Part shown: positions 1 to 64,000 of the stretch, in pieces | Position numbering within the stretch: position 1 is the first letter of the stretch | Layout of the letters: every line of letters begins with the position of its first letter | From: Escherichia phage AV118 | Length of the DNA stretch: 64,000 nt | Direction: 5' to 3' (one strand) | Sequence record: OR352948.1 | The notes under the pieces: model-generated | The model's database searches: none | Told to the model about the DNA's origin: nothing | What the model saw: the letters and a program-made list of their open reading frames with translations, nothing else | Program-made: the position numbers and the translations under genes

Positions 1-8
1 TCTGAAGA

Positions 9-395
9 TTATGACTCATATTGTTCCTTATAACTATCAATATAGTCCTGTATGTCGAAGAACGATATTTCATATTCTAGGGCATTAAGAGCCTGTTCTT
101 CGGTGTAGTCAGAACCAAATACAATAGTGATTTCACCTGGTTTAGAATGACTGAAATCAACACTAAACTCAATTCTAGAGCAGACTTCATCTTCCATATC
201 TATGATAACACTACGATACACTTCTCGGTTAACCTGATAAAGCTCTGCAAGTTCTTCACAACGAATAACAAGTTCAGTGGCAGGATTTTCTTTGATTTTA
301 GTAAGCATAGTCTTTACCCTTATGTTTTTGTTTACGTTTAGATTGAAGTTCTGATTTCTTTTTGTCCTTATGGACGGAAGCCTTATTGAAATCAT
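9..395 (-). CDS. hypothetical protein (128 aa)
   Basis: Minus-strand ORF; start codon overlaps stop of upstream gene (ATGA coupling). Alternative internal ATG at 308 with AGGG Shine-Dalgarno. Confidence 0.4.
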   Translation of the reverse strand: MISIRLPSIRTKRNQNFNLNVNKNIRVKTMLTKIKENPATELVIRCEELAELYQVNREVYRSVIIDMEDEVCSRIEFSVDFSHSKPGEITIVFGSDYTEEQALNALEYEISFFDIQDYIDSYKEQYES

Positions 396-610
396 GTTTT
401 GCTACAAGATTGTTCATAATGCTTTATAACCTCGTTTAAACATTTATCGGTAAAAGAAAACTTTTTAGCCACAGAACATTCGATAATGTGCTCTTTCAAA
501 TCTTTAGAGTCGGTATATCCCATCTCAGTAATAAAGTGGCGAATTAAAGCTTTATTCTTATCATTAACAGAATTAAAATAATCTGCTTTAGAATCAATTA
601 TTCTCATCAT
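392..610 (-). CDS. hypothetical protein (72 aa)
   Basis: Minus-strand ORF in packed early-gene array. Confidence 0.4.
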   Translation of the reverse strand: MMRIIDSKADYFNSVNDKNKALIRHFITEMGYTDSKDLKEHIIECSVAKKFSFTDKCLNEVIKHYEQSCSKT

Positions 611-875
611 CTAATTTCCTTAATTGATATTGCAACGAGCTAATAATTTCTTCGTTCATTTTAATATACATGTCACGCAAGAAAGGTTTTAACCCATCAC
701 GAATAATTGCTAACGTATCACCTTTACATAAATTAACCAAATAAGGATGGTCTAAAGCGTCCCAACCAGGCTGATTAGCATACATACCATAGTTTTCTTC
801 CATCATATGATTAAGACGTTTGATATCTTGGATACGTGATTCAATAGCATCTTTCTGGAGTTGTTTAATATTCAT
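594..875 (-). CDS. hypothetical protein (93 aa)
   Basis: Minus-strand ORF in packed early-gene array. Confidence 0.4.
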   Translation of the reverse strand: MNIKQLQKDAIESRIQDIKRLNHMMEENYGMYANQPGWDALDHPYLVNLCKGDTLAIIRDGLKPFLRDMYIKMNEEIISSLQYQLRKLDDENN

Positions 876-1336
876 TAATAAAGGTCCTCTGAATAAAGTT
901 CTTTCTCACTTCCACCACGTTCAATACGTACCTGTCCAGCATACGTTGCAATAATCATTGCTTCTTCACGCGTCCAGTAATTAGAGTATTGGTCAATAAA
1001 GCCTTGGTCGTCACCACAAACTTGTTGCGAGACTAATTGAGGACCAACTATATCAAGTACTTCAGCCATATCTTTAGAGTAATGACGAACTCCAGGAATA
1101 ACTAGAGTTCCACCACTCTTCAATTTAAACCTATTAGCCGCACATACTATAACACGTTGAACTTTTTGGTCATTATTCCAATAGCACGTTTGCCAACAGA
1201 TTTCAGGAACTTCATTCATTATATCATCAGCAGAATAATTATAACCGTAGGACTGGAATTTTTCTGCTAGACTTTCAGGAGTCTCACGAGACAAGGCCAA
1301 ATCTAATAGCTCTAAACGTTCTTTAAATGATTTCAT
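875..1336 (-). CDS. hypothetical protein (153 aa)
   Basis: Minus-strand ORF; stop/start overlap with neighbours. Confidence 0.45.
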
Positions 1337-1662
1337 TTAAACCATTCCTTAATACGTTGCCAAATAGATTTTTGTGCTTGTTTATTTACACCAATCGAAC
1401 GAATAATCGGTTGTGACTGCTGATATTCTTTATAATCTTCTTTATAGATTTCGTAAGCGGCATCAACAAATGAACTGATCGCTGCCATGTAGTTTTTACG
1501 AAGGCCAAATGGAGCGTCATTATTTTCACGAATAACCGTATATTGGCCTGCTTTAATCTTTACAATTGTCCCTAAATAAGCCCCGTGGTACCAAATATCC
1601 CATCCTTCCTGAGTAGGTTCTGCACATTTACGAAGTTCGTTAATAATATTCAGCTTATTCAT
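1333..1662 (-). CDS. hypothetical protein (109 aa)
   Basis: Minus-strand ORF immediately downstream of motA. Confidence 0.45.
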
Positions 1663-1672
1663 TATGTATTCC

Positions 1673-2305
1673 TCACAGTACGTTAGTTACAAGGGTAATG
1701 ATTTCTTTGGACACATTAGGGAAGTCAATGTAAGTATATTTACCACCGATCTTAATCTTAACATCATTTTCAAGAGAAGTAAACAGCTTTGATTCAGTTT
1801 CTGACATGTTGTATGCAAAGATTCTAAGAGAACCATCTCGACGAATTTCGATCTGACGAATACCTAGAACTCGTTTTGCAAATCGAACTTCCAAGTTACT
1901 ACGGTTTTCACCGATTTCTTTAACTTCAACTTTATCTTTAATATTTTCAAAAACAAAGTTTGCTAGTTCATGCATTTCAGGAGTAACTCCACGTGCTTTT
2001 CTGGTGTTACGTTTCTGAAGAAGTTCTGGAGCATTTTCTTGAGCAAATAGGTCTGCAGCTTTTTGGATAATATCCATTGCTTCGCCTGTTGCTATAAGTC
2101 CATCACCAGATTTTTCGACTAAACCTTTCTTAATCAATACACCAATGTTAGAGTTAACAACCGATGCATTGTATTCTGCTTCCAGAGCTTCACGGACATT
2201 GGCAGCAGTGGTGAAGTTGTTCTTAATGATATAAACCATTATTGCAGCAGTTTTTTCATTCAGAGCGTTTTCAGAAGCTTTGATGATGTAAGTAACTTTA
2301 GACAT
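1673..2305 (-). CDS. motA: MotA-like activator of middle transcription (210 aa)
   Basis: Size, N-terminal MSKVTYIIKAS and NSNIGVLIKKGLVEKSGDGLI segment typical of T4 MotA; position downstream of gene 52; preceded by early-type promoter. Confidence 0.7.
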   Translation of the reverse strand: MSKVTYIIKASENALNEKTAAIMVYIIKNNFTTAANVREALEAEYNASVVNSNIGVLIKKGLVEKSGDGLIATGEAMDIIQKAADLFAQENAPELLQKRNTRKARGVTPEMHELANFVFENIKDKVEVKEIGENRSNLEVRFAKRVLGIRQIEIRRDGSLRIFAYNMSETESKLFTSLENDVKIKIGGKYTYIDFPNVSKEIITLVTNVL

Positions 2306-2344
2306 TTTATTTCTCCAATTTGGTTGTTTTGTTTTGATAGGTCT

Positions 2345-2373
2345 ATAATATCATGTTTGAAGCATATGTAAAC
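2345..2373 (-). promoter_or_regulatory. T4-early-type promoter (-35 GTTTAC, 17-nt spacer, -10 TATTAT) upstream of motA
   Basis: Minus-strand GTTTAC-N17-TATTAT read directly from sequence. Confidence 0.5.
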
Positions 2374-2392
2374 TGTTTTGTGAGAAAAATGC

Positions 2393-2414
2393 ACAAAAGG
2401 GAGCCGAAGCTCCC
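2393..2414 (-). terminator. C(UUCG)G hairpin followed by U-run on minus transcript, downstream of gene 52
   Basis: Plus-strand gggagc-cgaa-gctccc preceded by A-run (U-run on minus transcript). Confidence 0.5.
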
Positions 2415-2490
2415 TAATCATGTTTGTCCAACCAATACAGCCAAATCACTAGTGCAGCTATTGCGCCGAGAAATCCTAAGGCTATGGCAC

Positions 2491-3816
2491 TCAAAGTGCC
2501 TCCAAGTCTTTAGTGTACTCTGTCACAACATCAGTAGACTTCCAATACTCATTTTCTTCTTTCTTAGCTTTAGCTTCTTCTGCTAGTTTACGTGCTTCAT
2601 CGGAAGTGATATGGAAGATGTTAAGACCTACCAGTTTATCGACATGTTCTTTATACATTTCGATTTGTGCGAGCTCTTCAGTCAAAGCTTTACGAGTCTT
2701 GCCCTGAATCACAATTTCGCCGTTGATAACTTTTTTGATGAAGTGTGCCTTAGCAAAAGCCAGTTTAAATGCTTTTTCAGATTCAAGGATTTTGTTGTCA
2801 ATACGTTTCTGAACGTAAGTCTTACGGACTTCAACAAAATCTTTGATTAAGTCCACTACGTTATCGTAGACAGCTAATTTACCCTTTTCATTAATCACTG
2901 TGATGTTTTGTGAACGACGTTCGATGAGACTAAAATCTTTCATGATTTTTTCATGACGTAGCTCTTCATCATCAGGAAGCGAGTACTCTTTACGGAACTT
3001 CACCTTAAACCCAAAGCCGTGTTCACCGCAATCATCTTCCCATGAGATTAGACCTTTGTCTTCCAACGGGTCAAGAACCTTACTCACATACGTTTCACGG
3101 TCGAATTTATATGGGATTTCAGTTATCTGCATTTGAGTGCGAGATGTGAACTTATATGTTCCGTGAATCTCATAGCGCCCATCAACTTCATGTACTTCAC
3201 CACGGAATTCCGGGAATTCAACTTTTGGCTTAGTGACATTTTTACCTTGAAGAGCTTGTAATACAGCCTTTTTGACTGATTTAAAACTATGAGGCAGAAT
3301 ATTTGTTGCGTAACCGGTTGCAATACCAGAGACACCATTCAAAAGAACTGTCGGAATAATAGGAAGATAGAATTTTGGTGGAATGTGTTCTTTATCTTCA
3401 TGAGCTGGAGCATATTCAGTATCTTTATATACGTTATAGAAATTTTTACTTACACGAGCAAAAATATAACGAGATGCTGCAGCTTTTTGGACTGTTCGAG
3501 AACCAAAGTTGCCTTGACCATCTAACAGTGGATAGTTGTTGTTCCATGTGTTAGCCATCAATGCACCTGCATCTTGTGCAGAAGATTCACCATGGTGATA
3601 ACCTAAATCGGCAACACCACCCGCAATTGACGCAAGTTTATGAAATTTTTCTTTATTACCACGAGCCAAATCTAACGCACGATGGACCACAAAACGTTGA
3701 ACCGGCTTAAATCCATCAATCATGTTTGGGATTGCACGGTTTTCAACGGTGTACATCGCATATGCTAAGGCTTCGTTATCAATAATACTTTTTAGATTAC
3801 GAGAATTCAATTGCAT
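2491..3816 (-). CDS. 52: DNA topoisomerase II medium subunit gp52 (GyrA-like N-terminal domain, 441 aa)
   Basis: Type IIA topoisomerase A-subunit motifs (PNMIDGFKPVQRFVVHRAL; active-site region ARVSKNFY); size matches T4 gp52. Confidence 0.9.
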   Translation of the reverse strand: MQLNSRNLKSIIDNEALAYAMYTVENRAIPNMIDGFKPVQRFVVHRALDLARGNKEKFHKLASIAGGVADLGYHHGESSAQDAGALMANTWNNNYPLLDGQGNFGSRTVQKAAASRYIFARVSKNFYNVYKDTEYAPAHEDKEHIPPKFYLPIIPTVLLNGVSGIATGYATNILPHSFKSVKKAVLQALQGKNVTKPKVEFPEFRGEVHEVDGRYEIHGTYKFTSRTQMQITEIPYKFDRETYVSKVLDPLEDKGLISWEDDCGEHGFGFKVKFRKEYSLPDDEELRHEKIMKDFSLIERRSQNITVINEKGKLAVYDNVVDLIKDFVEVRKTYVQKRIDNKILESEKAFKLAFAKAHFIKKVINGEIVIQGKTRKALTEELAQIEMYKEHVDKLVGLNIFHITSDEARKLAEEAKAKKEENEYWKSTDVVTEYTKDLEAL

Positions 3817-3820
3817 ATTT

Positions 3821-3961
3821 TCACCATATTAATGAACGAATAACCATTATAACATCTGAAATGAAAAGCACTACTTGGATTAGTCCAAACATCACACTGT
3901 AGTACAGAACCGTAAGCAACAACAAGAGCCCGAAGGCTCCTGCTAAGATTTTCTTAATCAT
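3821..3961 (-). CDS. small hydrophobic protein (46 aa), below ORF-track threshold
   Basis: ATG at 3961 shares TAATG overlap with upstream ORF; translation MIKKILAGAFGLLLLLTVLYYSVMFGLIQVVLFISDVIMVIRSLIW; contains an internal UUCG hairpin, so may be non-coding. Confidence 0.3.
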   Translation of the reverse strand: MIKKILAGAFGLLLLLTVLYYSVMFGLIQVVLFISDVIMVIRSLIW

Positions 3962-4107
3962 TACTCGCCTTTTAACACGTTAAGAAGAGCTAAGACCACT
4001 AAGGTACCTTGTGATACGGCCTGTTGAAATACTGTTGTTTCGCCTGTAACTAAAGTGTTAACGAATAAAAACGACCAACACAACAATGCAATAATCCATG
4101 CTACCAT
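3961..4107 (-). CDS. small membrane protein (48 aa), positional analogue of T4 ac/stp region
   Basis: ATG at 4107 with GAGG Shine-Dalgarno; translation MVAWIIALLCWSFLFVNTLVTGETTVFQQAVSQGTLVVLALLNVLKGE. Confidence 0.35.
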   Translation of the reverse strand: MVAWIIALLCWSFLFVNTLVTGETTVFQQAVSQGTLVVLALLNVLKGE

Positions 4108-4159
4108 TTTAATTACCTCAAAAATAAATTAAAGGCCCAACTTAATAGGCCCGTATAAA

Positions 4160-4606
4160 TTAATAACTCTGCAGAATGAATTTAAAGTTATCAGCCAGAA
4201 GACGGTTCATTTCAGTGAGTGTTTGATATTCTGATGTATGGTTGCGAGTGAATGCCAGAGCCAATTGACCTTTACCGTAACCAGTGGTCAGTGGTTTCAT
4301 GTTCTTAGCTGCAACAAAGATTACATCATATTCAATATTGTTAGTGCCCATGGTACGGGCTAGTTGCGAACGGCCTTGACGAATGTGAGAAAGAATTGCA
4401 TCCAACCCTTGTTTAGAACGTTGACGTCCTACAAAGAATCGTGCTGCAACTTGACGCCAGTCGGATGAACCTTTAACAAAGAAGTAAAAACCTTCACGAG
4501 AACGAAACTCTTTAGAAACTTCAGAACCGTATTCACCATTACGAACTACTGCAACAACTTCACCGCCAACTGCCAGAAGGTCTTTACGAGTTAAATATTT
4601 GGACAT
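4160..4606 (-). CDS. ndd: Ndd-like nucleoid disruption protein (148 aa)
   Basis: Size and position between rIIB/denB region and gene 52; C-terminal LALAFTRNH...[12 protein letters not shown] segment resembles T4 Ndd from memory. Confidence 0.5.
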
Positions 4607-4650
4607 GCTAATTTCCTCAATTGATTAATGTTTTTGTAATCCATGAGAGC

Positions 4651-4680
4651 ATTATACTCTGCTCTCAAGAGTTTGTACAA
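4651..4680 (-). promoter_or_regulatory. Early-type promoter (-10 TATAAT inside 7-bp inverted repeat) upstream of ndd; part of a 35-nt sequence repeated at 51517-51551
   Basis: Minus-strand TGTACA-N18-TATAAT; gagagca/tgctctc inverted repeat flanks the -10. Confidence 0.4.
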
Positions 4681-4682
4681 TT

Positions 4683-4883
4683 TTATTCGGCTATATCAGA
4701 ACGTTCAAAAAGCTCTTCAACAGTTAAACATTCAGTGTCATCTTCAATAAAGAATCGAGTCCAACACGTTGGGGCGATACAGTTATGAGTTTGTCCGGCG
4801 ATAGAAGCTACACGAATAAGCTGCTGACCATTATTCAGAACAAATTTTTCACCAATTTCAACATCTTTAAAAAGCTTAGCCAT
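4683..4883 (-). CDS. hypothetical protein (66 aa)
   Basis: Minus-strand ORF downstream of promoter at 4912-4941. Confidence 0.4.
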   Translation of the reverse strand: MAKLFKDVEIGEKFVLNNGQQLIRVASIAGQTHNCIAPTCWTRFFIEDDTECLTVEELFERSDIAE

Positions 4884-4911
4884 TTTGTGTTCCTCATGTT
4901 TCAGTAGAACT

Positions 4912-4941
4912 ACTATACCATAATCCTACCTTGTTGTAAAC
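4912..4941 (-). promoter_or_regulatory. T4-early-type promoter (GTTTAC-N18-TATAGT)
   Basis: Read on minus strand. Confidence 0.45.
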
Positions 4942-5133
4942 AATTAAATTACATTAAAATATGTTAAAGCCAACCATGTTCCAGTGAACGAACATGCAAT
5001 GTAAAAACCAGTATCACAAATTGTTTTTAGTACAATAAGAAGTGCATTTTTCATAAGTACCTCAATGCAATTGAAAATATTATACAAATCATAGGGATAC
5101 TAAGCAACCATATTCCGATCCACATTTTAGAGC

Positions 5134-5397
5134 TCATATCTCAACTTCCGCGAGTTCCATATATCCTTTGTTGATAACCTCTTTAAGGTCTTTAGAAAGA
5201 ATAACACCAAAATGGTCGTTCATATGTCCATTAACTAAACGAGTTATTTCGGCTTCAGATGACATATAAGGCACGTCTGAGTCCCAATGAGATAGTCCCA
5301 AATGGGTATAAATCATCCCTTCGTCATCTGCAGTGTTGTACATTGAAACAAATTCGCCTGTTACTTTATGTTTTGCGTAGAAAAATTTAAATTTCAT
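5134..5397 (-). CDS. hypothetical protein (87 aa)
   Basis: Minus-strand ORF with AGAGGA Shine-Dalgarno; promoter 5424-5453 upstream. Confidence 0.45.
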   Translation of the reverse strand: MKFKFFYAKHKVTGEFVSMYNTADDEGMIYTHLGLSHWDSDVPYMSSEAEITRLVNGHMNDHFGVILSKDLKEVINKGYMELAEVEI

Positions 5398-5423
5398 GAT
5401 GTTATCCTCTTTTAGATAGGACT

Positions 5424-5453
5424 ACTATATCATAGTCCTACTTAGTTGTAAAC
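5424..5453 (-). promoter_or_regulatory. T4-early-type promoter (GTTTAC-N18-TATAGT)
   Basis: Read on minus strand; -10 flanked by aggacta/tagtcct inverted repeat. Confidence 0.45.
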
Positions 5454-5465
5454 ACTTTTATGAAA

Positions 5466-6023
5466 TTAAAGATGAAGATACCACCCGTTGTAGTTGCTCT
5501 TGCGGACGATTTTCTTTAGGTCTTCATGGTCTCCCACGAACTTTATAGAATAAGAGAAGACGTCAGGTGAGGTTTCTTTGACATCTAATATAATAATGCA
5601 ATCTGCGACTCGATGGTTCAAGAAGGGCCCTATATTGATTCCATTACCACCAGGATAATCACCACTGTATCCTGTGGTAACCGAAATCCATTTAGAATCT
5701 ATCTGGTGCGTCTTGACTTCGACACGCAACCCGCAGTATTTAGGATGAGCTAACACGTCCCATGCATACGTGTACGGGTCTTCTACGTCTTCATTACCTT
5801 TATTAACATATCCGTCTAGCCAATTTGCTACTACATACTCTGCAAAGACTGCAACCTTACAACGTCGAACAACGTCTTCTTTTATTTGACCTGGATCTTG
5901 TTTCAACGAGTACCGAGCAGTGTCAGCAATCTTCACCTTCATTTCACTAGTCAAAAACTCATTCGACAGGATAAATGTCGGAAGATTCTTCAGCCTCAAC
6001 AGCCCCAAGTTCGTCTTTACCAT
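5466..6023 (-). CDS. hypothetical protein (185 aa from ATG at 6023); positional candidate for DenB (endonuclease IV)
   Basis: Internal ATG at 6023 has GAGG Shine-Dalgarno and gives 185 aa (T4 DenB length); the ORF-track start at 6086 would overlap the upstream ORF. Confidence 0.4.
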   Translation of the reverse strand: MVKTNLGLLRLKNLPTFILSNEFLTSEMKVKIADTARYSLKQDPGQIKEDVVRRCKVAVFAEYVVANWLDGYVNKGNEDVEDPYTYAWDVLAHPKYCGLRVEVKTHQIDSKWISVTTGYSGDYPGGNGINIGPFLNHRVADCIIILDVKETSPDVFSYSIKFVGDHEDLKKIVRKSNYNGWYLHL

Positions 6024-6246
6024 AGATACCTCTGATGTGTAGTTCGCCAAAATAAATGCGGTCACCTTCTTCAAGATATTCTGCATCTACAGGCGGAATT
6101 TCAATAACAACTTCGTCGCATTCTAACCAGCCGTAGTGTGCATCGCCCGGGTGTTTTACCAATTTAGCACAATAAACTGATTTACACTTATGATGACCAC
6201 GAAGATTAGCAATTTTGGATTCTGATACGTCAAATGGATGAATCAT
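5959..6246 (-). CDS. hypothetical His/Cys-containing protein (95 aa)
   Basis: ATG at 6246 with AGGGG Shine-Dalgarno, directly after the rIIB terminator. Confidence 0.4.
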   Translation of the reverse strand: MIHPFDVSESKIANLRGHHKCKSVYCAKLVKHPGDAHYGWLECDEVVIEIPPVDAEYLEEGDRIYFGELHIRGIYGKDELGAVEAEESSDIYPVE

Positions 6247-6257
6247 AATTACCCCTA

Positions 6258-6282
6258 AAGAAAAAAGGGGACCGAAGTCCCC
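6258..6282 (-). terminator. C(UUCG)G hairpin + U6 intrinsic terminator immediately after rIIB
   Basis: Plus aaaaaa-ggggac-cgaa-gtcccc; on minus transcript GGGGAC-UUCG-GUCCCC-UUUUUU. Confidence 0.6.
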
Positions 6283-6287
6283 AATTA

Positions 6288-7214
6288 TTATTCTGCAAAT
6301 AATTCAGTAACGTCTGAAATTACTTCGTAACGACAAGTACGCATCTTAGCATCGCCATAGTCAACTGGGATAGATACAACATCACGTGGATGAACTTTAA
6401 CCTTAACAACTTTATCTGAGCTAGAACCGAAGTAACGAATATATGATTTAGCACAAACATGTAGACCACGGGAGCAGGTTTGAGTATCATCATCGTTAAC
6501 ACGAGTACGAGGCATTGAAACAACTTTACCAGGCGAGTTATCAAATGTGCCGCTATAGCAATCTAAATAGTCTTTACGAACTACTTTCCATGCATAGAAA
6601 TGCCCGTCTTCAGTGATTTCAATATCATTTGCAACCAAGAAGTCGAATAAACGTTGTACAGCTTTTTCGCTCGGGTTTTCTAACAGGTTTTCAAGGAACG
6701 GTAGATAGAATTTAAAGTCTTCGCCTTTTTCCATAGAATCAATAATACGATTAACAAGGCCAGAACGAATCTCTATACCTTGATAAAATAAACTACCACC
6801 TTCAATAACAACATTACCGTCAACAAACTTACTAATAGCTTTCTTGATGTTAATAAGTTCGACAGCTTTACTAAGGTTTCCTGCGACCAGATTAGCTTTA
6901 ATTTCTTCAAAATTTGCATGACTTGATGGAGTCGCATTGTATGCTACGCGTCCTTCAATAATTGAAATAAATTTAGATGACGCGTTCCATACGATTTCAG
7001 GACGATGGCCGCCGATAATAGGTTCATCATTTTCTGGAACTTCTTCAACTTTCGAAGTCTCATCTTCGGCTTTAAAATTCTTAACAATCTTACGAAGAGT
7101 ATCTGTTGAAATGTCGAAGTAATCAGCAATTTCCCGACGGGTCCATTGACCTGATTCAACCAGTCTGTAAGCTTCTAACTGTTCTTCTTTGGACAAGCAT
7201 TTGATATTGTACAT
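6288..7214 (-). CDS. rIIB: rIIB protein (308 aa)
   Basis: Immediately downstream of rIIA; size close to T4 rIIB (312 aa); N-terminal HTH-like segment. Confidence 0.7.
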   Translation of the reverse strand: MYNIKCLSKEEQLEAYRLVESGQWTRREIADYFDISTDTLRKIVKNFKAEDETSKVEEVPENDEPIIGGHRPEIVWNASSKFISIIEGRVAYNATPSSHANFEEIKANLVAGNLSKAVELINIKKAISKFVDGNVVIEGGSLFYQGIEIRSGLVNRIIDSMEKGEDFKFYLPFLENLLENPSEKAVQRLFDFLVANDIEITEDGHFYAWKVVRKDYLDCYSGTFDNSPGKVVSMPRTRVNDDDTQTCSRGLHVCAKSYIRYFGSSSDKVVKVKVHPRDVVSIPVDYGDAKMRTCRYEVISDVTELFAE

Positions 7215-7223
7215 AATGTTTCC

Positions 7224-9437
7224 TTATTTGGCCGCTTCCACGGCCTTCATGAATTTAACGATTTGAGCGACCTGTTCTTTGGAAAGAGTACCACGTCGTC
7301 CCATGTAGTCTGACACAATATGATAATTGGTTTCGAATTCAATAACCATTTTATCATCATTATCGTAAGCATTATCTTTAAGCTTATCGAAAATTTTAGC
7401 ACACAATTCTAACTTCTTATTCAGGTCTGTATTAGTAGCACCTGCGAATCGATTCCATCCCCAACGATTATTTACTGTTGAGAGTTTTGCAAAGTCTTTA
7501 CTGATTTCTTTGTTCTTAGAGCTAAAATACTTACTAAGGAAGTTAAGCTCTTCATTACGAGTAATATGATTCAAATAAGGCTGTGCTCTACGACTTGGTG
7601 ATACATACTCATCATAATCCACTTTATCGATTAGCGTAATATAGTCATTAATTGATTTTTCGAACAAGCATTCTACTTCACCAAGTTTACGAACTTTCTT
7701 AGCAATCTGTGGACGAACTACAGTGAACTCTTTAATACCTGACAAATCAGCAATACGGGTCAAGAAATTAGAGTCGTAGTTCAACCAACCTTTATCTGCG
7801 TCAAGACATTCAGCATTAGAACGATTACGAACTATAGCATAACCTTGGATTTCATCTGCTTCACTTGCCGGAATAAAGAGGTCTTCTGATACCCAAACAT
7901 CGTTTTCATTCTTAAAGAATCGATGAGCACTTGGCGATTTAGGACGAGGCTCATTAGTCCGTTTCTTGACTTCAATCCATGGCTTAACGATTTGTAAAAG
8001 CTCTGAAGTCTTGTACATGTTAATGTTGTCGCCATCAAAGATAACTTTAAGGCGTTCCAAAAGTTTCATTGCATCTTCGTCTGTAGGGTCAACGAATAGT
8101 ATGCTTTTACCAAAACCGCGCGGAACTTTACCAGTTAATTTAACATCGTCTTTAGACATTTCAATTGAATTAAGAGCTCGCATTAATGGAACGCGTCCCT
8201 TAACGTCGTCAATAACAATTTCAACATTTTTAATGTTAATGCCAATCAGACTGTTAATTGAAATAGTCGCCGATGAGCTACCACTTTCACGAATACGACG
8301 AAGACGAGGGGATTCAACTATATCGTATACTACGCCAAGATTACACCACTCAGGCCCCATTTTAAAACGTTTGTACAACTCAGAATAAGTTAGTTGTTCT
8401 TTAGAGTATTTCAGTGATTCAATATTAGACCCGGCCTTTTCCATGTATTTACGAGCGGTATAGCCAAGAGAATCAATTTCACGGAACACATGACGTGGGT
8501 ATTTACAATCAATCCATTTCTTAGAATCTTCAGCGAACAATTTAGCATCGATTTCTGCAACGCGTTTATGGATATTTGCTACTGTACGTTTATCAAATGA
8601 CAATGCTTCACGAGACGGGGCTACATCTAGTTCACCCATAGGGAATTTAATATAAGCTGTAGTGCATCGCGTCATCATCCATGTTTGTTCTTTAATAACA
8701 CTTCCGATTGGATATACAATACCACCATAAACAGCCATGATATTACCACGTTCACCCCATGGAGCTTCCTTGGCCAAATATACATCATCAAATTCAGGAA
8801 AGTATTTAATATCTTTAACACCACGAACTTCTGCAATATCACCTAGAGGACGCATAACATATGCAATTTCGGATGCGAACTTTTCAAAATCTTCTGGGTT
8901 AACCGGTACAACTACTTCTACACCCGTACGGTCATCAGGGCCCATCTTATCTACAAAGGTTGGCTTAATTTGTGGACCCGTGTCATCTTGGTAGATTACG
9001 TAACCACGAACTTCACCGTTGTGATAAGACGTAAGGTTAAACGTATCGGTATATGCTAATGGAGCTTTAGAACCGAGTCCGAATCCACCAATGAAATCGT
9101 TACTCGATGTTTTAGTTGAAGCAAAATATGAGTTATAAATTCCTGGCTCTTTGTCATTACCTCGAATGGTGAAATCACTCATACCCGGTCCAAAATCACG
9201 AACTACAAAACGTGGGTCTAAACGACCTGGAGCCTGAACAATAAACTTATCAGTGCAACCATTAAGAATTTGCCCATCAATACAGTTTGTGATTAATTCA
9301 CGTACACAAGCCAATTCTTTGTTTGTATAAAGGTCATTAGACAAAATCTTATAAACTTTGCTATTGCCTTGAATAGTAAATGCTGTGCTCTTACCGCCTG
9401 AACCAATAATCGTTTCTTTAGCCGTTTCGATAATCAT
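7224..9437 (-). CDS. rIIA: rIIA protein with N-terminal GHKL (Bergerat-fold) ATPase domain (737 aa)
   Basis: GHKL N-box ELITNCID and G1 box DFGPGM; size near T4 rIIA (725 aa); synteny 39-rIIA-rIIB. Confidence 0.8.
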   Translation of the reverse strand: MIIETAKETIIGSGGKSTAFTIQGNSKVYKILSNDLYTNKELACVRELITNCIDGQILNGCTDKFIVQAPGRLDPRFVVRDFGPGMSDFTIRGNDKEPGIYNSYFASTKTSSNDFIGGFGLGSKAPLAYTDTFNLTSYHNGEVRGYVIYQDDTGPQIKPTFVDKMGPDDRTGVEVVVPVNPEDFEKFASEIAYVMRPLGDIAEVRGVKDIKYFPEFDDVYLAKEAPWGERGNIMAVYGGIVYPIGSVIKEQTWMMTRCTTAYIKFPMGELDVAPSREALSFDKRTVANIHKRVAEIDAKLFAEDSKKWIDCKYPRHVFREIDSLGYTARKYMEKAGSNIESLKYSKEQLTYSELYKRFKMGPEWCNLGVVYDIVESPRLRRIRESGSSSATISINSLIGINIKNVEIVIDDVKGRVPLMRALNSIEMSKDDVKLTGKVPRGFGKSILFVDPTDEDAMKLLERLKVIFDGDNINMYKTSELLQIVKPWIEVKKRTNEPRPKSPSAHRFFKNENDVWVSEDLFIPASEADEIQGYAIVRNRSNAECLDADKGWLNYDSNFLTRIADLSGIKEFTVVRPQIAKKVRKLGEVECLFEKSINDYITLIDKVDYDEYVSPSRRAQPYLNHITRNEELNFLSKYFSSKNKEISKDFAKLSTVNNRWGWNRFAGATNTDLNKKLELCAKIFDKLKDNAYDNDDKMVIEFETNYHIVSDYMGRRGTLSKEQVAQIVKFMKAVEAAK

Positions 9438-9449
9438 GTTTTTCTCTCA

Positions 9450-9650
9450 TCACAAGTTACGTTTAAAAATTTCTGCCACTTCGAGAAGTTCTTCTTTAGT
9501 AGCTGTGTCGGTTTGTATTTTATATCGAATTTCCTTAAAGCCTTCTTTAAAGGCTTCAGCTGATTCGATATCAAAAAATCTTTGGATAAGCCGGAATTCC
9601 CGGAGCACTGCTTTATCAAAAAGTTCCAAGTCCACGTTATATGTTCTCAT
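9450..9650 (-). CDS. hypothetical protein (66 aa from ATG at 9650)
   Basis: ATG at 9650 with GAAGAG Shine-Dalgarno; the ORF-track start at 9680 lies inside the inverted-repeat arm. Confidence 0.4.
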   Translation of the reverse strand: MRTYNVDLELFDKAVLREFRLIQRFFDIESAEAFKEGFKEIRYKIQTDTATKEELLEVAEIFKRNL

Positions 9651-9670
9651 AATATTCTCTTCAGTAGATT

Positions 9671-9731
9671 CCTGAGGCACTATTACTAAAGACCATATAA
9701 TCTATCATCTTATGTGTAATAGTGCCTCAGG
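9671..9731. repeat. Perfect 16-bp inverted repeat (cctgaggcactattac / gtaatagtgcctcagg) with 29-nt loop
   Basis: Read directly; arms at 9671-9686 and 9716-9731. Confidence 0.8.
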
Positions 9732-9742
9732 CGATTCAGGAT

Positions 9743-10843
9743 TTACGCTGTGAAGATTTTATCCCACATCGCAACAACTGCATCTCGATTATACTTCTTC
9801 CATACTGCTTCAGCACGTTTAACTCGAGCTTCGTATGTGTCAGTGAATTCTAATACAGCTTTTGTGTAAAGCGCAACTACTTCTTTCTTAGGAGTAGAGG
9901 AATCAATTTCTACACGCACAGTATCTGGGTCGTATTCGAATGTCGCATGAGGATAATCCTTAAAAACTAACTGGATTACAGGGACACCTTTAGAGATGGC
10001 TTCAATAGAACTATTCTCTACCGTACCTGTGTCAGGACACGTATTAATAAGTGCTTTAGCTGTTTTAAGACGTTCCATGATTTCACTGTGTGGAGCATCA
10101 ATAATAACAGGATATTTAGCTGGTGGTGCCCATTTACTAGGACAGTATCCTACACCATTTTCGCCTAGTGCTTTAATCGCTTCAAGAGCAACATCAGTAC
10201 GACGCATTTTAGTGTCATAACGTTGGGCACTAATAATCAAATCAGTTGCTGGGAGAACTTCTGGCTTTTCGGTCAAACAAATAACCGGGTAGTCATCATG
10301 TTCAAATAATGGATTTTCACGCCAGTAATCATAATCAATGCTATCAGTAAGAGCTGAAGTCATATGGCAATATTTACGTTCAAATTCACGGAATGCTTTA
10401 GTAGGAGCATAGCTCTTACCACCGTATTTGTGGGTAAGAATAGTTTGTTTCCAAATTTCTACAATACCGCGAGATACAGGCTCAAATGGAGTTGCCATAA
10501 AATTTCTATGAACACTGGATAAACCGGCATCTTTAATTGCGTTAACAGTTAGTTTAGTCGGTTCCATAGTAACAACAAAATCGTATTCATGGATGCCGGC
10601 TAGTTCAACAATCTTACGAGCCATAGTATAACTCATACCTAGACTGAATTTAGTCAGATGACCAACAGGATGATGATTAACTTTCCAGTCACCAAACGTG
10701 TCATTATCAAAGCCGATATAATCAATATCAGCACCGATGGACACAAGATATTTCAACACATTTAAATGTACTGCTTCAAGGCCACCTTGTACACGGTCAG
10801 GATTAAATGGGACTGCACGAGATGGGATAAACATAACTTTCAT
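9743..10843 (-). CDS. GT-B fold glycosyltransferase (GT4-like, 366 aa); candidate DNA hydroxymethylcytosine glycosyltransferase
   Basis: N-terminal MKVMFIPSRAVPFNP..GGLE and C-terminal ENSSIEAISKGVPVI motifs typical of GT-B/GT4 enzymes; AAGG Shine-Dalgarno; sits between rIIA and 39. Confidence 0.6.
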   Translation of the reverse strand: MKVMFIPSRAVPFNPDRVQGGLEAVHLNVLKYLVSIGADIDYIGFDNDTFGDWKVNHHPVGHLTKFSLGMSYTMARKIVELAGIHEYDFVVTMEPTKLTVNAIKDAGLSSVHRNFMATPFEPVSRGIVEIWKQTILTHKYGGKSYAPTKAFREFERKYCHMTSALTDSIDYDYWRENPLFEHDDYPVICLTEKPEVLPATDLIISAQRYDTKMRRTDVALEAIKALGENGVGYCPSKWAPPAKYPVIIDAPHSEIMERLKTAKALINTCPDTGTVENSSIEAISKGVPVIQLVFKDYPHATFEYDPDTVRVEIDSSTPKKEVVALYTKAVLEFTDTYEARVKRAEAVWKKYNRDAVVAMWDKIFTA

Positions 10844-10860
10844 AATTAAGCCTTATTAAA

Positions 10861-10887
10861 ATTAAAATGAAGCTCCCGAAGGAGCTT
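10861..10887 (-). terminator. C(UUCG)G hairpin terminator overlapping stop of the HNH gene
   Basis: Plus aagctcc-cgaa-ggagctt. Confidence 0.45.
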
Positions 10888-11684
10888 AGGACATCCAACA
10901 CATTTTATAACCTTTGCAGGTTCTGTTAGGATTATTTAATGCTTTCAATATATTAGAAGACCCTATATCTAAATACTCCCTTAATTCATAAAGATAGTTA
11001 AAATCAATAGTTTCACCTGTTTTTACACTTGTGATTCTTATAGGCCTTCTTTCATATTTAGATTTATACAACTCTCTAGTCTTAGCTTTAGTTTCTTCTG
11101 ACCTAGGAGTGTATGGTTTAAATCCTTTTGTTTTAAATGTTTCCATTCTTGATTTAGTTATTTTATCCTGGTGTTCTTTTGTTTTTACAGGTGCTTTTCG
11201 CCCATTCTCCCAAGATAACTTGTTGGCCTGTATTATTTTATCTATTGCTTCTTGCGTATGAGTTTTACCATAAAATGGATTTAATTCGCCTATACGTTGT
11301 GAAGCAATATGTGACATTAATTCTCTTGTTGCTTTAGTATGTTTTTTTACCTTTAAATGGATTGCCATTTTTAGCAATCCATTCTTTCATAAATCTAGAG
11401 TGCTCTTTAGAGAATTCTTGTTTAAGCCAATCATAATCTCTAGAATTTCTAGCTCCCATGTAAAAAGCTCTAATAGCCATAAGCATAGAACGGTTCTTAT
11501 GAATTTTATAAAGCAATAAATGGGCGATAAAATGCTCTCTAGGGGTCATTTTAACTAGATTTGATTTAGCATTACTCCCACCCATAGATTTAGGCAAAAT
11601 ATGGTGAGTTTCAGTATAATTAGGAATAGTGCTGCGGTTTTTAGCCGCAGCGATAAGTTTATCATAAATTTTACGATAATTCAT
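10886..11684 (-). pseudogene. HNH homing endonuclease (HNH N-terminal domain + NUMOD3 C-terminal repeats) disrupted by +1 frameshift in an A7 run (plus-strand T-run 11342-11348)
   Basis: ORFs 11334-11684 (HNH motif ETHHILPKSMGGSN...REHFIAH) and 10886-11377 (NPFYGKTH NUMOD3 repeats) are in frames offset by 1; removing one A restores a continuous NPFKGKKHTKATREL reading; ATG at 11684 shares TAATG with gene 39 stop. Confidence 0.55.
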
Positions 11685-13522
11685 TATCCTAGCATCCAAT
11701 CTTTACGGAGTTCAGGGTCGTTACCCATGAGCATTTCAAATAGTTCTTTCCAATTTTCAGGAAGTTTAACTACGTCGTACACAGGGTTTTGAATCATTTC
11801 TTTATATTCATCCCGCTGAAGTGAGCCCAATCCCTTGATGTATCGAATACTATGCTTAGGCAGTGTATCTTTAACTTCTTCATACTCAGCTACAGTATAA
11901 AACCATTTTTGAGTTTTGCCAATTTGTGCAATAATTACAGGCGTTTTAACAAAGCGAATACGTCCTTGTTCAAACAATTCAGGCCAATTACTAAAGAAAG
12001 CAAGCAAAGCCGGATAAATACTTCCAAGGCCGTCATGATCGGCATCGGTCATAATTGCAATATTACGGTAGTTCGTATTCTCTGCCTTTTCACCAAGAAT
12101 AAGACCCGTGATAGCACAGATATCAAAGAGCTCTTTGTTCTTCATCATATCGACATATGACATACCCCAGCTATTCATCACCTTACCACGTAATGGGAAT
12201 CCGCCGTGTAGTTCACGGTCACGAACATCAATGAGATAACCAATTGCCGAATCACCTTCTGTTAAAAACAATGTCGTATCTGCATCTTTACCACATTGGT
12301 TAGCTTTAATATGCTTATGAACCTTAGCTTTAGTTGCCTTTTTAGCTGCTTTAGTTTCTGCAGCCTTTTCTGCTGCCAATTTACGAGCTAATGCGGCTTC
12401 AATTATAGGCATTAAAACTGCTTCAGAATTCAAAATATTTTTTGCCAATTTTTTTGTATCTAATTTAATATGCGTCCGAATTTCGCCATAAGGACTTGTT
12501 AAACGCTCTTTGGTTTGGGAATCAAAACGAAGGTTCTTCATTCCACGAACGAACATTAAGAGAGTGAGACATTCCTTGATGCGCGCTTTAGTCACGTCGA
12601 TTTTATATTTGCGTTTAATAGCCGGAATTAATTCTTCGCAAATGTCGTCCATCACACATTCAATGTGATGACCACCGTTTTTGGTATGGATGTTATTCAC
12701 ATAAGTTAAATGACGGAAGCCATCTGGTGACCGTCCAATGGCAATAGAGCATCCGTCTTGTTCTTGAATGATGGTCTCTTCATCAAATTGTTTAGCAAAC
12801 TTCTTAAAGTTACCTTGAATCTTTTTGCCATTAAATTTAAATTCAATACCAGGATAAACGACCGCCAATGTTTGGAGCCGGTCTATAGTAATATCTTGGT
12901 ATATTTTTTCAAATTGATTCATTTCAAAATGTGAGAAATCAGGAATAAACTCGACCTTAGTACCGTTGTTTTTAGACGGCTTAGATTTCCAAGAAATATT
13001 ATCAGCGTTATTAGAACAATTAACGGTCAATTCATTTTTACCATCTGAAGTAGTGCCAACAAAAGAGACAGAAAAAATATTTGTTAATGAAGAACCGACA
13101 CCGTTTTGTCCACCCGTAACACGTTCTTTGTCGTCACCAAAGTTGCCACCGGCTTTTGTACGTGTCCACGCCGCAACTGGTCCTGGAATTTCTTCTCCTT
13201 CAGGAGTAATAACTGTTTCTTGAGGAATACCTCGACCATTATCTTCAACAGTCACTTTATTAGAATTTAAATCAATACTAACGGAAATTTTATTAGCATA
13301 TTTGAAATTGGTTCGAATAGCTTCGTCTACTGAGTTGTCAATAATTTCATCAATTAATTTGAGAACACCTGCAACATATTTAACCTTTTTAAATTCACCG
13401 AATAGGAAACGTTCTTGTTCTTCATTGGCAACACTTCCAATATACATGCCAGGACGCTTCAAACAATGCTCTTTATCAGATAGCATTTCAATTTTATTAT
13501 CAATCATTAGATTTTCTCTCAA
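11684..13522 (-). CDS. 39: DNA topoisomerase II large subunit gp39 (GyrB-like ATPase + TOPRIM; contiguous 39+60 equivalent, 612 aa)
   Basis: GHKL ATPase and TOPRIM motifs (PGMYIG, EDNGRGIP, LTEGDSA, DADHDG). Confidence 0.9.
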   Translation of the reverse strand: MRENLMIDNKIEMLSDKEHCLKRPGMYIGSVANEEQERFLFGEFKKVKYVAGVLKLIDEIIDNSVDEAIRTNFKYANKISVSIDLNSNKVTVEDNGRGIPQETVITPEGEEIPGPVAAWTRTKAGGNFGDDKERVTGGQNGVGSSLTNIFSVSFVGTTSDGKNELTVNCSNNADNISWKSKPSKNNGTKVEFIPDFSHFEMNQFEKIYQDITIDRLQTLAVVYPGIEFKFNGKKIQGNFKKFAKQFDEETIIQEQDGCSIAIGRSPDGFRHLTYVNNIHTKNGGHHIECVMDDICEELIPAIKRKYKIDVTKARIKECLTLLMFVRGMKNLRFDSQTKERLTSPYGEIRTHIKLDTKKLAKNILNSEAVLMPIIEAALARKLAAEKAAETKAAKKATKAKVHKHIKANQCGKDADTTLFLTEGDSAIGYLIDVRDRELHGGFPLRGKVMNSWGMSYVDMMKNKELFDICAITGLILGEKAENTNYRNIAIMTDADHDGLGSIYPALLAFFSNWPELFEQGRIRFVKTPVIIAQIGKTQKWFYTVAEYEEVKDTLPKHSIRYIKGLGSLQRDEYKEMIQNPVYDVVKLPENWKELFEMLMGNDPELRKDWMLG

Positions 13523-14182
13523 ATTGCATGACTATATTTTTGTATGAACCTTCCGGAAATCCACGTTTAATGCTTTCTTTAGCAAATTTCCCAACCTTTG
13601 GTTTATCCAATTCTAACCATAATTTATATAAAGCAGATTCATATTCCCATACAGGACTTTTACGATTTTTAAGCCCACACTTTATAAGCACTTCCTTTGT
13701 ATGTTTCTTATTATAAAATGGATTGTTTTTGCCACTCATTGCTTTAGAATGTTCCGGGCGCTTAATTCCATACATCGGATTAAGATCGCCTTTCTTGATA
13801 ACGGATTGTAGTTCAATAGTTTCTTCAGAGTGATTGTGTCCATAAAATGGATTTAACTCTTTTGAAACATCCATACCAAAGCACCCATCGACTGTGGCAT
13901 AAGACATGTTGAAAAATTTTTCAGATTTAACCACATTATGCAATTTCTGGTAATACAACTCACAAAACGTCGCTTCTTCCCGTGTATCAAATTCGCCAAT
14001 AATACATGAATCAAATAAATGAGGATTATCTTTTATCTCTTTATCATAAATTTGTTTATATTTTTCGACTTTACCGTACCATGATAGTGATTGTTTGTAT
14101 GTTTATTAAGATAAGTAGACCCTATATAAAACGGTGGCAACTTATCGCCTGTGTATATTGTTAAGTATGTTATGTATTTCAT
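13500..14182 (-). pseudogene. GIY-YIG (Seg-like) homing endonuclease disrupted by -1 frameshift in an A5 run (plus-strand T-run 14061-14065)
   Basis: ATG at 14182 encodes MKYITYLTIYTGDKLPPFYIGST... (near-identical to N-terminus of intact Seg-like gene at 48570-49373) then stops after about 44 codons; downstream frame continues ...KYKQIYDKEIKDNPHLFDSC... into the NUMOD3-repeat ORF 13500-13958; restoring one A rejoins the frames. Confidence 0.55.
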
Positions 14183-14210
14183 AAAGGTATTCTATCATCC
14201 GAAATCTAAA

Positions 14211-14230
14211 GCAAAAAGGGCCGAAGCCCT
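14211..14230 (-). terminator. C(UUCG)G hairpin + U-run
   Basis: Plus caaaaa-agggc-cgaa-gccct. Confidence 0.45.
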
Positions 14231-14652
14231 TATTTAAATTTAATTTTCTGAAGTGCATCAATTGCAGCCAAACGCCCTTGTTCACTTTTAACTGTAATGA
14301 CCACATCACCTGATACGATCACCGAACCATCAACAAATTCTATAGAGCCTTTTTTGAAATCGACGGCTGTATCTGATTCAGGAACTTCTTCAAAGAATTT
14401 AAATTCTGCACCATAAAGCAGAATATCACCTTGCATACTAATGATTGTACGTCCAGGTCCATCGGTTTCAGCGGCAATCATTGAAACACCATAACCAATC
14501 ATCTCTTCTACAATAAAATCTCTTGATAATAAAACTGTATGCAGAGTAGTGTTAAGACGTTTACCAGTCGTATTAAGAATTCTCAAGAAATTATCTTCTT
14601 GTCCTTTGATAATACGATATTTCTTACCAACTTCAAAACCTTTAAAAGCCAT
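14230..14652 (-). CDS. hypothetical protein (140 aa)
   Basis: Minus-strand ORF. Confidence 0.45.
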   Translation of the reverse strand: MAFKGFEVGKKYRIIKGQEDNFLRILNTTGKRLNTTLHTVLLSRDFIVEEMIGYGVSMIAAETDGPGRTIISMQGDILLYGAEFKFFEEVPESDTAVDFKKGSIEFVDGSVIVSGDVVITVKSEQGRLAAIDALQKIKFK

Positions 14653-14654
14653 AA

Positions 14655-14834
14655 TTAACCCTTCTTAAGTAAGTCGTAAAAACCACCGTTCACATGTTTA
14701 GGAGCAGAAACCCGACGAGTAGACAGACGATGACATTCAGGGCAAACATCGTTTTCTCGTTCAGAAATTCTTTTAATTTTTTCATATTCATGACCACAAT
14801 CTTCAGATTGACATTTATAGTCGTATAACGGCAT
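14655..14834 (-). CDS. Zinc-ribbon protein (59 aa; Cx4C...CxxC), below ORF-track threshold
   Basis: ATG at 14834 shares TAATG overlap with upstream ORF stop; translation [37 protein letters not shown]...; fills an otherwise empty gap. Confidence 0.45.
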   Translation of the reverse strand: MPLYDYKCQSEDCGHEYEKIKRISERENDVCPECHRLSTRRVSAPKHVNGGFYDLLKKG

Positions 14835-15247
14835 TATTGTTCCTTAAAGTGAGCTTTCAACATTTGATACAAAGACCATGCCTGGTCGTTATTTTCGATA
14901 GTAATCGTCATCACCGGAAATTCAGACAATTCATCAAGTTCACCAGAATCTTGCTCTTCGGACGCTTGATATGGATTTCCAACTTCGTCAAAGAATTCTG
15001 CTTCATTCGTGGAGAGCCAGATAAAGTTTTCATCAAGGATATCACCGCCTGTTGCGTATCCAACCGTGCCGGTAGATGTCACAATTTTAGTAGGACGACC
15101 AAGATGGTCAACATCTAATACTTTAAATGGTTCCATGCCAAGACGTCGTGCATAAATCCCATTATCAGTGTGGTCTTTAATAAACTCTTCTTGGACACGT
15201 TTATCTTTAAATTGATACCACGAGTTAACGCAGAATTTATTAGCCAT
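14834..15247 (-). CDS. hypothetical acidic protein (137 aa from ATG at 15247)
   Basis: ATG at 15247 overlaps upstream stop (TAATG); ORF-track start at 15265 is upstream of it. Confidence 0.45.
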
Positions 15248-15474
15248 TAGTAAGTTTCCTTCCAATAAGTTGTACCATTTTCAGTGATTTCACGGAAGAT
15301 ACCATAGATAGGCATTTCATCGCCTAGTTTTTCGTAAACGTAAACCACTTCAGTGTAGCATAAAAATTCAGTCCAGTTTTTCTGTACAACAACTAAATCA
15401 GGATTAAACAGAACATCTTCAAACTCATCGATGTTTGAATCAGTAGTTACGTTTTTAATGATTTGACGTTTCAT
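15247..15474 (-). CDS. hypothetical protein (75 aa from ATG at 15474)
   Basis: ATG at 15474 with AAGAGGAG Shine-Dalgarno; the longer ORF-track form runs into the promoter. Confidence 0.45.
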
Positions 15475-15502
15475 AATATTCTCCTCTTGTTTTGATAGGT
15501 CT

Positions 15503-15532
15503 ATAGTATCATAGACCATAGTTGTTGTACAT
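15503..15532 (-). promoter_or_regulatory. Early-type promoter (-10 TACTAT, weak -35)
   Basis: Shares the gataggtctata -10-proximal motif with other promoters in window; approximate coordinates. Confidence 0.35.
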
Positions 15533-16056
15533 CATTTTAGCAAAATAAAATCAACTTGTTCTGCCAATGAACGTCTAAACATTAATTGACAACTTCCGAG
15601 GATGAAATCAGGTGCTTCATAGACCGCGATGTAGTATCCTTTAGCTTTCAAGAGTTCAACATCCACCTGGTCATCAAACCATGCATAAACCGCGTCAACA
15701 CTTTCAAATCCAAAATAGAACCCTTGAGCCCAATCTTCACTCAATTCAAATGTGTTCTCAATTCTATAATATCTTAAGATATTTTGTTCAAGGAGTTTGT
15801 CTTCATTTATTGTAGGACGATTAGGGACATTATAGTTGTCGCCGTGATGGTAGAAGTTACCCGAGATTATTCCATGCTTATCAAGGAACTCCCATGTTTC
15901 TTCAGAGTTGTCGGTGCCCGACCAACCGTATGGCGAACGAGGTTCTTTATTCCAAGAGGTTTCCCAAATTCTGACGGCTTTACCGTCTTCGATAGCAATT
16001 CCTGGTAATGATTCACGTTGAGTACAAAAACTACGTTCTACGCGGTAAACTAACAT
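15532..16056 (-). CDS. hypothetical protein (174 aa)
   Basis: Minus-strand ORF, ATG at 16056. Confidence 0.45.
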   Translation of the reverse strand: MLVYRVERSFCTQRESLPGIAIEDGKAVRIWETSWNKEPRSPYGWSGTDNSEETWEFLDKHGIISGNFYHHGDNYNVPNRPTINEDKLLEQNILRYYRIENTFELSEDWAQGFYFGFESVDAVYAWFDDQVDVELLKAKGYYIAVYEAPDFILGSCQLMFRRSLAEQVDFILLK

Positions 16057-16082
16057 ATTATTCTCCTCTGGTTGATATGGTT

Positions 16083-16111
16083 ATAATATCAAAACCAGAG
16101 GAGAAGTAAAC
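16083..16111 (-). promoter_or_regulatory. T4-early-type promoter (GTTTAC-N17-TATTAT) with -10 inside an 11-bp perfect inverted repeat (16063-16073 / 16093-16103)
   Basis: Read on minus strand. Confidence 0.5.
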
Positions 16112-16115
16112 AACT

Positions 16116-16535
16116 TTATGCAAAAGATGCTGGACAATATTTTTTGATTTGGAACTCAGGAACTACCATGAACTGTCCAGCAAAAACAATGTTATAAAGC
16201 TTGACGCCATCTTCAACCCATTGGTCCGAAATAAAACCAGCAACTTGATTCGTTGTCCATGGAGACCCATCAGTTGCGGCAGCAATAGTAAATTCATGGT
16301 CTTTTACAACTAAAACTGACCTGCACAGTTTCCATTTGAACGCTTTTTCTTCTGGTTCAATGAACTGGCTTGAGACGTAACCAATGTTACCATTAACATC
16401 TCGAACTTTAACTTCGTTACGTCCAAAAACCGGATCACTCACAGAAAGAACTTCAACCAACTTCCCGGCAACTTTAGAGCGAGAAGCAACAGATACATAT
16501 ACGTAATCACCTGTAGAGAGATTCACAATATTCAT
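16116..16535 (-). CDS. hypothetical protein, tandem paralogue A (139 aa)
   Basis: Shares RSK.AG.LVEV...FKW.LC...GFISDQWVEDG.KLYNIVF pattern with adjacent gene; AAGGA Shine-Dalgarno. Confidence 0.5.
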   Translation of the reverse strand: MNIVNLSTGDYVYVSVASRSKVAGKLVEVLSVSDPVFGRNEVKVRDVNGNIGYVSSQFIEPEEKAFKWKLCRSVLVVKDHEFTIAAATDGSPWTTNQVAGFISDQWVEDGVKLYNIVFAGQFMVVPEFQIKKYCPASFA

Positions 16536-16544
16536 AATAATTCC

Positions 16545-17000
16545 TTAAGCTTTACGAGGAGACACATAGCGAGTGATTTCAGATTCTTTAACAACTCGGA
16601 AGTCACCTAAGAATACAATATTGTATAACTTTTCACCATCTTCAACCCATTGGTCGCTAATGAAGCCACACATAGTATCAGTTTTGCTTGGATAACCGTA
16701 TTCATCGATGAAGTCAAATTCTTTATCAGTCTGGAATTCAACACCTTTACACAAGGCCCATTTGAACTGTACATTAGGTTCAGTAGAAGCAGATGGAGTG
16801 CTCACACGAGTTTCCAGGAATTTAGGACTTACGTAAGCGTACTGAGTATCCTGACGTCCAAAACTAGGAATGATTCGAACTTTAACTTCTTTAATACGTC
16901 CCATGCCATTTGTGCGAAGTCCGACAACTTCAACCAGACGACCTGCAGCTTTAGAACGAGAAGCTGTCGATACACGTTTAATTTCACCAATATTAATCAT
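16545..17000 (-). CDS. hypothetical protein, tandem paralogue B (151 aa from ATG at 17000)
   Basis: ATG at 17000; paralogous to 16116-16535. Confidence 0.5.
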   Translation of the reverse strand: MINIGEIKRVSTASRSKAAGRLVEVVGLRTNGMGRIKEVKVRIIPSFGRQDTQYAYVSPKFLETRVSTPSASTEPNVQFKWALCKGVEFQTDKEFDFIDEYGYPSKTDTMCGFISDQWVEDGEKLYNIVFLGDFRVVKESEITRYVSPRKA

Positions 17001-17030
17001 ATTTTTTCTCTCTTTGTTTAAGTTGAATTC

Positions 17031-17060
17031 ATTATACTCCAACCATCCTTGGTTGTAAAC
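17031..17060 (-). promoter_or_regulatory. T4-early-type promoter (GTTTAC-N18-TATAAT) with caacca/tggttg inverted repeat in spacer; 27-nt core repeated at 60056-60082
   Basis: Read on minus strand. Confidence 0.5.
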
Positions 17061-17065
17061 TGGTT

Positions 17066-17743
17066 TTATCGCTGTTTTACACTTAACGGGTCAGGATTCT
17101 CAGGGACATCTTCAAGGCCAAGCGCATAACGCTGAGCATATTTTAACATCAAAATATCTTTAGCACAATCATGAATACTATCATGGGCAACGAATCCTTT
17201 TAGCGTACCCATCGGTAATGGACACATACTTAATCCTCGTGTCAACGAGTAAGCTTCGATTGCTGTACGAATATCGCGTTGTGCCCAGAATTTAACCGGT
17301 TCTAATTTATCGGTATCAATCTCTGGTTCAAGAACACCTTCATCACGATAGAGGTCACGAATCAAATCGACCAATATCGGGAAGTCAAAGCTCATACCAC
17401 GGCACCACATCTGTGATTTCCATTGGTCAACTTTATTAGCTCGGCAATAGTCTAAAAAGATTTTAATGCCTTCAAGCGTAGTGACATCGTCTTCAGACGG
17501 GGCCAAGTTTTTACGTGCTTCAGCTGATTGTTCTTTCCACCATTTCATAGTGGATTTAGCGAAAACTCGCTTCCCTTTCTGAGAAGCTAAATTAAATTTA
17601 ATTCGCTTACCTCGTTGAACAAGTTCTTCAAATGATTCAACAACTTCAGGGTCGGAATTATATGCAATAACCGCAAGGTCAATAACAGCCGCTTTTGATG
17701 TATTGCCGAATGTTTCAAAATCTATAATAACATCAGTGCTCAT
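17066..17743 (-). CDS. dexA: Exonuclease A DexA (DEDD-type 3'-5' exonuclease, 225 aa)
   Basis: N-terminal IIDFET motif, size and position next to dda. Confidence 0.75.
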   Translation of the reverse strand: MSTDVIIDFETFGNTSKAAVIDLAVIAYNSDPEVVESFEELVQRGKRIKFNLASQKGKRVFAKSTMKWWKEQSAEARKNLAPSEDDVTTLEGIKIFLDYCRANKVDQWKSQMWCRGMSFDFPILVDLIRDLYRDEGVLEPEIDTDKLEPVKFWAQRDIRTAIEAYSLTRGLSMCPLPMGTLKGFVAHDSIHDCAKDILMLKYAQRYALGLEDVPENPDPLSVKQR

Positions 17744-17752
17744 AATTTTCTC

Positions 17753-19066
17753 TCAAATAAAATGGACGTCAAACCGACCACGAGTCGTGCCGACATACAA
17801 TAACTGTTTAGCTAATTCTGAATCAGCATAATGGATACACGGTGTATAAACAAAGGCCGTGTCAACAGACATACCCTGGGCCTTATGGAAGGTTGATACA
17901 GGTAGTGCCTTCACCTTAGTGAACATGCGTTTAGCATCCCAGAATTCGCTCCATGGGGCTTTACCATCTTTATTCCAAAATTTGTATGTTTCTGCGGTCT
18001 TAGCCAAAAACAAATTGAATTTATAAAGCTCTTCTTCAGAAGAAATAACCTTTATATCTTCGCGGATGTATTCTTCATCATCCCCATATGTTTCTACTGT
18101 AAGATTCCAGTATCGTATCATATATTCGCCCGAAACACCACGTGCTTTAACGAATGTAGACGTTTCTACAGCATCTCGAATACGAACGAATTGCCCATTA
18201 TTGAAAAGCATTTCGGTCATATTTTTACCATCTAGCTTATATGTCTTAGTAAATGGCTCTTGTAGAACAATGACTTCGTCTTTAATAAATGGTTTTTCTG
18301 TTTCAAGAAGTTTTCGGCGAATAATTGAATTTAACTTGTCCACCGACTTATTTGTGAATGCCATCATTCGATTTTCGAAAAGGTCTTCAGGAGTTTTAAC
18401 GACGTTAAAATAGTTCATCATATACGATTTAAGGTCTGTGTATCCATGAACACCGTGCCCATCAACTACTTTATCGTAAATCCATTTGCCATTACGAATA
18501 TCAGTCGCAACATCAATAATTGGTGCATTGCTACGTTTAACTTCTGTAAGGTTGCATTGCACGAAGTCTTTGTGAGTGAAGAAAGGACTTAGATACGCAG
18601 TTGATTCGCCTGGGTCTACCGGTCGAATCTGGCATCGGTCACCAATTCCAATTACTGTACACCATTTAGGGATACTAGCTAACATTATTTTAAACAGAGA
18701 ACGGTCGCACATTGACGCTTCATCAAATAACAGTACACGACACAAGGCTAAGTCGGGAACCTTTTTCTGTTCAAACAATACGTTTTCTTCGTATGTAGTT
18801 GGGTTGATTTTAAGAATGCTATGAATAGTCGATGCTTCTTGACCAGCAAGTTTGCTTAGAACCTTTTTAGCGGCATGTGTTGGTGCTGCTAAAATAATAC
18901 CTGATTCTCCAGAAGAAATAAGAGCTTCAACGATAAATCTAGTAAGGGTTGTTTTACCTGTACCGGCAGGCCCATTAATAGTTACGTGATGTTTCTTTTC
19001 TTTAATAGCTTTCATAACAACGTTGAAGGCGTTTTTCTGGCCTTCAGTCAAATCATCAAATGTCAT
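17753..19066 (-). CDS. dda: Dda DNA helicase (SF1, 437 aa)
   Basis: Walker A GPAGTGKTT, Walker B LLFDEASM; size as T4 Dda. Confidence 0.85.
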   Translation of the reverse strand: MTFDDLTEGQKNAFNVVMKAIKEKKHHVTINGPAGTGKTTLTRFIVEALISSGESGIILAAPTHAAKKVLSKLAGQEASTIHSILKINPTTYEENVLFEQKKVPDLALCRVLLFDEASMCDRSLFKIMLASIPKWCTVIGIGDRCQIRPVDPGESTAYLSPFFTHKDFVQCNLTEVKRSNAPIIDVATDIRNGKWIYDKVVDGHGVHGYTDLKSYMMNYFNVVKTPEDLFENRMMAFTNKSVDKLNSIIRRKLLETEKPFIKDEVIVLQEPFTKTYKLDGKNMTEMLFNNGQFVRIRDAVETSTFVKARGVSGEYMIRYWNLTVETYGDDEEYIREDIKVISSEEELYKFNLFLAKTAETYKFWNKDGKAPWSEFWDAKRMFTKVKALPVSTFHKAQGMSVDTAFVYTPCIHYADSELAKQLLYVGTTRGRFDVHFI

Positions 19067-19374
19067 CGTAAAGTCCCTGCAATTGGAATACTAACAATAC
19101 GGCCTGTGTCCAGGATTCGTTGATACAATCTTTGTGTCTCCGCATCTAGTTTAACGTGTTTCATTTCAAGCTTATTAAACCAGAACTTACGCGGAGTTTC
19201 GACCATTCTTAGAACTCCCATTTTTAAATCTGTTTTATACTGTGTTTTCAAAGTATCGAAAACTTTATCTGCAATATCCTTTCTAAAAAATACTGCAGGA
19301 CGATGCTCATCAAGTGGAACCGGGACAGTAAATCCTTCCATATCTCGATAAACTATTGCATATACATAAACCAT
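19063..19374 (-). CDS. hypothetical protein (103 aa)
   Basis: ATGA overlap with dda stop. Confidence 0.45.
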   Translation of the reverse strand: MVYVYAIVYRDMEGFTVPVPLDEHRPAVFFRKDIADKVFDTLKTQYKTDLKMGVLRMVETPRKFWFNKLEMKHVKLDAETQRLYQRILDTGRIVSIPIAGTLR

Positions 19375-19376
19375 AA

Positions 19377-20123
19377 TTAACCTTTAATCAGTTGGAATAA
19401 TGATGCGCTAAGTGGTAAGCCACGTTTCAATTTTAATTTACCAATGAAACCAATCTTTTCAAAACGTTGCAGACCTTGGATAACTTTATCATATGTATCG
19501 AAAAGCGATTCAGCGTCAGTTAATTTAGTTTTAGTTTTCCAGTCAGAGCCTTTAAGAAGAACGTTGAGTTTAGTAAGTTCATGGCCTTCTGCTTGATGTG
19601 AGCCATTAATGCGTGCTTTCAAAGCAACAATTCTAAGTTTAGACTCATTAGATAAAGGTTGATTTTTCATCATGTTCGCCATATGCTTAACACGGTTTTC
19701 ACGTTTTGCTCGGATTTTTAAAATAGTACCATAAACCTTTTTAATTTGGGCCCATTTCTTCTCGTCGAGATTAAGTTTCTCTACTTTACGAGCAGAAGGA
19801 TTAGCGATACGTCTTGCAATAGCATCACGTTTCTCAATAAGTTCTTCTAATGTTAAATCAGAACGAGCCGTGTTATATTTTTTCTTAACTGGGATAACAT
19901 TACCTTTAATGTAGCCTATATCATTATTAAAACGTTCTAAGGATAATTTCTCACCTTCAACAGAGTTATTAAAAGATTCACCTGAGTAAGCGCAGACCTT
20001 TTGATCAAGAATGTTTTTAAGGTAATTAAAGTCTAAGTTAAAATCCTTAGAGCGTCTCTTCGCAGAAGCTCTGGTGTGGTCAAGACGACGATTGATTTTG
20101 TTAATTTTATTATTTGATAACAT
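19377..20123 (-). CDS. hypothetical basic protein (248 aa); positional analogue of T4 Srd
   Basis: Size/position between dda and modA; GAGGA Shine-Dalgarno. Confidence 0.4.
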   Translation of the reverse strand: MLSNNKINKINRRLDHTRASAKRRSKDFNLDFNYLKNILDQKVCAYSGESFNNSVEGEKLSLERFNNDIGYIKGNVIPVKKKYNTARSDLTLEELIEKRDAIARRIANPSARKVEKLNLDEKKWAQIKKVYGTILKIRAKRENRVKHMANMMKNQPLSNESKLRIVALKARINGSHQAEGHELTKLNVLLKGSDWKTKTKLTDAESLFDTYDKVIQGLQRFEKIGFIGKLKLKRGLPLSASLFQLIKG

Positions 20124-20276
20124 AATATTTTCCTCTGTCTTACGGACGTTAAGGTCATTTAGCTGATAAGCTTATAATATCATGCCCTCAGGTAGTGTAC
20201 ACTCTTTTTTCGTAAAATGCTTTAATTTTTTATGTGTTATAATGGTTCTGAGTTCCATCCGGTTATTCCAATTCAG

Positions 20277-20885
20277 TCAGTAACTGACAATAGACAGATT
20301 CCAGATTGTATAACGTCCATCTTGAATAATAGAATCTACACGCAGTGTAGTCCCTATAGGGAGCATAAATTCACATTCGTCAGATATAAGTCTAGCATTA
20401 GACCGTCTTGTCGCTTCAGGGAAAGCTCCATTGAACTCACAAGATGGCGCAGCCAGAATCATGTTAAGCATATGTTCACGGAAGTTGAAAGCAAATGGTG
20501 CATCTTTGATGCAGAACATATTAAATGTTCCGTAAAAATTATACGAAGCAAAGTTACGTGCTACACCGAACACTGGACTGAAGCTCATTACTCTGTCAAA
20601 TTTAATAATACTACCAATGCCTTTATCATCAAGTGTGGCCATAGTTTTCTTAGAGATTCCACGATACATTGTCTCAGGAACAGAAGACGTCCAATTTCTA
20701 CGAACGATTGAACTTAACTCCTGTTGAATACAGTCTGGCTTGTTTTCCATACACTGCCAAAGGATGCTTTGTTCATTATCGTTGAATTGACTATCAATTT
20801 CGTACTGCAATACATCTTGATATTCGGGGTTTTGAGCACGACGAACCATTTCTTCAATTTCACACTCGTTATACGGCATAAACAT
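20277..20885 (-). CDS. modA: ADP-ribosyltransferase, ModA-like (202 aa)
   Basis: Arg (YRG) and Glu-x-Glu elements of ADP-ribosyltransferase fold; tandem with paralogue; position as T4 modA. Confidence 0.55.
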   Translation of the reverse strand: MFMPYNECEIEEMVRRAQNPEYQDVLQYEIDSQFNDNEQSILWQCMENKPDCIQQELSSIVRRNWTSSVPETMYRGISKKTMATLDDKGIGSIIKFDRVMSFSPVFGVARNFASYNFYGTFNMFCIKDAPFAFNFREHMLNMILAAPSCEFNGAFPEATRRSNARLISDECEFMLPIGTTLRVDSIIQDGRYTIWNLSIVSY

Positions 20886-20942
20886 TTAGGTTTCTCCTGT
20901 GGTTGATAAAGGTATAATATCATCATCGGAAGAGTTTGTACA

Positions 20943-21524
20943 CTAAAAATTCAACATTTTCAAATGAATGATTTTGTATAATCGAGATAAAGGGTCATAT
21001 TCTAAGTCTTCAATTTCCACAATCTCAAATCTAGAGATACCTGAGACCATGTACTCTTGTTCAGATTCAATCATATCTAGGACGTCAACACGCGTTTCTT
21101 CCATAACATGCTTAGGGTTCTTTCCGGCGAGTACAATGTTAACCATGTTTTGGTAGTAATCAAAAATGAATGGAGCATTCCTGAGACTAAGAATAGTGTA
21201 CGTCTGATACTCCCAACTCCCAGAGAATTGACGAGCTGTACTGAAATCAGTTGTGAACGATGTTACTCGTCCAGGAGACCAATGGCATCCAACAGAAAGA
21301 AGTGAAAGACGTTCTACTTCTTCTGGAGTTACACCACGGTAGAGTTCTACCGGTACTGTAGAAGTCATATGCTTACGAACAAGATGGTCTAATTCATAGT
21401 GGAAATCCGGGTCTTCCTTAGAATCAGTGCAAGCCCAGAGAATGTTTTGTTCTTGGCGGGTGAATTTGCTATCAATCAGATTTGTTAGGTATTCGCGTTC
21501 TTGAAGTTCAGATTGACATGTCAT
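20943..21524 (-). CDS. modB: ADP-ribosyltransferase, ModB-like (193 aa)
   Basis: Paralogue of adjacent ART gene; GGAGG Shine-Dalgarno. Confidence 0.55.
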   Translation of the reverse strand: MTCQSELQEREYLTNLIDSKFTRQEQNILWACTDSKEDPDFHYELDHLVRKHMTSTVPVELYRGVTPEEVERLSLLSVGCHWSPGRVTSFTTDFSTARQFSGSWEYQTYTILSLRNAPFIFDYYQNMVNIVLAGKNPKHVMEETRVDVLDMIESEQEYMVSGISRFEIVEIEDLEYDPLSRLYKIIHLKMLNF

Positions 21525-21740
21525 GATAGACCTCCGTTTAAAGATAAGCCTATCATAACACGAGAGGAGGGAATGTAAACTACTTTTTAAGCTTTCCTAC
21601 TAAAGGACCATCAGGACCAGGTTGTTCTAACATGAATAAGGATGCTTTAAAAAGCAATGTCAACCCTTTCACCATTCGATACCATGTCTCAAAGTCTTTT
21701 TCCTTGATTTCTAGTAAGAATTTCTCTTTCAATTTATCTT

Positions 21741-21920
21741 TCATTTCCAAGGACTCCATGGTGGAGGGTCGTCATAATAAGAGGCAAGGTCTTTCAGGGC
21801 TTCAACAGGTAAACTAAAGCCATGTCGTTGTATAATACTATCTAGTTCATCAACAAGTTCACTACGATGCACTTTAGGAGCCTCAACTTCAGGCTCGTCA
21901 AACATACTCATAAGGTCCAT
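21741..21920 (-). CDS. hypothetical acidic protein (59 aa from ATG at 21920)
   Basis: ATG with AGGTGA Shine-Dalgarno. Confidence 0.35.
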   Translation of the reverse strand: MDLMSMFDEPEVEAPKVHRSELVDELDSIIQRHGFSLPVEALKDLASYYDDPPPWSPWK

Positions 21921-21921
21921 A

Positions 21922-22386
21922 TTATTCACCTAAATAAAAACTAGGCTGCTCGGAGAATGTTTCTAGCGCTACACCTTTTGTCTTAAAAAATTTCCAAATA
22001 GCTCGTTGCAAATGGATTAAATCTGCTAATGATGTAATAAAGTATTTTTTGGCAAAATACTTATGGTCTCGCTTTTCAAACAAGTCTAAACGCTTTTCAG
22101 GATTCACATAAACTGCATTTTCCGTAGATTCATAACCTAAGTCCTTTATGCCTTCTTCAAGACTAAACGGAGAATTTTTAGAACGAGTAATAGCTCCAAC
22201 TCGCTCTACACGAATTTTGTAACCTTTAGGAATCTGCAATTTGCAGAATTCTTCTACGATATATTGCGGATTATTTAGACTTTTGTTAATGAGAATAGCT
22301 ATTTCTAGTGGAGTCTTATCTTCTACTGGTATATGTTTAAACGACTTGGCTTCAAGCAAATACATTTTAAATAACATAGCATCCAT
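21922..22386 (-). CDS. hypothetical protein (154 aa); positional analogue of T4 mrh
   Basis: Minus-strand ORF, TAATG overlap. Confidence 0.45.
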   Translation of the reverse strand: MDAMLFKMYLLEAKSFKHIPVEDKTPLEIAILINKSLNNPQYIVEEFCKLQIPKGYKIRVERVGAITRSKNSPFSLEEGIKDLGYESTENAVYVNPEKRLDLFEKRDHKYFAKKYFITSLADLIHLQRAIWKFFKTKGVALETFSEQPSFYLGE

Positions 22387-22565
22387 TATAATTTCCTCGG
22401 TGGTTCACCCATATAAAGTTTTACGATACGTTCGCCTTCATCTTCGACGAGCTTCTCTTCGTGTTTCTGGAATTCTTTAGCCATATTCTCTTCAAGAACA
22501 TCCAGCCAATCTTCCGGACCGACACCATCGTCCCAGCTTTTAAACCATCTTACCACTCTGTTCAT
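22386..22565 (-). CDS. hypothetical protein (59 aa from ATG at 22565)
   Basis: ATGA overlap with upstream gene. Confidence 0.35.
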   Translation of the reverse strand: MNRVVRWFKSWDDGVGPEDWLDVLEENMAKEFQKHEEKLVEDEGERIVKLYMGEPPRKL

Positions 22566-22810
22566 TCGCAGCTCCCTGAGCTTGAACCACAATCAGAATA
22601 ACTTGACCCAGAATCACCAGACCAAGACGGTACGTATGAATGATTATAACTTGAAGAGCTTGAAGCATTAACCTGTTTTGTTTTTGGACGAACAACTTCT
22701 TCCATCATCCCGTCACAGATATATTCCCAACTTTTTTCGTGTGTATCAGGAATAGGCATCATACCTTCGCCTGGTTTAACAGCAAATAACTTCTTCAGCG
22801 TCGTAAGCAT
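22562..22810 (-). CDS. hypothetical protein with Ser/Gly/Cys-rich C-terminal tail (82 aa from ATG at 22810)
   Basis: ATG at 22810 with GAGGA Shine-Dalgarno; overlaps 3' end of upstream gene out of frame. Confidence 0.35.
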   Translation of the reverse strand: MLTTLKKLFAVKPGEGMMPIPDTHEKSWEYICDGMMEEVVRPKTKQVNASSSSSYNHSYVPSWSGDSGSSYSDCGSSSGSCE

Positions 22811-23003
22811 TAATTGTTCCTCGAACAAAACGAACACCACCATCGCCCAAACGGATTTCGGCATTAAATTTGACGTCTTCACCATCCATCATGAATGAGT
22901 GTACGACTACATCATCGTAATATCCAAGACCGTATTTCAACGAAACTTCTTGAGCAATCAAAGCACCTAATGTGTTATTAGGTTTAATCCAACGATTTAA
23001 CAT
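22776..23003 (-). CDS. hypothetical protein (75 aa from ATG at 23003)
   Basis: ATG at 23003 with AAGAGGAG Shine-Dalgarno, downstream of promoter 23032-23061. Confidence 0.4.
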   Translation of the reverse strand: MLNRWIKPNNTLGALIAQEVSLKYGLGYYDDVVVHSFMMDGEDVKFNAEIRLGDGGVRFVRGTINAYDAEEVICC

Positions 23004-23031
23004 ATTGTTCTCCTCTTGAGTAAGTAAGAAT

Positions 23032-23061
23032 ATCTTAACACAGTTTTTAGTGGTTGTAAAC
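23032..23061 (-). promoter_or_regulatory. T4-early-type promoter (GTTTAC-N18-TAAGAT)
   Basis: Read on minus strand. Confidence 0.45.
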
Positions 23062-23069
23062 TGTAGAAA

Positions 23070-23098
23070 CAAAAAAAGGAATCCCGAAGGATTCCTTA
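23070..23098 (-). terminator. Strong intrinsic terminator after soc: 8-bp stem, UUCG loop, U7
   Basis: Plus aaaaaaa-aggaatcc-cgaa-ggattcct. Confidence 0.7.
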
Positions 23099-23104
23099 AA
23101 TTAT

Positions 23105-23341
23105 TTAACCACTTACTGATGTAGGGGTAAACATTGCAGCGTTCTTAGTTTTCCAAGTTGCTGCATCAGAAACGACATCAGAATAAGCTGCCTTTTCTGA
23201 CGGAAAGATTTGGTAATGAGAATCTGCAATCCGATGTTCGTTTGAATAAATCTCAAACGGTACAGAAACTTCCATACCTTTGACTTCTTTGCCTTCACCA
23301 GCCGGACGTGTAAAGGTTTTGATATTAACGTAACCACCCAT
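23105..23341 (-). CDS. soc: Small outer capsid protein Soc (78 aa)
   Basis: GYVNIKTF...HYQIFPSEKAAYS matches T4 Soc pattern; AAAGGAG Shine-Dalgarno; late promoter upstream. Confidence 0.85.
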   Translation of the reverse strand: MGGYVNIKTFTRPAGEGKEVKGMEVSVPFEIYSNEHRIADSHYQIFPSEKAAYSDVVSDAATWKTKNAAMFTPTSVSG

Positions 23342-23372
23342 AATTAACTCCTTTGTTGTTTAATTACAGGTG

Positions 23373-23380
23373 TATTTATA
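23373..23380 (-). promoter_or_regulatory. T4 late promoter TATAAATA upstream of soc
   Basis: Exact TATAAATA on minus strand about 30 nt upstream of soc ATG. Confidence 0.5.
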
Positions 23381-23386
23381 ACTTAA

Positions 23387-23908
23387 TCAGTAACCATTAT
23401 CCTGACGTTCAAAGTTGTGTTGGTTTTTCAAGTAGTAAAGTTTAAAGATTTCTTCAGCGGAAAGACCCAAACCTTGGAACATATTCAGAACAAAGTGGAG
23501 AATATCAATCATCTCGAATTTAATTTCAAGCTGGTCTTCAGGAGACAGTTCATCGATACGACGATTACGATATTCAGCATGTTGTGCTTTCCATGGCTTC
23601 CACACAGAGCTGGCAGCTTTTTCACCGTTGGACATACCACCGAGTGAAGTCAGCAGTTCACGGAATTCATCATCAATATAATCTTTCTGATTACGCAGCC
23701 AATCAACAACATCACCGGCAGTAGCCAATTCATCAGGATGTTTGTTATGTTCAGGCTTGTCATTTGCCAGACGAACCTGTAAAGATTTCTGCATATCAAG
23801 CATTACCTGCAGTGGGTCTTTATCTTCGTGAATCAGAGCATTAAAATAAGCTTCTTCTGCTTTATCAACACCAGAAATAAGTTGTGAACATTCGTTAAAG
23901 TGTGCCAT
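23387..23908 (-). CDS. 56: dCTP pyrophosphatase gp56 (MazG-like dCTPase/dUTPase, 173 aa from ATG at 23908)
   Basis: MAHFNEC N-terminus and overall pattern of T4 gp56; position between soc and 61. Confidence 0.7.
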   Translation of the reverse strand: MAHFNECSQLISGVDKAEEAYFNALIHEDKDPLQVMLDMQKSLQVRLANDKPEHNKHPDELATAGDVVDWLRNQKDYIDDEFRELLTSLGGMSNGEKAASSVWKPWKAQHAEYRNRRIDELSPEDQLEIKFEMIDILHFVLNMFQGLGLSAEEIFKLYYLKNQHNFERQDNGY

Positions 23909-23997
23909 TATTTTTCCTTTCAATTCAGTATAAGAGAGTTAATTCTAACATTAATTTTATAAAGCGTAATAAATAATAAGGTAACTAAGGAGATATT

Positions 23998-24195
23998 ATG
24001 TTTAAACTTCCATCGTTAATCAACGCTATTAAAGGCAATAAAAAGAAAACTGCTATCGCTGCAATAGTTGTAGGTGGCATTATTTCATGGAACTTCGGGA
24101 TTGCACCATTGTTAGTTGCCAATGGTATTATAGTTCCTTCTGTTCCATTGGATACTGTAGTTGATTTGGCCTTTGCTATTATAGGGCTTGTTTAA
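23998..24195 (+). CDS. Small membrane protein (65 aa); only convincing plus-strand gene in window
   Basis: Strong Shine-Dalgarno TAAGGAG 7 nt upstream of ATG; fills the 268-bp gap between genes 56 and 61; hydrophobic; AATAAATA late-promoter-like motif upstream. Confidence 0.5.
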   Translation: MFKLPSLINAIKGNKKKTAIAAIVVGGIISWNFGIAPLLVANGIIVPSVPLDTVVDLAFAIIGLV

Positions 24196-25214
24196 ATCTT
24201 CGAATAACGAGATAATCTCATTTTAGCATGCAACCCACTTGAAATATTCTGTTTCATATATTCTAAAATTTCTTGTGGTGTTGCATTTTCTTTCATTACC
24301 ATATCATTCACATCCTTTGATCTCCATGGAGCTCGGTCCCAGAACATGACACGTTCGCCTGCATCAACTAATCGCTTCATGCGAGCTATAGTATCCGGAT
24401 GCCTAGGTTCATTATCCATTACCCATACCCGACGTTCTTTAAATGGTACCACATCTAAATCTATCGAGCCGCCTGTAATAGCGATTGCATTGGGTATGAA
24501 TAAACTATCAATAGGGCCTTCCATTACCCAGACGTCCCCTTCCTTAACACGTTCAACACCATAAATTTTTGTTGCAGACTCAAACGCTTTAATAGTGATA
24601 TATTTCTGAGGAGCATCTTTACGAAGTGCACGTCCTTGGAATGACTCGGCCTTCCCATCTTTATTAAAAATAGGAATAACTAAACGTGGTTCGGGAATCT
24701 CTTTCTTATACGTACCAGGTTGAATCTTGTTGACCAATTTGGGCCATTCTAATGTGAACCATAATCTGTTCCATGATTCTTTAGGAATACACCGAGACTT
24801 AACATATTTCACAATAGGATGCTCTTCAGGCAACTTGTCTAGACGAGAACAAGACGGCAAAGAATTTATAGTCTTTTTCTCCGGTTCTGGTTTATGTTCA
24901 GGAACCTTTTCAATCTTTGGTTCCATTCTAGCTTTTTCTTTACGAACTTCCATTAGATATTCGCGATAAAGCTCTTCATCATACTCTTTTAAGTATCCGG
25001 AAATTGTATTGTGGTATTGACAGTTATAGCAATGTACATTACCAGGAGTACCGCCATAATACCAACCGCGAGCTTTCATTGCATCTGTCTGAGAGTCGCC
25101 ACAAACTGGACATCGAAATGTTAATTTAAATGTGCTTGAATTATTGATTTGTCTAAAACGAGGTAGGTGAGAAAACGCACGATAAGCAAATTCATTATCT
25201 ATCCATTCAGCCAT
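24192..25214 (-). CDS. 61: DNA primase gp61 (340 aa)
   Basis: N-terminal zinc-binding CPVCGDS...CYNC, TOPRIM core; size as T4 gp61. Confidence 0.85.
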   Translation of the reverse strand: MAEWIDNEFAYRAFSHLPRFRQINNSSTFKLTFRCPVCGDSQTDAMKARGWYYGGTPGNVHCYNCQYHNTISGYLKEYDEELYREYLMEVRKEKARMEPKIEKVPEHKPEPEKKTINSLPSCSRLDKLPEEHPIVKYVKSRCIPKESWNRLWFTLEWPKLVNKIQPGTYKKEIPEPRLVIPIFNKDGKAESFQGRALRKDAPQKYITIKAFESATKIYGVERVKEGDVWVMEGPIDSLFIPNAIAITGGSIDLDVVPFKERRVWVMDNEPRHPDTIARMKRLVDAGERVMFWDRAPWRSKDVNDMVMKENATPQEILEYMKQNISSGLHAKMRLSRYSKI

Positions 25215-25253
25215 AGTATTCTCCAGAGGCCTTAAATTAATAAGGCCATCTTA

Positions 25254-25721
25254 TCACAACTTATTAATATTTACTTTAATTCGCTTTCTTTTCTTGGAAG
25301 GAATTTGTTCGGGACCTTTATTTACGACTGCACCTGTAGTTGTTCCTGATGCAATAGCTTGAGGGCTGCCACCTGAATAACCAGCAACCATATCCTCAAA
25401 TAAAGGGAGTTCTTTAAATATTTCTTTCTGTTGTTCTTCAGTAATGTTATAGCGTGAAGCTACAGCACTCCAAGCAGACATCATTGAGGCCATTCCATTA
25501 AGACCCGGAACAGTGCTCATCATTCGCTTCATTGAACGAACTGAAGCATGAAAAGGTGTATAAGCCGCTTTCTCTTCAGGAGTAGAAGGACGTTTAAGAA
25601 CACTTCCACGTTCATCGATGATTTTGGCTTCGTATGCTTTCCATTCGGTAAAAGGTTTTTGCATTAGTCGAATAAACTTATATGCATAAACAGAATCTAT
25701 TGCAGTGTTAATAATACCCAT
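25254..25721 (-). CDS. hypothetical protein (155 aa from ATG at 25721)
   Basis: ATG at 25721 with CAGGAGG Shine-Dalgarno. Confidence 0.45.
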   Translation of the reverse strand: MGIINTAIDSVYAYKFIRLMQKPFTEWKAYEAKIIDERGSVLKRPSTPEEKAAYTPFHASVRSMKRMMSTVPGLNGMASMMSAWSAVASRYNITEEQQKEIFKELPLFEDMVAGYSGGSPQAIASGTTTGAVVNKGPEQIPSKKRKRIKVNINKL

Positions 25722-25740
25722 AGGTACCTCCTGAGTATAT

Positions 25741-25938
25741 TTAATCAATTACAAAGATTGCTTTGTCACCATTTATATCTGTGACTTCATATGTAGTGCC
25801 TTCATACTGTGGAATATTCCAAATTACACCGTCATTAGCTTTTACGCTAATATGGCATTGGTGTTTTGAAACAACTTCATAATCTTCAAAACTTGTAAAA
25901 ACACTAATTTTAGAACCAGTGCAAATTGCAGTAGTCAT
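25741..25938 (-). CDS. hypothetical protein (65 aa)
   Basis: GAGG Shine-Dalgarno. Confidence 0.4.
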   Translation of the reverse strand: MTTAICTGSKISVFTSFEDYEVVSKHQCHISVKANDGVIWNIPQYEGTTYEVTDINGDKAIFVID

Positions 25939-25939
25939 T

Positions 25940-26599
25940 TTAACCTCGATTCATAAATGCATTAAATATTTGGTCATCAACAGAAATTTCTAATTCGACT
26001 TCAATTGCTTCAGCCTTTTCTTCAGGTGGTAATTCGTATCCACACACTACAATTTTTTCATCGATATCAAAATATACAGAAGCAATACGATTAATGTTAT
26101 TTTCAGTTAAGTCTAAATCAACATCAACATCTTTTTGATCTACACTTAAAGGATAACTAATACGGGTTATTTTATTATCTTTAACAAAGAGTCCACCAAC
26201 ATACTCTGTACTACGTTTGAAGTTTACACGTTTCCGAATTGAAAGATATGATACATCTTTACCGTGAGCTCGGCTCATAGGACATAATGAATAGCTAGAA
26301 TAAGAGATGTCAAATCCTACACCTTCAATATGAGCCAACGTGTCATGATTAAACCAATTATAATCATATGCCAAATCCATTATATTGTAATATGTGAAAG
26401 GCACTGGATTAACATCATATGTTGTACCTTTAAAATCTGCCCAGGCAACGATTTCGTTATCTTTAACAATTACAAAAATTACACCAATATGGTATCCGTT
26501 ATTATTTTCATTCGGCGTTATATTATAACATTGTGCATTAGGAAATTTACCATATTTAAATGGCGCATTTTTGTGCATATAATAAATCATATTATTCAC
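25940..26599 (-). CDS. hypothetical protein (219 aa)
   Basis: Minus-strand ORF. Confidence 0.45.
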   Translation of the reverse strand: MNNMIYYMHKNAPFKYGKFPNAQCYNITPNENNNGYHIGVIFVIVKDNEIVAWADFKGTTYDVNPVPFTYYNIMDLAYDYNWFNHDTLAHIEGVGFDISYSSYSLCPMSRAHGKDVSYLSIRKRVNFKRSTEYVGGLFVKDNKITRISYPLSVDQKDVDVDLDLTENNINRIASVYFDIDEKIVVCGYELPPEEKAEAIEVELEISVDDQIFNAFMNRG

Positions 26600-26885
26600 C
26601 TGTGATTTCGGTTACGATATCTTTGTTATCGAAATTAGGGTCACAATACAAAACATAGTTGTACTGCATGATACCGCCAGACTTAAGTTGTTCAACAACT
26701 TTATTAACCATATTAGGACGGTCTCGTTTAGTGATGTTCATGATATCAGAGAAGATTTGTTGTTCAACATCTTCTTGATTTGCAGTCATTGACCACTCAC
26801 AGAGGTCTTTATCATAACCTGCCGTAACTGGAGCCGGTGCACATGATACTGCAAGTAAGATTGCTGCCAATGATAACTTTTTCAT
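26592..26885 (-). CDS. Secreted/lipoprotein-like periplasmic protein (97 aa), Sp (spackle)-like by size and position
   Basis: N-terminal signal peptide MKKLSLAAILLAVSC; T4 Sp is a 97-aa periplasmic protein in this neighbourhood. Confidence 0.45.
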   Translation of the reverse strand: MKKLSLAAILLAVSCAPAPVTAGYDKDLCEWSMTANQEDVEQQIFSDIMNITKRDRPNMVNKVVEQLKSGGIMQYNYVLYCDPNFDNKDIVTEITGE

Positions 26886-26948
26886 TTTAACTCCTTAGTT
26901 GATTTGATAGGACTACTATACTATAGTCCATCTATAATGTAAACAAGT

Positions 26949-27197
26949 TTATTCTTTTTCGCGAATAATAATTACTTGTTGAGGCTGCTGAGCAGATTTC
27001 TTTTCGGCAACGATAGACCAAATTAAAGTTCCAATCCAACCAATCATCGTCCAGTTAAAGAGTAAAGATACAAAGAAGATTGCTGTTGTGCTTTTTGTGC
27101 CACGAATAAGTGCGATTACCCAAGGCAACATGTAAATGATGATTGAACCAATACCTGCGATTAAAACTGCTACTGAACTAGCTACGAATAATTCCAT
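26949..27197 (-). CDS. Small inner-membrane protein with two predicted TM helices (82 aa)
   Basis: Hydrophobic segments; size similar to T4 Imm (83 aa), which is missing from its usual 42-43 slot. Confidence 0.45.
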   Translation of the reverse strand: MELFVASSVAVLIAGIGSIIIYMLPWVIALIRGTKSTTAIFFVSLLFNWTMIGWIGTLIWSIVAEKKSAQQPQQVIIIREKE

Positions 27198-27258
27198 GTT
27201 AATTTCCTCTTGATTTGTTATGTTTATAGTATCTTATTTTAACTTTGGCGTAAACCAA

Positions 27259-27627
27259 TTAATTAAATTTGTTTAAACGTTCAATACACTGGACGTAGTT
27301 ATTCGCGATTTGTTTCTGGATAGGCTCTTTACCAGTTGTTTCAACATAGCGAATGAATGCGATTTCAGTAGCCTGTAAGCAATGTTCTTTAACGCGCTGT
27401 TCTTTTGACATAGCTACAGTATCAGAATCACGATAACGTTGAGCATGGGCATCAGCTTGAATCATTCGATTACCTACAGTAACCGGGTCTTCCACTTCAA
27501 CTTTAGGTTGGTCGTACTGTTTAACATTCGGATTGTAAATCAATTGGCCGACGTTATTAGGGATAAAGCCATGGGCACCACATCCGGTTAATCCAAATAC
27601 CATTGCTAAAGCGATTAATTTTTTCAT
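27259..27627 (-). CDS. Lipoprotein (122 aa)
   Basis: Signal peptide with lipobox LTGC. Confidence 0.5.
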   Translation of the reverse strand: MKKLIALAMVFGLTGCGAHGFIPNNVGQLIYNPNVKQYDQPKVEVEDPVTVGNRMIQADAHAQRYRDSDTVAMSKEQRVKEHCLQATEIAFIRYVETTGKEPIQKQIANNYVQCIERLNKFN

Positions 27628-27698
27628 TTCAATTTCCTCTGTAGTTGATAGAAAGATAGTAACACAGTATGTGGTGCTTGTAAACAGTTATTTTAAAA

Positions 27699-27887
27699 TT
27701 ATCGAAAATCTGCTTCGAAAACTTTCTCGTCATTAACAAATGCTTTAACTAATGCTTTGTTCACTTCAGCAAGTTGTACCGTAACCCACTCGATTTCTTC
27801 GCGATCACCTGATAACATGATATCTTTAGTGAACATCTCACCGCTTTTAAACCAACCGATAAAAGTAACTTTAGTTAATTTGCTCAT
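27699..27887 (-). CDS. dmd: Dmd-like antitoxin (62 aa from ATG at 27887)
   Basis: F.GWFK...MFTKDI...AEVNKALVKAF pattern and about 60-aa size as T4 Dmd; located upstream of gene 41 region. Confidence 0.55.
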   Translation of the reverse strand: MSKLTKVTFIGWFKSGEMFTKDIMLSGDREEIEWVTVQLAEVNKALVKAFVNDEKVFEADFR

Positions 27888-28201
27888 ATTTCCTCGCAAA
27901 ATGCCCATTCAGCGTGATAAACTGTAGCGCCTTTAGTATCATTCATTTGAACTACATCTACCGGAGAAATTACTCGATAGAGACGTGGTTCACCTCCATA
28001 AGAGCGTGCTGCTCGTCCTGCATAAATCTTTGCTAAACCGATATCTTCAGTAAAGAATACACGATCCAAGTTTTTCTTACGTCCAGTTTCAGACAGAACT
28101 CCTGTTTCTTCAGGAGGACAAAGCATGTTTTCGATGTTAGCTGAACTACTTGAACCGTGATAAAAAATCTTAAATTCTACTTTACAATCGATGGTTTTCA
28201 T
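27884..28201 (-). CDS. hypothetical protein (105 aa)
   Basis: ATGA overlap with dmd; promoter with 14-bp inverted repeat upstream (about 28206-28255). Confidence 0.45.
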   Translation of the reverse strand: MKTIDCKVEFKIFYHGSSSSANIENMLCPPEETGVLSETGRKKNLDRVFFTEDIGLAKIYAGRAARSYGGEPRLYRVISPVDVVQMNDTKGATVYHAEWAFCEEI

Positions 28202-28256
28202 TTTGTTCTCCAGTAGTTGATAGGTCTATAATAACACAACTACTGGAGAAGTAAAC

Positions 28257-28631
28257 TTAAAAACGTAATTTAGATACATCTGCGTTGATTTCGGTTTGGT
28301 TTGCGTCGTATGCAATTAAACGAACCGCTTTAGATGGGTCATTCAATGCATAGAAATGATGGAACATTGCTCGAACGATATCACCATTTACGAGTTCTAC
28401 CTGGATAGGAGAACCTTTTTCGAGTTGGAAATGTTCATAAGCTTTGATGGTTCGCAGATAATCAAGTTTTTGATTTCCGGCTCCAACAATTTGTACGATA
28501 CGTTTGCCCATGTTTTCCATACGAGATACAATAGTTTTAGGAGCAAGAATAACGTAGGTTGCCAGCGGAGAAACTACTTCAACAGTTGTGTTTTCGGTGA
28601 TTGCAGTAAAAATTGCTTGAGACATATTCAT
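28257..28631 (-). CDS. hypothetical protein (124 aa)
   Basis: Minus-strand ORF downstream of promoter 28661-28690. Confidence 0.45.
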   Translation of the reverse strand: MNMSQAIFTAITENTTVEVVSPLATYVILAPKTIVSRMENMGKRIVQIVGAGNQKLDYLRTIKAYEHFQLEKGSPIQVELVNGDIVRAMFHHFYALNDPSKAVRLIAYDANQTEINADVSKLRF

Positions 28632-28660
28632 AATGTTTTCCTCTTGGTTGGTGTAAGTAC

Positions 28661-28690
28661 ATCATATCATGCCTAGAGGAAGATGTAAAC
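28661..28690 (-). promoter_or_regulatory. T4-early-type promoter (GTTTAC-N18-TATGAT)
   Basis: Read on minus strand. Confidence 0.45.
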
Positions 28691-28697
28691 CCCGAAA

Positions 28698-28718
28698 GGA
28701 GACCGAAGTCTCCTTTTT
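28698..28718. terminator. C(UUCG)G hairpin just downstream of gene 41; T-run on plus side, weaker U-run on minus side
   Basis: Plus ggagac-cgaa-gtctcc-ttttt. Confidence 0.45.
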
Positions 28719-28719
28719 A

Positions 28720-30162
28720 TTAAAATTTTAACTCATTGGCTAAGCTATCTAGGTCAGCACGTGTTGCTTTGGCTTTACCTACGCGTTCCGTACGATTCAC
28801 CTCTGCCTGACGCATCTGAGCACCTGCGTTTTCATTTACTGTGTTAGGTGTGTTCATGCCTTCTTGCTCAATCTCAACCCATTTCTGATTGCCTTTACGT
28901 ACACCCATCAGGAATTTATTCCACTTATTCTTATCGCCGTATCGTGATTTGATTTGTTTGATAAGTTGTTGTTCAGCTTGGGCAAGTTCTTCGGTTTCAA
29001 TTACAGCCAACATGAAATCTGCCGTTGCTGGTAAACCTGCTGATTCTGCGATATCACTCATGTTCATGTCTGAAGCATCCCATGCTGCACGTCCTACTTG
29101 AGCTGCAGTCCATAGAACTGTTTCAGATTCTACTGCTAATGCACGAAGTTCTTCTGCGATAGCTTTAACTAATGTGTAGCTATTTTCAGTGTAAACTCTG
29201 ATACGACAAGACCCACAAATACCTAAGTAATCAACCATGATTACAGATGGCACAAAGTTCTTCTTAAGTTTTAACTCATTAAGCAATGCACGGAATGTAT
29301 TAGCATTAGCTCCGCCAGTAGGATACTGTTTAACTACTAAACGTCCTAATGTTGTTTTTGAACGCCATTTTTCCATCTTGGCTTTATATTCAGCATAAGA
29401 TACGTTACCATCATCGATATCATCGAGTGATACGTCAAGCATGTTTGCATCTATACGCTTAGCACAAACTTCTTCAGCCATTTCCATGGAAATATAAAGA
29501 ACATTATGACCTGTTTGAAGATAATCTGCAGCAAGTGAACAAAGGCCTAAAGATTTACCGACGTTAACACCAGCCATTAAAACGTTTAGTGTACCTGTTT
29601 CTGCGCCGCCTTTGGTGATTTTATTCAAAATGTTTAATTTGAACGGGACCTTACGTGCTTTATTTAGATAAGAAAGCCAGCGTGCTTCGTAGTCTTCCAT
29701 CCAGTCATGTCCAACATAACTATCGAACGAAATTGAAAGTGCTTGACGCATAATATCAGGAATAGCTCCTACGTCAGGCATTTTCTTGTTACGTTGTTCT
29801 GGAGGTAGTTCAGCATTAGACTGAATCTCAATGATTTTGGATGTAGCATTATACATCGCTTTTTGCTGGACATATTTCTCAGTTTCTTTAACCAACCATT
29901 CATGGTCTTCAGGAGTATCAGCCAATTTTTCAATTAGGTCTGAAGTTCCTTTATATTCGGCTTCAGTTAAAGAACTGTTATCTAAAGCCACCTTTAACGC
30001 ATTGATAGATGGCATTGCATTATATTCGTTAACGTGGCTCTTTATAATTTTAAAGACATTTTTTGCCGGTCCACGCTCAAAATACTCAGAATCCATATAA
30101 GGCCAGACCTTAGAAAAATAAGCCTGGTCATATACGAGATGAGACAAAATAATTTCTACCAC
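28720..30162 (-). CDS. 41: Replicative DNA helicase gp41 (DnaB-like, 480 aa; GTG start)
   Basis: Walker A GVNVGKS, DnaB-family motifs; AAGGAG Shine-Dalgarno. Confidence 0.9.
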   Translation of the reverse strand: MVEIILSHLVYDQAYFSKVWPYMDSEYFERGPAKNVFKIIKSHVNEYNAMPSINALKVALDNSSLTEAEYKGTSDLIEKLADTPEDHEWLVKETEKYVQQKAMYNATSKIIEIQSNAELPPEQRNKKMPDVGAIPDIMRQALSISFDSYVGHDWMEDYEARWLSYLNKARKVPFKLNILNKITKGGAETGTLNVLMAGVNVGKSLGLCSLAADYLQTGHNVLYISMEMAEEVCAKRIDANMLDVSLDDIDDGNVSYAEYKAKMEKWRSKTTLGRLVVKQYPTGGANANTFRALLNELKLKKNFVPSVIMVDYLGICGSCRIRVYTENSYTLVKAIAEELRALAVESETVLWTAAQVGRAAWDASDMNMSDIAESAGLPATADFMLAVIETEELAQAEQQLIKQIKSRYGDKNKWNKFLMGVRKGNQKWVEIEQEGMNTPNTVNENAGAQMRQAEVNRTERVGKAKATRADLDSLANELKF

Positions 30163-30171
30163 GATAACTCC

Positions 30172-30513
30172 TTAAAAGAATTTAAATTTTTTCTTGGTTC
30201 GTTCATTAAAAGCTTGTTGTACTTGCATTGTAACACATTTTTCAACATGTGGTGCAAGTTCTGCTTTTCTGTCCTGGTCAAGAACTGCAAAGTCCATTAC
30301 GATTTTACCATCAACCCAGTCTAGTTTTGTAATATAGACTATATGATGAGAACCGTCTTCAAGTGTAATCAGAATCTCTTGAATGACATTTTCCATTGCT
30401 GAACGGATAATTTTAAGAGATTCATTAAACACTCGTTCTTTGCGAATGTCTTCCCCTTCCAAAGAAGGGGATTCATCAACGATTTCTAGATTTAAATCAT
30501 CGAGATTATTCAT
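30172..30513 (-). CDS. hypothetical protein (113 aa from ATG at 30513); positional analogue of T4 gp40
   Basis: Between 41 and uvsX as in T4. Confidence 0.4.
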   Translation of the reverse strand: MNNLDDLNLEIVDESPSLEGEDIRKERVFNESLKIIRSAMENVIQEILITLEDGSHHIVYITKLDWVDGKIVMDFAVLDQDRKAELAPHVEKCVTMQVQQAFNERTKKKFKFF

Positions 30514-31678
30514 CGAAATCTTCCATTTCGTCAAGGTCGTTTTCTATATCTGCTGCAGATGGAGCATCAGAAGTTTTAACCGGAACTTTAGTTGTTGCTT
30601 TGCAATTAATAAGGTCATTAACAGCGTCATCAACTTCTTTAATAGAAGAGATAGCACCTAGTTTATATTTAGTTTCAATTGCATCTCGGAAAGGTTTGTG
30701 TTTAAACAAAGGTCCCCAGAATTCTACACAATCAGTAGCTTTAGCACGCCATGATTTCTCTTCACGAATCATTTCACCTGTTTCTTCGTCAAGGAATTCA
30801 CGAGCATACCAACCAGCTTTAGGCTTAACCACAAAACCAATTTCAGTTGCCATTTCTAGCAAGCCGCTGAATGGGTCGATACCACCATCAAAATTAACCG
30901 TGATTGGGAAAGTAGATTTTTCTTTAACGGTGCGAGATTTTTCTGCTTTCAACGTGAAGTCATAACCGGTCAATTCTGTACCTTCTTTAACCTGACGTTT
31001 AGAGATAAAGAATACAGTGTTAGCAGAATAAAGAATACCTGTACCACCACCCATAATCTCTTTAGGATACAATCCGCCGATTTCCATTGCTGTATGGTTG
31101 ATTGCAACACACGGAATATCTTTAATAGTCAGATAAGGAGTCACAATACGGAAAAGAGATTTAAGTGCCTTAGCACGAGACATATCACCTACAACTTTCT
31201 CGTTCAATGCATCTTCAGTTTCTTTCTTAGATGCAGTATTACCGATTGAATCGATAAAGATAATAACTTTATCACCCCGTTCAATCGCGTCAAGCTGATT
31301 AGTCATATCAACTTTAAGTTGTTCGACGGATTGAATCGGAGTATGAACTACACGGTCTAAATCAACACCCATTGAACGAAAATAAGATTCTGAAGCACCA
31401 AATTCTGAATCATAGAACAAACAAATTGCATCTTTATATTTCTTCATATATGCTGCAACCATGGTCAGTCCAAACAACGTTTTAAAGTGTTTAGAAGGAG
31501 CAGCAAAAATAGTCAAGCCTGATTGCAATCCTGCATTCAGAGCACCACCTAGTGCAATATTCAACATTGGAATACGAGTAGGGACTTCATCACGATTATT
31601 AAACAGCTTAGACTTAGTCAAGTCTGCAGTCATTTTAGAAGTAGAAGCTTTAATCAGACGAGATTTTAAATCAGACAT
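30506..31678 (-). CDS. uvsX: UvsX recombinase (RecA/Rad51 family, 390 aa)
   Basis: RecA-fold Walker A region and overall T4 UvsX-like sequence. Confidence 0.9.
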   Translation of the reverse strand: MSDLKSRLIKASTSKMTADLTKSKLFNNRDEVPTRIPMLNIALGGALNAGLQSGLTIFAAPSKHFKTLFGLTMVAAYMKKYKDAICLFYDSEFGASESYFRSMGVDLDRVVHTPIQSVEQLKVDMTNQLDAIERGDKVIIFIDSIGNTASKKETEDALNEKVVGDMSRAKALKSLFRIVTPYLTIKDIPCVAINHTAMEIGGLYPKEIMGGGTGILYSANTVFFISKRQVKEGTELTGYDFTLKAEKSRTVKEKSTFPITVNFDGGIDPFSGLLEMATEIGFVVKPKAGWYAREFLDEETGEMIREEKSWRAKATDCVEFWGPLFKHKPFRDAIETKYKLGAISSIKEVDDAVNDLINCKATTKVPVKTSDAPSAADIENDLDEMEDFDE

Positions 31679-31731
31679 TGTATTTTTCCATAGGCATCAT
31701 TATATTTTACTCATGTTTAAAAGATAAGATG

Positions 31732-31756
31732 ATTATATACTAAGGGTTATACAGCA
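31732..31756 (-). promoter_or_regulatory. Candidate MotA-dependent middle promoter for uvsX (TGCTGTA box, 12 nt, TATAAT)
   Basis: MotA-box-like element with typical spacing to -10. Confidence 0.3.
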
Positions 31757-31776
31757 TTTAAAACTTTAAATGGCTC

Positions 31777-32325
31777 TTAACGAGCCCATTTGATGATTTC
31801 TGTAATCAAATCATTACGTTCGCTTGCATTAAATCCTATAACTTTGTTAGCACCATCATGATTAAGTAATTGATACGTTTGGATTTCGTTATGAATTGCA
31901 AACTCTTCAAAATGTGAAATGACTGTATTAAAACCGAATGAAGACAAAGTAATAAGGTCGTCTTCAAAACTTTCAGTCATTTCGTTACGTGTTAAAATAA
32001 TTGTGAACACATCATGGTTTTGGCAAAGACGAATATAATCCTGTTCATAAACGTCAAGAACCGAGTCCGCATCTTGTCGAATACGTCCGTAAACCCAGTT
32101 ACTAATATATCCACGGTCTAACAGATAAATCTTAGTAGGGTCTAAATAATTCAACATCGTTTCGAAACAGCCAACTTCATTTCGAGACTTAACATCGAAA
32201 CGTCCATCAACTGTTCGTTTAGGGAAATCAATCTTTACATATCTTTCACTAATTTCCATTATGTCATTAATGAAAGTTGTTTTACCAGCATTATCCGGTC
32301 CATCTACTAAAATAATTTTAGCCAT
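31777..32325 (-). CDS. P-loop NTPase, nucleoside/nucleotide-kinase-like (182 aa), in the beta-glucosyltransferase slot
   Basis: Walker A VDGPDNAGKTT near N-terminus; TAATG coupled to upstream 299-aa gene. Confidence 0.5.
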   Translation of the reverse strand: MAKIILVDGPDNAGKTTFINDIMEISERYVKIDFPKRTVDGRFDVKSRNEVGCFETMLNYLDPTKIYLLDRGYISNWVYGRIRQDADSVLDVYEQDYIRLCQNHDVFTIILTRNEMTESFEDDLITLSSFGFNTVISHFEEFAIHNEIQTYQLLNHDGANKVIGFNASERNDLITEIIKWAR

Positions 32326-32326
32326 T

Positions 32327-33226
32327 TTATTCCTCGATTACGACATCTTCATATTTAGGTATATTATATGGTGAAGAAATTAAAGCATTAAAGTAGATGA
32401 ACTCACCAAGACCTGGATGAAATACTTCTTCAGGATTTTCGAAATATTGAATCTTCGGACGTCCTTTAAGAATTTGATAGTACTCGGTTTTAGTTGGTTT
32501 AAAAATTCGAATCAACGCTTCTTCAGGATACTTATTTCTGTCAAAGCTATTATTTGGATCTGTTATATAAAGCGGTTGACCTAATTGAATTGCGCATTCA
32601 ACAACTTGTTCAAAACGATAGCATGGGTCACTAATTCGAAATGGATGAAAAATACCATCTAGATTAATAGGAGCCAAATCACCTACAAGACGCTGCATGA
32701 TGGAAGGACGTATAACTTTCTGCGTTACGATAATCTTATTACCATCTGCACCTGCGTTAACCAGCACTTCTTTTTGACGTTCATTCAACACAGTTGTTTG
32801 GATTGAACGATTAACCGACAATATGTCGGTTTTTAAGAATTCGTCAATATAAAAACGTGGTTTATTAGGGTCTGCGGTGATATTGAAATTGAATTCTACA
32901 TCAAAAGCGCCGTCATATCCAGTGATATCTGTGATTAGAAAATCACAATCATAATAAGCAATTAATGAATCAACCACAAATTCATTTTCAGACCAGAAAT
33001 ATTTACGAGTGTTATACGCGTTATCTTTATACCATAATGGAACAAACTTAAATTCTGGAAAAAGACGTTCGCATTCTTTAATATCAGATGCATTACGTGG
33101 ATATGTAATCACATCACCCGGATTAGCACGGTGCAAATGAAGTTGGAAGTTGCCATCCTTAAGGATAGCATACTGTCCAGTTTCATAAGACCGCATACTC
33201 AAGATAGGTACGCGGAAAATAGCCAT
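32327..33226 (-). CDS. Unknown protein (299 aa) in the beta-glucosyltransferase slot; candidate hmC-modifying transferase
   Basis: Translationally coupled to gene 42 (TAATG); no motif recognised by eye. Confidence 0.4.
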   Translation of the reverse strand: MAIFRVPILSMRSYETGQYAILKDGNFQLHLHRANPGDVITYPRNASDIKECERLFPEFKFVPLWYKDNAYNTRKYFWSENEFVVDSLIAYYDCDFLITDITGYDGAFDVEFNFNITADPNKPRFYIDEFLKTDILSVNRSIQTTVLNERQKEVLVNAGADGNKIIVTQKVIRPSIMQRLVGDLAPINLDGIFHPFRISDPCYRFEQVVECAIQLGQPLYITDPNNSFDRNKYPEEALIRIFKPTKTEYYQILKGRPKIQYFENPEEVFHPGLGEFIYFNALISSPYNIPKYEDVVIEE

Positions 33227-33942
33227 TAGTCAAGGAATCCTTTAACATAATCAAAATCACGTTCAAACACATGGGCACTTACCATGGTATGAGTATAATC
33301 ACCAACTTCTACACCACATTCGTTAGCGATATAATGAAGTAATTTTCCTTGGAGATAAAAATCCAACTGCATAACAACAGCACAGTTCTGAGAACGCATA
33401 TGACAGTGGGTATAAAGCTTACCATCACGAATATAATAAGTCACTGAGTCAGTACATGGATATTCAAGCGTTTCGTCTGAATCAAGCAAAGCCTGATCAG
33501 AACTTTCTAGAATTTGGAACACAACTCTTCGGGAGTTAGGCTTCTCTTTAAGTTCTTTTAGAAGAGCTGGTAATTGAGCCGCAATGCGAGGACCATAGAA
33601 AGTGTTGAAGTTCGCCGGCAAAACATCTGATTTTGGTTTAGAAATAAATTTAGCGACATTAGGATATGCCTTAAACGCTTCTTCTGCATTGGTACCACCA
33701 GAAATCATAAACTTCCAGAAGTCTTCGGCATATTCATAAGAGATGCGGTTAATACGTGGGTCGGTCATTTTGAATGTCGATGGAGTGTCAACAACTACTG
33801 TCATAGACCCAATTTCATTACAACGTCCAATACGAGAATCAGTTACGAATTCCGGGTTTTCTAAAATTTCACGATTGACTGCTTTAAATGCGGCTTGAAA
33901 ATCTGCGGCTTTGATATATTTCATTGTGTTATGTTTTCCCAT
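33226..33942 (-). CDS. 42: dCMP hydroxymethylase gp42 (thymidylate synthase fold, 238 aa)
   Basis: Catalytic Cys in YPCTD; MRSQN...D with Asp at the position that is Asn in thymidylate synthase (cytosine-specific). Confidence 0.8.
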   Translation of the reverse strand: MGKHNTMKYIKAADFQAAFKAVNREILENPEFVTDSRIGRCNEIGSMTVVVDTPSTFKMTDPRINRISYEYAEDFWKFMISGGTNAEEAFKAYPNVAKFISKPKSDVLPANFNTFYGPRIAAQLPALLKELKEKPNSRRVVFQILESSDQALLDSDETLEYPCTDSVTYYIRDGKLYTHCHMRSQNCAVVMQLDFYLQGKLLHYIANECGVEVGDYTHTMVSAHVFERDFDYVKGFLD

Positions 33943-33961
33943 GTTTACCTCAATACAATTT

Positions 33962-33985
33962 ATTATATACTCAATTTGTAAAGCT
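33962..33985 (-). promoter_or_regulatory. Candidate MotA-dependent middle promoter for gene 42 (AGCTTTA box, 11 nt, TATAAT)
   Basis: Box/spacing resembles T4 middle promoters. Confidence 0.3.
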
Positions 33986-34124
33986 TATTTGAATTTCTTG
34001 ACAATGTTGATATAACGTAAAGCTTCAGCATCGATACTTCCAAGAACACTATGAAGAAATGCGTCAGCGTAGTATTCCAATTGAACAGGTTTCTTTAATC
34101 ACTTTAGCCGCTTTAGTTTTAAAC

Positions 34125-34144
34125 AGGCCCATCAGGGCCTTTTT
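34125..34144. terminator. Hairpin aggccc-atca-gggcct followed by T5 on plus strand (terminator-like)
   Basis: Read directly; orientation ambiguous. Confidence 0.3.
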
Positions 34145-34221
34145 AAGAATTTGTTCGTTAGTGTTCAGTTTAATAGTCAAAATCTCTTCGTTAAGTTTAT
34201 AATTAAAAGTTTTTCTAGAAA

Positions 34222-35382
34222 TCATTCCGGGTACCTCAAAGCGTCATCAGAGTTAGTTATATCAATAATAGATATAGAGTTTTCTGCTAACCCGTTTTTA
34301 GATAATTGACGTTTATAATATCTTTCACAATATGTACACGTCGTCCCGCAGATTTCATTAGCACAATCGAAATCTGGATGTCTGAACCACCTTTTTTCTA
34401 AAAAGCCATCTAACAAAGAGGTTTCAATATTTACTGTATGTGAAAACTCAGTTTCGTTTTCAAGAGTGAAAATGGTCTCTAAAGGCTTCCACAGTTCTAA
34501 CAAATTACCTTCAAACTTTTCAGAAGCGTATGCTTCAAGAACTTTCAAAATGTAGTCTGTGCTACCTGTACGTCCTGAAACTTTGAATTGAGTGATACCA
34601 ATATCATTATAAAGTTTCAAATCTTGAGGACGAACAAAACGAGTTCTCAACCAGTTAAATGGGTCTGTATCACGAGCTTTAATACAGTGCTGCATAGGAT
34701 ATCCGTTTAAGGATTTAGCATCATCAGCTGTAACATCAGTACTATGGAAAATATAGCAAGAGTCACGATAGCTACAATGTGTTGTATACCCTTTACCAGC
34801 ATTAGAACAGAACTCATTTACAAGAACTTCAAATATTATATTGTTCTTATTGCAAAACTCTGCTGCACGCTTCAGGAAAGAAACTGAACGGTTCTTATGA
34901 ATTCCACAGCAGACCTTTTTGATATTATATTGGTCATGCAAGTATTTGATTTGAGTTACAGCATCGACATGTAGAATTGTTGAAACTTCAATCTCAATGT
35001 CTTTATTGACTTCACGAACAATTTCCATAACAACAGGGTTAGCGATAGTAATACGCCATACGCCTATTGACCAAAGATACTGAACATAATCCTGAATAGC
35101 TTTCTTCTTCCACTCAACTAGTTCTCTTTTTGAACCAGGATTTATCGTGTTGAGTGTATAGTTAAAGCAAATACCTAATTCGTTACAACGTTTAACGTAA
35201 TCTTCTAACATCTTTTTGTCAACGTCAGGAAGCCTAAAATCAGGTCTGGCTGCTACAAAAGCCATTTCTCTTGTAGAGCCGTATACTTCGTTTATCAAGC
35301 TATTAGGATAAGTTTTATTGAGCTCTACGATTTTATCAAGAAGAGCTAAATCAAAATTCGTTCCAATTTTAAAAGTATTCAT
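34222..35382 (-). CDS. Cys-rich enzyme of unknown function (386 aa from ATG at 35382; ORF track GTG start 35397), possible Fe-S / U32-peptidase-like TIM-barrel protein
   Basis: C-terminal CxxxCxxC (CGTTCTYC) plus further Cys pairs; N-terminal VYGS...ARPDF...ELGI.F.YTLNT pattern reminiscent of U32 family. Confidence 0.45.
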   Translation of the reverse strand: MNTFKIGTNFDLALLDKIVELNKTYPNSLINEVYGSTREMAFVAARPDFRLPDVDKKMLEDYVKRCNELGICFNYTLNTINPGSKRELVEWKKKAIQDYVQYLWSIGVWRITIANPVVMEIVREVNKDIEIEVSTILHVDAVTQIKYLHDQYNIKKVCCGIHKNRSVSFLKRAAEFCNKNNIIFEVLVNEFCSNAGKGYTTHCSYRDSCYIFHSTDVTADDAKSLNGYPMQHCIKARDTDPFNWLRTRFVRPQDLKLYNDIGITQFKVSGRTGSTDYILKVLEAYASEKFEGNLLELWKPLETIFTLENETEFSHTVNIETSLLDGFLEKRWFRHPDFDCANEICGTTCTYCERYYKRQLSKNGLAENSISIIDITNSDDALRYPE

Positions 35383-35438
35383 TTTTTTGCATCTCACGTT
35401 AATTGATGCGATGGTTTTTGCAGGTCTTACTTAAATTA

Positions 35439-35840
35439 TTATAGATTCGGTTTATATGATTTAAATGTTTCGAATTCGCCTTTATTCATAAGAGCTTTGA
35501 ATTCGTCAGGACGCATAGCTTTGTCGTCGATAATCCAATCATATACTGGTTTATGTGTTAGCAAATTATGGTACTTCAAACCAATGTTTTCCAAGTTCTG
35601 AATCAGACTTGGGAGAATGTCAATTGCTATACGTCCAGGACCTACTGACTTCATACCGCGAGCAGTGTAAAGCGTTATGGTATGCCCTGCATCATACAGG
35701 GCATTAATGGCAGACACCATTTCGACGTCTGGTTTGAAGTTCACGTAATCACGATTGTTATTCCACTCTGTTATACAATCATCGACATCAAAACAAAGAT
35801 TAAGCATGTTTTCTACACGGTGCATTAGATTCGTTCCCAT
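35439..35840 (-). CDS. HAD-superfamily phosphatase (133 aa), KdsC-like candidate sugar-phosphate phosphatase
   Basis: HAD motif I FDVDD, motif II TARG, Lys, and DD motif (WIIDD). Confidence 0.55.
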   Translation of the reverse strand: MGTNLMHRVENMLNLCFDVDDCITEWNNNRDYVNFKPDVEMVSAINALYDAGHTITLYTARGMKSVGPGRIAIDILPSLIQNLENIGLKYHNLLTHKPVYDWIIDDKAMRPDEFKALMNKGEFETFKSYKPNL

Positions 35841-37510
35841 TGATGAGTGATATCGCCACCGATTGGACGATAGGAAACACCAGTTTCTTTATCAGTTAGT
35901 ACCCATTTACCAGGATTTTTTGTAATCAGAGTAGCCGTTACAGGTTCTGCTACGTCATAACTAATAGAGCCGTCTTGAAGTACACGGCCCATATTACGTA
36001 ATTGCTTAGTCAGAAGTTCCATACCTTTATAATATGCGGCTACCGCTTTAAGTGGATTATTCTTGAAATAACCACCTAATGCAATCCAGATAATTGCCAC
36101 TGCCAAATGATGATACTCGTTAAACGAACTCATCTTTCCATATTTGTAAACTAATGGATTGATGTTAATAGTCACATTACAAGTTGTTTCATCAATAGTA
36201 AACTGTCCCCAGGTCGGATTAGCATTGAATTCATCATAACCTGAAACAGCATAAAGCACTTTAGCTTCATCATACAATTTTGGCCCGTAAATCTTGGTTT
36301 CGCCAAAATATCCACGAGGGTCGATAAACTTGACTTCGCCGTTATCAGTAATCATAGTATTACTGAAGTTCGGGTCACCATGAATAACAGAGTACTGTCC
36401 CTGAGAACGGTTATGATAACGAATAAGGTGTTCTAAAGCTTGTTTCAGCATTGGCTTCAGACGTCCAATCTTAGTGTAGTTCACATGTGTGATTTTACCA
36501 AATGAATCAATCAATGGTTGAATGCTTTCACAACGATCAATAACTTTCGTATAGAATTCTTTAGTGAAATCACGACGAACAGTTTCAGGACTTACAAAAT
36601 AAGTGTCTGTGCTGAATTTCAGTGCATCTAAAATTGCATCAACAATTTGTGGACGAGCAAGACTTGATTTGGATTTAATATATTCAAATGCCGGCTTACC
36701 TTTAATGCGTTCCATTTCAAAGTTATTTTCATTAACAGAAACTAACTGAGGAACTGAATCTGATTTCACTTTCAAATACCACGAAATCTCATCTTTCTGA
36801 AGAGCTCGACCCTGTTCGGTTAATGCGAATTTAGTTACAGTTTCTTCACCAATTTCAACTGCATTAAAACTACGATTAAGTTCACGAACTTCATGAGCCT
36901 TTTCAAGTTTAGGCATATCACCAAGGTCGATGATATTCATAAGCTCTGATTTATTGAATGCGCCACTGTAAAGGAATTCTACGAAATCACGTCCTTTGCA
37001 GTATTCATGAATTTCCTCATCAGTAGAACCCATATAGAATTCCCAGTCTTTGAACTGATAAATTCCTACAACATTACCACCTGTTGAACCTACGTTAGTG
37101 ATATTTTCACCGTCGAAATTATATCGACATTCGTCACCCTTAACATAGATTGCATTAACATTCCAAGACCATGAACCAAAATCGGGAATAATATCACACC
37201 AGTTAACAATTACGTTATGGCCGTCTAAATCTTTGTGTAATTTAGCAAGAGCATAAGCAGAACCATACGCTTCATCAACTGTACGAATAGTCACATTGAA
37301 CCCTTCTTGCTCACAATAAGCTCGAACAGTTTCAGCAAATTTTGAATGAACTACTACAATAATTTCATCTGCGCCAAGGTCAGAATAAATTGTATACAAA
37401 TTGCTCAGAATAGTGTCTTGTTTATAGTTAACAAGCACCTTAGGAATATGATGCGTTATTGGATACAAACGAGTTGCCAGTCCAGCACCAAGAATAACAG
37501 CTTTTTTCAT
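35825..37510 (-). CDS. Bifunctional sugar-1-kinase (APH/choline-kinase fold) / sugar-1-phosphate nucleotidyltransferase (561 aa)
   Basis: N-terminal nucleotidyltransferase motif AVILGAGLATRL; C-terminal kinase Brenner motif HGDPNFSN and FIDPRG; GAGGA Shine-Dalgarno. Confidence 0.65.
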   Translation of the reverse strand: MKKAVILGAGLATRLYPITHHIPKVLVNYKQDTILSNLYTIYSDLGADEIIVVVHSKFAETVRAYCEQEGFNVTIRTVDEAYGSAYALAKLHKDLDGHNVIVNWCDIIPDFGSWSWNVNAIYVKGDECRYNFDGENITNVGSTGGNVVGIYQFKDWEFYMGSTDEEIHEYCKGRDFVEFLYSGAFNKSELMNIIDLGDMPKLEKAHEVRELNRSFNAVEIGEETVTKFALTEQGRALQKDEISWYLKVKSDSVPQLVSVNENNFEMERIKGKPAFEYIKSKSSLARPQIVDAILDALKFSTDTYFVSPETVRRDFTKEFYTKVIDRCESIQPLIDSFGKITHVNYTKIGRLKPMLKQALEHLIRYHNRSQGQYSVIHGDPNFSNTMITDNGEVKFIDPRGYFGETKIYGPKLYDEAKVLYAVSGYDEFNANPTWGQFTIDETTCNVTININPLVYKYGKMSSFNEYHHLAVAIIWIALGGYFKNNPLKAVAAYYKGMELLTKQLRNMGRVLQDGSISYDVAEPVTATLITKNPGKWVLTDKETGVSYRPIGGDITHQWERI

Positions 37511-37551
37511 GTTGAAGTCCTCATTGGTAAGTAGGAGTATTGTACACTATT

Positions 37552-37695
37552 CTAGTTAAAGCATTCATACTTTGCTTGTAGTCCAATCATAATCCATCCA
37601 ATTACAAGTGTTGGAATCATTACCGGAGCCGTTAAGCTCCAGTAGATAGTCATGACAAGCATCAATAGTAAAAGTCCTATTGTTATTGCTTTCAT
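37552..37695 (-). CDS. Small membrane protein (47 aa), below ORF-track threshold
   Basis: ATG at 37695 overlaps stop of SIS gene (ATGA); translation MKAITIGLLLLMLVMTIYWSLTAPVMIPTLVIGWIMIGLQAKYECFN. Confidence 0.35.
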   Translation of the reverse strand: MKAITIGLLLLMLVMTIYWSLTAPVMIPTLVIGWIMIGLQAKYECFN

Positions 37696-38327
37696 TGTTC
37701 GCCTCGTAACATGGCACCTAGTGCACCGCCTGGATGGAACTTAAGGAAATCATTAGAGGTAAATCCACGTTCAGACGAAAGGTTGATAGCAAACGTATCG
37801 ATAAGCGCTAACAACAATGTAGTGGACATTGTCGGAGCTAAAGAGTTCTCGTCAACTTCTACCGCGATACCAGTACAGAACGTATAATCAAAAAGAGCTT
37901 CGTATTCTTGTGGAATGTCAGGGTTACAATGTAACAGAATCTGTTTAACCTGAGGACGAATCATACGAAGATGTTTAGCAACACCTATCATTTCTTCAGT
38001 CTTACCAGAACGACTGATGTGAACTAATACATCATTAGGTGCAATAAATCCTGCGTCACCATGAGAATAATGCCCAGTGTTCAAGTACATACTTGGGATA
38101 CCGAGTGAAGCAAAAGTCTCGGAAGCTTTAGTTGCGATATTAGCGTTCTTACCAACACCTGTAATAATTACCCGGCTTTCATAATTACTAAGTCCAGGGC
38201 GTCGAAGAGTTTCTAGAATAGCGTTATAACGAGCAGGGTTTTGACTAATTACTTTAGCCATAGTGGCAAGAGATGAAGCTTGTTTTACGATTGCGTCAAT
38301 AGCGATAGTGATTGGTGTAGTTTTCAT
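37692..38327 (-). CDS. SIS-domain sugar-phosphate isomerase, arabinose-5-phosphate isomerase (KdsD/GutQ/KpsF)-like (211 aa)
   Basis: SIS motifs GVGKNANIATKASETFASLGIPS...HGDAGF...HISRSGKTEE closely follow the KdsD pattern. Confidence 0.7.
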   Translation of the reverse strand: MKTTPITIAIDAIVKQASSLATMAKVISQNPARYNAILETLRRPGLSNYESRVIITGVGKNANIATKASETFASLGIPSMYLNTGHYSHGDAGFIAPNDVLVHISRSGKTEEMIGVAKHLRMIRPQVKQILLHCNPDIPQEYEALFDYTFCTGIAVEVDENSLAPTMSTTLLLALIDTFAINLSSERGFTSNDFLKFHPGGALGAMLRGEQ

Positions 38328-38367
38328 ATTTCTCTCATTTAATTAGTTGGCCGTCCTTGGCATTATA

Positions 38368-41079
38368 TCAAAAATCAAACATATCGAACAGAGATGCTTT
38401 CTTCTCGTAATCGAGTTTAGCTGCTGATGTGAATCCTTCAAGTGGTTTAATAAATGTCTTCTCAAGGAGAACAGTGTAGTCCATCCAATGAAGTACATCG
38501 TCTTTAATTAAATCTGTGATTTCAGTACCAGAAGGCCATGCGATACATTTATCACCGAATGGGTTTCCTTCACGTAAAGGCAGAACATATACTTTTTCAC
38601 CTTCTACAACTTGCGGTGCATCGATATTACCTTTGATAGCCCGGTTATACGTCAGAATTCCACGAATATGGAACGGGCATTTAGGACCAGGGAATCCACC
38701 GACATCATATTTAGCAATGTTATTCGCAGAAGATACCGACGCGATGCTAATATAATTCAATTGACGGAATTCTTTTTCAAACTCTTTAAAATATTCTTGT
38801 AATGATTCTTCACCTTCTTGAAGCATACGACGAATACATTCTTTAAGAGCTTTCTGTACTGCTTTAGGGGTCGAAGATTTCTGAGTCTCTAGACCCATGA
38901 TTTTGAGTTTAGGCTCAGCGTAACGAGTGCCTTCCATATCCCACACGTTTAATGCATAACGTTTCTTACCAGTCCAGAATCCACCAATACCTTTAGAACC
39001 GAGCGGAGGACCAGCGATAGCTTCTCGGTCCATGAACATTAAGTGTTGTTTATTGTTCATGTATTCACACATTTCACGGAAACCTCTATCAATAGCTGGT
39101 TCCATACGTTCACGTGCAAACTTATCTAAGAAGTCTACCCAATGGTTGGTATCACGGAATTTAGATTCACCAACCTTATCGATAATTTTATCAGCAGATA
39201 CGTAAATAGAGTCTGTATCACCATAAAGAACGAAAGCTTTACCTTCTGTACCACAAACTTCATTCAGATATTCATTAACTTTACGTTCAATCCACTGTAA
39301 AGCCATTTGCCCGAATGTTGTGATTGCAGTAGCATTACGCAAATCATAATAACGGAACCAAACGTTGCCAAGTGCACCATAAAGTGAGTTGATAAGCAAT
39401 TTACGGTTAATTTGTGCAGTCATACCTGCAACTTCAGTACGTTGAGCTCTAAACAACATTTCATTAAGAGATTTAGCAGACAACTTTTTAATCTTTTCTT
39501 TAATCTCATCACTGAAGTCGAAACGATAATCAACATCTAATGGTTCGTCAATAGAAAGATTAGGATTATGCAATGCCTCTTTAATTATTTCACCATTACG
39601 TTGAGCTGCAAGCATGTAACCTTTATGTTCTTTACGTTGATTAAAGACCTTAGTGATTTCAGTTGGAACTACACCATCACGGTCTTTATAATACATCATG
39701 CCGTTAGGAGAGCAACTGTACACATCTGAAGGACGTTCAGCGATTGCGTTAATATAATCATGCAATGGAGCTACTTTAAACGTTCCTGCTATTGTTTCCG
39801 GGCTAATATTCACTTGGCGAATAATACTTGGATACAGAGATGTAAGGTCGAAACTCATTACATATTTGTATCGATTTGGAATAGGTTCCTTAACAAAAGC
39901 GCCAGGATAAGGTTGAACCGGGTGAGAACGACCTTGTGGAATCACCTTGTTTTGTTCTTTAAGGCTATTAAAAATAATAGCATCCCAAGTTTTAATTGGA
40001 CTGAACACAGATTGAATCTGAATTTTAGCATAATAACCCATGTCCAAGCTCAAGTTGATGAACTGACGCTTAGAATCAATTTGCAATACACGATACACGT
40101 CGATAATGTTATAAGAAATATATCGTTGGTGATTGCTTTCACGAAGCTTAGAAATAGGGCCGTCATATTTCAGTTTACCAACGTTCAATTCAAATTCTGA
40201 AATGTAATCCAGAGAATACGACGGTTGATTGGTAAAAGAGAATTTTTTGTAAAGGTCAATGTAATCAAGAACAGAGATACCGAACAATGTAATGATTTCA
40301 CGAGAACCATACATGTTTTCGATAACTTTAACACGAGTTTTACGATGTGGCGATAAACGTTTCGCAGTAGATTCGCCAAAAATATTCTTGATTCGGTTAT
40401 ACACATATGGAATATCAAATGACTCAACGTTCCATCCGGTTAAAATGACAGGAGTTTTCTGTTGCCAGAAATTGAGATATTCCATCAATAATTCTTTTTC
40501 ATTATCAAACGGCATATAAACAATTTTGTCGATAATTTCGGATGGAACTTCATCACCACCTTGTTCTTGAAGCTTAGCCGCAATTTCGATAGACCATTCT
40601 TCTACATTGCCGTATGGAGAATTCAAAAGGTCAAATACGTAGAACCTGTCGTCAATTGAGTCATAATGGGTGATAGCATCAATCGGATGTTTTGCTTGTG
40701 ACGGCTCAGGGAACCCGTCCGGAGATGTTACTTCGATGTCGAAGTTAGCCACACGAATTTTTGTATGGTCGTATTTGATTTCATAGTTATAAGTGTCAGA
40801 CAAATACGCCAATTTGAAATCGTCCATGCCAAGTGCTTCAAGTCCGATATCTTCCATGCGTTTAATCCATTGGGAGGCATCACGCATATTAGCGAACAAC
40901 TTACGAGTACACGGCTTACCGTAGATATCGAAATATTTCGTAGCCTGACTTTCCGGACAATGAGCAAACAGTGATGGTTTATATTCTACTTCACGAGTAC
41001 GTTCACGGCCATTAGAATCGATGTAACGTTCAAAAATTGAATCACCAATCTGTTCAACCGTTAAGTAAAATTCTTTCAT
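38368..41079 (-). CDS. 43: DNA polymerase gp43 (family B, 903 aa)
   Basis: Exo motifs (FDIE), Pol motifs (DxxSLYPS, YGDTDS); size as T4 gp43. Confidence 0.95.
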   Translation of the reverse strand: MKEFYLTVEQIGDSIFERYIDSNGRERTREVEYKPSLFAHCPESQATKYFDIYGKPCTRKLFANMRDASQWIKRMEDIGLEALGMDDFKLAYLSDTYNYEIKYDHTKIRVANFDIEVTSPDGFPEPSQAKHPIDAITHYDSIDDRFYVFDLLNSPYGNVEEWSIEIAAKLQEQGGDEVPSEIIDKIVYMPFDNEKELLMEYLNFWQQKTPVILTGWNVESFDIPYVYNRIKNIFGESTAKRLSPHRKTRVKVIENMYGSREIITLFGISVLDYIDLYKKFSFTNQPSYSLDYISEFELNVGKLKYDGPISKLRESNHQRYISYNIIDVYRVLQIDSKRQFINLSLDMGYYAKIQIQSVFSPIKTWDAIIFNSLKEQNKVIPQGRSHPVQPYPGAFVKEPIPNRYKYVMSFDLTSLYPSIIRQVNISPETIAGTFKVAPLHDYINAIAERPSDVYSCSPNGMMYYKDRDGVVPTEITKVFNQRKEHKGYMLAAQRNGEIIKEALHNPNLSIDEPLDVDYRFDFSDEIKEKIKKLSAKSLNEMLFRAQRTEVAGMTAQINRKLLINSLYGALGNVWFRYYDLRNATAITTFGQMALQWIERKVNEYLNEVCGTEGKAFVLYGDTDSIYVSADKIIDKVGESKFRDTNHWVDFLDKFARERMEPAIDRGFREMCEYMNNKQHLMFMDREAIAGPPLGSKGIGGFWTGKKRYALNVWDMEGTRYAEPKLKIMGLETQKSSTPKAVQKALKECIRRMLQEGEESLQEYFKEFEKEFRQLNYISIASVSSANNIAKYDVGGFPGPKCPFHIRGILTYNRAIKGNIDAPQVVEGEKVYVLPLREGNPFGDKCIAWPSGTEITDLIKDDVLHWMDYTVLLEKTFIKPLEGFTSAAKLDYEKKASLFDMFDF

Positions 41080-41137
41080 TTAATTTCCTTTAGACGAGTT
41101 ATTGTCTTTTGTTTGTTGATGAACTTATTATACTCCA

Positions 41138-41157
41138 AATGGGACCGAAGTCCCATT
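41138..41157 (-). terminator. C(UUCG)G hairpin between regA and gene 43 (terminator or mRNA-stabilising stem-loop)
   Basis: Plus aatgggac-cgaa-gtcccatt. Confidence 0.4.
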
Positions 41158-41160
41158 GCT

Positions 41161-41538
41161 TTAATTACCAATTGTATATTTTGCTTTCAAAGTCCAGTCA
41201 TCTTTCTGTTTAAAAGAGATAACACGGAAGTTATTAGTAAGGCCAAATAGATCTTCACGAGCAGAGTCTTCAATAACAATCAATCCCCAGTCTTCAAGCA
41301 ACTGGGCAATCGAATCACGTCGCTGATAGTCTTCACCGTCAATATCAACCTGACGTCCATCCATACGCAGCATTTCTTTAAAGTGGACGATGTAGTATTT
41401 ACCTTGCTTTTGGAGGATATGACAGGACTGATAAAGGACTTTATCCTTGTTATTAGCGATGCCCATACGGGTCAGAGTCTCTTTGACTTTCAGAAAATCT
41501 TCAGGGTTCTTCAATTTAATTTCAATCATTTTTACCAT
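41161..41538 (-). CDS. regA: Translational repressor RegA (125 aa)
   Basis: [41 protein letters not shown] matches T4 RegA pattern. Confidence 0.85.
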
Positions 41539-42095
41539 TCCAATGCTAATTTTTTAAATTGTTTTTGTTCTTTCACATTTTTTGTAACTTCTTTGAGAAA
41601 CTCATCAGTGACCATGGCCTTCAGTTCTTTAAGGACTATTGGCAGCTTGTTATTTTTTTCAAGGAGCCGTTTATACTCGGTGGCATCATTCATGTTGATT
41701 GTGTAATGTTTCATCAACAATTTGATAACTAGTAACTCTGAAGTGTCTTCGACTAGTTTAGCCCATTTAGAGAATCGTCGGCCACGTGGAATTGCCGCCA
41801 TCATATAGTTGAAGTGCGCTTCATCACTTAATTCAGAACCGACTAAGTTCATCATGTAAACAGCTGGCATACATTCCTGGAACTGGGATAATGAGTTCTC
41901 AACCATAAATTTTGAGTAGTCGACCTGAGCAATTGACATAGATTTCTTTTCATTAATAGCATTAATGATTTTAAAGAATTCGTTCTCAGGTTTTTCTTTA
42001 AACATGTCAGCACATTTTTGAATCGCATCAGCGTCATTAGACTTCCATGCAATTTGGTGCTCGTTAAGTTGGACGTCATCATCAAATAAGTTCAT
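41532..42095 (-). CDS. 62: Clamp-loader small subunit gp62 (187 aa)
   Basis: Size and position between regA and 44. Confidence 0.75.
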
Positions 42096-42096
42096 A

Positions 42097-43059
42097 TTAT
42101 TTCCAAGTCAGTTCGCAGGTCAGTTGAAGAAGCATATACATAACATGTAATTCAATATTACTTGCTAATCCATGAAACTTATTATTTTCGCCTGCAATTT
42201 CATAAAGCGAAATAATACTTTTACCTGGTGCAACTTGGTCATAACATTCTGAAACTAATTTATCGATGAACCATGAATAATCTGCAGCATATTTTGGAGC
42301 TAATGCACGAAGTTGTTTGATATCTTTGTTCTTCATTGCTTCTATGACATCATCTACCGTGCCACGGTCATTAGTTACGATAGACAAAATACCCGCATCA
42401 AGAACACCTTTAGACGAGTACTGGTCTAATTGACCAATTGTACGACGAAAGTCCGGGAAGTTCTTTTTAACCAGAGCTGCAACAACTTTCATATCAGCGA
42501 TTTCGATATTTTCGTTCTTACAGATTTCAACCATACGATGAATCATTTTCTTCATCATCGAGATTTTATCTTCTTCGGTTGGACGTCCGAATTCGATAAC
42601 TCGACAACGACTACGTAACGGTTCGATAATTCCATCGATGTTGTTAGCAGTAATAATAATAGAACAGTTACTAGAGAATTCTTCCATAAACGTACGAAGG
42701 TGACGTTGTGATTCGGCGAGGCCACTACGGTCAAATTCATCGATAACGATAACTTTCGGCTTGCCTTCCATTGAGACTGAACGAGCGAATGCAGTTAATG
42801 GACCACGCACAAAATCAATCTTACAATCAGAACCGTTGACGAACATCATTTCGGCATTAATATCATTACATAATGCTTTTGCTACGGTTGTTTTACCTGT
42901 ACCAGGAGAAGGAGAGTGTAAAATAATATGAGGAAGTTTTCCTTTAGATACTAAAGACTTGAATGTTTCATGGTCATACGCAGGCAGAATACATTCGTCA
43001 ATGGAAGAAGGACGATATTTCTGTTCTAGAATGTGTTCTTTGGAATTGATAGTAATCAT
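42097..43059 (-). CDS. 44: Clamp-loader large subunit gp44 (AAA+, 320 aa)
   Basis: Walker [11 protein letters not shown], Walker [12 protein letters not shown] motif. Confidence 0.9.
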
Positions 43060-43104
43060 GTAATTTTCCTCATTATCATTAAACTGGAGGATTTCTCCTC
43101 CATA

Positions 43105-43129
43105 ATCGTATCACAATAAACGTAAAGCT
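43105..43129 (-). promoter_or_regulatory. Candidate MotA-dependent middle promoter for gene 44 (AGCTTTA box, 12 nt, TACGAT); adjacent GGAGGA/TCCTCC hairpin at 43086-43101
   Basis: Read on minus strand. Confidence 0.3.
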
Positions 43130-43134
43130 TTGAC

Positions 43135-43821
43135 TTAGAAGTCGTGAGTAGAATCGGCTTCCATCGCAATAACATAACTTACTTGAGAGCTTTCAAACTT
43201 GGCTGCAACTTTATCACCAGCTCCCCACAACATTACTTTATAGTTACCTGGCTGGATTTTCATATTAGCCATATTGATTACGAAGTTAAAGTTGTTAGAA
43301 CCATCATAATCGGTAAGAGTCAAAGAATACTTAGGACGAGTTAGTCCTGAATCTTCAACTTTATTATAGCCATTGATAACAATTTTACCATCTTTATTTG
43401 TAATAGCAATTGTATCAATCTGAAGACCACGTGAAACTCGAAGCAATTGTTGAAGGTCTTCAGCTTTAATTTCAGTAATCACAGAAGCTACTGGGAATTG
43501 AATTGGCTTATTAGGAAAAACAATTGTGCTCTTGTCAGCGGCAGGCCAATAAACTGTGGAACGTGTATCTGCAATTTTAATATTGCCATCAGTGTGCATT
43601 GAAATTTCAGCATCATCAGACACTAGACTCAAAATGCTTAAGAAGCTATTCAAATCATAAAGTGCTACGTCAAAATCAATTTCATCAGAGATATTTGCTT
43701 CCGCATAAGTGGTGCCATTAACTGCACGAGTCATAATAAATTTACCTTGACTCAGCAGAATGCCAGAGTTAATAGAAGCGAAGTTTTTCAGAATATTTAC
43801 GGTTTCACGGCTAAGTTTCAT
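43135..43821 (-). CDS. 45: Sliding clamp gp45 (228 aa)
   Basis: Size identical to T4 gp45; MKLS...NFASINSGILL N-terminus. Confidence 0.85.
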   Translation of the reverse strand: MKLSRETVNILKNFASINSGILLSQGKFIMTRAVNGTTYAEANISDEIDFDVALYDLNSFLSILSLVSDDAEISMHTDGNIKIADTRSTVYWPAADKSTIVFPNKPIQFPVASVITEIKAEDLQQLLRVSRGLQIDTIAITNKDGKIVINGYNKVEDSGLTRPKYSLTLTDYDGSNNFNFVINMANMKIQPGNYKVMLWGAGDKVAAKFESSQVSYVIAMEADSTHDF

Positions 43822-44708
43822 TTAGGTTTCCTATTAGCATAATAATTTGTCCAAGACCGGATAGCACCTTGGTATGATTCATCATTAAAACCATGCTGAA
43901 TTGCATGTTTTCTAAATGTAATATAACTTGGTTTTCCTAAAGCAATCCACAATTCCTTTAATTTTTGTTCATGAAATATCCATGTACCTCTAGCTTTAGA
44001 TTTTCTGAATTTATCCTTAAATTCTTTGGTTGCATTTCTTTTCGAAGCTGCGATAGAGGCCTTTGCTCTATTTTCAGGTTTAGACCAATACAATGTTTTA
44101 GATATTTTTATTTTATCTTTAACATTAGGAGAATTCATTATATCTTTAAATTTTAAAGCAAAATCTCTATCGCTAAACATTTTTTTAGAAAGAATAGAAA
44201 CTTTCTCTCTTCGTTCTTTGGTCCAATATGTTTTTTGAAATTCTCTAATTGCGTTTAAATGATTCTCCGACAATTTGCAATTTTTTCTAACACCGACGTA
44301 ATCTTCGTTTATTTCGTTTTTAGAAAGTTTTACTATTTTGCCTGTTTTTAAATTTTTATACGGTGCATATCCTTTAGCTGATATTCTAGACTTCTCGTTA
44401 GCATAAGCCTTATTAAAATATTTTTCATTTGAAACGGCTTTAACATTGAGTTGGAATAGTCTTTCTATTCTTCTAGGGTCTAATGTGGTTTCGCCTAAAA
44501 TTTTTACAGAATATTCGCCTTGGTCTATTAATCTGGTATATAAAGGAGAATACGAGGAATTAACACTACCGGTATATATTTTACCGGTAGAATCTTCAAT
44601 AATATCCTTTCCATTAAAATGACACGAAACTTTAGAACCTATATAATAACACGGGTATTCATTTTTAATCTCACGATTATAAAAGGTTATAAGATATATT
44701 AAATTCAT
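43818..44708 (-). CDS. GIY-YIG (Seg-like) homing endonuclease (296 aa from ATG at 44708)
   Basis: N-terminal LIYLITFYN...YYIGSK GIY-YIG motif; basic C-terminal DNA-binding region; inserted between rpbA and 45; weak Shine-Dalgarno. Confidence 0.55.
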   Translation of the reverse strand: MNLIYLITFYNREIKNEYPCYYIGSKVSCHFNGKDIIEDSTGKIYTGSVNSSYSPLYTRLIDQGEYSVKILGETTLDPRRIERLFQLNVKAVSNEKYFNKAYANEKSRISAKGYAPYKNLKTGKIVKLSKNEINEDYVGVRKNCKLSENHLNAIREFQKTYWTKERREKVSILSKKMFSDRDFALKFKDIMNSPNVKDKIKISKTLYWSKPENRAKASIAASKRNATKEFKDKFRKSKARGTWIFHEQKLKELWIALGKPSYITFRKHAIQHGFNDESYQGAIRSWTNYYANRKPK

Positions 44709-44713
44709 AATTA

Positions 44714-45130
44714 TCAAGCAGCAACCATCTGCTTTTTAATAGTTTCAGGCAGTGATTCAATATATTCTGGAATTTTAGAAGCAACAATTTCGCCAGCTGC
44801 AATTAGTTGTTCGTCGGCATCAACACAGTAGGAATCTTCCAGACGCTCAGAACCGTCTTTATCAAGAACGATTTTTGCGCCAGCTTCAATAGAATCGTTA
44901 TAGTGCTTACGCATCAGATGAATCCACATATCAGATACATCGTTATCAATAAAACCATAAATCATAAAACGAGTTTCTTGTGGCAAAGATTGGAGTTTTT
45001 TAGCACTTGCGTCATCACAATGCAGGACCCATGCTTTACGAACACGATTATGGTTATGTGGGTTAGCGTCAGTACGGATAGAAGTAACTTTCAGATCAGC
45101 AGCAGTGAAACCTTTAGCAGTAGTAAACAT
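44714..45130 (-). CDS. RpbA-like RNA polymerase binding protein (138 aa)
   Basis: Position between 46 and 45 as in T4; size near T4 RpbA. Confidence 0.45.
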   Translation of the reverse strand: MFTTAKGFTAADLKVTSIRTDANPHNHNRVRKAWVLHCDDASAKKLQSLPQETRFMIYGFIDNDVSDMWIHLMRKHYNDSIEAGAKIVLDKDGSERLEDSYCVDADEQLIAAGEIVASKIPEYIESLPETIKKQMVAA

Positions 45131-45142
45131 ATTATTTCTCTC

Positions 45143-45343
45143 TTATTCGTAGAAGTCGGTAACTGTCCATGCAGAATTGCGATTAGACATTATTTTATTA
45201 TACTCGTCTTTAAAAGCAGATTTGAGCATTTGTTCAGTAACAATATGTTCTTCACCTGAAAACGTATTGGTCAGAACATATTTTTTAATTTCAGGGACAA
45301 CAAGAAGATGTTGTCCGGTTGAATACTCCATGTTGTTCTCCAT
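45143..45343 (-). CDS. hypothetical protein (66 aa)
   Basis: Minus-strand ORF. Confidence 0.4.
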   Translation of the reverse strand: MENNMEYSTGQHLLVVPEIKKYVLTNTFSGEEHIVTEQMLKSAFKDEYNKIMSNRNSAWTVTDFYE

Positions 45344-45385
45344 TTAATTTGATGTGGTCATTATAACCACATCGTGTTAAAGCGT

Positions 45386-47074
45386 TTATGAAACAGTCAT
45401 TACCGTAAATCGTCCAACTTTGCTCATTTGAAGATGTTGTCCATAAGCTTGTGGGTCATGGTCTCTGTGACTAATTATAAACACGTTTGCATCGGTTAGA
45501 GAGTTAAGAATTGTTGAAATAGCTTTAATACCTTCAGAATCAGTCGCGGAATCCATGACTTCGTCCATAATTAATGTATTGATTCTAACACCAGAGACCT
45601 TTTCAGCAATATCTCGCCATGTAAACAACAACGCGATATCGATACGTGCTTTTTCACCTTGACTAAATGAAGCATAACTGAACTCTTCACGACCACGTGA
45701 TTTTATAGATTCATTGAATTCTTCGTCAATAGAAAACACGTAATCAGCTTCCATGATTTTAAGATAATGGTTAATCTGCTTGTTGAACAGAGGCACATAT
45801 TTTTTAATGATAGCACCTTTAATACCAGAATCTTTTAACATATCTGTGATAATACCACGATGGTATTTTTCAAGAACGATATCCGATTTTGTTTTAATGA
45901 TTTTATCAAGTTCTTTTTGAAGCAAAGCTATCTCATCGGCATGGTCGATAAATTCCGCTGAGGCTTGTTCTATTGCAGCTTTAACTTTCTTAGCTTTATC
46001 AATAGTGGCAATCATTGCTTGTTTCTTGGTACGAATATCAGATGCAAGGTCCTGTTTAGTCTTAACATTAGCTCTATATTCGTCCACTAGGACACTCAGA
46101 TTATCTCTGTGGCAGGTAAGTTGCTCGAATGAGTGATTACATTCATGAAGCTTATCGGTAATCTTAGAGACAATAGGATCACCCTGGTGCAACTGTGATG
46201 CGCAAGTAGGACATGTACCGCCATCATGATACATCTTAATAACTTTGTTGTATGAGTCAATTTTAGATTTAATCAAGAATGCTTCTTGTCCTATCTTGTT
46301 GAATGCCTCAGTAGGGTCTTCATCAAGAACGATATTAAGTAGTCGCTCATTAGCTTCTTCGATTTCTGCTTTTAATGAACGAGCTTCTTTAGCTAGGTCG
46401 TCATACATATTCTGTAGACGCGCTACATTATCACCAGATAATTTCTTTTGACGTTCGATATTCTCGTTATAAATCTTAATTTGTTGGATAACACCATCTT
46501 TCTTGGCATCGAGAACTTGTCCCTGGGAATTAAGTTCTCGAACTTGAGACTTATTGATTTTATCCATTTCAGCGAGTGTGCCGACTTCTAAAAGGTCTTC
46601 GACAAGTTTTCTACGAGCAGGGGTGCTAAGAGCCATGAAAGGGGTATACCCTGCCGTCCCAAGCACAACGATCTGTTTAAAAGACGCGTATGACATTCCG
46701 ATGCTACGTTCAAATTCTTCTTGGAAGTCACGACTGCTGGCAGATTCATCAAGACGAACACCGTCAACGGAGATTTCGAAAATATTGGGCTTTTGGCCAC
46801 GTTTAATGAAGTATTTTTTATCATCGAATTCCATCCAAAGCTCAACTAAGAGCTCTTTCTTGTTCGTGCTATTAATGATTTGTCCTTTCTTAACATCACG
46901 AAATGGTTTACCGAAAAGTCCGAAAGTAATGGCTTCTAACATCGTAGATTTACCACCGCCATTTTTACCAGTGATTAATGTCTTTTGAACTTTATCTAAT
47001 TGGATATCAATAGGATTCCCACCTACCGACATGATGTTTTGATAACGAACACGATTTAATTTAAATGATTTCAT
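45386..47074 (-). CDS. 46: Recombination endonuclease subunit gp46 (Rad50/SbcC-like ATPase, 562 aa)
   Basis: Walker A GKNGGGKST, coiled-coil middle, signature/Walker B region LIMDEV. Confidence 0.9.
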   Translation of the reverse strand: MKSFKLNRVRYQNIMSVGGNPIDIQLDKVQKTLITGKNGGGKSTMLEAITFGLFGKPFRDVKKGQIINSTNKKELLVELWMEFDDKKYFIKRGQKPNIFEISVDGVRLDESASSRDFQEEFERSIGMSYASFKQIVVLGTAGYTPFMALSTPARRKLVEDLLEVGTLAEMDKINKSQVRELNSQGQVLDAKKDGVIQQIKIYNENIERQKKLSGDNVARLQNMYDDLAKEARSLKAEIEEANERLLNIVLDEDPTEAFNKIGQEAFLIKSKIDSYNKVIKMYHDGGTCPTCASQLHQGDPIVSKITDKLHECNHSFEQLTCHRDNLSVLVDEYRANVKTKQDLASDIRTKKQAMIATIDKAKKVKAAIEQASAEFIDHADEIALLQKELDKIIKTKSDIVLEKYHRGIITDMLKDSGIKGAIIKKYVPLFNKQINHYLKIMEADYVFSIDEEFNESIKSRGREEFSYASFSQGEKARIDIALLFTWRDIAEKVSGVRINTLIMDEVMDSATDSEGIKAISTILNSLTDANVFIISHRDHDPQAYGQHLQMSKVGRFTVMTVS

Positions 47075-47310
47075 ATGTATTCTCTTCGAATGAAGTCCTC
47101 TACATATTTTAACATGTCATCCCTATCAGCAAAATATTCATCTAGTTCTGCATACATAACAACACCTGGTGCATACTCACAGGTAACATACATTGTTCCA
47201 AAGAAACGAGGAGTTGATTCCTCGTAATTCTCAGTCCATTCAACGATACCAATATAACCGTCACCAATACTAAATTCATGACGATGGATTTCATAATCAG
47301 TCTTCGTCAT
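47071..47310 (-). CDS. hypothetical protein (79 aa from ATG at 47310)
   Basis: ATG with GAGGA Shine-Dalgarno. Confidence 0.4.
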   Translation of the reverse strand: MTKTDYEIHRHEFSIGDGYIGIVEWTENYEESTPRFFGTMYVTCEYAPGVVMYAELDEYFADRDDMLKYVEDFIRREYI

Positions 47311-47554
47311 TATACGCATCCTCAATACACGCTTCAGCCATTTTAAGAATAGAGCCAGGAGTATCGTTGTCCATTATATTAAAGCTAAATTCAATAGCCC
47401 AGTCAGTGCAGACATGAACTGCTTTAACTTCATTGCCTTCAACGCGTAATGGCTCAATCCAATACTTGATAGTGTTCTCGAATCCATCGTCATCTTTAAC
47501 GTCCATTTCAACTTCAAGCCTGAGTCCAGCATTGTTAAATTCATCTAAAGTCAT
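47297..47554 (-). CDS. hypothetical acidic protein (85 aa)
   Basis: ATGA overlap with gene 47 stop. Confidence 0.4.
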   Translation of the reverse strand: MTLDEFNNAGLRLEVEMDVKDDDGFENTIKYWIEPLRVEGNEVKAVHVCTDWAIEFSFNIMDNDTPGSILKMAEACIEDAYNDED

Positions 47555-48573
47555 TGTGTTGCCTCAATATAAAGTTCGTTGGAATATTTGACCAGCGCTT
47601 CTCTGTCTTCATCTGAGATATCTGGAATCGCGTCAATATATTCTTTAATGATATCTTGAAGTGATTTAATCTCGATTTCCTGGTCGTCATCAGATTCAAC
47701 ACTGTTATCAACTTTAGAAACCATACGAAGAGAGTGAACTACTTTTTCAAGTTCAGATTCAAACTTAGTCAACTCTGAATCAATTTCTGATACTATAACA
47801 CGTACGGCTAGATTAGTATAATCAGAATAATTGATTTTGCCTTTAAATGGATAAGTGATTCGTCGATGCCATGTTGTTTCATTAGGAATAAATTCCATAC
47901 GTTCAACATCAGTGTCAAATACCCAGAATCCGCGAGGGTCGTTCTCATCACCTGCAGTAAGGGTCCATGGTGTCCCAATATATTTGACGTTAGCAGCTTC
48001 AGAGATTGTGTGGAAGTGGCCAGACCAGACTTGTTTATAGGTCTTTAAGAAATCAGGTTCAAGCCCATGAGACTTCATTCCTTTATAGAAATAGAAGCCA
48101 TTTAATTCCCAGTGCCCAACACAATACGCTGCAGAAGAAGTCTTGATGTGCTCTAAGATTTCACCTGTATTTTCTTCACACATCCATGGAATCAAATCAA
48201 TCAAGCACCCATCAAAATCTACTGTAGTTGGCTTATCATAAATTATTACGTTTTTACGATGGCTCAATAATTCTTGAACAGTGTTAGGATATAAGGTTGT
48301 TTTATAAAAGAGATCATGATTCCCAAGTATTGTATGGACTGTTATACCAGCGGCTTCCACCAAATCAAACATTTCACGCGTGAATTCCATACAACGTTGT
48401 GTGGTGTGGGCTCTGACATCAAATGTATCACCATATTGAATCCATGTTGTTATTCCATTTGCGACGGAATAGTCGATCATTTGTCTGAAACCGTCACGTT
48501 GTATAGCTTGAATCCAATCGTCGTCTTTTTTGACGCCTAGATGCAAATCGCCTATATTAAGTATTTTCATCAC
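47551..48573 (-). CDS. 47: Recombination endonuclease subunit gp47 (Mre11/SbcD-like phosphoesterase, 340 aa)
   Basis: Calcineurin-like motifs DLHLG, GDTFD, GNHD, GHFH. Confidence 0.9.
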   Translation of the reverse strand: MMKILNIGDLHLGVKKDDDWIQAIQRDGFRQMIDYSVANGITTWIQYGDTFDVRAHTTQRCMEFTREMFDLVEAAGITVHTILGNHDLFYKTTLYPNTVQELLSHRKNVIIYDKPTTVDFDGCLIDLIPWMCEENTGEILEHIKTSSAAYCVGHWELNGFYFYKGMKSHGLEPDFLKTYKQVWSGHFHTISEAANVKYIGTPWTLTAGDENDPRGFWVFDTDVERMEFIPNETTWHRRITYPFKGKINYSDYTNLAVRVIVSEIDSELTKFESELEKVVHSLRMVSKVDNSVESDDDQEIEIKSLQDIIKEYIDAIPDISDEDREALVKYSNELYIEATQ

Positions 48574-49373
48574 ATACCTTTAAATTTGGAGTAAATTATA
48601 TTGTGGTACGATATATCAGGAAACCCTTTATCGACCGCAATTTTTCTAAACTTATTAGGACTTATTTTACCACACTCCATCCATAATGCAAACAACTCGT
48701 CAAAATGCTCATATGCTGGACCTCGACGAGCTTTTGACACAGCAGCACTTATGCGAGCCTTTTTCTCAGAATCAAGGTTTTTAAGAGAATTACTTATTTT
48801 ATTTTTTTGCTCTTCTGAATTGAAGGTGCCTTTTTCCCAGCCTAAAGGTTGGCTTCCTTCATGGAACATTTTTCTTGAAGTTCCATTGGTATACCATATT
48901 TTACCTTTATTGTGCCCTGATGCTTTATATTTTGGTGAGCGTCCTTTTATAAATCCTTCAGGTATAGTAGGAGCAAATGTTTGTTCAAGGGTTTCTGGGT
49001 TATACGAATGTATGTTATTTTTGGCGTTATGAGACCCATATAATGGGTGATTTTTACCAGAAACATCACGCCCAAAGAAACCAGTTGGTGATGCCAAAGA
49101 CATATTCATATACAAAGGATTTTTATGAGCTTGAACTCTAATTTGATAGTCCTTTTCCACCTTTAAAGCTTCTTCTCGTGTTGGATGTTCGCTCAAAATA
49201 CAAGAATCAAACAACGTAGGATTTTCTAAAAGTTCTTTGTTATAAATTTTACGATAGGCTTTAGATAGAATAGTACCATGATACCCGTTTAAATGTTTTT
49301 CTAAGCTAGTCGAACCTATGTAAAAAGGTGGTAGCTTATCTCCAGAATAAATTGTCAAATAGACTATAAACAT
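48570..49373 (-). CDS. GIY-YIG (Seg-like) homing endonuclease with NUMOD3-type repeats (267 aa from ATG at 49373)
   Basis: YLTIYSGDKLPPFYIGST GIY-YIG motif; AAAGGAG Shine-Dalgarno; own promoter 49398-49427. Confidence 0.6.
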   Translation of the reverse strand: MFIVYLTIYSGDKLPPFYIGSTSLEKHLNGYHGTILSKAYRKIYNKELLENPTLFDSCILSEHPTREEALKVEKDYQIRVQAHKNPLYMNMSLASPTGFFGRDVSGKNHPLYGSHNAKNNIHSYNPETLEQTFAPTIPEGFIKGRSPKYKASGHNKGKIWYTNGTSRKMFHEGSQPLGWEKGTFNSEEQKNKISNSLKNLDSEKKARISAAVSKARRGPAYEHFDELFALWMECGKISPNKFRKIAVDKGFPDISYHNIIYSKFKGM

Positions 49374-49397
49374 ATATTTCTCCTTTGATTTAAGGAG

Positions 49398-49427
49398 ATT
49401 ATAACACGCCTTTAATGAAGCGTAAAC
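49398..49427 (-). promoter_or_regulatory. T4-early-type promoter (GTTTAC-N18-TATAAT) driving the Seg-like gene
   Basis: Read on minus strand. Confidence 0.45.
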
Positions 49428-49452
49428 AAAAAAAGGAAGCACTAGGCTTCCT
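49428..49452. terminator. Bidirectional hairpin terminator (aggaagc-actag-gcttcct) flanked by A7 and T4 runs
   Basis: Read directly. Confidence 0.45.
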
Positions 49453-49518
49453 TTTGATATCGCCTAAGGCTTATAGGTCCTTAGAAATCTGGATGTTCAT
49501 CTTCAACAAAGCTAGTAT

Positions 49519-49719
49519 TCATCGCTGCCACCATTTTTTAAGTTGATGTGAATCTACCCATACCTTCGCTACAGGCTCAATATTAAAAATACCATCGGAC
49601 GTACGTCCAATCATTTTGTATTCGGTTTCAGATTGCTTGATACAAATATCACCATAAGAGCGAAGTCTAAAAGCGGCTCCTACTAGAAGCCGTTTAAACT
49701 TTGTTTGAACTAGCGCCAT
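49519..49719 (-). CDS. hypothetical protein (66 aa from ATG at 49719)
   Basis: GAGGA Shine-Dalgarno. Confidence 0.35.
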   Translation of the reverse strand: MALVQTKFKRLLVGAAFRLRSYGDICIKQSETEYKMIGRTSDGIFNIEPVAKVWVDSHQLKKWWQR

Positions 49720-50017
49720 TAATGATGTCCTCAATAGCCTGACGAGTAGTAACCCACTGGATTTTAATTAACTTGTCATTATATGGTTGTCTTAGAATAT
49801 CCCGAGATTTCTTAATAGCATATTCGTAAGCTTCGAAGTTGTTTTGAATTGCTGCTTCTTGAGCATGAGCATAAAGACGGTTTAGTTCAAAACGATTCTT
49901 TTTAAGAATCTTTTCGGATTTTTTACGTGCTTCAGCTTCATTTTTCTTTTGGATTTCTTGTAGCATTTTAGCTACTGCATCTTCTGCTTCTTTATTTTCA
50001 ATAATCTCGGTAGTCAT
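49694..50017 (-). CDS. hypothetical coiled-coil protein (107 aa)
   Basis: Minus-strand ORF. Confidence 0.4.
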   Translation of the reverse strand: MTTEIIENKEAEDAVAKMLQEIQKKNEAEARKKSEKILKKNRFELNRLYAHAQEAAIQNNFEAYEYAIKKSRDILRQPYNDKLIKIQWVTTRQAIEDIINGASSNKV

Positions 50018-50018
50018 A

Positions 50019-50234
50019 TTATCTCATTAAATTAAAATAAAAACGTCCGTCCTCTTCAATACAGAACTCATACTCAACCGGAGTCCCATTTATCGAAAAT
50101 AACACGTCATGTGGGTTCAAAGGGTCGATGTCAAAATTAATTTTAAATTCACGACCCAACAGTTTTACCAAATAAGGGATTGCTTCGTCAAAAGGTTCTT
50201 CTAAGTAGTTAGAGATGTCAATTGTCATCCTCAT
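50019..50234 (-). CDS. hypothetical protein (about 70 aa); start ambiguous (ATG at 50234 or 50228)
   Basis: Overlaps 3' end of gene 55. Confidence 0.3.
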
Positions 50235-50775
50235 ATAAAAAATCCAAACTAGGCGAATCGCTAACAACTTCCTTCTTTTCAGCCCCAGGAGCTTTATAAG
50301 CGGATTCTTCATAATGCGTCATTTTATCGTAGATGTCTTGAATAAACGTTTCATCTACCAACGCTACCATATCATCGTCATGACTGTCGTAGACATTATG
50401 AACGAAGTAACTATATTTCTTTGCAACTTCCTTACGTTCTTTTTTGATACGTTGGACAAAAGCATTAAAACAAGCTCGAGTTATGTATGCATGTGGGTTA
50501 TTGTACTTAGTTTCGTCGAAATTATGAAGTCCCTTAATAGAGGCTTCAATCCCATCTGCAATCATCTCCTGCTTCCAAGACTGGGTATATCCTGAAAAGT
50601 TGAAACGTTTGGACAGGCCTTCGGCGATAAGCATAATTGCTAAACCGATGGTATCATTCTGACGAATAATTTTGTTTGGGTCTTTATTATTTAAGAGCTC
50701 CTTTTTCCACTCGATTATAGCGGCGAGAAGCTCTTTATTATTCACATAGTTATTTTTAGGTTTTTGTTCAGTCAT
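50218..50775 (-). CDS. 55: Late sigma factor gp55 (185 aa from ATG at 50775)
   Basis: [17 protein letters not shown]...[37 protein letters not shown] matches T4 gp55; ATG at 50775 with AAGAGG Shine-Dalgarno gives the T4 length. Confidence 0.85.
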
Positions 50776-50930
50776 AAGTACCTCTTGGCTCAATTCATAG
50801 GTCTATTATATCATAATATTTAGAGACCTATCTTAAAGCACGAGATACTATCAAAGATACGTAACTTTCATAAAGTTGTCGACTTAAAATTCACCAAACT
50901 TTTCTTCGGTTATAGCGATTCAAGATAGTT

Positions 50931-51158
50931 TCATTCTATTTCCTTTGCTGCAAATAAGGCAGCATCCAACGAATCAAATTGGTCAACAAAATCAATATTT
51001 AACGCATCGTCAACCGTAGCATATAACCACCATTGTTTGAATTCATATTCAAGAATAAATCCAGGCCCTTCAATCTGAGGAAGACCTAGGCTATTTGTAC
51101 CAACTTCGTAACCAGCTAGACGGAGGTCATTAATCAAAGTTTCTGTTAATACGCTCAT
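50931..51158 (-). CDS. hypothetical acidic protein (75 aa)
   Basis: ATGA overlap. Confidence 0.4.
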   Translation of the reverse strand: MSVLTETLINDLRLAGYEVGTNSLGLPQIEGPGFILEYEFKQWWLYATVDDALNIDFVDQFDSLDAALFAAKEIE

Positions 51159-51487
51159 TTTACCGCCTTAACAATTTTCAAGTCAACGAATTTTTTCTTA
51201 CGTTGATTTTTCATACGACGGATAGTCTTTTCAGAGATTTCATGTTTCTGATAAGCTTTAGATTCAACACCAAATGCAGCAACGTCAAATTCAGAAAGAA
51301 TATATTGTACTAGAATTTCACGAATAGAATTACGTCCAATTTTCTGGTCGTGTTTTTGCATGATTTCATAAAGACGGAATTCCCACGCGTCAAGAACTTG
51401 AGGAGTAACAATATTGCCGGATTCCAGAAGAGCAACAACTTTATCGAAAGCGAAAGAATTAACTACGTTTTTGATTTTAGTAGACAT
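51155..51487 (-). CDS. hypothetical protein (110 aa from ATG at 51487)
   Basis: ATG with GAGGAAA Shine-Dalgarno downstream of promoter 51525-51554. Confidence 0.4.
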   Translation of the reverse strand: MSTKIKNVVNSFAFDKVVALLESGNIVTPQVLDAWEFRLYEIMQKHDQKIGRNSIREILVQYILSEFDVAAFGVESKAYQKHEISEKTIRRMKNQRKKKFVDLKIVKAVK

Positions 51488-51524
51488 ATTATTTTCCTCG
51501 GTTATTTTATTATCCAATGAGAGC

Positions 51525-51554
51525 ATTATACTCTGCTCTCAAGAGTTTGTAAAT
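51525..51554 (-). promoter_or_regulatory. Early-type promoter (-10 TATAAT inside gagagca/tgctctc inverted repeat); second copy of the 35-nt repeat
   Basis: 35 nt identical to 4643-4677. Confidence 0.4.
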
Positions 51555-51556
51555 CG

Positions 51557-51757
51557 TTATCCGAACTTTTTAGCGCCTTTCCAGCCTTCGTACATAACTG
51601 CACAAGTCAGTAGTACAGCATGCTGGCATTCTTTGTATTTGTAAATCCAGAACCAGCGTAAGAAGTCTTCATCCTCAACGCCGTTGAGTTTCATATTGGC
51701 AAAGAATTCGGCACGTTCTTCACGAAGCTTTTGCGATAACATAGATTCAGGATTCAT
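51557..51757 (-). CDS. hypothetical protein (66 aa)
   Basis: ATGA overlap. Confidence 0.4.
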   Translation of the reverse strand: MNPESMLSQKLREERAEFFANMKLNGVEDEDFLRWFWIYKYKECQHAVLLTCAVMYEGWKGAKKFG

Positions 51758-51888
51758 TTTGTGTTCCAGGCCCCATTTTCATCGATGAACTTAATCCAGT
51801 CATTTACAGACCATTTAGTTGTATCGCCCTTTGGATTAACATTTAAAGTATATAATCCCTGCTTAAAAAGCATTCGTTTGATATTCAT
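51754..51888 (-). CDS. hypothetical protein (44 aa from ATG at 51888)
   Basis: ATG with GAGGAAA Shine-Dalgarno; longer ORF-track form overlaps the upstream gene. Confidence 0.3.
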   Translation of the reverse strand: MNIKRMLFKQGLYTLNVNPKGDTTKWSVNDWIKFIDENGAWNTK

Positions 51889-51895
51889 AATTTCC

Positions 51896-52189
51896 TCAAC
51901 TGTAACGATAACATTCGTTAGCTTTACGTTTGGCTTCAGTATGAGAAGTATTATAATCATAATCTTCTTTACTGTAAACATCTTTTTTCAACTTACGAAC
52001 TTCTTTGCGGAGTTGTCGATTCATTTCATTCTTGACTTCAGAATCAACGCCTTTCATACGTTTCCATTTATCTGAGCGGAAGATGTTTTCAACCATGTCT
52101 TTGTGGCTAACACCGTCAGGAGCTTTACGCTTACCAAAATAGTCGTAATCGCGAACTTTCAAATCTTTACGACGATATGTTTTACCCAT
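51896..52189 (-). CDS. hypothetical basic protein (97 aa from ATG at 52189)
   Basis: GAGG Shine-Dalgarno. Confidence 0.4.
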   Translation of the reverse strand: MGKTYRRKDLKVRDYDYFGKRKAPDGVSHKDMVENIFRSDKWKRMKGVDSEVKNEMNRQLRKEVRKLKKDVYSKEDYDYNTSHTEAKRKANECYRYS

Positions 52190-52196
52190 AAGTACC

Positions 52197-52484
52197 TCAG
52201 AGGTTGATTGATACAATGCGTTTGATAAAATTCACTTCACTTACTGAAAGGTCTTTAAGACCGATTGATTCTAAACGCTGAGTAAGCGTCAACATCGTGA
52301 TATAGTCCCATTGTGTTTTAGACGTTTGATAAGTACGGACGCCATTAGCAATTTCAACATGCAAATCGGAAATGGTAACGAATACCGGTCGCTCGTCATT
52401 AACTTTAAGGGTTAGAACAACTTTCTTTGAATCTAAACTAATCATTTTATTTTCCTCTGTGGTAGATGGTGTTAATCTTAACAT
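52197..52484 (-). CDS. hypothetical protein (95 aa)
   Basis: Downstream of GTTTAC-N17-TAAGAT promoter (about 52490-52520). Confidence 0.4.
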   Translation of the reverse strand: MLRLTPSTTEENKMISLDSKKVVLTLKVNDERPVFVTISDLHVEIANGVRTYQTSKTQWDYITMLTLTQRLESIGLKDLSVSEVNFIKRIVSINL

Positions 52485-52612
52485 ATCTATCGAGGATGTA
52501 AACTGTTTTATGAAAATATTTTTTGATTTGAGAGGGGCACAAGGAGATAGTGAAGTGAAGATTCCAATGGATTATATTAGAAATGAGATAAAGAAGACCA
52601 GGCGGCACCTGG

Positions 52613-52921
52613 TCAATCTTCTATGATATCAGAGTCATATCCTAATGAAATCAAGGACTTTTTAAACTCTGCAATATTCTTTTGTTTCTTATCATTTAAA
52701 AATATGACAGGATAACGAATATTAAGTGAAGTGAATCCTGCACGTTTAGCAAGAGATACGATTAAAGGACGGTCATATTCAATCTTACCATTATTAGTGA
52801 GGACTTTATAAAATGTATAAGGAGCATTGAGCTCCTTTAAAAGTTTTGTAACAGTATAACATCCTGGACAACGTCCAACTTCTTCAGGGATGCCATAAAT
52901 TTCAATCTTGTTGTGTTCCAC
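52613..52921 (-). CDS. nrdH: Glutaredoxin-like protein NrdH (102 aa; GTG start)
   Basis: CPGC redox motif near N-terminus; adjacent to nrdG/nrdD. Confidence 0.6.
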   Translation of the reverse strand: MEHNKIEIYGIPEEVGRCPGCYTVTKLLKELNAPYTFYKVLTNNGKIEYDRPLIVSLAKRAGFTSLNIRYPVIFLNDKKQKNIAEFKKSLISLGYDSDIIED

Positions 52922-52923
52922 AA

Positions 52924-53136
52924 TTATTCCTTGCCAAGAACAGAATTCAGTTTATTAGTAATTTTGTCCAAACGTTCATTGAATTCGCTGGAGGATAAAC
53001 CCTTTTCCGGAGAAATTAAACTAATCACGAAAAATACAACAGTAAAAGGAATAAGAAAAATAGCTCCAACTGCCATAAATGAAAAGAACGTTACAGTTGT
53101 AAGAAAATCAGCTAAACCTTTACGAAATTTATACAT
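52924..53136 (-). CDS. Small membrane protein (70 aa)
   Basis: Hydrophobic core; AAGGG Shine-Dalgarno. Confidence 0.45.
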   Translation of the reverse strand: MYKFRKGLADFLTTVTFFSFMAVGAIFLIPFTVVFFVISLISPEKGLSSSEFNERLDKITNKLNSVLGKE

Positions 53137-53246
53137 ATTTGCCCTTAATTAACTAAGCATTGATAAGCACTAAACTATATTGCGAATAAAATTCTGGACC
53201 AAAACGAAAAATCATATCATTTATAGTATCCATAATGTAATTCAAT

Positions 53247-53717
53247 TTAATCATGTTTCCACACCCCATCGGTATTTGACCAAAGTCGCTGATTATCTGA
53301 TCCTCGCCACAGCTTTTTAGTCGGAAGATTTTTCTCATACTTCCCATCAATAATAACATCAACATATTTAAGCATTTCTAGTTGTTTAATATCTTCAAAA
53401 TTATATCCTGTCCACAACCAAATGCTTTTATTGGGATAAAGATTTTTAATAGTTTGAACCACAGAGTGAATCACATCTCTGTTATCAGGATAGAGAGGGT
53501 CACCTCCGGTTATAGTCAATCCTTCTATATAATCATTATTCAAACATTCAATTAATTGTTCTAGTGTTTCACCAGTGAATGGAATACCATTTCTAGCATT
53601 CCATGTTGATTTATTATAACACCCTTCGCATTTATGCAAACAACCCGTAACGAAAAGAACGACCCTGCAACCAGGGCCATTCACAAAATCGCAAGGATAA
53701 AATCTATCATAATTCAT
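53247..53717 (-). CDS. nrdG: Anaerobic ribonucleotide reductase activating protein NrdG (radical SAM, 156 aa)
   Basis: N-terminal CxxxCxxC (GCLHKCEGC); ATGA coupled to nrdD. Confidence 0.85.
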   Translation of the reverse strand: MNYDRFYPCDFVNGPGCRVVLFVTGCLHKCEGCYNKSTWNARNGIPFTGETLEQLIECLNNDYIEGLTITGGDPLYPDNRDVIHSVVQTIKNLYPNKSIWLWTGYNFEDIKQLEMLKYVDVIIDGKYEKNLPTKKLWRGSDNQRLWSNTDGVWKHD

Positions 53718-55531
53718 TGGTGTTTAACCCTATGCATGATTTCTTTATTTTTACCGAGATTAAATCCGCGTTCGTTCGGATTTCCCAAATAACCGCATGT
53801 TCTTCTTATGGTGTTCATCTTTTTAGGATCAGTTTCTCCACAGATAGAACAAACAAATCCGTTTTCAGTAGGAGTCATTTCATGGGTACTTCCACATGTA
53901 AAACATTTATCTACTGGCATATTAACACCAAAATAATCTAAATGTTGTGCAGCATAATCCCACACGGCCTCAAGTCCTTTTAAGTTATTTTTCATATCAG
54001 GAAGTTCAACATAAGAAATGTGACCACCTGTCGCAATGAAATGATATGGCGCTTCACGAGAAATCTTTTCAAACGGAGTAATATTTTCTTCTACTGAAAC
54101 GTGGAAACTGTTAGTGTACCAGCCTTTATCGGTAACATCTTTTACACTTCCATATTTTTCTGTATCGAGTTTACAGAAGCGATAACAAAGGTTTTCAGCA
54201 GGAGTCGAATATAAACTAAAAGCAAATCCAGTTCTTTCGGTCCACTGCTTAAGATGAGCATTCATTTTAGTTAAAATTTCTTGCCCAATATCACGACCGA
54301 CAAGAATATTCAATTCGTGAATACCAATGTATCCTAAAGACACTGAACTTCTACCGTTTTTAAATAACTCAATTATGTCGTCATCAGGTTTAAGACGAAC
54401 CCCGAATGCACCTTCTTGGTAAAGAATAGGAGCTACAGTTGCTTTAACACCCTTTAAAGAACTAATTCTACACATCAAGGCTTCAAAACACAGATCCATT
54501 CGTTCATTGAATAATTCAACAAATTTCTGTTCATTGAACTGTGTTCCAATATAAGAATCTAATGCGATACGAGGAAGATTCAGTGTTACAACGCCGAGAT
54601 TATTACGACCGTCAAGAATTTCATTTCCAGTTGAATCTTTCCATACGCTCAAGAAACTACGGCAACCCATCGGAGAAACTGGAACTGAAGAACCGGTAAT
54701 AGCTTTATTATTCTTAACTGAAATAATGTCAGGATACATTCTTTTGCTTGCACATTCTAACGCAAGTTGTTTAATATCATAGTTTGGATCATCTTTATAA
54801 AGATTAACACCTTCTTCAAAAAACATAACAAGCTTAGGGAAAATAGGAGTTATTCCATCACGTCCAAGGCCTTTAATGCGGTTTTTAAGAATTGCCTTCT
54901 GAATCATTCGTTCAGTCCAGTCAGTTCCTGTACCAAATGTAATTGTTACAAAAGGTGTTTGTCCGTTTGAACTAAAGAGAGTATTTACTTCATATTCATA
55001 AGCTTGGAATGCATCGTATACATCTTTTTCTGTTTTAGATTGAGCATAATTCAACGCATCAGCGATTTGCCATTTTTCTGCATCCTCAATATGTTTTGCA
55101 TAGGTGCGTTTAACATAAGGAGAAAGTACTTTATCTACATTAGCAAAAGTCGTTCCGCCGTATTGATGGGAAGCAACCTGTGCAGTAATTTGTGCCATAA
55201 TTGCAGTAGCAACACCGATTGATTTAGGAGTTTCAATCTGTGCATTACCAAGCTTAAATCCATTCTCAAGCATTCCTTTTAAATCTACTAAACAGCAATT
55301 AGTAAAAGGCAATGATATACTGTAATCTAAATCGTGAAAATGAATTAATCCGACATTATGAGCATTTACAATATGGCTCGGAAGAATACTACAAGCGATA
55401 TGTTTAGAAACAATACCGGCCATTAAATCTCTTTTTGTTGGAAAGACACGAGAATCTTTGTTGGCATTTTCGGTATTTAATTCTTTATCTTTATTTGAAA
55501 TAAAATTTAAAACATCTTTCTCTAAAGACAT
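53714..55531 (-). CDS. nrdD: Anaerobic ribonucleoside-triphosphate reductase NrdD (605 aa), uninterrupted
   Basis: C-terminal zinc-ribbon Cys cluster and glycyl-radical region; size as T4 NrdD. Confidence 0.9.
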   Translation of the reverse strand: MSLEKDVLNFISNKDKELNTENANKDSRVFPTKRDLMAGIVSKHIACSILPSHIVNAHNVGLIHFHDLDYSISLPFTNCCLVDLKGMLENGFKLGNAQIETPKSIGVATAIMAQITAQVASHQYGGTTFANVDKVLSPYVKRTYAKHIEDAEKWQIADALNYAQSKTEKDVYDAFQAYEYEVNTLFSSNGQTPFVTITFGTGTDWTERMIQKAILKNRIKGLGRDGITPIFPKLVMFFEEGVNLYKDDPNYDIKQLALECASKRMYPDIISVKNNKAITGSSVPVSPMGCRSFLSVWKDSTGNEILDGRNNLGVVTLNLPRIALDSYIGTQFNEQKFVELFNERMDLCFEALMCRISSLKGVKATVAPILYQEGAFGVRLKPDDDIIELFKNGRSSVSLGYIGIHELNILVGRDIGQEILTKMNAHLKQWTERTGFAFSLYSTPAENLCYRFCKLDTEKYGSVKDVTDKGWYTNSFHVSVEENITPFEKISREAPYHFIATGGHISYVELPDMKNNLKGLEAVWDYAAQHLDYFGVNMPVDKCFTCGSTHEMTPTENGFVCSICGETDPKKMNTIRRTCGYLGNPNERGFNLGKNKEIMHRVKHQ

Positions 55532-56343
55532 AATTCTAATTTATCCTTTTGAAATTCTTCGTCTAAATATGGGTTCCAACCCATTTTAAACCTTTTGATG
55601 AAATTATCAATTCTAAATTTCGGTAAATTTAACTCCGCAAAAATAGATGATTTACTTTTAAAATCTGGACCTAAATAATCATATAAAATTTCTGCGTATT
55701 TTAACCATAATATATAAGTACCAGATTTAATTGCTCTAGGAGTTTTCCAAGGTTTTACGCCGTACATCGGATTTCCACTTCCTTTATGCCTGATAGAAGA
55801 TGAAATTCCAATTTTAATTTTAGCTTCCTTTGTGTGCGAAAATCCATGATGTGGATTTTCTTTCCAGTATTTTTTAGAAGCTTCTGATATTTTCTTTCTG
55901 GCTAAATTAGTATGATGCTTTCCATAAAATCCATGATTTTTACCTTTATTACGATTTCTTTTAATCATGGTTATTGATTGCTTTTCTCTAGTTTCTTTAG
56001 AAGGAGAAACACCGTACGTTGTAAATTGACCATTAGCATATGCTAAATTAAAATACTCTTTATTCCATATATCTTTTTCTATATTCTTTTGAAATTCAGC
56101 TTCAATGCTAGTTATTTGTTCATCTCCGACTAATTGAAAATATAATATTTCAACTTTCGGTGTTTCTTTCAACAGAGCTTTTTGAAATTCGGAAGATGAC
56201 GAAGACGAATAATAAAATTTACCATTTTTATCAATAATATTCGTTCCGTCAAAAGTGCAATTGGTTTTACTTCCAATATAATAATATGGCGGGGTTTTAG
56301 CATTAATTCTACTAATAAATGATAGTTTATATACTACATTCAT
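55522..56343 (-). CDS. GIY-YIG (Seg-like) homing endonuclease (273 aa)
   Basis: VYKLSFIS...PPYYYIGSK GIY-YIG motif; NUMOD-like repeats; ATGA coupled to gene 49. Confidence 0.6.
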   Translation of the reverse strand: MNVVYKLSFISRINAKTPPYYYIGSKTNCTFDGTNIIDKNGKFYYSSSSSSEFQKALLKETPKVEILYFQLVGDEQITSIEAEFQKNIEKDIWNKEYFNLAYANGQFTTYGVSPSKETREKQSITMIKRNRNKGKNHGFYGKHHTNLARKKISEASKKYWKENPHHGFSHTKEAKIKIGISSSIRHKGSGNPMYGVKPWKTPRAIKSGTYILWLKYAEILYDYLGPDFKSKSSIFAELNLPKFRIDNFIKRFKMGWNPYLDEEFQKDKLELCL

Positions 56344-56813
56344 TTTAAACTCTTTCTAAGCTGCTTCTTAAATGAAGCTATTAATTGTGTTTTGGTGTCA
56401 GATTCATTATATTCAAATCCTCTTTGAAGCATCTCGGCCATCATTTCCTCTTTTCCTAAACGAGAAAATTCCTTTGATTTATCTCCAACGAAGTTAGGGT
56501 GAATATTATTTTGGGTGTAATCGGATTTTAAATAAGTAAGTAAATTTTCTAACCATTCAAGATAATCAACGCCTTGTCCCTTTAAACCAGAGCGATTAAA
56601 TTTATGTTTCATTTGACCTTCTGCAGCATTGCAGAGATTACAAAGCAATCCACGTACCTTTCCTGCTTTTGGTCCATTTAATTCATGGTCATGATCGAGG
56701 TGATTAGCTTGAACATCAGGATTTAGTTCTCGTTGGCAAATTAAGCATTTACCGTTTTGTGCATCATAAAATTTCTGTTTTTCTTCTTTATATAATTTGC
56801 CAGTCAATAACAT
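56340..56813 (-). CDS. 49: Endonuclease VII gp49 (Holliday junction resolvase, 157 aa)
   Basis: Zn-binding Cys pairs and His-Me finger (HLDHDHELNG...CNLCN); size as T4 gp49; AATAAATA late-promoter-like motif about 30 nt upstream. Confidence 0.8.
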   Translation of the reverse strand: MLLTGKLYKEEKQKFYDAQNGKCLICQRELNPDVQANHLDHDHELNGPKAGKVRGLLCNLCNAAEGQMKHKFNRSGLKGQGVDYLEWLENLLTYLKSDYTQNNIHPNFVGDKSKEFSRLGKEEMMAEMLQRGFEYNESDTKTQLIASFKKQLRKSLK

Positions 56814-56855
56814 AATAAAACCCTTACCTTAAATAGATAAGGGTATTTATTATTT

Positions 56856-57341
56856 TCAAGTATTGTAAAACATTTGATGCAATCGCTTATATTGCCGAAT
56901 CATTTGGTCAGAAAAAGAAATTTGAGTTTCAAGCCATTCAATGTATTCTGCGGCAGCTTGCATCAGGTTACCTTCATAGCCATCGTTATTTTCTTGTGCA
57001 GCTAATTTAGCTAATGCGTATGAAATACGTTCACCTTGAAAATCGGCTTTAGGCTTCTGAACAACTTGATTAGTTCGCTCTACAACTTCTTCAATTTCGC
57101 CATTTTCGACTGATTCAGTATTCCACAAACACCAATACGTAATTGGCTTATCGTAGATGTTAATAATCTTTCCATCAGAAAGTTCAATTTCAATAATTCC
57201 AGTATCAGGTTCTATATCATCTTCACATTCTTTTGCAAGTTCACGAACTTTAAAGACAGTACCTGCACTAAGTTCCGGCCAGTAATTACACAGCCCTGTA
57301 TCAGCACGATTAATTCTAAACCACTTATCTACTGTAATCAT
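56856..57341 (-). CDS. hypothetical protein (161 aa from ATG at 57341); positional analogue of T4 Pin
   Basis: ATG at 57341 with GGAGATGGG Shine-Dalgarno gives the T4 Pin length. Confidence 0.4.
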   Translation of the reverse strand: MITVDKWFRINRADTGLCNYWPELSAGTVFKVRELAKECEDDIEPDTGIIEIELSDGKIINIYDKPITYWCLWNTESVENGEIEEVVERTNQVVQKPKADFQGERISYALAKLAAQENNDGYEGNLMQAAAEYIEWLETQISFSDQMIRQYKRLHQMFYNT

Positions 57342-57464
57342 GTCCCATCTCCATATCAATTAAGTCATTTATCGTTGGTTCATTATACACCGTTTCTTCA
57401 TCAGTGTAAACCGGTTCTTCCGGCTCTGGCTCTACAGTTTCCCATCTAGCCGCCCACCAAGGTT

Positions 57465-57785
57465 TTATAGCGTAATCCATTCTCTTACTGTCTGAGTTAC
57501 TACACGTTCTCGAAGCTCAACCAGTTCAACGGTAGGAACTGCATAATACCAATCAGAATGGTAAGAACCTGAGCGAGATTCATTTACAGCCACATGTACA
57601 TTATGTTTTGGACTAAAATAAACACACTGACGATATTGGCATTTACCATCTTGCACCCAGTCTTCTATTTCGACAGGTTTAAGATAATCGGAAAAATCGA
57701 AATCATAGTTTTCTGAAAATGCATCATGGTCTTCAATGATTTCACTCAGAACTGCATCAACATCTAATTTATTTTCAATAGTCAT
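57465..57785 (-). CDS. hypothetical protein (106 aa)
   Basis: Minus-strand ORF. Confidence 0.4.
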   Translation of the reverse strand: MTIENKLDVDAVLSEIIEDHDAFSENYDFDFSDYLKPVEIEDWVQDGKCQYRQCVYFSPKHNVHVAVNESRSGSYHSDWYYAVPTVELVELRERVVTQTVREWITL

Positions 57786-57795
57786 TTTTCACCAA

Positions 57796-58005
57796 TTAAT
57801 TTCGCAATTTATTAAGTTCTTCATAATCAATCCAGGATTCTAATCCTGATGGCAAATCAGATTCAATTTCCCAAAGAAGTTCTTCAATTTTATGAAGACG
57901 ATCTAGTTCTTCAGCAGGAATAGTAACCATTGACGGAGCTTTTGCTACATTAATATCGTAAATCATATTTACCCCAGTTTGACCATACAATCGCCGTATT
58001 TCCAC
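57796..58005 (-). CDS. hypothetical protein (69 aa)
   Basis: Minus-strand ORF. Confidence 0.35.
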   Translation of the reverse strand: MEIRRLYGQTGVNMIYDINVAKAPSMVTIPAEELDRLHKIEELLWEIESDLPSGLESWIDYEELNKLRN

Positions 58006-58184
58006 TTAGAAATAGACTTTTCACCGTTAGAATAATAAACTTCAAGTTTAGCACGATTATTTTTAATTTGAATAACCTTTGCTGTCATCAAAGTTCCATA
58101 CCCATAATAAACTGCAACTTCATCACCTACATATACCGCGCTTCCGCGGTAATCGTGAATATAGTCAGTTCCTTCGAGCATCAT
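57969..58184 (-). CDS. hypothetical protein (71 aa)
   Basis: ATGA overlap with nrdC. Confidence 0.35.
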   Translation of the reverse strand: MMLEGTDYIHDYRGSAVYVGDEVAVYYGYGTLMTAKVIQIKNNRAKLEVYYSNGEKSISKWKYGDCMVKLG

Positions 58185-58444
58185 TTAAAATATTCTCGCA
58201 GTTGGTCAAATCCACCAATATGACTTCCATCAGGAGCAAATACTTGTGGCATTGTCAAACCAATTTGAGTATCACGACCTAGTTTAGCCAGAAGCTCAGC
58301 GATTTTCTCATCATCAAAAACACCTTTTTCCGGCATAATGTTGATAAATTCAAACGGCTGTTTCTTCACGGTCAAAAGACGTTTTGCATTATCGCAATAC
58401 ACACATTTATGAATGTTGCTATCATAACCATATACTTTAAACAT
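58181..58444 (-). CDS. nrdC: Glutaredoxin-like thioredoxin NrdC (87 aa)
   Basis: CVYC active site; size as T4 NrdC. Confidence 0.75.
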   Translation of the reverse strand: MFKVYGYDSNIHKCVYCDNAKRLLTVKKQPFEFINIMPEKGVFDDEKIAELLAKLGRDTQIGLTMPQVFAPDGSHIGGFDQLREYFK

Positions 58445-58466
58445 ATTATTCCTTAATTCCTAGTAC

Positions 58467-58688
58467 TCATTTAAAAGTCTCGTCGTAATCAAGACTTTGG
58501 CCCGTTTGTTCTTTATGTTTGTATATAATATCACTTACTTCTGATAGCATATTTTTATATGAACGAGTTAAAGCAGATTTAAGCACGCTGTATCTATCAG
58601 GAAATTTACCATGTTCATTATAATACGCTATTGCTAATTCACGGACTGCCTTTTCAGCAGTCTCCGTATATTCTTTACGCTTTGTCAT
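58467..58688 (-). CDS. hypothetical protein (73 aa)
   Basis: Minus-strand ORF. Confidence 0.4.
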
Positions 58689-58690
58689 TT

Positions 58691-59080
58691 TTAATCCAAA
58701 ATATTATTAGGCATTGGTTGAACACTCACAAGTTCTTTAAAGAACTCAGTAGAATCAGGCAATTTAACCATTTCCGGAGCATGCTTACTGAATTTATGTT
58801 TACATTGACGGCATTTATATTCAAGCTCTGGTTTACGCCAGTTAATCAATTGAACTTGTTCAGTACCGCATTCAGGGCAATTAGGAACGTTTTTAGAAGC
58901 TCTTTCACGTCGTTCAACCATAGCCATAATAGCATCCCATGCTGGAGGTTTAAAATCTAAATCGTCGCAGCCGTGAATCTTTCCACGCATTTCCATATCA
59001 TCTTCCTCACCAGCCATAATAATTTTAATTAAACTGGAATTACTTGAAGCTGCAATGTCTTCTAATAAACGCTTTTTCAT
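58691..59080 (-). CDS. Zinc-ribbon protein (129 aa)
   Basis: CPECG...CRQC Cys pairs. Confidence 0.4.
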
Positions 59081-60027
59081 TTCAATACCTCAATAGCATT
59101 ACGTAAACCATTTGCTTTTGCATTAAGAGCTTTTAACAATTTGGTGTGTTCTGCAATTTGGGCTTCAACTCCAATCAAACGGGCATTGAGATATTCACGT
59201 TCTTCACTCAGATTATCAACCTTTTCTACTTTAGGCTCTTTTACAACTGTCTTATATGTATTAGGGTTCTTCAGTTTAATTAGAATGCGTGAACTGTACA
59301 GCATTGAATCATTATCTTCGGATTCGTCGAACGTTTCAACAACATCCATAGTCTCTAACAATGTAATAAGTTTATAAGACAACGAACGAATAGTTTTGTT
59401 GTGCTTATTAATTTCTTCGGCTTTCATGGTACCGAGATTACGTGAGTAATAATAAGGAACCTGGATATCAATTGATAATGATGCGTTACCATTACCGGTT
59501 GGTTTGAATACTGCAGTAACCCAATCTTTAACATGAACTTTATTTGTACGACCATCACCGCCTGTGAATAATTTACGAGAATGTTTAAAAAGCATATTCA
59601 CTTGTTTATTGAATTCACAAGCAAATTTATCAGCGAATTTAGTTTCAGGAATGGTAGATAACCAATCAGCCAAATGAGTCTTTTTAACATCATTAACAAT
59701 AGTGAATTCAACCAAATCGGTTTTAGATGTCACAGATTTAATAAAGCTCGGCTTCATAAAGTTTTTAATGTTATCGCGAGCTACAGTAGAAGATAATAAA
59801 CGAGAACGTTTGAACCATTGAAGCAGTGTCCCTAATGAATGAGAATACGCATTCTGAGTATCTTTACAGATATGATTTTCTTGGCCTGTATATGTACCAA
59901 AATCTCGAAGAATACCACTTACTACATCTCGGTGTGGAACATCAAATCCTAGTGCACCAGAAGCGCGCTGAGCATGAACGTTAGCGATAAGACCGGCAAA
60001 GTATTCAATGTAATGTGAACGTGTCAT
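59077..60027 (-). CDS. hypothetical protein with C-terminal coiled coil (316 aa)
   Basis: ATG at 60027 with GAGAGGAAA Shine-Dalgarno; promoter 60056-60085. Confidence 0.45.
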   Translation of the reverse strand: MTRSHYIEYFAGLIANVHAQRASGALGFDVPHRDVVSGILRDFGTYTGQENHICKDTQNAYSHSLGTLLQWFKRSRLLSSTVARDNIKNFMKPSFIKSVTSKTDLVEFTIVNDVKKTHLADWLSTIPETKFADKFACEFNKQVNMLFKHSRKLFTGGDGRTNKVHVKDWVTAVFKPTGNGNASLSIDIQVPYYYSRNLGTMKAEEINKHNKTIRSLSYKLITLLETMDVVETFDESEDNDSMLYSSRILIKLKNPNTYKTVVKEPKVEKVDNLSEEREYLNARLIGVEAQIAEHTKLLKALNAKANGLRNAIEVLK

Positions 60028-60055
60028 AATATTTTCCTCTCGTTAAGATAGAAAG

Positions 60056-60085
60056 ATTATACTCCAACCATCCTTGGTTGTACAT
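60056..60085 (-). promoter_or_regulatory. Early-type promoter (-10 TATAAT; caacca/tggttg inverted repeat in spacer); second copy of the 27-nt repeat
   Basis: 27 nt identical to 17031-17057. Confidence 0.4.
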
Positions 60086-61080
60086 CATTCCTTAAGAAGT
60101 TTTACTACCTGAATAAGATTAGCTCGTTCTGTTTTATTTTTACCGTTTAAGCCTGCTAATCGTGAGATTTCATCGTCGGTCTGTTGAATAGTTACATTAA
60201 GTTCGTTAATCAAAGCTTCAAAGTATTTGATTTGCTCAGCATGTTTTGATTCAAATTTCTGAACCGGAATAACGTCTTGGTTTAGTTCATCAATAAGGTC
60301 TTTAAGAGCATCTTCTTGGTTGATATCATATTCAACTTCTTTTATTTCTTCAACAAGCTCGTCTTTATATCTAACGTCTTTTAGTCCTGGGATCGGGCCT
60401 AAAATCTCTTCTTTAAGAGTACAAACATATCCAATACGGTATCCAATGCCGTCTCGCTTGATATCAACTTCGTCGATAAATCCACAATGTTTAAAACCAG
60501 AGCCGATTAGGTCAAAATATCCTTGACGTCGTCCTTCAAACGTTACACGAACTACTAAGATGGTTTTGCCACCAACCTTTTGAAGCTCACATTTATAAAA
60601 GTCTGTTGAACCTGAATAACGTGGATGAGTTTTAAAGTTCATCTGACGATCTAGGCCCATTTGTAAACGTGCTGTTACGGCCAGAAAACGTGTTTGGTTC
60701 TCGTTAAGATGAGCAACAATCCATTTCAAAGGCATTTTACCATGTTCACGACCGAACAAATCAGTACGTCCTAAATTACGCAGGATATTGTTAGAGTTAA
60801 TCATCGACAGAACGTTAAGTTTATTCAGCGCGCTGAAGATTCCATCGGCCATTGATTTTCCGTAACCTTTACATGCTTTAATAAGCGCTCGCGGTAGATT
60901 AGTATAGATTTCAGACGGCATATGAAAATCAAATTTACTAGTCAGTAATTGATGAACTTGGATAGCAATTTGTTCATAATTAAGTGCTCTGCGATCGTTA
61001 TGGTCTTTAAACCACACTTTAATCTGTGAAGCACATAAACCGTTAATTTCATGTTTTACCGCATCAGATGTAATGCTCAT
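60085..61080 (-). CDS. hypothetical protein with C-terminal coiled coil (331 aa)
   Basis: Minus-strand ORF. Confidence 0.45.
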   Translation of the reverse strand: MSITSDAVKHEINGLCASQIKVWFKDHNDRRALNYEQIAIQVHQLLTSKFDFHMPSEIYTNLPRALIKACKGYGKSMADGIFSALNKLNVLSMINSNNILRNLGRTDLFGREHGKMPLKWIVAHLNENQTRFLAVTARLQMGLDRQMNFKTHPRYSGSTDFYKCELQKVGGKTILVVRVTFEGRRQGYFDLIGSGFKHCGFIDEVDIKRDGIGYRIGYVCTLKEEILGPIPGLKDVRYKDELVEEIKEVEYDINQEDALKDLIDELNQDVIPVQKFESKHAEQIKYFEALINELNVTIQQTDDEISRLAGLNGKNKTERANLIQVVKLLKE

Positions 61081-61142
61081 AACTATTTCCTCAGATTGAA
61101 TTGGAATTCAAAACCATTATAACCCGTCCTTGGGTAAAGCGT

Positions 61143-61670
61143 TTATGCGTGAACCGTCTTTAAACGTTCTTCAAATTTCCGAAGAGTACTAATACGTTCT
61201 GCTTTCTGTTTTGTATAGTTTGCAATACGTTCTGAAGTGAGAGCGTATCGTTCGTTTACTGATTCTTTCATGAAGTCAGGGATTTCACGAGAAGCTTTAA
61301 TTTCATCAAACTTATCGAGTACTGCCTGGTCTTCAGCGATTAAATTTTCGTACATCTCGATATCTTTCTTGATAAACTCGATATCTTCCTGGGTTACTTT
61401 GGATAAACGAGATGCTTTATCCTTTTTGTACTGCTCGTTAGTTTCACGAGACCAGAATAATGTACGTTTTTTGTTAGTGTTTTTGTAGACTTCCACAATT
61501 CCAACTGAATCGATGATAACAATCCAATTCCAGCGAGATTTGAAAATCTGACCTCCGTCCACGGTAATCTCGTTACCATAAGCAATGTCATTAAAGAACT
61601 TACTTTGTGCTTCAGATTTAAATTTACCGTCGTTATAATTTACCAGGTTGAAAATATCTTTAGCGTTCAT
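61143..61670 (-). CDS. hypothetical protein (175 aa)
   Basis: GGAGG Shine-Dalgarno; promoter 61698-61726. Confidence 0.45.
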   Translation of the reverse strand: MNAKDIFNLVNYNDGKFKSEAQSKFFNDIAYGNEITVDGGQIFKSRWNWIVIIDSVGIVEVYKNTNKKRTLFWSRETNEQYKKDKASRLSKVTQEDIEFIKKDIEMYENLIAEDQAVLDKFDEIKASREIPDFMKESVNERYALTSERIANYTKQKAERISTLRKFEERLKTVHA

Positions 61671-61697
61671 GTTTTACCTCCAGTAGTTGATAGGTCT

Positions 61698-61726
61698 ATA
61701 ATAACATAACCATAGACCTTGTAAAC
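61698..61726 (-). promoter_or_regulatory. T4-early-type promoter (GTTTAC-N17-TATTAT) with aggtctat/atagacct inverted repeat around -10
   Basis: Read on minus strand. Confidence 0.5.
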
Positions 61727-61728
61727 AA

Positions 61729-62016
61729 CTAAAAGAAACTTTTTTCGGTATTTTTTCCACTGAACCAAACAGACTTCGGGATTTTTTGTAATTTTTCAGA
61801 TTTAAGTTTCTCTTCCTGTTCTTTCTTATATACACCCTTGTCGTACTGGAGCATCTCTATGGCATTCTTTTGCAAACGATCTAAGGTAATTAAGGCTTTA
61901 GTTTTTCCTTTCAAGGAAGAGTCTTGGCGAACCTCCTCGCTATATTGCATCGTAGAACTAACCATACGATGAGCATACAGTTCTACTGCGGCTTTAATTT
62001 TTTGCATAAAATCCAT
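61729..62016 (-). CDS. hypothetical protein (95 aa)
   Basis: Minus-strand ORF. Confidence 0.35.
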   Translation of the reverse strand: MDFMQKIKAAVELYAHRMVSSTMQYSEEVRQDSSLKGKTKALITLDRLQKNAIEMLQYDKGVYKKEQEEKLKSEKLQKIPKSVWFSGKNTEKSFF

Positions 62017-62192
62017 AACATATCCTCTTTGATTTGTACATCATTATTTTTAAATATTTCTATGCCCTCAGTAGGTTCCTGGTGTCCTTCTTTGAGGTAA
62101 GCCATATGATTATTCATCTTTATGGCTTTTGTTACCTCAGAACTTCCTATAAAGCTTATTTCAGTAAAGTAACTTCCGAGATTTCTTCCCAA
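61983..62192 (-). CDS. hypothetical protein (69 aa)
   Basis: Minus-strand ORF overlapping neighbours. Confidence 0.3.
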   Translation of the reverse strand: MGRNLGSYFTEISFIGSSEVTKAIKMNNHMAYLKEGHQEPTEGIEIFKNNDVQIKEDMLWILCKKLKPQ

Positions 62193-63136
62193 CCATCTTT
62201 ATCAGTTGAAATAAAATCTGCTACATAAAGAGCCGTACGTAATGATACATTGCGAAGACGAGATACGTTAGCCTTCATCCAGGACAATGCTTTGTACGTT
62301 TCTGCATCCGTCAGGCCACGTTTCTGCATCATGTCAGTAGATAATATTACATCTTCAACTCGAACCATAATCTCTTCATTAGAGTGTACTCCAAGGTCGA
62401 GATACACTGAACGAGATACTAAAGCTTGAAGGTGTGGAGCAAGTTTCGAACCCCGTTCTAACTCTTTATCGATATCAACGTTTGTAATGAAAACGATAGT
62501 ACCTTCAAACTCAAATTCTTTATCAATACCCTTATCCTCGAGATAAGATGACGCAGTGCTCCAACAAACTTTGCGTTTATCGCCGGTATCTAATGCTGCT
62601 TTAAGAAGGTTCAAGATGTCCATATCTGAGAATACGTCAACGTCGTCGATTAAGAGAACGCTGTCTGCATCACGGTTGAGCCAAAGTTGTTCGTAAAGGC
62701 CAATACCAGAGATTTTACCATTAATGCTTTTGTATTTGATGAAACCATTATCATTAGCGTTATTAAGTGCTTTATCCAGAGAATACGTCTTACCAATACC
62801 GGCTGCACCTGAAATAATGAGTGAACGAATTTTGCCATCGATAATGCCATTCGTCATCATGTTCATTACTTTAAAGCGTTTGTTGATACGAGTTTTCATA
62901 TCTTCAGTGCTTTCAATAACTGCAACTGGTGACGTCCCAACTCCTTCCATTACGATGTCTGATTTGAAGACCCATACTCCACGTTCAGAACCATCAATCA
63001 TAACGAAAATTTTACCATCACCTAAGTGGGAACATTCAGGATTAAGCTTTGCCGGGAACCATGTCTTTGTGGCAACATAAGAACCAGAGATTTCGTTATT
63101 ACGATAGATACCTTTTTTGATTTGAACGTTGAACAT
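62156..63136 (-). CDS. P-loop AAA-type ATPase of unknown function (326 aa from ATG at 63136)
   Basis: Walker A GAAGIGKT, Walker B VLLIDDVD; ATG at 63136 with GGAG Shine-Dalgarno. Confidence 0.5.
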   Translation of the reverse strand: MFNVQIKKGIYRNNEISGSYVATKTWFPAKLNPECSHLGDGKIFVMIDGSERGVWVFKSDIVMEGVGTSPVAVIESTEDMKTRINKRFKVMNMMTNGIIDGKIRSLIISGAAGIGKTYSLDKALNNANDNGFIKYKSINGKISGIGLYEQLWLNRDADSVLLIDDVDVFSDMDILNLLKAALDTGDKRKVCWSTASSYLEDKGIDKEFEFEGTIVFITNVDIDKELERGSKLAPHLQALVSRSVYLDLGVHSNEEIMVRVEDVILSTDMMQKRGLTDAETYKALSWMKANVSRLRNVSLRTALYVADFISTDKDGWEEISEVTLLK

Positions 63137-63174
63137 TTTATTCTCCAATTTACTCATTTCGTTTCGATAGGTCT

Positions 63175-63203
63175 ATAATAACATGTTTAAAGCAAAAGTA
63201 AAC
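63175..63203 (-). promoter_or_regulatory. T4-early-type promoter (GTTTAC-N17-TATTAT)
   Basis: Read on minus strand. Confidence 0.5.
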
Positions 63204-63205
63204 AA

Positions 63206-63424
63206 TTATTTGCGACGAGATTTTTTGGTAAGAGGTTGAAAGAACACTGCTTTACCGGCTGGGGTTAAGGTGACCCGTAATGCATTACCGATTCCTAAGG
63301 ATGCTTTAACTAGACCTTTAGCTTTCAGTTCACCGAATGCTTGACATTGGTCTGCATCACGAGTGTTAACCATAAGACCTTTATCACCGGCTTCACGAAT
63401 CATTTCTAACATTTTGGTTTTCAT
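63206..63424 (-). CDS. hypothetical basic protein (72 aa from ATG at 63424)
   Basis: ATG at 63424; the longer ORF-track form runs into the promoter. Confidence 0.4.
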   Translation of the reverse strand: MKTKMLEMIREAGDKGLMVNTRDADQCQAFGELKAKGLVKASLGIGNALRVTLTPAGKAVFFQPLTKKSRRK

Positions 63425-63453
63425 TTTGTTCTCCTCTTGTTTTGATAGGTCTA

Positions 63454-63482
63454 TAATAACATATCCTAAAAGCATGTACACT
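63454..63482 (-). promoter_or_regulatory. Promoter (-10 TATTAT with upstream TGCTTTT MotA-box-like element)
   Basis: Shares the gataggtctataata motif; approximate. Confidence 0.35.
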
Positions 63483-63529
63483 ACTTTTTAAAAATATTTT
63501 AACCCCCTAAAGGGACCCGAAGGCCCTTA

Positions 63530-64000
63530 TCATTTATAGTATGAATTGTGGTTTTCTAAGTAGACTTGTTCAAGGAAATCATCCCAGAAACTCATATCTA
63601 CTTTTTGTTGCATACCGTTCTTAGCGGCTTGTTCCGATGCTTGTTCAACTTGGTCAACGATATCTTCTAGGAATTCTTGTACAGTTTTAAACGTATGTTT
63701 ACCAAGCTTAACATCGAGAATAAATGGAGCATCCTGAAGTGGGTAAACCAGGTCGCCGGTTTTGTAAATTTCCAATAATTGAAGTCCACCACGACATGCA
63801 TGACTCAATGCTTTCCAGTCAATACCTTCGTTGGCTTCAGCCTTACGAGCACGTTCACCATAGTTCTCTTCCAGTTTAACCAGGATGGCATTGAACTCTT
63901 TGTTAGTTAACGTATCTTGGAATTTACGGTCCAACAGACTATAAAATGTTTGCTTACCTGTTTTCTCGTTTTCGGTTTCAACCCATGAAGCAAATTCACC
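63530..64000 (-). CDS. hypothetical protein, 5' end beyond window (partial)
   Basis: Reading frame stays open to the window edge; ORF-track start at 63934 is a TTG. Confidence 0.4.
   Translation of the reverse strand, partial: GEFASWVETENEKTGKQTFYSLLDRKFQDTLTNKEFNAILVKLEENYGERARKAEANEGIDWKALSHACRGGLQLLEIYKTGDLVYPLQDAPFILDVKLGKHTFKTVQEFLEDIVDQVEQASEQAAKNGMQQKVDMSFWDDFLEQVYLENHNSYYK

Follow-up and report, generated by a model that had tools for sequence, protein, structure and literature searches.

Inverted repeats around the −10 element of T4-type early promoters probably encode RNA hairpins, the longest of which are predicted to mask the ribosome site

Promoter-early stem-loops (PeSLs) of T4-type phages were reported from RB49/phi1, and PST/T4 and nt-1/KVP40 followed (Arbiol et al. 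2010, PMC2839356; Comeau et al. 2014, PMC4122927). Within these cassettes the stem-loop, for which G-T pairs are shown, may take any of five positions: between the −35 box and the −10, overlapping either box, upstream of the promoter, or downstream of it. The roles proposed are those of a terminator or attenuator and of a recombination linker, and one RB49 PeSL stem-loop was reported to lower the expression of a downstream lacZ to about the same extent as rrnB T1 (PMC2839356; PMC4122927). Hairpins of a second kind sequester the ribosome site in long transcripts of the T4 genes e, soc, 49, and I-TevI, the late promoter being located inside the DNA that encodes the hairpin (PMC3014915). Early-promoter shut-off in T4 is unexplained in the published account.

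The window analysed here is the whole stretch of 64,000 nucleotides from Escherichia phage AV118 (OR352948.1). It shares 99.7% identity with Escherichia phage AV115 over a 4-kb probe, and the phage is a Mosigvirus, an RB69/JS09-type relative of T4. The early region is covered from arn/motA through rIIA, topoisomerase, motB, dda, modA/B, 41, uvsX, 43, 45, 55, and nrdD to the nrdC region. Nearly all genes of the window are carried on the minus strand, and the promoters are therefore read on that strand. Gene coordinates were carried over from AV115 via BLAST, and every intergenic gap was printed in gene orientation. Genes are co-oriented and most intergenic gaps contain no terminator; within gaps of 55–75 nt lie promoters of the form GTTTAC-N16–18-TAnnnT, each followed by a Shine–Dalgarno (SD) sequence and ATG. 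An objective scan returned 26 intergenic early promoters on the gene strand. Between 56800 and 59100, the promoter-rich pin/49.x/nrdC region, AV115 is 69%–84% identical to the window or has no match, with flanks at 97%–100%, and on the sequence this is probably a replaced hyperplastic segment. A 533-nt stretch between annotated genes at 44180–44714, to which an AV115 CDS maps only from CDS base 12 and with a small indel, may be a frameshifted or differently started ORF; its text resembles a GIY-YIG/seg-like gene.

The promoter regions of the window and PeSLs share the same layout: a short intergenic gap opens with a stop codon, AT-rich sequence follows, then a strong early promoter of sigma70 type with its boxes 17 ± 1 nt apart, a stem-loop, and finally SD and ATG. 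Stem-loops in the window occupy positions described for PeSLs, including that over the −10, and both kinds of element are dispersed and repeated; those of the window may, like PeSLs, be associated with gene replacement. Published stem-loops of T-even-type (PST/T4) PeSLs are, however, located just upstream of the promoter, whereas those of the window surround the −10, and RB49 PeSL stems are tracts of G/C, whereas window stems are AT-richer. Two further sites, at 17031–17060 and 60056–60085 (minus strand), belong to a PeSL subclass different from the inverted repeats (IRs) that enclose the −10.

The original prediction held that several early promoters of this phage carry their −10 in the loop of an IR, and all six of the sites that it named were confirmed. 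A perfect IR of at least 7 bp surrounds the −10 at 8 of the 26 intergenic early promoters, in excess of promoter-like sites in coding sequence (3 of 41). For a wider comparison, gene-proximal early promoters were pooled from the window, T4 (two 50-kb stretches), RB69, RB49, and Yersinia phage TG1, and the best RNA duplex between spacer and downstream leader was scored at each promoter against shuffles of the spacer. Across these five T4-like genomes, 37 of 91 early promoters have a duplex z below −2, against about 2 expected, and the mean z is −1.68 (t-test p = 5e-10); the difference between sense and antisense z-scores is modest (Wilcoxon p = 0.023). A weak 5-bp pairing of TGATA with TATCA, which is part of the promoter and leader consensus, was excluded from the counts, and the IR sites are not all independent, since the cassettes are dispersed repeats. 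The feature is that of a subset, roughly between one-third and one-half of the early promoters, and not of the whole class. T4 itself has a 10-bp perfect repeat around the −10 of the dmd promoter and a 13-bp one upstream of cef, along with long stems that contain G·U pairs at the promoters of motB.2, alc, alt.-2, and the ndd.4 region.

Two classes of site can be told apart by their 3′ arm. At class A sites this arm is the SD of the next gene and the promoter spacer is its complement; at class B sites it covers about −6 to +2 and leaves the SD free. The two longest IRs belong to class A, their downstream arms being the SD itself (GAGGAG and GGAG) 4–8 nt before ATG. One of them encloses the motB.2 early promoter at 16054–16111 (minus strand; gene name taken from the RB69 annotation), which runs from the −35 GTTTAC (16106–16111) through the 5′ arm or anti-SD, UUCUCCUCUGGUU (16093–16105), to the −10 TATTAT in the hairpin loop (16083–16088), the 3′ arm AACCAGAGGAGAA with the SD inside it (16061–16073), and the ATG (16054–16056). 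Written out on the minus strand, the site reads GTTTAC-TTCTCCTCTGGTT-TTGA-TATTAT-AACCATATC-AACCAGAGGAGAA-TAAT-ATG. An 11-bp perfect IR had been predicted at 16063–16073/16093–16103; it is the core of a 13-bp perfect IR at 16061–16073/16093–16105, and that the 3′ arm is the SD had not been remarked. None of 300 flank shuffles reaches 13 bp (p ≤ 0.003), and the RNA hairpin folds with a minimum free energy of −23.9 kcal/mol (z −6.45). Opening of the ribosome site is computed to cost 20.3 kcal/mol when the RNA is read through from upstream, 1.4 when it starts at the promoter itself, and 6.1 in a spacer-shuffled control.

Four clades have the motB.2 hairpin, each with arms of its own, and in all four the 3′ arm covers the SD. 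The window and RB69 share UUCUCCUCUGGUU/AACCAGAGGAGAA, and a third clade has UUCUCCUCAUG/CAUGAGGAGAA. T4 has a 17-bp stem with three G·U pairs, which is worth −24.9 kcal/mol on the sense strand versus −13.2 on the antisense strand. In the fourth clade (L072/L085), the hairpin has moved onto the −10 and discriminator. Covariation was assessed on a sample of few clades and 6–16 sequences. In an alignment of two cleanly aligning clades, compensatory double changes occur at two pairs and 88% of cells are paired, compared with 28%–57% in slid controls. In a covariance-model alignment of 16 distinct sequences, a fitting by which counts lean towards structure by construction, the anti-SD:SD helix is 99.2% paired and five of nine pairs show double changes. 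When the T4 clade was aligned with the others in MAFFT, a 2-nt indel in the anti-SD shifted the helix out of register, and this alignment was replaced by the two-clade one and then by the covariance model. Single-protein searches of IMG/VR gave three loci each for motB.2 and ndd, and an alignment query yielded more.

The second long IR surrounds the early promoter of the RB69ORF040c homolog at 28199–28256 (minus strand), with −35 at 28251–28256, −10 at 28228–28233, and ATG at 28199–28201. A repeat of 12–14 bp had been placed at 28208–28219/28237–28248; in full it is a 14-bp perfect IR formed by the 5′ arm UUCUCCAGUAGUUG (28237–28250) and the 3′ arm CAACUACUGGAGAA (28206–28219), with the SD inside the latter. 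None of 300 flank shuffles reaches 14 bp (p ≤ 0.003), the RNA fold z is −5.33, and opening of the ribosome site costs 18.6 kcal/mol in read-through RNA against 2.2 in the own transcript and 4.0 with a shuffled spacer. Orthologs in other clades keep the anti-SD:SD pairing with arms that differ, for example ATCTCC/GGAGAT and TCCTC/GAGGA. The IR upstream of T4 cef (ATCAGTAGTTGAT/ATCAACTACTGAT; L065, 6570–6640) and that at 28206–28250 have a common core, CAGTAGTTG/CAACTACTG, at genes that are not orthologous; a cassette may have moved, or the two may have converged on the conserved leader ATCAACTACTG.

Three further early promoters on the minus strand are of class A. At modB (21522–21580; −10 at 21552–21557), a CCUCC-rich spacer pairs with the SD GGAGG, and opening costs 17.6 kcal/mol in read-through RNA, 5.0 in the own transcript, and 11.9 with shuffled spacers, against which the site has a z of 5.2; the RB69 ortholog is masked alike. 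The promoter at 52443–52503 (−10 at 52475–52480) pairs spacer UCCUC with SD GAGGA (duplex z −3.8), at opening costs of 8.4, 1.7, and 4.7 kcal/mol in read-through, own, and shuffled RNA, respectively (z 3.8), and its RB69 ortholog was also in the masking analysis. A weaker case is the promoter of the RB69ORF041c homolog (28629–28690), where spacer UUCCUCU (28675–28681) and SD AGAGGAA (28638–28644) form a 7-bp repeat around a 30-nt loop that holds the −10 (28661–28666); its duplex z is −3.98 and opening costs 6.3 kcal/mol in read-through RNA versus 2.5 in the own transcript. At 49373–49430 (minus strand) there is an anti-SD, CTCCTT, in the discriminator directly after the −10 (TATAAT-CTCCTT-A), which pairs with the SD AAGGAG; the computed opening cost falls there from 9.8 kcal/mol for read-through RNA to 2.8 for the own transcript. 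The gating logic there may be alike, with the 5′ arm just upstream of +1 and not in the spacer, and the arrangement is similar to that of the motB.2 promoter in the fourth clade.

Masking was expressed as the computed free-energy cost of exposing SD and AUG in read-through RNA, compared with the promoter's own transcript, whose start was taken from the position of the −10 (+1 about 7 nt after it), and with spacer shuffles. Masking that depends on the spacer was found at 5 of 25 promoters in T4, 3 of 17 in RB69, 1 of 6 in TG1, and 0 of 19 in RB49. The metric also recovers gene 49 (start 56813), a documented T4 case that served as a positive control. This gene, for endonuclease VII, occupies 56340–56856, has a ribosome site masked by 16.4 kcal/mol, and carries a late-promoter-like TAATAAATA just upstream, so that the known T4 arrangement is conserved in the window. 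Among window genes, a rank test of masking with versus without a promoter was not significant (p = 0.2); the extreme tail of masking held 4 of 21 genes with a promoter and 4 of 88 without.

We consider it probable, on balance, that the IRs encode RNA hairpins which form only in a predicted read-through RNA, where class A hairpins would mask the SD and class B hairpins would mark a message boundary. With the 5′ arm at about −30 to −15, inside the promoter spacer, any RNA entering from upstream would contain both arms, whereas the promoter's own transcript starts after the 5′ arm and therefore could not form the hairpin. At the class A sites (16054–16111, 28199–28256, modB, and the promoters whose −10 begins at 52480 and 28666), the spacer would thus serve as anti-SD to the SD in the 3′ arm, and the gene would be translated from transcripts of its own early promoter only, the read-through RNA being translationally silent. 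Such gating would restrict synthesis to the immediate-early burst and shield the gene cassette from transcription that arrives from upstream. Judged by the folding computations, translational gating appears to be the best-supported reading of class A.

Class A resembles the hairpins of T4 e, soc, 49, and I-TevI in that SD and/or AUG are paired, by computation, in long transcripts; of the window's sites, only those of class A have them paired in RNA entering from upstream (17.6–20.3 kcal/mol at the promoters whose −10 begins at 16088, 28233, and 21557). The promoter likewise lies inside the DNA that encodes the hairpin, and the own transcript, with its start assumed from the −10, opens at 1.4–5.0 kcal/mol. 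The two differ in the kind of promoter and gene. The T4 hairpins contain a late promoter (TATAAATA) and block early translation of late proteins, whereas class A has a sigma70 early promoter (GTTTAC/TATTAT) with an anti-SD spacer and serves early genes of host takeover (motB.2 and modB, and in T4 also the alc, alt.-2, and ndd.4 regions). In the absence of a late promoter and late gene, class A is therefore a variant of the T4 gating hairpins and not a member, and its predicted effect is the reverse of theirs: translation would take place only in the immediate-early period or only from own-promoter transcripts. Neither SD masking at an early promoter nor a mapping of T4 RNA ends was found in the literature searched, albeit older papers in subscription journals may note individual cases. 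The elements of the window can be counted among the PeSLs, and in the longest of them the type of T4 hairpin that masks ribosome sites would recur in a variant with an early promoter.

At class B sites, among them the promoters whose −10 begins at 4656, 51530, 5429, 61703, and 15508, the same computation finds no effect of the spacer on opening of the ribosome site. One such promoter, at 61668–61726 (−10 at 61698–61703), carries an 8-bp IR (p 0.02) of AGGUCUAU (61712–61719) and AUAGACCU (61692–61699), predicted as aggtctat/atagacct near 61693–61718, in which the SD is not involved. At 5395–5453 (−10 TATAGT, 5424–5429) the repeat expected as aggacta/tagtcct near 5418–5440 extends to 8 bp, UAGGACUA (5433–5440) with UAGUCCUA (5417–5424), at p 0.023 and a spacer–leader duplex z of −4.88; related cassettes lie at 4881–4940, where the stem has G·U pairs, and at 26883–26943. 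The ndd early promoter (4604–4680; −10 at 4651–4656) has an 8-bp IR of UGAGAGCA (4660–4667) and UGCUCUCA (4644–4651), with p 0.007. A promoter and IR upstream of a gene-55-region ORF (51485–51553; −10 at 51525–51530) have arms at 51534–51541 and 51518–51525. The gagagca/tgctctc repeats reported at 4647–4666 and 51521–51540 are these last two, 8 bp each, and belong to an identical 34-nt cassette of promoter plus IR at 4643–4676 and 51517–51550. The cef early promoter (15472–15531; −10 at 15503–15508) has a 7-bp IR, GGUCUAU/AUAGACC (15511–15517/15498–15504; p 0.04). All of these sites are on the minus strand, and RNA fold z-scores of the 8-bp IR sites range from −1.7 to −3.2.

Among class B hairpins, that at 51530 has an RNA fold z of −3.2, and its orthologs show double changes in four of eight pairs, with 95.8% of cells paired versus 31%–52% in slid controls; all four cells that are not Watson–Crick are G·U. 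AV115 annotation puts a CDS start at the ATG within the promoter's TATAATG (51526), and for the gene-55-region ORF a start at 51487, preceded by GAGGAAAA, seems much more plausible. The hairpins of class B are followed by no T-run and leave the SD unaffected. Since they are placed at the end of the upstream message and covary, the most economical proposal is that they would mark the 3′ boundary of that message, as an attenuator or a 3′-end stabiliser; this boundary role is also the weakest part of the explanation. A middle-type promoter at 45332–45385 (minus strand) has, as the letters read, the same architecture as the early promoters, its −10 TATAAT (45360–45365) lying inside an 8-bp IR of GAUGUGGU (45366–45373) and ACCACAUC (45351–45358); its GCTTTA we take to be a MotA box, from the described consensus.

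Cassettes of this kind may be exchanged and recombined. In the T4 clade (L088–L094, about 245–260), a canonical terminator hairpin (AAGGGCTTCGGCCCTTTTTT) stands in place of the promoter and IR cassette found at 51500–51553 of the window, and the replacement ends at the same TTGGATAATAAAAT junction, making it a clean modular swap. This one clear case, together with the AV115 divergence in the promoter-rich 56.8–59 kb, may tie the elements to insertion, deletion, or replacement between close relatives. Repetition of dispersed motifs, as in PeSLs, is seen in the 34-nt cassette, present twice, and in a 17-nt box, TATTATAGACCTATCAA, that comprises the −10 and the start of the leader. There are seven copies of this box on the minus strand (2334–2350, 15492–15508, 28217–28233, 50794–50810, 61687–61703, 63164–63180, and 63442–63458), against 0.02 expected by chance, with a different spacer at each; some of these can pair with the box and one with the SD, others with neither. 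The box looks like either a conserved initial-transcribed sequence or the product of promoter halves recombined at the −10. Three early promoters that have no IR (about 2350–2373, 63180–63203, and 63458–63481, minus strand) contain a MotA-box-like TGCTT(C/T)A in the −35/−10 spacer; they lie upstream of motA and of two genes in the nrdC region, and the motif suggests that an early and a middle promoter overlap there.

Likeness to PeSLs raises the alternative that all of the stem-loops are terminators or attenuators of upstream transcription, as proposed for RB49/phi1, with any pairing of the SD being incidental. The geometry of class B is indeed that of rescanned RB49 PeSL examples such as ATGGGAGTA/TACTCCCAT around the −10, a placement within the published range; the effect of the RB49 stem-loop on lacZ, the dispersal of the cassettes, and the canonical terminator that takes the cassette's place in the T4 clade all agree with such a role. 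Like intrinsic terminators, the IRs are hairpins at the 3′ end of the upstream gene. No T-run, however, follows any minus-strand IR around a −10 in the window (tails read, for example, TGGATTAC, TCTAAAAG, and ATCAACTA), the stems are less GC-rich than those of intrinsic terminators, and loops of 8–19 nt are long for them. The evident terminators of the window are of another make, namely GC-rich UUCG-tetraloop stems with a T-run, located upstream of the −35; on account of these and of the missing T-runs, intrinsic terminators were rejected. Furthermore, the 3′ arm of class A tracks the SD through sequence changes across clades, a tracking for which a plain terminator has no need, and the PeSL publication gave translation no consideration and never mentions it. 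A general terminator role is unlikely. Class A stems were found at none of 19 RB49 promoters.

Read-through RNA, in which we place the hairpins, is also not the only level at which such repeats might act. Cruciforms or single-strand hairpins in the DNA could modulate promoter opening, possibly contributing to early-promoter shut-off, or serve as recombination hot spots that shuffle cassettes. That shut-off wants an explanation and that one half, −10 plus leader, is joined to different spacer halves at seven sites of the window would suit this proposal, as would the two longest IRs: being perfect palindromes of 13–14 bp, they fold equally on both strands, and the strand argument therefore rests on the orthologs and the pooled set. 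There, in a strand-symmetric count of interior wobbles in 38 stems, the sense strand has 25 G·T and 8 A·C (p = 0.0046; from composition, a ratio of about 54:46 is expected). An excess of G·T on the sense strand points to RNA transcribed in the direction of the genes, and neither a duplex-DNA site nor a cruciform predicts such a bias. Stems with two or three G·U pairs, as at T4 motB.2, alc, and the ndd.4 region, would be mismatched on the complementary strand, which likewise speaks against cruciforms. Stems of 7–8 bp with 8-nt loops are poor formers of cruciforms, which counts against the proposal, and with the 5′ arm outside the transcription bubble no hairpin is possible in the open complex. 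A role in the DNA is therefore improbable, and the suggestion of a structure-prone promoter class is upheld in outline, the −10 being overlapped in some published PeSLs, albeit with the structure acting most likely in read-through RNA and not in promoter DNA.

It is very improbable that the IRs are products of chance, or that they came as by-products of the extended consensus of promoter and leader and were multiplied as promoter cassettes were duplicated. The consensus does hold a weak 5-bp palindrome (TGATA...TATCA), several IR-bearing promoters are copies of one another, and individual 8-bp cases have modest z-scores. Shuffles, however, never reach IRs of 13–14 bp, the arms are unrelated at non-homologous promoters in T4, TG1, and RB49, and orthologous sites, checked for absence of the repeat, retain the pairing through compensatory changes, an outcome that favours a real feature; chance is discarded as an explanation of the long IRs and of the entire class, and is largely refuted by covariation. 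A dimeric repressor operator over the RNA polymerase site, part of the original prediction, has next to no probability, for although a palindrome with the −10 at its centre is reminiscent of classical operators and T4 early promoters are shut off without a known factor, the arms are unrelated among promoters (TTCTCCTCTGGTT, TTCTCCAGTAGTTG, AGGTCTAT, TAGGACTA, TGAGAGCA, and GATGTGGT), their spacing varies from 6 to 30 nt with no shared half-site at a fixed distance, orthologs change both arms together and keep complementarity alone, and the wobble bias is strand-asymmetric.

The hairpins proposed for read-through RNA join two features of T4-type phages that were described separately, the PeSL cassettes and the hairpins that hide ribosome sites. 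For T4, RB69, and the phage of the window, they suggest that part of the "extra consensus" of early promoters is information at the level of RNA. Promoter strength measured on DNA fragments and RNA-seq coverage of polycistronic messages would then misjudge the protein output of class A genes. The regulatory logic is neat and apparently widespread in T-even-type phages, and would be no great surprise to the specialist. Should class A work as proposed, translation of host-takeover genes such as motB.2, modB, and alc would be restricted to the short lifetime of each gene's own early transcripts, and the arrangement would amount to a simple cis-acting timer and a reason why cassettes can shuffle without disturbing their neighbours.

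More tentatively, and with somewhat less than even confidence, this may extend to roughly one-fifth to one-quarter of the sigma70 early promoters of T-even phages (Tequatrovirus, Mosigvirus, and Tegunavirus, but not RB49), in which the spacer anti-SD would be a built-in translational insulator, such that a gene's own immediate-early transcript is translated and read-through RNA is silent. If so, the spacer anti-SD would add to temporal control a layer so far unrecognised, a counterpart of the late-gene hairpins of e, soc, and 49, and would render early cassettes autonomous, and it may help to explain how the synthesis of some early proteins is halted despite continued transcription through their genes.

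Follow-up and report, generated by a model that had tools for sequence, protein, structure and literature searches.

The window, that is, the whole 64,000-nucleotide stretch of Escherichia phage AV118 DNA (OR352948.1) that was analysed, contains two adjacent genes encoding proteins of 139 and 151 amino acids, which are referred to here as gene A and gene B. The order of transcription on the minus strand is dda, dexA, gene B and gene A, and genes B and A are separated by a spacer of 9 nt (Table 1). The initial annotation had placed the pair upstream of dexA, which is correct in plus-strand coordinates only; because the genes lie on the minus strand, the pair is located downstream of dexA in transcription. 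The plus-strand open reading frames over 16116-17000 are short antisense readings without support. When the region 15500-17800 was compared with other phage records, it showed a single mismatch to Escherichia phage AV115 (OR352945, genus Mosigvirus), and the window is 99.5% identical to AV115 across an 8.3-kb stretch; about 280 T4-like phage records also match at lower identity. The phage of the window is a Mosigvirus, an RB69-type T4-like phage. The sole nucleotide differing from AV115 within 15500-17800 is position 16799, an Ala to Thr change in the disordered linker of gene B.

Table 1. Features of the motB locus in the window, and chimeric motB genes on metagenome contigs.
Feature	Coordinates	Strand	Description
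dda	19066-17753	minus	upstream of genes B and A in transcription
dexA	17743-17066	minus	upstream of genes B and A in transcription; stop at 17066
Early-type sigma-70 promoter (consensus match)	17031..17059	minus	TTTACA-17 nt-TATAAT, after the dexA stop (17066) and before the gene B start
Shine-Dalgarno-like GAGAG	17008..17012	minus	8 nt before the gene B ATG
Gene B (motB)	16545-17000 (read 17000 to 16545)	minus	151 aa, ATG at 17000
Shine-Dalgarno AAGGA	16542..16546	minus	overlaps the gene B TAA stop (16545-16547), 6 nt before the gene A ATG
Gene A (MotB-like)	16116-16535 (read 16535 to 16116)	minus	139 aa
PeSL-like cassette, downstream module boundary	16057..16112	minus	promoter-like site in an 18-bp hairpin
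174-aa motB.2-like gene	16056-15532	minus	downstream of gene A
cef, goF, 39.2, ORF005c homologue	beyond the 174-aa gene		further downstream in transcription
Chimeric single-copy MotB genes	L006 1373-1894; L007 3001-3492; L008 2199-2690; L009 37-528		metagenome contigs

The two genes had been proposed to be tandem paralogues, and the alignment bears this out. In a pairwise BLASTP comparison the proteins share 43% identity over 145 columns with an E value of 8e-32, far past chance, and the identical residues comprise 25 of 54 positions in the N-terminal domain (NTD) and 37 of 73 in the C-terminal domain (CTD). The motifs quoted for the pair, SRSK.AG.LVEV, FKW.LC and GFISDQWVEDG.KLYNIVF, were all found. 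When each protein was searched against the whole window by tblastn, only the other copy was matched, with E values of about 1e-27, and the MotB-family HMM detected no open reading frame besides A and B in the six-frame translation of the window.

The initial annotation had regarded the function of the pair as unknown, and this does not hold, as both proteins belong to the MotB family. The Pfam profile PF17613 (motB, modifier of transcription) matches gene B with 131.1 bits over profile positions 2-157 of 162 and gene A with 79.3 bits, both passing the gathering cut-off of 25 bits, and phrog_1671 (MotB-like transcriptional regulator) matches both over their full length with E values of 2e-64 and 2e-51 for B and A, respectively. 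Gene B is 48% identical to T4 MotB (E 3e-44) in an end-to-end alignment that is colinear from the first residue, and the two share the N-terminus MI(I)NIGE, SRSKAAG(K/R)LVEV, FKW.L and G(F/Y)I(S/T)DQWVEDG.KLYN. Both are early-region genes located between dexA and cef, and both have a predicted KOW-like NTD, a linker and a beta-barrel CTD, although gene B is 11 aa shorter and has a shorter linker. Gene A is 38% identical to T4 MotB. Its core keeps the SRSKxAG and GFISDxWVEDGxKLYN motifs, and 43 alignment positions are at least 90% conserved both in the A type and in all other MotBs, with only 8 positions fixed differently. On sequence grounds, gene B is the orthologue of T4 MotB and gene A is the orthologue of RB69ORF010c, a MotB-like paralogue. 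RB69ORF010c (88% identity) and the JS09_0170 'MotB-like protein' (98% identity) are both 139 aa long, start 9 nt after motB and show no substantive difference from gene A. Hence the duplication itself is not new, since RB69ORF010c has been annotated as 'similar to motB' and the JS09 gene as 'MotB-like', and RB69 is known to carry two motB copies (Patterson-West et al. 2021, PMC7827196). No NCBIfam model matched A, B or the 174-aa neighbour, a PDB sequence search with gene B gave no match up to an E value of 1, so that no family member with a solved structure came up by sequence, and Rfam gave nothing at the gathering score over 13000-20500.

A second protein family of this region shares part of its sequence with the pair. 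T4 MotB.1 and the long RB69-type MotB.1 (JS09_0168) have only the W(V/I)TDQWIEDG..L.NVV core in common with A and B, with local matches of 30 aa at E values of about 1e-9 to 1e-10. The alignment of A and B to MotB.1 is confined to the C-terminal 30-110 residues, the phrog_2333 match in the pair is restricted to residues 95-142, and the NTDs of both proteins align to the MotB NTD. The NTD of MotB.1 is LSm-like and unrelated to that of MotB (PMC12152347). [quoted passage not shown] A second paralogue pair of this early region is formed by goF and the RB69ORF005c homologue, at 14230-14652 and 14834-15247 on the minus strand, which match phrog_622 with E values of 5e-38 and 7e-19; proteins of the goF/ORF005c type belong to an LSm-like family according to Kim et al. 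2025 (PMC12152347). The 174-aa gene downstream of gene A is labelled 'transcriptional regulator' in AV115, yet its sequence is unrelated to MotB. This motB.2 homologue is 34% identical to T4 MotB.2 and matches phrog_1106 (unknown function), with no match in Pfam or NCBIfam, and its 'regulator' label looks like an annotation carry-over from the gene name.

Structure prediction was among the checks proposed for the pair, and AlphaFold2 with a 58-sequence alignment of the MotB family as input yielded confident all-beta two-barrel models for both proteins. The gene B model had a mean pLDDT of 85 and a pTM of 0.49, with residues 66-75 below 50. In this prediction an N-terminal KOW/SH3-like barrel spans about residues 1-60 and a beta-barrel forms the C-terminal part at about 79-146, the two being joined by a disordered linker at about 62-78. 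The gene A model had a mean pLDDT of 88.5 and a pTM of 0.75, and no disordered segment was predicted. Both models thus display the two-domain MotB architecture, an N-terminal KOW/SH3-like domain followed by a C-terminal beta-barrel carrying G(F/Y)I(S/T)DQWVEDG.KLYN, and T4 MotB has likewise been described as a KOW NTD with a beta-barrel CTD (PMC7827196). In these predictions a flexible tether connects the two barrels of B, and in A the same pair of barrels is packed together. When the models were compared with viral models using Foldseek, the only matches were T4-like phage proteins named MotB or "KOW domain". The KOW-like barrel raises the alternative that one of the proteins, or both, would target RNA or the transcription or translation machinery in the manner of NusG/Spt5 or ribosomal KOW proteins, instead of coating DNA; the point in its favour is a fold resemblance to a very widespread barrel, and we regard this alternative as improbable.

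The two proteins also differ in several features. Gene A has a shorter NTD loop and lacks both the flexible linker and the Lys-rich loop (KDGKSKPQ in T4 MotB). The pI of A is near-neutral (5.8), whereas that of B is 8.85. The missing Lys-rich loop and linker and the near-neutral charge hint at an altered DNA affinity of A, which could be weaker or absent. We set the pI difference aside as weak evidence for a loss of DNA binding in A, since many single-copy MotB orthologues have pI values of 5-6.5.

The expression signals agree with those previously proposed, namely a Shine-Dalgarno sequence for each gene and a dedicated early promoter for the upstream one. The promoter between dexA and gene B, an unmapped consensus match, agrees with the consensus at 11 of 12 positions and was the top match in the 6.5 kb scanned. 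In JS09 and RB69, nearly identical -35, spacer and -10 sequences stand ahead of motB.1, immediately after dexA. The sequence following the -10 element of the window's promoter matches that of the second, motB-proximal promoter copy of JS09. No promoter-like site was found between genes B and A in the scan of 6.5 kb, and the site upstream of gene B is the only one placed to drive the B-A pair. The gene B leader AACAAAGAGAGAAAAA(T/A)TATG is conserved in RB69, RB27, ATK48 and PNJ-6. A longer, 165-aa form of gene B initiated at a TTG at 17042 was rejected, since this TTG is located 5' of the -10 hexamer and T4 MotB aligns with gene B from the ATG at 17000 onwards. At the boundary between the two genes, the eight phages compared, among them the Tequatrovirus RB27, all share one stop/Shine-Dalgarno/start junction, CGTAAAGCTTAAGGAATTATTATG, which is invariant despite synonymous divergence of up to 0.2-0.7 in the flanking coding sequence. 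The layout of this junction is compatible with translational coupling of A to B.

The flanks of the module were compared with PeSL elements, which consist of a strong sigma-70-like early promoter and a stable stem-loop, are repeated in hyperplastic regions and act as recombination points (PMC2839356, PMC4122927). On the downstream side, between gene A and the 174-aa gene, a promoter-like site GTTTAC-17-TATTAT (16110..16083, minus strand) lies inside the 18-bp hairpin, which has a folding energy of -24.5 kcal/mol and a z value of -5.3, with none of 200 shuffles as stable, and this cassette is kept in seven of eight phages. The 3' arm of the hairpin covers GAGGAG, the Shine-Dalgarno sequence of the 174-aa gene. 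This GAGGAG would be masked in read-through transcripts and left free in those started at the inner promoter, and the hairpin may gate the translation of the 174-aa gene by the promoter of origin. On the upstream side, a stem-loop in the dexA-motB promoter was considered and rejected: its stem has 6 bp and folds no better than shuffles (z -0.44), yet this promoter lies exactly at a deletion junction. JS09, RB69 and most relatives carry motB.1 between dexA and motB, a segment of about 560 bp, and the window lacks it at 17001-17065. When 17001-17065 was compared with 4490-5140 of L002 and 1400-2050 of L004, the deletion junction was located inside the promoter sequence CCAAGGA(T/C)GG(T/A)TGGAGTATAAT (that is, CCAAGGATGG(T/A)TGGAGTATAAT), a sequence that JS09 carries in duplicate, once on either side of motB.1, and the promoter copy of the window is a hybrid of both JS09 copies. 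As read from these sequences, motB.1 disappeared through recombination between two copies of a promoter cassette, which in JS09 and RB69 are found on either side of this gene, and the hybrid promoter agrees with the PeSL-mediated deletions of T4-type phages (PMC2839356, PMC4122927). In RB69, motB.1 (132 aa) and the 29-aa RB69ORF012c (1482-1978 of L004) look like a single MotB.1 gene broken up by indels in comparison with the intact 164-aa gene of JS09. The RB69 29-aa peptide looks like the frameshifted C-terminus of RB69 motB.1, and the split would explain why the MotB phylogeny in the literature has an orphan category named '29 aa peptide'.

We then examined the distribution of the pair, which had been suggested as a further check, by tblastn surveys against 50,697 phage records, and the pair is present in about 200 of about 770 MotB-encoding records. 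The search with gene A gave 207 records of at least 80% identity, followed by a gap, and the other 566 records were all below 60% (the highest was about 41% in the listed sample) and stem from other phages, which have one MotB. Across the 207 phage records and many metagenome clusters, the A type keeps at least 83% identity. The search with gene B gave 201 records of at least 60% identity and 559 below. Among the matches listed, records of the A or B type each show two matching places and records of other types show one; therefore the A type and the B type travel together, in about 27% of the MotB-encoding records. The T4 genome has no second motB copy in this survey. The carriers are mostly Mosigvirus and also include Tequatrovirus members such as RB27, in which the A type directly follows motB within a T4-like surrounding gene order. 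The order dda-dexA-(motB.1)-motB-motB-like-motB.2-cef-goF was found in AV115, JS09, RB69, phiE142, LF82-1, ATK48 and PNJ-6. T4 has the order dexA-motB.2-motB.1-motB-cef, while that of the window is dexA-motB-motB-like-motB.2-cef. The synteny with T4, RB69, JS09 and RB27, together with the early-type promoter consensus upstream, identifies the pair as early genes of the dexA-cef hyperplastic region.

The A type, the B type, the T4 type and a 163/183-aa type are roughly equidistant from each other (43-57% identity), and the neighbour-joining tree of MotBs is star-like with four deep groups, from which we infer that the duplication, or the gain of a second allele, is old. A recent in-situ duplication was rejected, as the A-B identity of 47% is similar to that of A with MotBs of other lineages (43-46%) and the tree is star-like. 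Gene A would accordingly be an old, diverged paralogue that always accompanies a B-type motB. When we calculated pairwise dN/dS values by the Nei-Gojobori method, they were about 0.14 for gene A (8 phages) and about 0.22 for gene B (6 phages). Both genes are under purifying selection, which is slightly stronger on A and speaks against A being a decaying copy. It might be argued that gene A is a redundant duplicate heading for loss and that only B is functional, given that the hyperplastic region containing MotB is dispensable (PMC7827196), that about 73% of the MotB-encoding phage records are single-copy and that single chimeric genes replace the pair in some metagenomic contigs. We consider this very unlikely in view of the dN/dS of A being below that of B, the high identity over the 207 records, the invariant Shine-Dalgarno/start junction of gene A, its confident AlphaFold2 model and an A-type open reading frame that is intact and 139 aa long in every cluster seen except one (145 aa).

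It has been known that T4 MotB binds DNA, is toxic in E. coli, increases the burst size 2-fold and co-purifies with H-NS and StpA (PMC6070864). It alters the footprint of H-NS on DNA, and 75 host genes are up-regulated, about one third of which are in the H-NS regulon (PMC7827196). The protein is made early and in abundance, and its tight binding to DNA, both unmodified and glucosyl-hmC, does not depend on sequence (PMC6070864, PMC7827196). According to Son et al. 2021, as cited in PMC12449154 and PMC13096335, MotB coats and compacts both genomes and relieves H-NS silencing. Knock-down of motB barely changes the T4 transcriptome (PMC6070864), and the physiological role of T4 MotB is only partly settled. 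By orthology with T4 MotB, gene B would be made abundantly from about 1 min after infection, and its product would bind host and modified phage DNA tightly without sequence specificity and change the placement of H-NS and StpA on DNA. In this way, H-NS-silenced genes would be de-repressed and the burst size improved. A point against this transfer is that B and T4 MotB share no more than 48% of their residues. Because gene A keeps the 43 conserved core residues of the family, it is expected to have the same basic activity, nucleic-acid binding via SH3-like/KOW barrels, in a compact, linker-less form. Gene A would be co-expressed with B, its translation is probably coupled to that of B, and it is probably sub-functionalised; it might join B on DNA as a partner or modulate it there, or might prefer another nucleic acid or nucleoid protein.

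The pair had also been put forward as a candidate for host takeover or anti-defence, and the general idea of an early host-takeover role stands, but no support for anti-defence was found beyond H-NS antagonism. A dedicated anti-defence module directed against a specific immune system and unconnected with nucleoid proteins would suit the location in an immediate-early hyperplastic region rich in accessory genes, as well as the patchy presence among T4-like phages. Membership in the MotB family indicates a different, experimentally supported activity, however, and antagonism of H-NS is counter-silencing, not inhibition of a specific immune system; we therefore give such a module hardly any credence. 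T7 gp5.5, T4 Arn and LUZ24 gp4 have a presumed target in common with MotB, the relief of silencing by the H-NS family (PMC7827196; PMC12449154), but there is no kinship in sequence or mechanism, since these proteins bind H-NS directly or mimic DNA while MotB itself binds DNA. As the best explanation of the locus as a whole, including a MotB-like function, we suggest that motB and the motB-like gene most probably constitute a fixed bicistronic early module.

We also observed single-copy MotBs of mixed type on metagenome contigs. First, P0003 combines a B-type NTD with an A-type CTD and is directly followed by cef. Second, P0026 combines a T4-type NTD with an A-type CTD. Third, P0009 is of the B type up to GFISDQWVEDG and then has an A-type tail. 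The junctions of the chimeras are at FKW(K)LC or GFISDQWVEDG, and each chimera is the only full-length MotB before cef in its contig. These sequences suggest that the chimeras are products of unequal crossing-over between tandem paralogues. It is possible, but we put it forward only tentatively and think it rather doubtful, that the A type is a specialised, compact, linker-less MotB, translationally coupled to B, which would form mixed assemblies with MotB on DNA or act on another nucleoid-protein or nucleic-acid target, and that the conserved segments FKW.LC and GFISDQWVEDG also serve as hot spots at which unequal crossing-over repeatedly exchanges N- and C-terminal domains of the paralogues and yields chimeric MotBs such as P0003, P0009 and P0026. 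If this is true, the locus would represent a small natural domain-shuffling system for a phage nucleoid-remodelling protein.

The discovery value of these results is small, because both genes already bear the names MotB and MotB-like in public records and the presence of two copies in RB69 has been published. For the MotB field, the lead is that about one quarter of the T4-like phages that encode MotB have a second copy under constraint and co-expressed with the first. The natural chimeras mark swappable domains, and a comparison of A, B and the chimeras could separate the domain that binds DNA from that responsible for the effect on H-NS.

What the first reader, a model, noticed from the sequence alone, without database searches (positions are those of the whole stretch)
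23998..24195. Lone plus-strand gene: 65-aa membrane protein convergent with genes 56 and 61
A 268-bp gap in an otherwise minus-strand array contains a plus-strand ORF with a strong Shine-Dalgarno (TAAGGAG), a late-promoter-like AATAAATA upstream, and a hydrophobic product. Its stop overlaps the gp61 stop (convergent). Small phage membrane proteins in such positions often mediate superinfection exclusion, lysis control or anti-defence.
Basis: seen in the sequence. Interest (0 to 1): 0.45.

Follow-up and report, generated by a model that had tools for sequence, protein, structure and literature searches.

The report
Conserved late T-even membrane protein gene
The lone plus-strand ORF is a real, strongly conserved gene of T4-like phages that very probably makes a small inner-membrane protein late in infection; it is already catalogued as a hypothetical protein (RB69ORF029w, phrog_2024), its function is unknown, and its T4 counterpart is missing from the T4 reference annotation.

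Summary
Window 23998..24195(+) is a 65-codon ORF with TAAGGAG 5 nt before the ATG and AATAAATA 22 nt upstream. Its stop overlaps the gene 61 stop. It is the only plus-strand CDS among 69 in 42 kb. It is convergent with gene 61 but divergent from gene 56, not convergent with both.

The window is a Mosigvirus, and the ORF is RB69ORF029w (97% identical), family phrog_2024, function unknown. It is under purifying selection: dN/dS is about 0.1-0.3 with synonymous sites saturated between genera.

Two subfamilies occupy the same slot against the 3' end of gene 61 in at least eight T-even genera. The gene is absent from RB49. T4 has a 66-aa homologue with no CDS in NC_000866.

Every lineage has NATAAATA 14-22 nt before the ATG. 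ATAAATA is 7.6-fold depleted in the window, and two other copies precede the soc and gene 49 homologues, late genes in T4. So a gp55-type late promoter is the best reading.

The product is predicted to be N-in/C-out with one TM helix holding invariant W-N and P.

No search gave a functional relative. A lysis or lysis-inhibition role is a guess (about 0.25). This is an ordinary, already catalogued gene; interest is modest.

The parts
23998..24195 (+). CDS of 65 aa plus stop; orthologue of RB69ORF029w, family phrog_2024
   Evidence: ORF call. phrog_2024 E 1.4e-26 over the full length. 97% identical to RB69 NP_861719. dN/dS 0.08-0.34 in all pairs. It is the only frame open in 14 of 14 loci.
23986..23992 (+). 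Shine-Dalgarno sequence TAAGGAG, 5-nt spacer to the ATG
   Evidence: Read from the sequence. An (A)GGAGG-type site at the same distance is present in T4, CJ20, JS98, Marfa, PM2, Q7622 and SEA1.
23968..23975 (+). Putative gp55-dependent late promoter AATAAATA (positions -13 to -6); inferred transcription start near 23981, giving a 17-nt leader
   Evidence: NATAAATA lies 14-22 nt upstream of the ATG in every lineage, and is perfect TATAAATA in Marfa and Q7622. ATAAATA is 7.6-fold depleted in the window, and two of the other three copies precede the soc and gene 49 homologues. A at -13 is the commonest T4 variant (PMC2988020). The start site is inferred, not measured.
24049..24120 (+). Codons 18-41: the single predicted transmembrane helix, carrying invariant W31, N32 and P37
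   Evidence: Hydropathy. TMHMM predicted residues 21-41 for RB69ORF029w in Nolan et al. 2006. The AF2 model has a helix at 15-41, mean pLDDT 81.6. Invariant columns are in alignment A2.
23942..23969 (-). Predicted MotA-dependent middle promoter of gene 56: MotA box ttaCGCTTTA (23969-23960), 12-nt spacer, -10 TAGAAT (23947-23942). It lies back-to-back with the late promoter.
   Evidence: Minus-strand sequence. Consensus (a/t)3TGCTTtA, 12+/-1 bp, TAtaaT (PMC2988021). It coincides with Pm:16038 predicted for RB69 by Nolan et al.. This is context, not part of the gene.
24192..25214 (-). Gene 61 (DNA primase); its stop overlaps the ORF's stop by 4 nt
   Evidence: (phrog_47, E 1e-101). The convergent 3' overlap or abutment is conserved in T4, JS98, Marfa, PM2, Q7622 and SEA1.
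23387..23908 (-). Gene 56 (dCTPase), divergent neighbour
   Evidence: (phrog_173, E 1.6e-45).

Best explanation
This is a genuine protein-coding gene of the T-even phages (RB69ORF029w family, phrog_2024).

Shown:
- The plus-strand frame is under purifying selection.
- It is kept intact, with its ribosome-binding site, in at least eight genera.
- It always lies on the strand opposite the early genes, pressed against the 3' end of the primase gene 61.

Inferred expression: it is silent early. It is transcribed after replication begins by gp55/gp33/gp45-modified RNA polymerase from AATAAATA (23968-23975), starting near 23981. The result is a short mRNA with a 17-nt leader carrying TAAGGAG. No intrinsic terminator follows, so the transcript probably runs antisense into gene 61, which by then is no longer being expressed.

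Inferred product: the 65-aa protein inserts in the inner membrane with one transmembrane helix (about residues 18-41).
- The lysine-rich N-terminal amphipathic helix is in the cytoplasm (flank charge +5/0).
- A proline-containing turn and a short acidic amphipathic helix (flank charge 0/-2) are on the periplasmic side.

Inferred mode of action: the only invariant residues are W31-N32 and P37 inside the helix, P47 in the turn that follows it, and G63 near the C-terminus. So it most likely works by helix-helix packing inside the membrane, with itself or with another membrane protein, not as an enzyme.

Speculative role: my best guess for the process is late envelope events, that is, tuning of holin-dependent lysis or lysis inhibition.

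Sub-probabilities:
- real translated gene: 0.93
- late transcription: 0.75
- bitopic N-in membrane protein: 0.8
- lysis or lysis-inhibition role: about 0.25
For: Coding:
- Window versus ESCO47 has 31.5 synonymous against 17.5 non-synonymous differences, dN/dS 0.09.
- Between genera, dS is saturated while the protein stays 43-54% identical.
- Variable columns by codon position are 45/20/59.
- The + frame has 0 stops in 14 of 14 loci.
- 685 of 692 tblastn hits are full length.

Family and synteny:
- phrog_2024 matches both subfamilies, at E 1.4e-26 and 8e-20.
- The slot and orientation are the same in Tequatrovirus, Mosigvirus, Gaprivervirus, Dhakavirus, Marfavirus, Mosugukvirus, Kanagawavirus and Gelderlandvirus.
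- The gene is absent in RB49, where genes 56 and 61 abut.

Late promoter:
- The motif is conserved at 14-22 nt from the ATG even though the upstream neighbours differ: gene 56, dam, or a paralogue.
- ATAAATA occurs 4 times against 30.4 expected, and the copies at the soc and gene 49 homologues serve as internal positive controls.
- The A(-13) variant is documented.
- No sigma-70-like promoter was found on the + strand.

Membrane topology:
- Hydropathy supports one TM helix.
- Flank charges are net positive on the N side and neutral or negative on the C side in 9 of 9 lineages.
- TMHMM predicted residues 21-41 and SignalP was negative in Nolan et al..
- The AF2 model has helices at 3-11, 15-41 and 51-62.
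- Invariant residues are W31, N32, P37, P47 and G63.
Against: - No transcript, ribosome-footprint or peptide evidence could be consulted.
- Nolan et al. 2006 did not list a late promoter at this site in RB69. No coordinate beginning 1602 or 1603 was found in their late-promoter table.
- SEA1 has only TATTAAATA.
- In the window the motif abuts the MotA box of the gene 56 promoter, so part of its conservation within Mosigvirus could serve that promoter.
- The summed Hessa values for the TM segment are marginal in the window protein, +2.4 to +3.1 kcal/mol.
- For the lysis guess there is no positive evidence. The gene is not next to e, t, rI or the spanin genes. Its C-terminus is hydrophobic, not charged. 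Its distribution (about 800 records) does not match that of rI (1115 records).
Confidence: 0.6

Rival explanations
1. Superinfection exclusion or immunity protein. This is the first reader's leading idea: a membrane protein that blocks DNA entry or cell-wall penetration by later-arriving phages, as Imm and Sp do.
For: The product is a predicted inner-membrane protein. The family is confined to enterobacterial T-evens and is absent from RB49, whose 56-to-41 region also shows no sp or imm annotation. The gene lies about 2-3 kb from sp and the imm-like genes.
Against: Only a late-type promoter is present, with no sigma-70-like or MotA-type promoter on the + strand. Exclusion in T4 is set up within minutes by early genes (my own knowledge of T4). 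There is no sequence or fold similarity to Imm or Sp or any other characterised protein.
Confidence: 0.12
2. Holin- or pinholin-like hole former, as one submitter's annotation ('Holin' for the OE5505 homologue) suggests.
For: It is small, probably late, and membrane-embedded with polar residues in the TM helix: N32, plus an Asp in type B. One database name is 'Holin'.
Against: The C-terminus is hydrophobic and not charged. The gene is not adjacent to an endolysin gene. In T4, holin T is the single holin and t mutants fail to lyse (my own knowledge of T4). The 'Holin' label is an unreviewed annotation found on one member among hundreds named 'hypothetical'.
Confidence: 0.06
3. Anti-defence or other late membrane role: for example, neutralising a membrane-acting abortive-infection effector triggered by late gene products, or helping membrane-associated prohead assembly.
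For: Late timing and membrane location are compatible. The family is narrow and fast-evolving, with two subfamilies and a tandem pair in ESCO47. This resembles accessory, host-interaction genes.
Against: There is no direct evidence. There are no PADLOC or other hits. The fixed position next to a core replication gene differs from the hyperplastic regions where T-even accessory genes are usually described (my own knowledge).
Confidence: 0.2
4. The ORF is not translated. Its conservation would then reflect DNA or RNA signals: the gene 61 terminator region, the gene 56 promoter or origin region, or a late antisense RNA against gene 61. A variant of this idea is that the true coding frame is the minus-strand frame that continues gene 61 past its stop.
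For: The region lies between gene 61 and the gene 56 middle promoter. The late transcript would be antisense to gene 61 because there is no terminator. The minus frame in phase with gene 61 stays open for 68 codons in the window and shows low pN/pS, 0.10-0.32.
Against: The substitution pattern is that of a plus-strand protein. ATG plus Shine-Dalgarno is conserved at one position in all lineages. Subfamilies A and B keep the same hydropathy and invariant residues at 17-28% identity. The minus frame shares third-codon positions with the plus frame, so a low pN/pS there is expected. That frame's openness follows from the lack of Tyr, His and Gln in the protein, and it carries 2-5 stops in the type B loci. 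There is no Rfam match.
Confidence: 0.05

Closest known systems
RB69ORF029w (NP_861719) and PHROG family phrog_2024, 'unknown function'
   Same: Same gene: 97% identical, same length, same position between genes 56 and 61 on the opposite strand, and the same predicted TM helix at residues 21-41.
   Different: Nothing of substance differs. The window copy has N42 where RB69 has H, and I61 where RB69 has V.
CDS-less 66-aa ORF of phage T4, NC_000866 17738..17938(+), between dam and gene 61
   Same: 52% identical. It has the same TTAA stop overlap with gene 61, GATAAATA 21 nt before the ATG, and AAAGGAGG as its ribosome-binding site.
   Different: Its upstream neighbour is dam, not gene 56. It has one extra residue near the N-terminus. 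NC_000866 lists no CDS there, and the exact protein has no NCBI accession in the cluster table.
Type B subfamily (Dhakavirus JS98, Marfa, PM2, Q7622, SEA1; upstream copy in ESCO47)
   Same: Same slot, strand, size and late-type motif, the same W-N...P...P...G skeleton, and the same PHROG.
   Different: Only 17-28% identical. There is an Asp in the TM helix and an FYQIW N-terminal helix. It is often unannotated.
T4 late genes embedded in the early-gene region (soc, gene 49)
   Same: A short leader is driven by (T/A)ATAAATA directly upstream of SD and ATG. In this window soc has TATAAATA at 23373-23380(-) and the gene 49 homologue has AATAAATA at 56844-56851(-).
   Different: Those two lie on the early (minus) strand. 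This gene is on the opposite strand and converges on gene 61.
T4 small envelope proteins Imm, Sp and RI, and holins
   Same: Small size and predicted inner-membrane location. The late timing resembles holin T and, in part, RI.
   Different: There is no sequence or fold similarity. There is no charged C-terminus, no periplasmic globular domain (only 24 residues lie outside), and the gene is not linked to lysis genes.

Membership tests
phrog_2024 / RB69ORF029w family | Full-length match to the family profile | tested here: met
   E 1.4e-26, residues 1-65 against profile positions 1-65 of 65.
phrog_2024 / RB69ORF029w family | Position on the strand opposite the early genes, convergent with the 3' end of gene 61 | tested here: met
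   Window and eight genera.
phrog_2024 / RB69ORF029w family | Invariant W-N and P in the TM helix, with P and G downstream | tested here: met
   W31, N32, P37, P47 and G63 are invariant in alignment A2.
T4-type late gene (gp55-dependent promoter) | TATAAATA-type octamer at -13 to -6, just upstream of the gene | tested here: met
   AATAAATA at 23968-23975. A(-13) is the commonest natural variant. The motif is conserved in all orthologues and strongly depleted elsewhere in the window.
T4-type late gene (gp55-dependent promoter) | RNA 5' end about 6 nt downstream of the motif, appearing only late and dependent on genes 55, 33 and 45 | not testable with these tools
   No transcriptome data are available. 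No paper found in the library covers this locus.
Holins | At least one transmembrane domain in a small, late-expressed protein | tested here: met
   One TM helix at residues 18-41. Late expression is inferred.
Holins | Hydrophilic, highly charged C-terminal tail | tested here: not met
   The C-terminal 24 residues carry 0 basic and 2 acidic residues and end in AFAIIGLV.
Holins | Gene clustered with an endolysin or other lysis genes | tested here: not met
   The neighbours are dCTPase and primase. No lysis gene lies within 20 kb on either side.
Holins | Lethal, timed membrane hole formation | not testable with these tools
   Needs an expression experiment.
Superinfection exclusion proteins (T4 Imm / Sp type) | Homology to Imm or Sp | tested here: not met
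   The only PHROG hit is phrog_2024. A full HMMER search of 1.84 billion representatives returned only family members.
Superinfection exclusion proteins (T4 Imm / Sp type) | Early expression | tested here: not met
   No sigma-70-like promoter on the + strand; only a late-type motif. This rests on sequence inference only.
SAR-domain antiholin (T4 RI type) | N-terminal weakly hydrophobic signal-anchor-release helix rich in Gly, Ala, Ser and Thr | tested here: inconclusive
   10 of 24 TM residues are G, A, S or T in the window protein, with marginal summed Hessa values. The CJ20 orthologue has a Leu-rich, strongly hydrophobic helix.
SAR-domain antiholin (T4 RI type) | Periplasmic globular domain that binds the holin | tested here: not met
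   Only about 24 residues follow the TM helix.

The most novel reading that the evidence does not exclude
Phage T4 and its close relatives carry an overlooked, conserved late gene. It is absent from the T4 reference annotation and therefore from annotation-based functional screens. Its small inner-membrane product would be an unrecognised component of the late envelope programme, for example a modulator of holin T triggering or of lysis inhibition, acting through the invariant W-N/P transmembrane motif.
Probability: 0.2. Interest if true: 0.55.

Novelty: already known. Interest (0 to 1): 0.3.

Why it matters
The gene itself is catalogued but uncharacterised. There are two practical points.

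First, the best-studied T-even phage, T4, has an intact, selected homologue with no CDS in NC_000866. Screens designed from annotated CDSs, such as the CRISPRi-ART T4 library (PMC11879866), are therefore unlikely to have covered it. Adding it to the annotation is cheap and would make it testable.

Second, it is a clean example of a late gene placed antisense inside an early-gene block. It sits back-to-back with a middle promoter and overlaps the stop of a convergent early gene, and only timing of expression keeps the two transcription programmes apart.

If it turned out to act on lysis timing or lysis inhibition, it would add a component to a classic, still incompletely understood system. Nothing here shows that.

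Tried and rejected
1. Functional homology. None of the following gave anything beyond the family itself:
- Pfam, NCBIfam and PADLOC searches.
- A PDB sequence profile search.
- Foldseek against BFVD and PDB.
- A full HMMER search of 1.84 billion representatives.
- The word-indexed protein search.
- One member is labelled 'Holin' by its submitter. I rejected this as evidence.

2. RNA element. There was no Rfam match in 23300-24800 apart from a chance snoRNA hit below threshold.

3. Minus-strand coding or read-through extension of gene 61. That frame is open and has low pN/pS. I rejected it because it shares wobble positions with the plus frame, its openness follows from the protein's composition, and it has 2-5 stops in the type B loci.

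4. Paralogues elsewhere in the window: none found.

5. Intrinsic terminator for the late transcript. None is convincing on the + strand up to position 30000. The hairpin at 24105-24126 lies inside the ORF and has no proper T-run.

6. Plus-strand sigma-70-like promoter: none.

7. Phyletic comparison with rI as a test of the lysis-inhibition idea. rI is in 1115 records against about 800 for this family, so the comparison does not discriminate.

8. Literature. Seven full-text searches and six papers read gave nothing on this ORF or its T4 homologue. They were useful only for promoter consensus data and the TMHMM result.

Full report
**What is there**

The window is part of a Mosigvirus (RB69-like T-even) genome. 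The 2 kb around the finding is 99.9% identical to Escherichia phage AV116 and 97-99% identical to about 150 other phages.

Window 23998..24195(+) is an ATG-initiated ORF of 65 codons.
- TAAGGAG lies at 23986-23992, 5 nt before the ATG.
- AATAAATA lies at 23968-23975.
- The ORF's TAA (24193-24195) overlaps the stop of gene 61 (24192-24194 on the minus strand).

The flanking genes are:
- gene 56, dCTPase, 23387..23908(-); phrog_173, E 1.6e-45
- gene 61, primase, 24192..25214(-); phrog_47, E 1e-101

In AV116 this is the only plus-strand CDS among 69 in 42 kb.

Two details of the finding need correction:
- The ORF is divergent from gene 56 and convergent only with gene 61.
- The 268-bp gap assumes the TTG at 23923 as the gene 56 start. 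The ATG at 23908 used in the annotations gives 283 bp.

**It is a real protein-coding gene**

The ORF is RB69ORF029w (NP_861719), annotated as a hypothetical protein. It matches PHROG family phrog_2024 ('unknown function') end to end at E 1.4e-26.

tblastn finds it in 692 phage records, and 685 of them cover at least 80% of the length.

Nei-Gojobori comparisons give dN/dS of 0.08-0.34 for every pair.
- Window versus ESCO47 has 31.5 synonymous and 17.5 non-synonymous differences.
- Between Mosigvirus, Tequatrovirus and Gaprivervirus, synonymous sites are saturated (pS 0.61-0.79), while the proteins remain 43-54% identical.
- Variable alignment columns fall 45/20/59 on codon positions 1/2/3.

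The plus frame is open in all 14 loci examined.

One control needed an explanation. The minus-strand frame that continues gene 61 past its stop is also open in the window, for 68 codons, and shows low pN/pS. There are three reasons to set it aside:
- That frame shares its third positions with the plus frame.
- Its openness follows from the near absence of Tyr, His and Gln in the protein.
- It carries 2-5 stops in the second subfamily.

It is therefore a by-product of the plus-strand gene. No Rfam family matches the region.

**Extent of the family**

A full HMMER search of 1.84 billion cluster representatives, using a profile of 15 members, returned six representatives. All are family members or fragments of them. 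The family therefore appears confined to T-even-type phages.

It has two subfamilies:
- Type A occurs in Mosigvirus, Tequatrovirus and Gaprivervirus.
- Type B is 17-28% identical to the window protein but matches phrog_2024 at E 8e-20. It occurs in 112 records, including Dhakavirus JS98, Klebsiella phage Marfa, Pectobacterium phage PM2, Enterobacter phage Q7622 and Salmonella phage SEA1.

In all of these the gene sits on the strand opposite the early genes, directly against the 3' end of gene 61.
- In T4, the window phage, JS98 and Marfa the stops overlap by 4 nt.
- In PM2 and Q7622 the overlap is 21-24 nt.
- In SEA1 there is a 2-nt gap.

The upstream neighbour varies: gene 56, dam, or other ORFs.

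Other observations on distribution:
- Mosigvirus ESCO47 carries type B and type A in tandem with an 8-nt overlap.
- Gaprivervirus CJ20 has type A followed by a truncated remnant of type B and a hairpin terminator.
- RB49 (Krischvirus) lacks the gene; its genes 56 and 61 are 14 nt apart.

**The T4 homologue**

T4 itself has an intact 66-aa homologue at NC_000866 17738..17938(+), between dam and gene 61.
- It has the same TTAA stop overlap with gene 61.
- Its ribosome-binding site is AAAGGAGG.
- GATAAATA lies 21 nt upstream of the ATG.

NC_000866 has no CDS there. The exact T4 protein sequence carries no NCBI accession in the cluster table, whereas its near-identical relatives are all named 'hypothetical protein'. 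The CRISPRi-ART T4 library was designed on annotated CDSs only (PMC11879866), so the homologue is unlikely to have been targeted.

**Expression**

Every lineage has NATAAATA ending 14-22 nt before the ATG, whatever lies upstream:

| Motif | Lineages |
|---|---|
| AATAAATA | window, RB69, JS98, some T4-like phages |
| GATAAATA | T4, PM2 |
| CATAAATA | CJ20, the upstream gene of the ESCO47 pair |
| TATAAATA (perfect) | Marfa, Q7622 |
| TATTAAATA (deviant) | SEA1 only |

The T4 late promoter is TATAAATA at -13 to -6.
- A at -13 is its commonest natural variant, found at 9 of 50 T4 sites (PMC2988020).
- In RB69-type phages -13 is poorly conserved, with A or T common (PMC1524935).

In this window ATAAATA occurs only 4 times on both strands, against 30.4 +/- 5.0 expected from shuffles. 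The four copies are:
- this ORF
- TATAAATA 31 nt before the soc homologue
- AATAAATA 30 nt before the gene 49 homologue
- one intragenic copy

soc and gene 49 are late-transcribed in T4 (my own knowledge of T4).

No sigma-70-like promoter is found on the plus strand.

I therefore read the motif as a gp55-dependent late promoter, with a start near 23981 and a 17-nt leader. This is inferred, not measured, and there are two caveats:
- Nolan et al. did not list a late promoter at this site in RB69.
- In the window the motif abuts a predicted MotA-dependent middle promoter for gene 56 on the other strand. That promoter is MotA box ttaCGCTTTA at 23969-23960, a 12-nt spacer, and TAGAAT at 23947-23942. 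It corresponds to their Pm:16038.

No intrinsic terminator follows the ORF within 5.8 kb. The late RNA presumably runs antisense into gene 61. Separation in time between early gene 61 transcription and late transcription of this gene would make the overlapping convergent layout workable.

**The product**

The protein is very hydrophobic (GRAVY 1.24), with a single clear transmembrane segment at about residues 18-41. Nolan et al. reported a TMHMM helix at 21-41 and no signal peptide for RB69ORF029w.

The AlphaFold2 model has mean pLDDT 81.6 and shows helices at 3-11, 15-41 and 51-62.

In all nine lineages the N-terminal flank is net positive (+5/0 in the window). The C-terminal flank is neutral to acidic (0/-2). 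By the positive-inside rule this gives N-in/C-out.

Across both subfamilies the invariant residues are M1, W31, N32, P37, P47 and G63. G43 and V49 are nearly invariant. A conserved Trp-Asn pair and a Pro inside a transmembrane helix point to specific helix-helix packing in the membrane, not catalysis. That is inference.

**Function**

Nothing characterised resembles the protein in sequence or fold.
- PHROGs, Pfam, NCBIfam and PADLOC gave nothing beyond the family.
- The PDB sequence profile search gave no hit.
- Foldseek against BFVD returned only family members. Foldseek against PDB returned nothing meaningful.

It fails two defining features of holins: a charged C-terminus and linkage to lysis genes. 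It lacks the periplasmic domain of an RI-type antiholin.

A late-only promoter also fits poorly with classical superinfection exclusion, which T4 establishes with the early genes imm and sp.

The rI distribution (1115 records) is broader than that of this family (about 800 records), so phyletic patterns do not help.

My best guess is a late-acting modulator of envelope events, that is, lysis timing or lysis inhibition, working through intramembrane contacts. I put it at about 0.25, with anti-defence or assembly roles together at about 0.2.

**Verdict**

Its functional suggestions remain untested.

The gene is already catalogued as a hypothetical protein, so novelty is low. The points worth carrying forward are:
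- the missing CDS in the T4 reference
- the late promoter conserved across genera
- the fixed overlap with the 3' end of gene 61
- the existence of two subfamilies

Noticed in passing
L002 4239-4439 (T4 NC_000866 17738..17938, + strand): T4 has an intact 66-aa homologue with GATAAATA and AAAGGAGG upstream, but NC_000866 lists no CDS between dam and gene 61. The exact protein has no NCBI accession in the cluster table.
   Followed up: yes
window 23373-23380(-), 56844-56851(-), 12014-12020(+), 23969-23975(+): The late-promoter core ATAAATA is 7.6-fold depleted in the window (4 copies against 30.4 expected). Three of the four copies sit just upstream of an SD and ATG: the soc homologue, the gene 49 homologue and this ORF. 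The copy at 12014 lies inside a 612-aa minus-strand ORF.
   Followed up: yes
window 23942-23969 (-): A good MotA-type middle promoter for gene 56 (ttaCGCTTTA, 12-nt spacer, TAGAAT) lies back-to-back with the late-promoter motif and overlaps it by 2 nt. In T4 the gene 56 transcript is annotated as the primer RNA of origin oriA, so this gap may also hold an origin promoter.
   Followed up: partly
window 23988-24191 (-): The reading frame of gene 61 stays open for 68 codons beyond its TAA stop. This is explained as a by-product of the composition of the plus-strand protein (few Tyr, His, Gln). The type B loci have 2-5 stops in that frame.
   Followed up: yes
L005 2305-2698 (Escherichia phage ESCO47): Two members of the family (type B, then type A) lie in tandem with an 8-nt overlap behind a single CATAAATA motif. 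This looks like a two-gene late operon produced by acquisition of the other subfamily.
   Followed up: partly
L004 2698-2816 (Escherichia phage CJ20): Downstream of the type A gene there is a truncated, start-less remnant of a type B gene (FYQIWKLTSKK...). It is followed by a 10-bp hairpin (AACATCATGG...CCATGATGTT) with a T-run. This is the only locus with a terminator between the convergent genes.
   Followed up: partly
P0040 (metagenome protein, 61 aa): This is a copy of the T4-type protein in which many residues are changed as if all C had been read as T (A to V, S to F or L, T to I, P to L). It is probably a bisulfite-type or deamination artefact in a public assembly.
   Followed up: no
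L014 1-1472 (Marfa) and L016 593-1393 (Q7622): Gene 56 is annotated as two separate 'nucleoside triphosphate pyrophosphohydrolase' CDS. In Marfa a 759-nt ORF lies between them. This may be a homing-endonuclease-type insertion like segF next to gene 56 in T4.
   Followed up: no
window 24105-24126 (+): A perfect 7-bp inverted repeat (ACCATTG...CAATGGT, 8-nt loop) lies inside the ORF and was flagged as terminator-like. It has no proper T-run on either strand, and its conservation was not examined.
   Followed up: no

Follow-up and report, generated by a model that had tools for sequence, protein, structure and literature searches.

Gene organization next to uvsX

The window is a stretch of 64,000 nucleotides of Mosigvirus DNA from Escherichia phage AV118 (OR352948.1) and encodes two consecutive genes on the minus strand beside uvsX (30506–31678). 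The gene nearer to uvsX (31777–32325) encodes a P-loop protein of 182 amino acids (aa) and the second gene (32327–33226) encodes a protein of 299 aa. The flank opposite uvsX is occupied by a thymidylate-synthase homolog of 238 aa (33226–33942, minus strand). The stop codon of this homolog overlaps the start of the 299-aa gene in the sequence TAATG, and a one-base gap (TAAAATG) separates the stop of the 299-aa gene from the start of the 182-aa gene. The coordinates of both ORFs and the overlap at the 299-aa start are exactly as given in an earlier sequence-only reading of this DNA. Judged from sequence, both ORFs are real genes. The 1.6-kb stretch containing them is 95–99.6% identical across 153 phage records, the AV118 region is 98–99.6% identical to RB69 and other Mosigviruses, and both proteins have homologs down to approximately 25% identity in metagenomic phages, with the invariant residues retained. 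A scan of positions 31500–38500 for sigma-70 promoters and terminators gave no excess over shuffled sequence.

In phage T4 the gene order is uvsX–segA–beta-gt–42, and the AV118 pair takes the position of segA and beta-gt, so the earlier placement of the pair in the beta-glucosyltransferase slot is right. This genomic position is the sole feature that the 299-aa protein has in common with T4 beta-gt (GT63). BLASTP comparison of the two proteins identified no similarity (best E = 1.6), and the 299-aa protein is thus a counterpart of beta-gt in location and not in sequence.

The neighboring synthase and the arabinose pathway genes

The thymidylate-synthase homolog (Pfam Thymidylat_synt) is the ortholog of RB69 gp48 (98% identity to p048), is near-identical to PDB entries 9iqc, 9ir2 and 9iqu, and is predicted to be a flavin-dependent 5-hydroxy-dCMP synthase, the function that was assigned to RB69 gp48 by experiment (PMC13326640). 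It carries the motif MRSQN...LD, corresponding to D169N and N177D in E. coli ThyA numbering; the equivalent motif is QRSCD in ThyA and MRSND in T4 gp42. A tblastn search in phages (E ≤ 1e-8) returned 401 records, and no T4-type phages are found among the 40 listed, which were sampled across the ranking. The gene had been labeled gene 42 and assigned to hmC synthesis, a label that fails: a dCMP hydroxymethylase of the T4 gp42 type was rejected on the basis of the Asn, not Asp, at the ThyA-D169 position, the identity of only 25% to T4 gp42 and the orthology to RB69 gp48. Since D169N is a signature of 5-hydroxy-dCMP synthases, the modified base is predicted to be 5-hydroxycytosine (5hoC) and the sugar to be arabinofuranose. 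As the neighbor is not a hydroxymethylase, no hydroxymethyl group would be available for phosphorylation. The enzyme would convert dCMP to 5-hydroxy-dCMP with flavin and O2, a reaction shown in the literature for the RB69 ortholog.

The next conserved gene upstream (34222–35397, minus strand) encodes a 391-aa Peptidase_U32-family protein (PF01136, 42 bits) that is 99% identical to RB69 gp50 (p050). It contains 10 invariant Cys residues, including C345-x4-C-x3-C-x2-C357, and is a candidate O2-independent pyrimidine C5 hydroxylase by analogy with RlhA and TrhP. In some distant phages the U32 gene stands where the synthase otherwise sits. Five metagenomic loci (L056, L059, L060, L062 and L064) encode the U32 protein with no D169N synthase homolog within flanks of approximately 8 kb, and three of these have the order kinase–GT–U32. 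The small gene p049, located in the interval between the U32 and synthase genes of RB69, is broken into two frames in AV118.

Further upstream, three genes on the minus strand are predicted to provide the sugar donor. The HAD-like phosphatase of 133 aa (35439–35840; phrog_1238) is 98% identical to p051, the product of RB69 gp51, an AfhF-like arabinose-1,5-bisphosphate 5-phosphatase (PMC13326640). The 561-aa protein (35825–37510) is 98–99.7% identical to RB69 p053/p052 and is composed of an N-terminal sugar-1-phosphate nucleotidyltransferase domain (Pfam NTP_transferase) and a C-terminal kinase domain (weak APH/fructosamine-kinase matches). Its ORF is intact in AV118, whereas sequencing errors interrupt it in the RB69 reference, where gp52:53 is described as an AfhE-like UDP-arabinose synthesis enzyme that includes an arabinose kinase (PMC13326640). 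The third gene (37692–38327) encodes an arabinose-5-phosphate isomerase of 211 aa (NCBIfam KpsF/GutQ/KdsD) with 97% identity to p055 (RB69 gp55). Together, the isomerase, the kinase/uridylyltransferase and the phosphatase would be the source of UDP-arabinofuranose. [quoted passage not shown] A gp56-type dCTPase (23390–23908, minus strand), identified by tblastn with 97% identity to RB69 p028, has the role of dCMP supply and dCTP removal (PMC13326640 Table 1).

The AV118 genome thus contains the isomerase, the bifunctional kinase/uridylyltransferase, the HAD phosphatase and the second GT4-like transferase, and its proteins are 95–99.7% identical to RB69 gp45, gp46:47, gp48, gp50, gp51, gp52:53, gp55 and gp3. 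The order synthase–GT–kinase–uvsX, the upstream UDP-arabinose genes and the distant second glycosyltransferase are also as in RB69. In the published pathway, RB69 gp45 is named nucleotide kinase and gp46:47 arabinosyltransferase 1, with gp78 and gp79 as the respective DLP3 counterparts, and the arabinosyl-5-hydroxycytosine pathway is also reported in phages HY126 and Bas46/47 (Lee et al., NAR 2026, PMC13326640). Arabinosylated 5-hydroxycytosine has been shown in the virion DNA of RB69, NicPhage and others (PMC13326640, PMC13390438). The AV118 pair are the orthologs of the RB69 proteins assigned as nucleotide kinase and first DNA sugar-transferase, and the system is known and not new. The pair probably forms the tail of the Mosigvirus arabinosyl-5-hydroxycytosine operon, in which the 299-aa protein (GT1) would be the first transferase and the 182-aa protein an NMP kinase for 5-hydroxy-dCMP or a derivative. 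The overall idea of the sequence-only reading, a transferase accompanied by a P-loop kinase, therefore survives as a predicted transferase plus nucleotide kinase, and its base chemistry and its analogy to DNA kinases do not.

Raw sequence alone had pointed to the transferase and the kinase that serve this DNA hypermodification, the chemistry of which became clear only in 2025–2026. With arabinosylated 5-hydroxycytosine, phage DNA is protected against restriction enzymes and also against some CRISPR systems, which is relevant to phage therapy. Because the system is published for RB69, DLP3, HY126 and Bas46/47, the value here lies in confirmation and in narrowing the remaining questions to the substrate of the kinase, the acceptor of the first sugar (DNA or a nucleotide) and the role of the conserved U32 Fe-S-type protein.

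The predicted 299-aa glycosyltransferase

GT1 (32327–33226, minus strand) corresponds to RB69 ORF047c and ORF046c read as one ORF and is 97.8 and 99.1% identical to the two RB69 halves over its full length. The RB69 record is split at ORF046c:047c by a 1-nt error, whereas the AV118 ORF is intact. The earlier description of a protein with no recognizable motif is true at the sequence level: no match was identified in Pfam or NCBIfam (E ≤ 0.1) or among PDB sequences, and membership in Pfam Glycos_transf_1 or Glyco_trans_4 was not reached at the same threshold. A profile of 57 GT1 homologs also identified no glycosyltransferase among PDB sequences. The high-confidence structural model of the protein exhibits two Rossmann-like domains with a cleft between them, which is the GT-B fold, and its closest structures are retaining GT4 enzymes. 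Within the C-terminal domain, conservation across the family singles out R197, K246, H270 and E/D275 as invariant or almost invariant positions, among which the Arg/Lys contacts to the diphosphate and the Glu contact to the ribose of the NDP-sugar may lie. The protein is accordingly described as a compact GT-B glycosyltransferase, arabinosyltransferase 1.

A homolog in Shewanella phage Thanatos, TH1_063, has been called a UDP-xylose pyrophosphorylase, as a preparation of it gave UDP-xylose from UTP and xylose-1-phosphate in vitro (PMC12838424), and GT1 could by extension be a UDP-pentose pyrophosphorylase rather than a transferase. The nucleotidyltransferase fold is absent from the GT-B model, and the pyrophosphorylase reading of the Thanatos homolog was judged incompatible with that fold. 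An NTP-transferase domain is already supplied by the 561-aa protein, the GT1 family is present in 20 loci that lack sugar-activation genes, and the Thanatos gene has elsewhere been read as the single arabinosyltransferase of that phage (PMC13326640). A pyrophosphorylase function for GT1 is therefore considered very improbable.

Fold, synteny and the published proposal suggest that GT1, as a transferase of the retaining GT4 type, would attach the base-proximal alpha-arabinofuranose to the 5-hydroxyl of cytosine, and that the distant gp3-type glycosyltransferase would add the second sugar. Compared with T4 beta-gt (GT63) and alpha-gt (GT72), AV118 GT1 is approximately 50–100 residues shorter. 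The predicted acceptor is the ring 5-OH of 5hoC in place of the CH2OH of hmC in T4, and the predicted sugar is arabinofuranose in place of glucose. The isoelectric points are 5.1 for GT1, 9.1 for T4 beta-gt and 6.2 for the second AV118 transferase (GT2), values that do not separate DNA acceptors from nucleotide acceptors.

The predicted 182-aa kinase and the proposed order of phosphorylation and glycosylation

The 182-aa protein (31777–32325, minus strand) is the full-length ortholog of RB69 ORF045c/gp45 with 99.5% identity. Its P-loop, VDGPDNAGKTT, spans residues 7–17 (Walker A G9-x-D-N-x-G-K15-T-T) and is followed by D70-R71. The fold, the P-loop and the D-R(Y/H) motif of thymidylate kinases are all present, and a profile search matched YorR and thymidylate kinases. 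The earlier description of the protein as kinase-like is borne out by this nucleotide-kinase fold and by the association of the gene with the modification module. A survey of metagenomes, including IMG/VR, gave 54 informative loci, which are not phylogenetically independent. The kinase gene lies within 3 kb of GT1 on the same strand in 47 of them (directly adjacent in 35 of the 47) and an MRSxN thymidylate-synthase homolog is present in 48 (directly adjacent in 43 of the 48).

An ordinary dTMP kinase for thymidine nucleotide supply, incidentally located beside the modification genes, is the function implied by phrog_761 and by RefSeq in several relatives, both of which annotate the protein as a thymidylate kinase, and the P-loop and D-R motif are consistent with it. 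In Pfam, NCBIfam and PDB sequences, the protein matched nothing beyond P-loop or thymidylate-kinase entries, all of them below threshold. With 15.6 bits, the AV118 kinase does not reach the 83.25-bit cut-off of the curated dTMP-kinase HMM (NCBIfam TIGR00041), and it has no match to PF02223 at E ≤ 0.1; one distant member of the family does pass in this TIGR00041/PF02223 test, with 31 bits where 27 are required. In two alignments, the nearly invariant Glu50 aligns with the Arg that reads thymine O4 in thymidylate kinases (R76 of the human enzyme), and the Phe-bearing base-stacking segment falls in a 12-residue deletion. Glu at the thymine-reading position fits a cytosine-type substrate. The AV118 kinase thus differs from thymidylate kinases (vaccinia A48R, 2v54; S. 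tokodaii, 2plr) and from YorR of SPbeta (2axp/3kb2) in these two features, in falling below every curated dTMP-kinase threshold and in the link of its family to the 5-hydroxy-C module, as unrelated phage groups carry the gene together with GT1 and the 5hoC synthase. Phosphorylation of dTMP in T4-like phages is carried out by gp1, as established for T4. A dTMP kinase is hence an improbable reading of this protein.

The sequence-only reading had also offered a sugar or the hydroxymethyl group on DNA as kinase substrates. A sugar-kinase role is unlikely: the trio of synthase, GT1 and kinase is found in 12 loci without arabinose-activation genes, an association that points to the hydroxylated base, and not the sugar, as the partner of the kinase, and arabinose is phosphorylated by a separate AfhE-like protein of 561 aa (PMC13326640). 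Phosphorylation of the modified base in DNA for group transfer, as performed by 5-hmdU DNA kinases (5-HMUDK), would agree with a P-loop kinase located beside a base-modifying thymidylate-synthase homolog, and hhalign aligned the protein to the 5-HMUDK gp54 of phage M6 with 84% probability, over the P-loop region only. The AV118 protein has no match to PF18748 (5-HMUDK), a profile that M6 gp54 matches with 65 bits, and the 5-HMUDK kinase domain lacks the D-R-x-x-S-N motif found in the family of the AV118 kinase. Transfer from a UDP-sugar to a hydroxyl requires no phosphate activation, the hydroxymethyl group is absent, and the mature base consists of 5-hydroxycytosine with arabinose attached through an ether linkage (PMC13326640). 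Such a DNA kinase is accordingly the least credible of the functions considered.

The most likely role of the kinase, as a member of the same mobile module as the synthase and GT1, is formation of the diphosphate from 5-hydroxy-dCMP or one of its close derivatives. The 5-hydroxy-dCMP would be phosphorylated, then incorporated into DNA, and arabinosylated last. The proposed step is of the same kind as the phosphorylation of modified dCMP by T4 gp1, which acts on hm-dCMP, and in T4-like phages its activity would overlap, in part or fully, with that of the gp1-type dNMP kinase. The RB69 gp1 ortholog, gp159, has been shown to convert 5hodCMP to 5hodCDP (PMC13326640), so that a further 5hodCMP kinase would seem superfluous in AV118.

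This redundancy would be removed if glycosylation preceded replication, with GT1 arabinosylating free 5-hydroxy-dCMP, the kinase dedicated to a 5-(arabinosyloxy)-dCMP too bulky for the gp1-type kinase, and the polymerase incorporating a sugar-bearing dCTP analog. With 5hodCMP covered by gp1 the kinase would otherwise have no unique substrate, and it is directly beside GT1 in 35 of the 54 loci and is retained in T4-like phages that have gp1. DLP3 glycosyltransferases tested singly, including the GT1 ortholog gp79, showed no activity when offered UDP-Araf or UDP-Arap and 5hoC-DNA (stated as data not shown in that report), and its authors cannot tell whether the first arabinosylation takes place on the mononucleotide or on DNA (PMC13326640). 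Negative in vitro data are, however, weak evidence, and phages without a gp1-type kinase need a plain 5hodCMP kinase anyway, which is a simpler cause of the linkage. The T4 alpha- and beta-glucosyltransferases act on DNA, and to our knowledge so do all characterized phage DNA sugar transfers, which counts against glycosylation of the nucleotide. Furthermore, expression of the synthase and the gp1-type kinase alone is enough for 5hodC to enter DNA, so the polymerase accepts the triphosphate without its sugar, and DLP3 gp76 and gp77 place the third arabinose on DNA (PMC13326640). Glycosylation before replication is on balance unlikely, and 5-hydroxy-dCMP or a close derivative is preferred as the kinase substrate.

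It is similarly doubtful that a mobile cassette for hydroxypyrimidine glycosylation, with the kinase and GT1 as its invariant core, adds the first sugar before polymerization. If true, such a cassette would explain the retention of a second kinase beside the gp1-type enzyme, the frequent adjacency of kinase and GT1 as overlapping or abutting ORFs, and the failure of GT1 to modify 5hoC-DNA in the published in vitro tests, and it would be without phage precedent in supplying the polymerase with a sugar-bearing dNTP.

Gene order and RB69 counterparts

The interval between uvsX (30506–31678) and a thymidylate-synthase homologue (33226–33942) contains two ORFs on the minus strand, which encode a 182-aa P-loop kinase (31777–32325) and a 299-aa protein, GT1 (32327–33226). 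The synthase stop overlaps the start of the 299-aa ORF (TAATG), and the stop of this ORF and the start of the 182-aa ORF lie 1 base apart (TAAAATG). The coordinates and strand in the sequence-only reading match exactly, and the P-loop that it named, VDGPDNAGKTT, is found in the 182-aa protein. It also placed the two genes in the beta-gt slot of T4; the T4 order is uvsX–segA–beta-gt–42, and this positional comparison is sound since the matching T4 interval holds segA and beta-gt. The base composition of the region is not unusual, and a scan for sigma-70 promoters and terminators gave a site count no higher than in shuffled sequence.

The 1.6-kb two-gene stretch shares 95–99.6% identity with 153 phage records, each of Mosigvirus type, among them RB69 at 98.1%. 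When mapped to the RB69 record, the window proteins exhibit 95–99.7% identity to RB69 proteins: the 182-aa kinase to p045 (99.5%), the 299-aa protein to p047 and p046 (97.8% and 99.1%), the synthase homologue to p048 (98%), a U32 protein to p050 (99%), a HAD phosphatase to p051 (98%), a 561-aa bifunctional enzyme (35825–37510) to p053 and p052 (98% and 99.7%), an isomerase to p055 (97%) and a second glycosyltransferase (9743–10843) to p003 (95%). An extra T, near window position ~32683, splits the 299-aa gene in the RB69 reference (ORF046c/047c), and the RB69 record also splits the 561-aa gene (ORF052c/053c). The 299-aa ORF is unbroken in the window and in many relatives; both ORFs are intact in the window, and the RB69 splits are therefore errors in the old record.

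RB69 p049 (79 aa), encoded between the U32 and synthase genes, matches window 33988–34225 on the minus strand as two pieces in different frames, leaving only a 53-aa ORF open (34064–34225); this break reflects a frameshift, an error of sequencing or decay of the gene. The HAD phosphatase and 561-aa genes overlap by 16 nt (35825–35840) free of any insert, whereas the relative NRG-P0074 has an annotated homing endonuclease gene between them (L001:10080–10841). The gene for the topoisomerase large subunit (gene 39, 11693–13507, minus strand) is 78% (protein) and 82% (DNA) identical to RB69, with flanking regions at 92–99%, and is a mosaic segment.

The synthase and the known base modification

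The gene directly upstream of GT1 had been labelled gene 42, within an hmC pathway. Its product is only 25% identical to T4 gp42 and contains MRSQN, as against QRSCD in ThyA and MRSND in T4 gp42. This is the D169N signature, the criterion by which 5-hydroxy-dCMP (5hodCMP) synthases are recognised (PMC13326640), and the label is replaced by a 5hodCMP-synthase type. The protein has an Asp at the N177 position, a mark of cytosine specificity, and is almost identical to the solved chains 9iqc, 9ir2 and 9iqu.

Arabinose was described in RB69 DNA by Thomas et al. (2018, PMC6024577), with ORF003c proposed as the transferase, and the chemistry was corrected by Lee et al. (NAR 2026, PMC13326640; preprint June 2025). 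In the modified base, one or two D-arabinofuranoses are attached to 5-hydroxycytosine by an ether bond; experiments showed that RB69 gp48 makes 5hodCMP using O2 and a flavin, and the gp1-type dNMP kinase (gp159) converts 5hodCMP to 5hodCDP (PMC13326640). The modification has been confirmed in another Mosigvirus (PMC13390438). The arabinosyl-5-hydroxycytosine system of the window is already known. HY126 is reportedly the subject of He et al. 2026, and Bas46/47 that of Mahler et al. 2025.

The 182-aa kinase, GT1 and their module

Among PDB sequences, the kinase-family profile picks up YorR at E 4e-5 and thymidylate kinases at about 1e-4. The 182-aa protein is not a canonical dTMP kinase; its TIGR00041 score is 15.6 bits against a cut-off of 83.25. 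A nearly invariant Glu50 aligns with the thymine-O4-reading Arg of thymidylate kinases (two alignments, a human sequence being used), and Glu in place of Arg would suit a cytosine-type base. Contrary to the analogy drawn earlier, the protein is not a 5-hmdU DNA kinase: it has no match to PF18748, against which phage M6 gp54 scores 65 bits, and its hhalign match to M6 gp54 is confined to the P-loop half.

GT1 has no family match in Pfam, NCBIfam or PDB sequences, even with a 57-sequence profile, in keeping with the absence of a recognisable motif in the sequence-only reading, and no sequence similarity to T4 beta-gt. The AlphaFold2 model (57 homologues) is very confident, with a pLDDT of 95.2. 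A dense set of invariant or near-invariant residues lies in the N-terminal domain (S10-M-R12, Y19, D24-G-N26, Y66, R74 and Q151), and in the C-terminal domain R197, K246, H270 and E/D275 vary little or not at all; the conserved residues are kept even in ~25%-identical relatives. The predicted fold and the context bear out the proposal that this protein may be the transferase. The GT1 homologue of Thanatos, TH1_063, was assigned as a UDP-xylose pyrophosphorylase, and TH1_060, carrying a true nucleotidyltransferase domain, had no activity in the same study (PMC12838424). The pyrophosphorylase reading conflicts with the confident GT-B fold model, and the published assignment merits re-examination.

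An IMG/VR scan with the GT1 alignment and three metagenome look-ups provided 60 loci, of which the 54 with both flanks are informative, though not independent samples. Within 3 kb of GT1 and on its strand, 47/54 loci have a kinase-family gene, directly downstream in 31 and directly upstream in four, and an MRSxN thymidylate-synthase homologue is found in 48, directly adjacent in 43. The distant kinases are true relatives (hhalign probability >99%), Rhizobium-phage-like loci encode a more diverged thymidylate-kinase-like gene at the same spot, and the pattern extends over clearly different phage types. The arabinose-activation genes (NTK/API) are absent from 20 of the 54 loci, yet synthase and kinase are retained in 12 of these 20, which argues against the sugar kinase also suggested earlier. 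This conservation links the kinase with the hydroxylated base and with GT1 rather than with the sugar.

In the proposed pathway, 5hodCMP would be produced by dCTPase and the synthase, converted to the triphosphate by kinases and incorporated by the polymerase; GT1 would then add the first alpha-arabinofuranose and the gp3-type glycosyltransferase the second. For orthologues, the reactions of the synthase and of the gp1-type kinase and the structure of the final base have been shown (PMC13326640); the acceptor and sugar of GT1 and the substrate of the 182-aa kinase are inferred. Because the gp1-type kinase already covers 5hodCMP and a GT1 orthologue was inactive on 5hoC-DNA in vitro, free nucleotides might be the substrates of the pair, with GT1 glycosylating 5hodCMP and the kinase then phosphorylating the product, which we consider rather improbable. 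Most simply, the 182-aa enzyme would be the module's own 5hodCMP kinase, indispensable in phages that lack a gp1-type kinase and partly redundant in this phage. The sequence-only reading thus keeps its observation and its transferase, and loses the gene 42/hmC label and the DNA-kinase analogy.

In the Rhizobium-phage-like contig L066, a second gene with a P-loop (GxxxSGKT), blank in Pfam, precedes the D169N synthase by ~0.5 kb, and the GT1 homologue is immediately followed by a thymidylate-kinase-like gene that scores 23.6 bits against PF02223, short of the 27-bit cut-off; the module is flanked by these two putative P-loop kinase genes (6039–6611 and 8958–9593, plus strand). A metagenomic phage contig (L006:4739–5293, plus strand) contains a Flavodoxin_2/FMN-reductase-like gene directly upstream of the D169N synthase–GT1–kinase trio, a candidate flavin-reducing partner of the flavin-dependent synthase.

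The Peptidase_U32 protein

The 391-aa protein encoded at 34222–35397 (minus strand; RB69 gp50) matches the Peptidase_U32 family. It is given only as a "sugar or heterocycle reductase" in PMC13326640, where U32 is never named. The U32 member RlhA is needed for 5-hydroxycytidine at 23S rRNA C2501 and is Fe-S cluster- and prephenate-dependent (PMC5727448), and TrhP acts in a prephenate-dependent route to 5-hydroxyuridine, to which the rhodanese TrhO offers an O2-dependent alternative (PMC6599085). Ten cysteines are invariant throughout the phage U32 family, among them those of a C-x4-C-x3-C-x2-C motif. Five distant loci encode a 46–51% identical U32 gene beside GT1 (L056:8954–10051, L059:5783–6865, L064:8870–9970, L060:11061–12176 and L062:11526–12614), and none has a D169N synthase homologue within 8 kb. 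In three of the five, which have a clearly related kinase, the order is kinase–GT1–U32, and a DnaE-type polymerase gene comes immediately downstream. These observations suggest that the U32 protein may stand in for the synthase as a pyrimidine C5 hydroxylase, possibly one that works without O2. Such an enzyme would offer a possible O2-independent route to 5-hydroxycytosine, useful to gut phages because the flavin enzyme requires O2.
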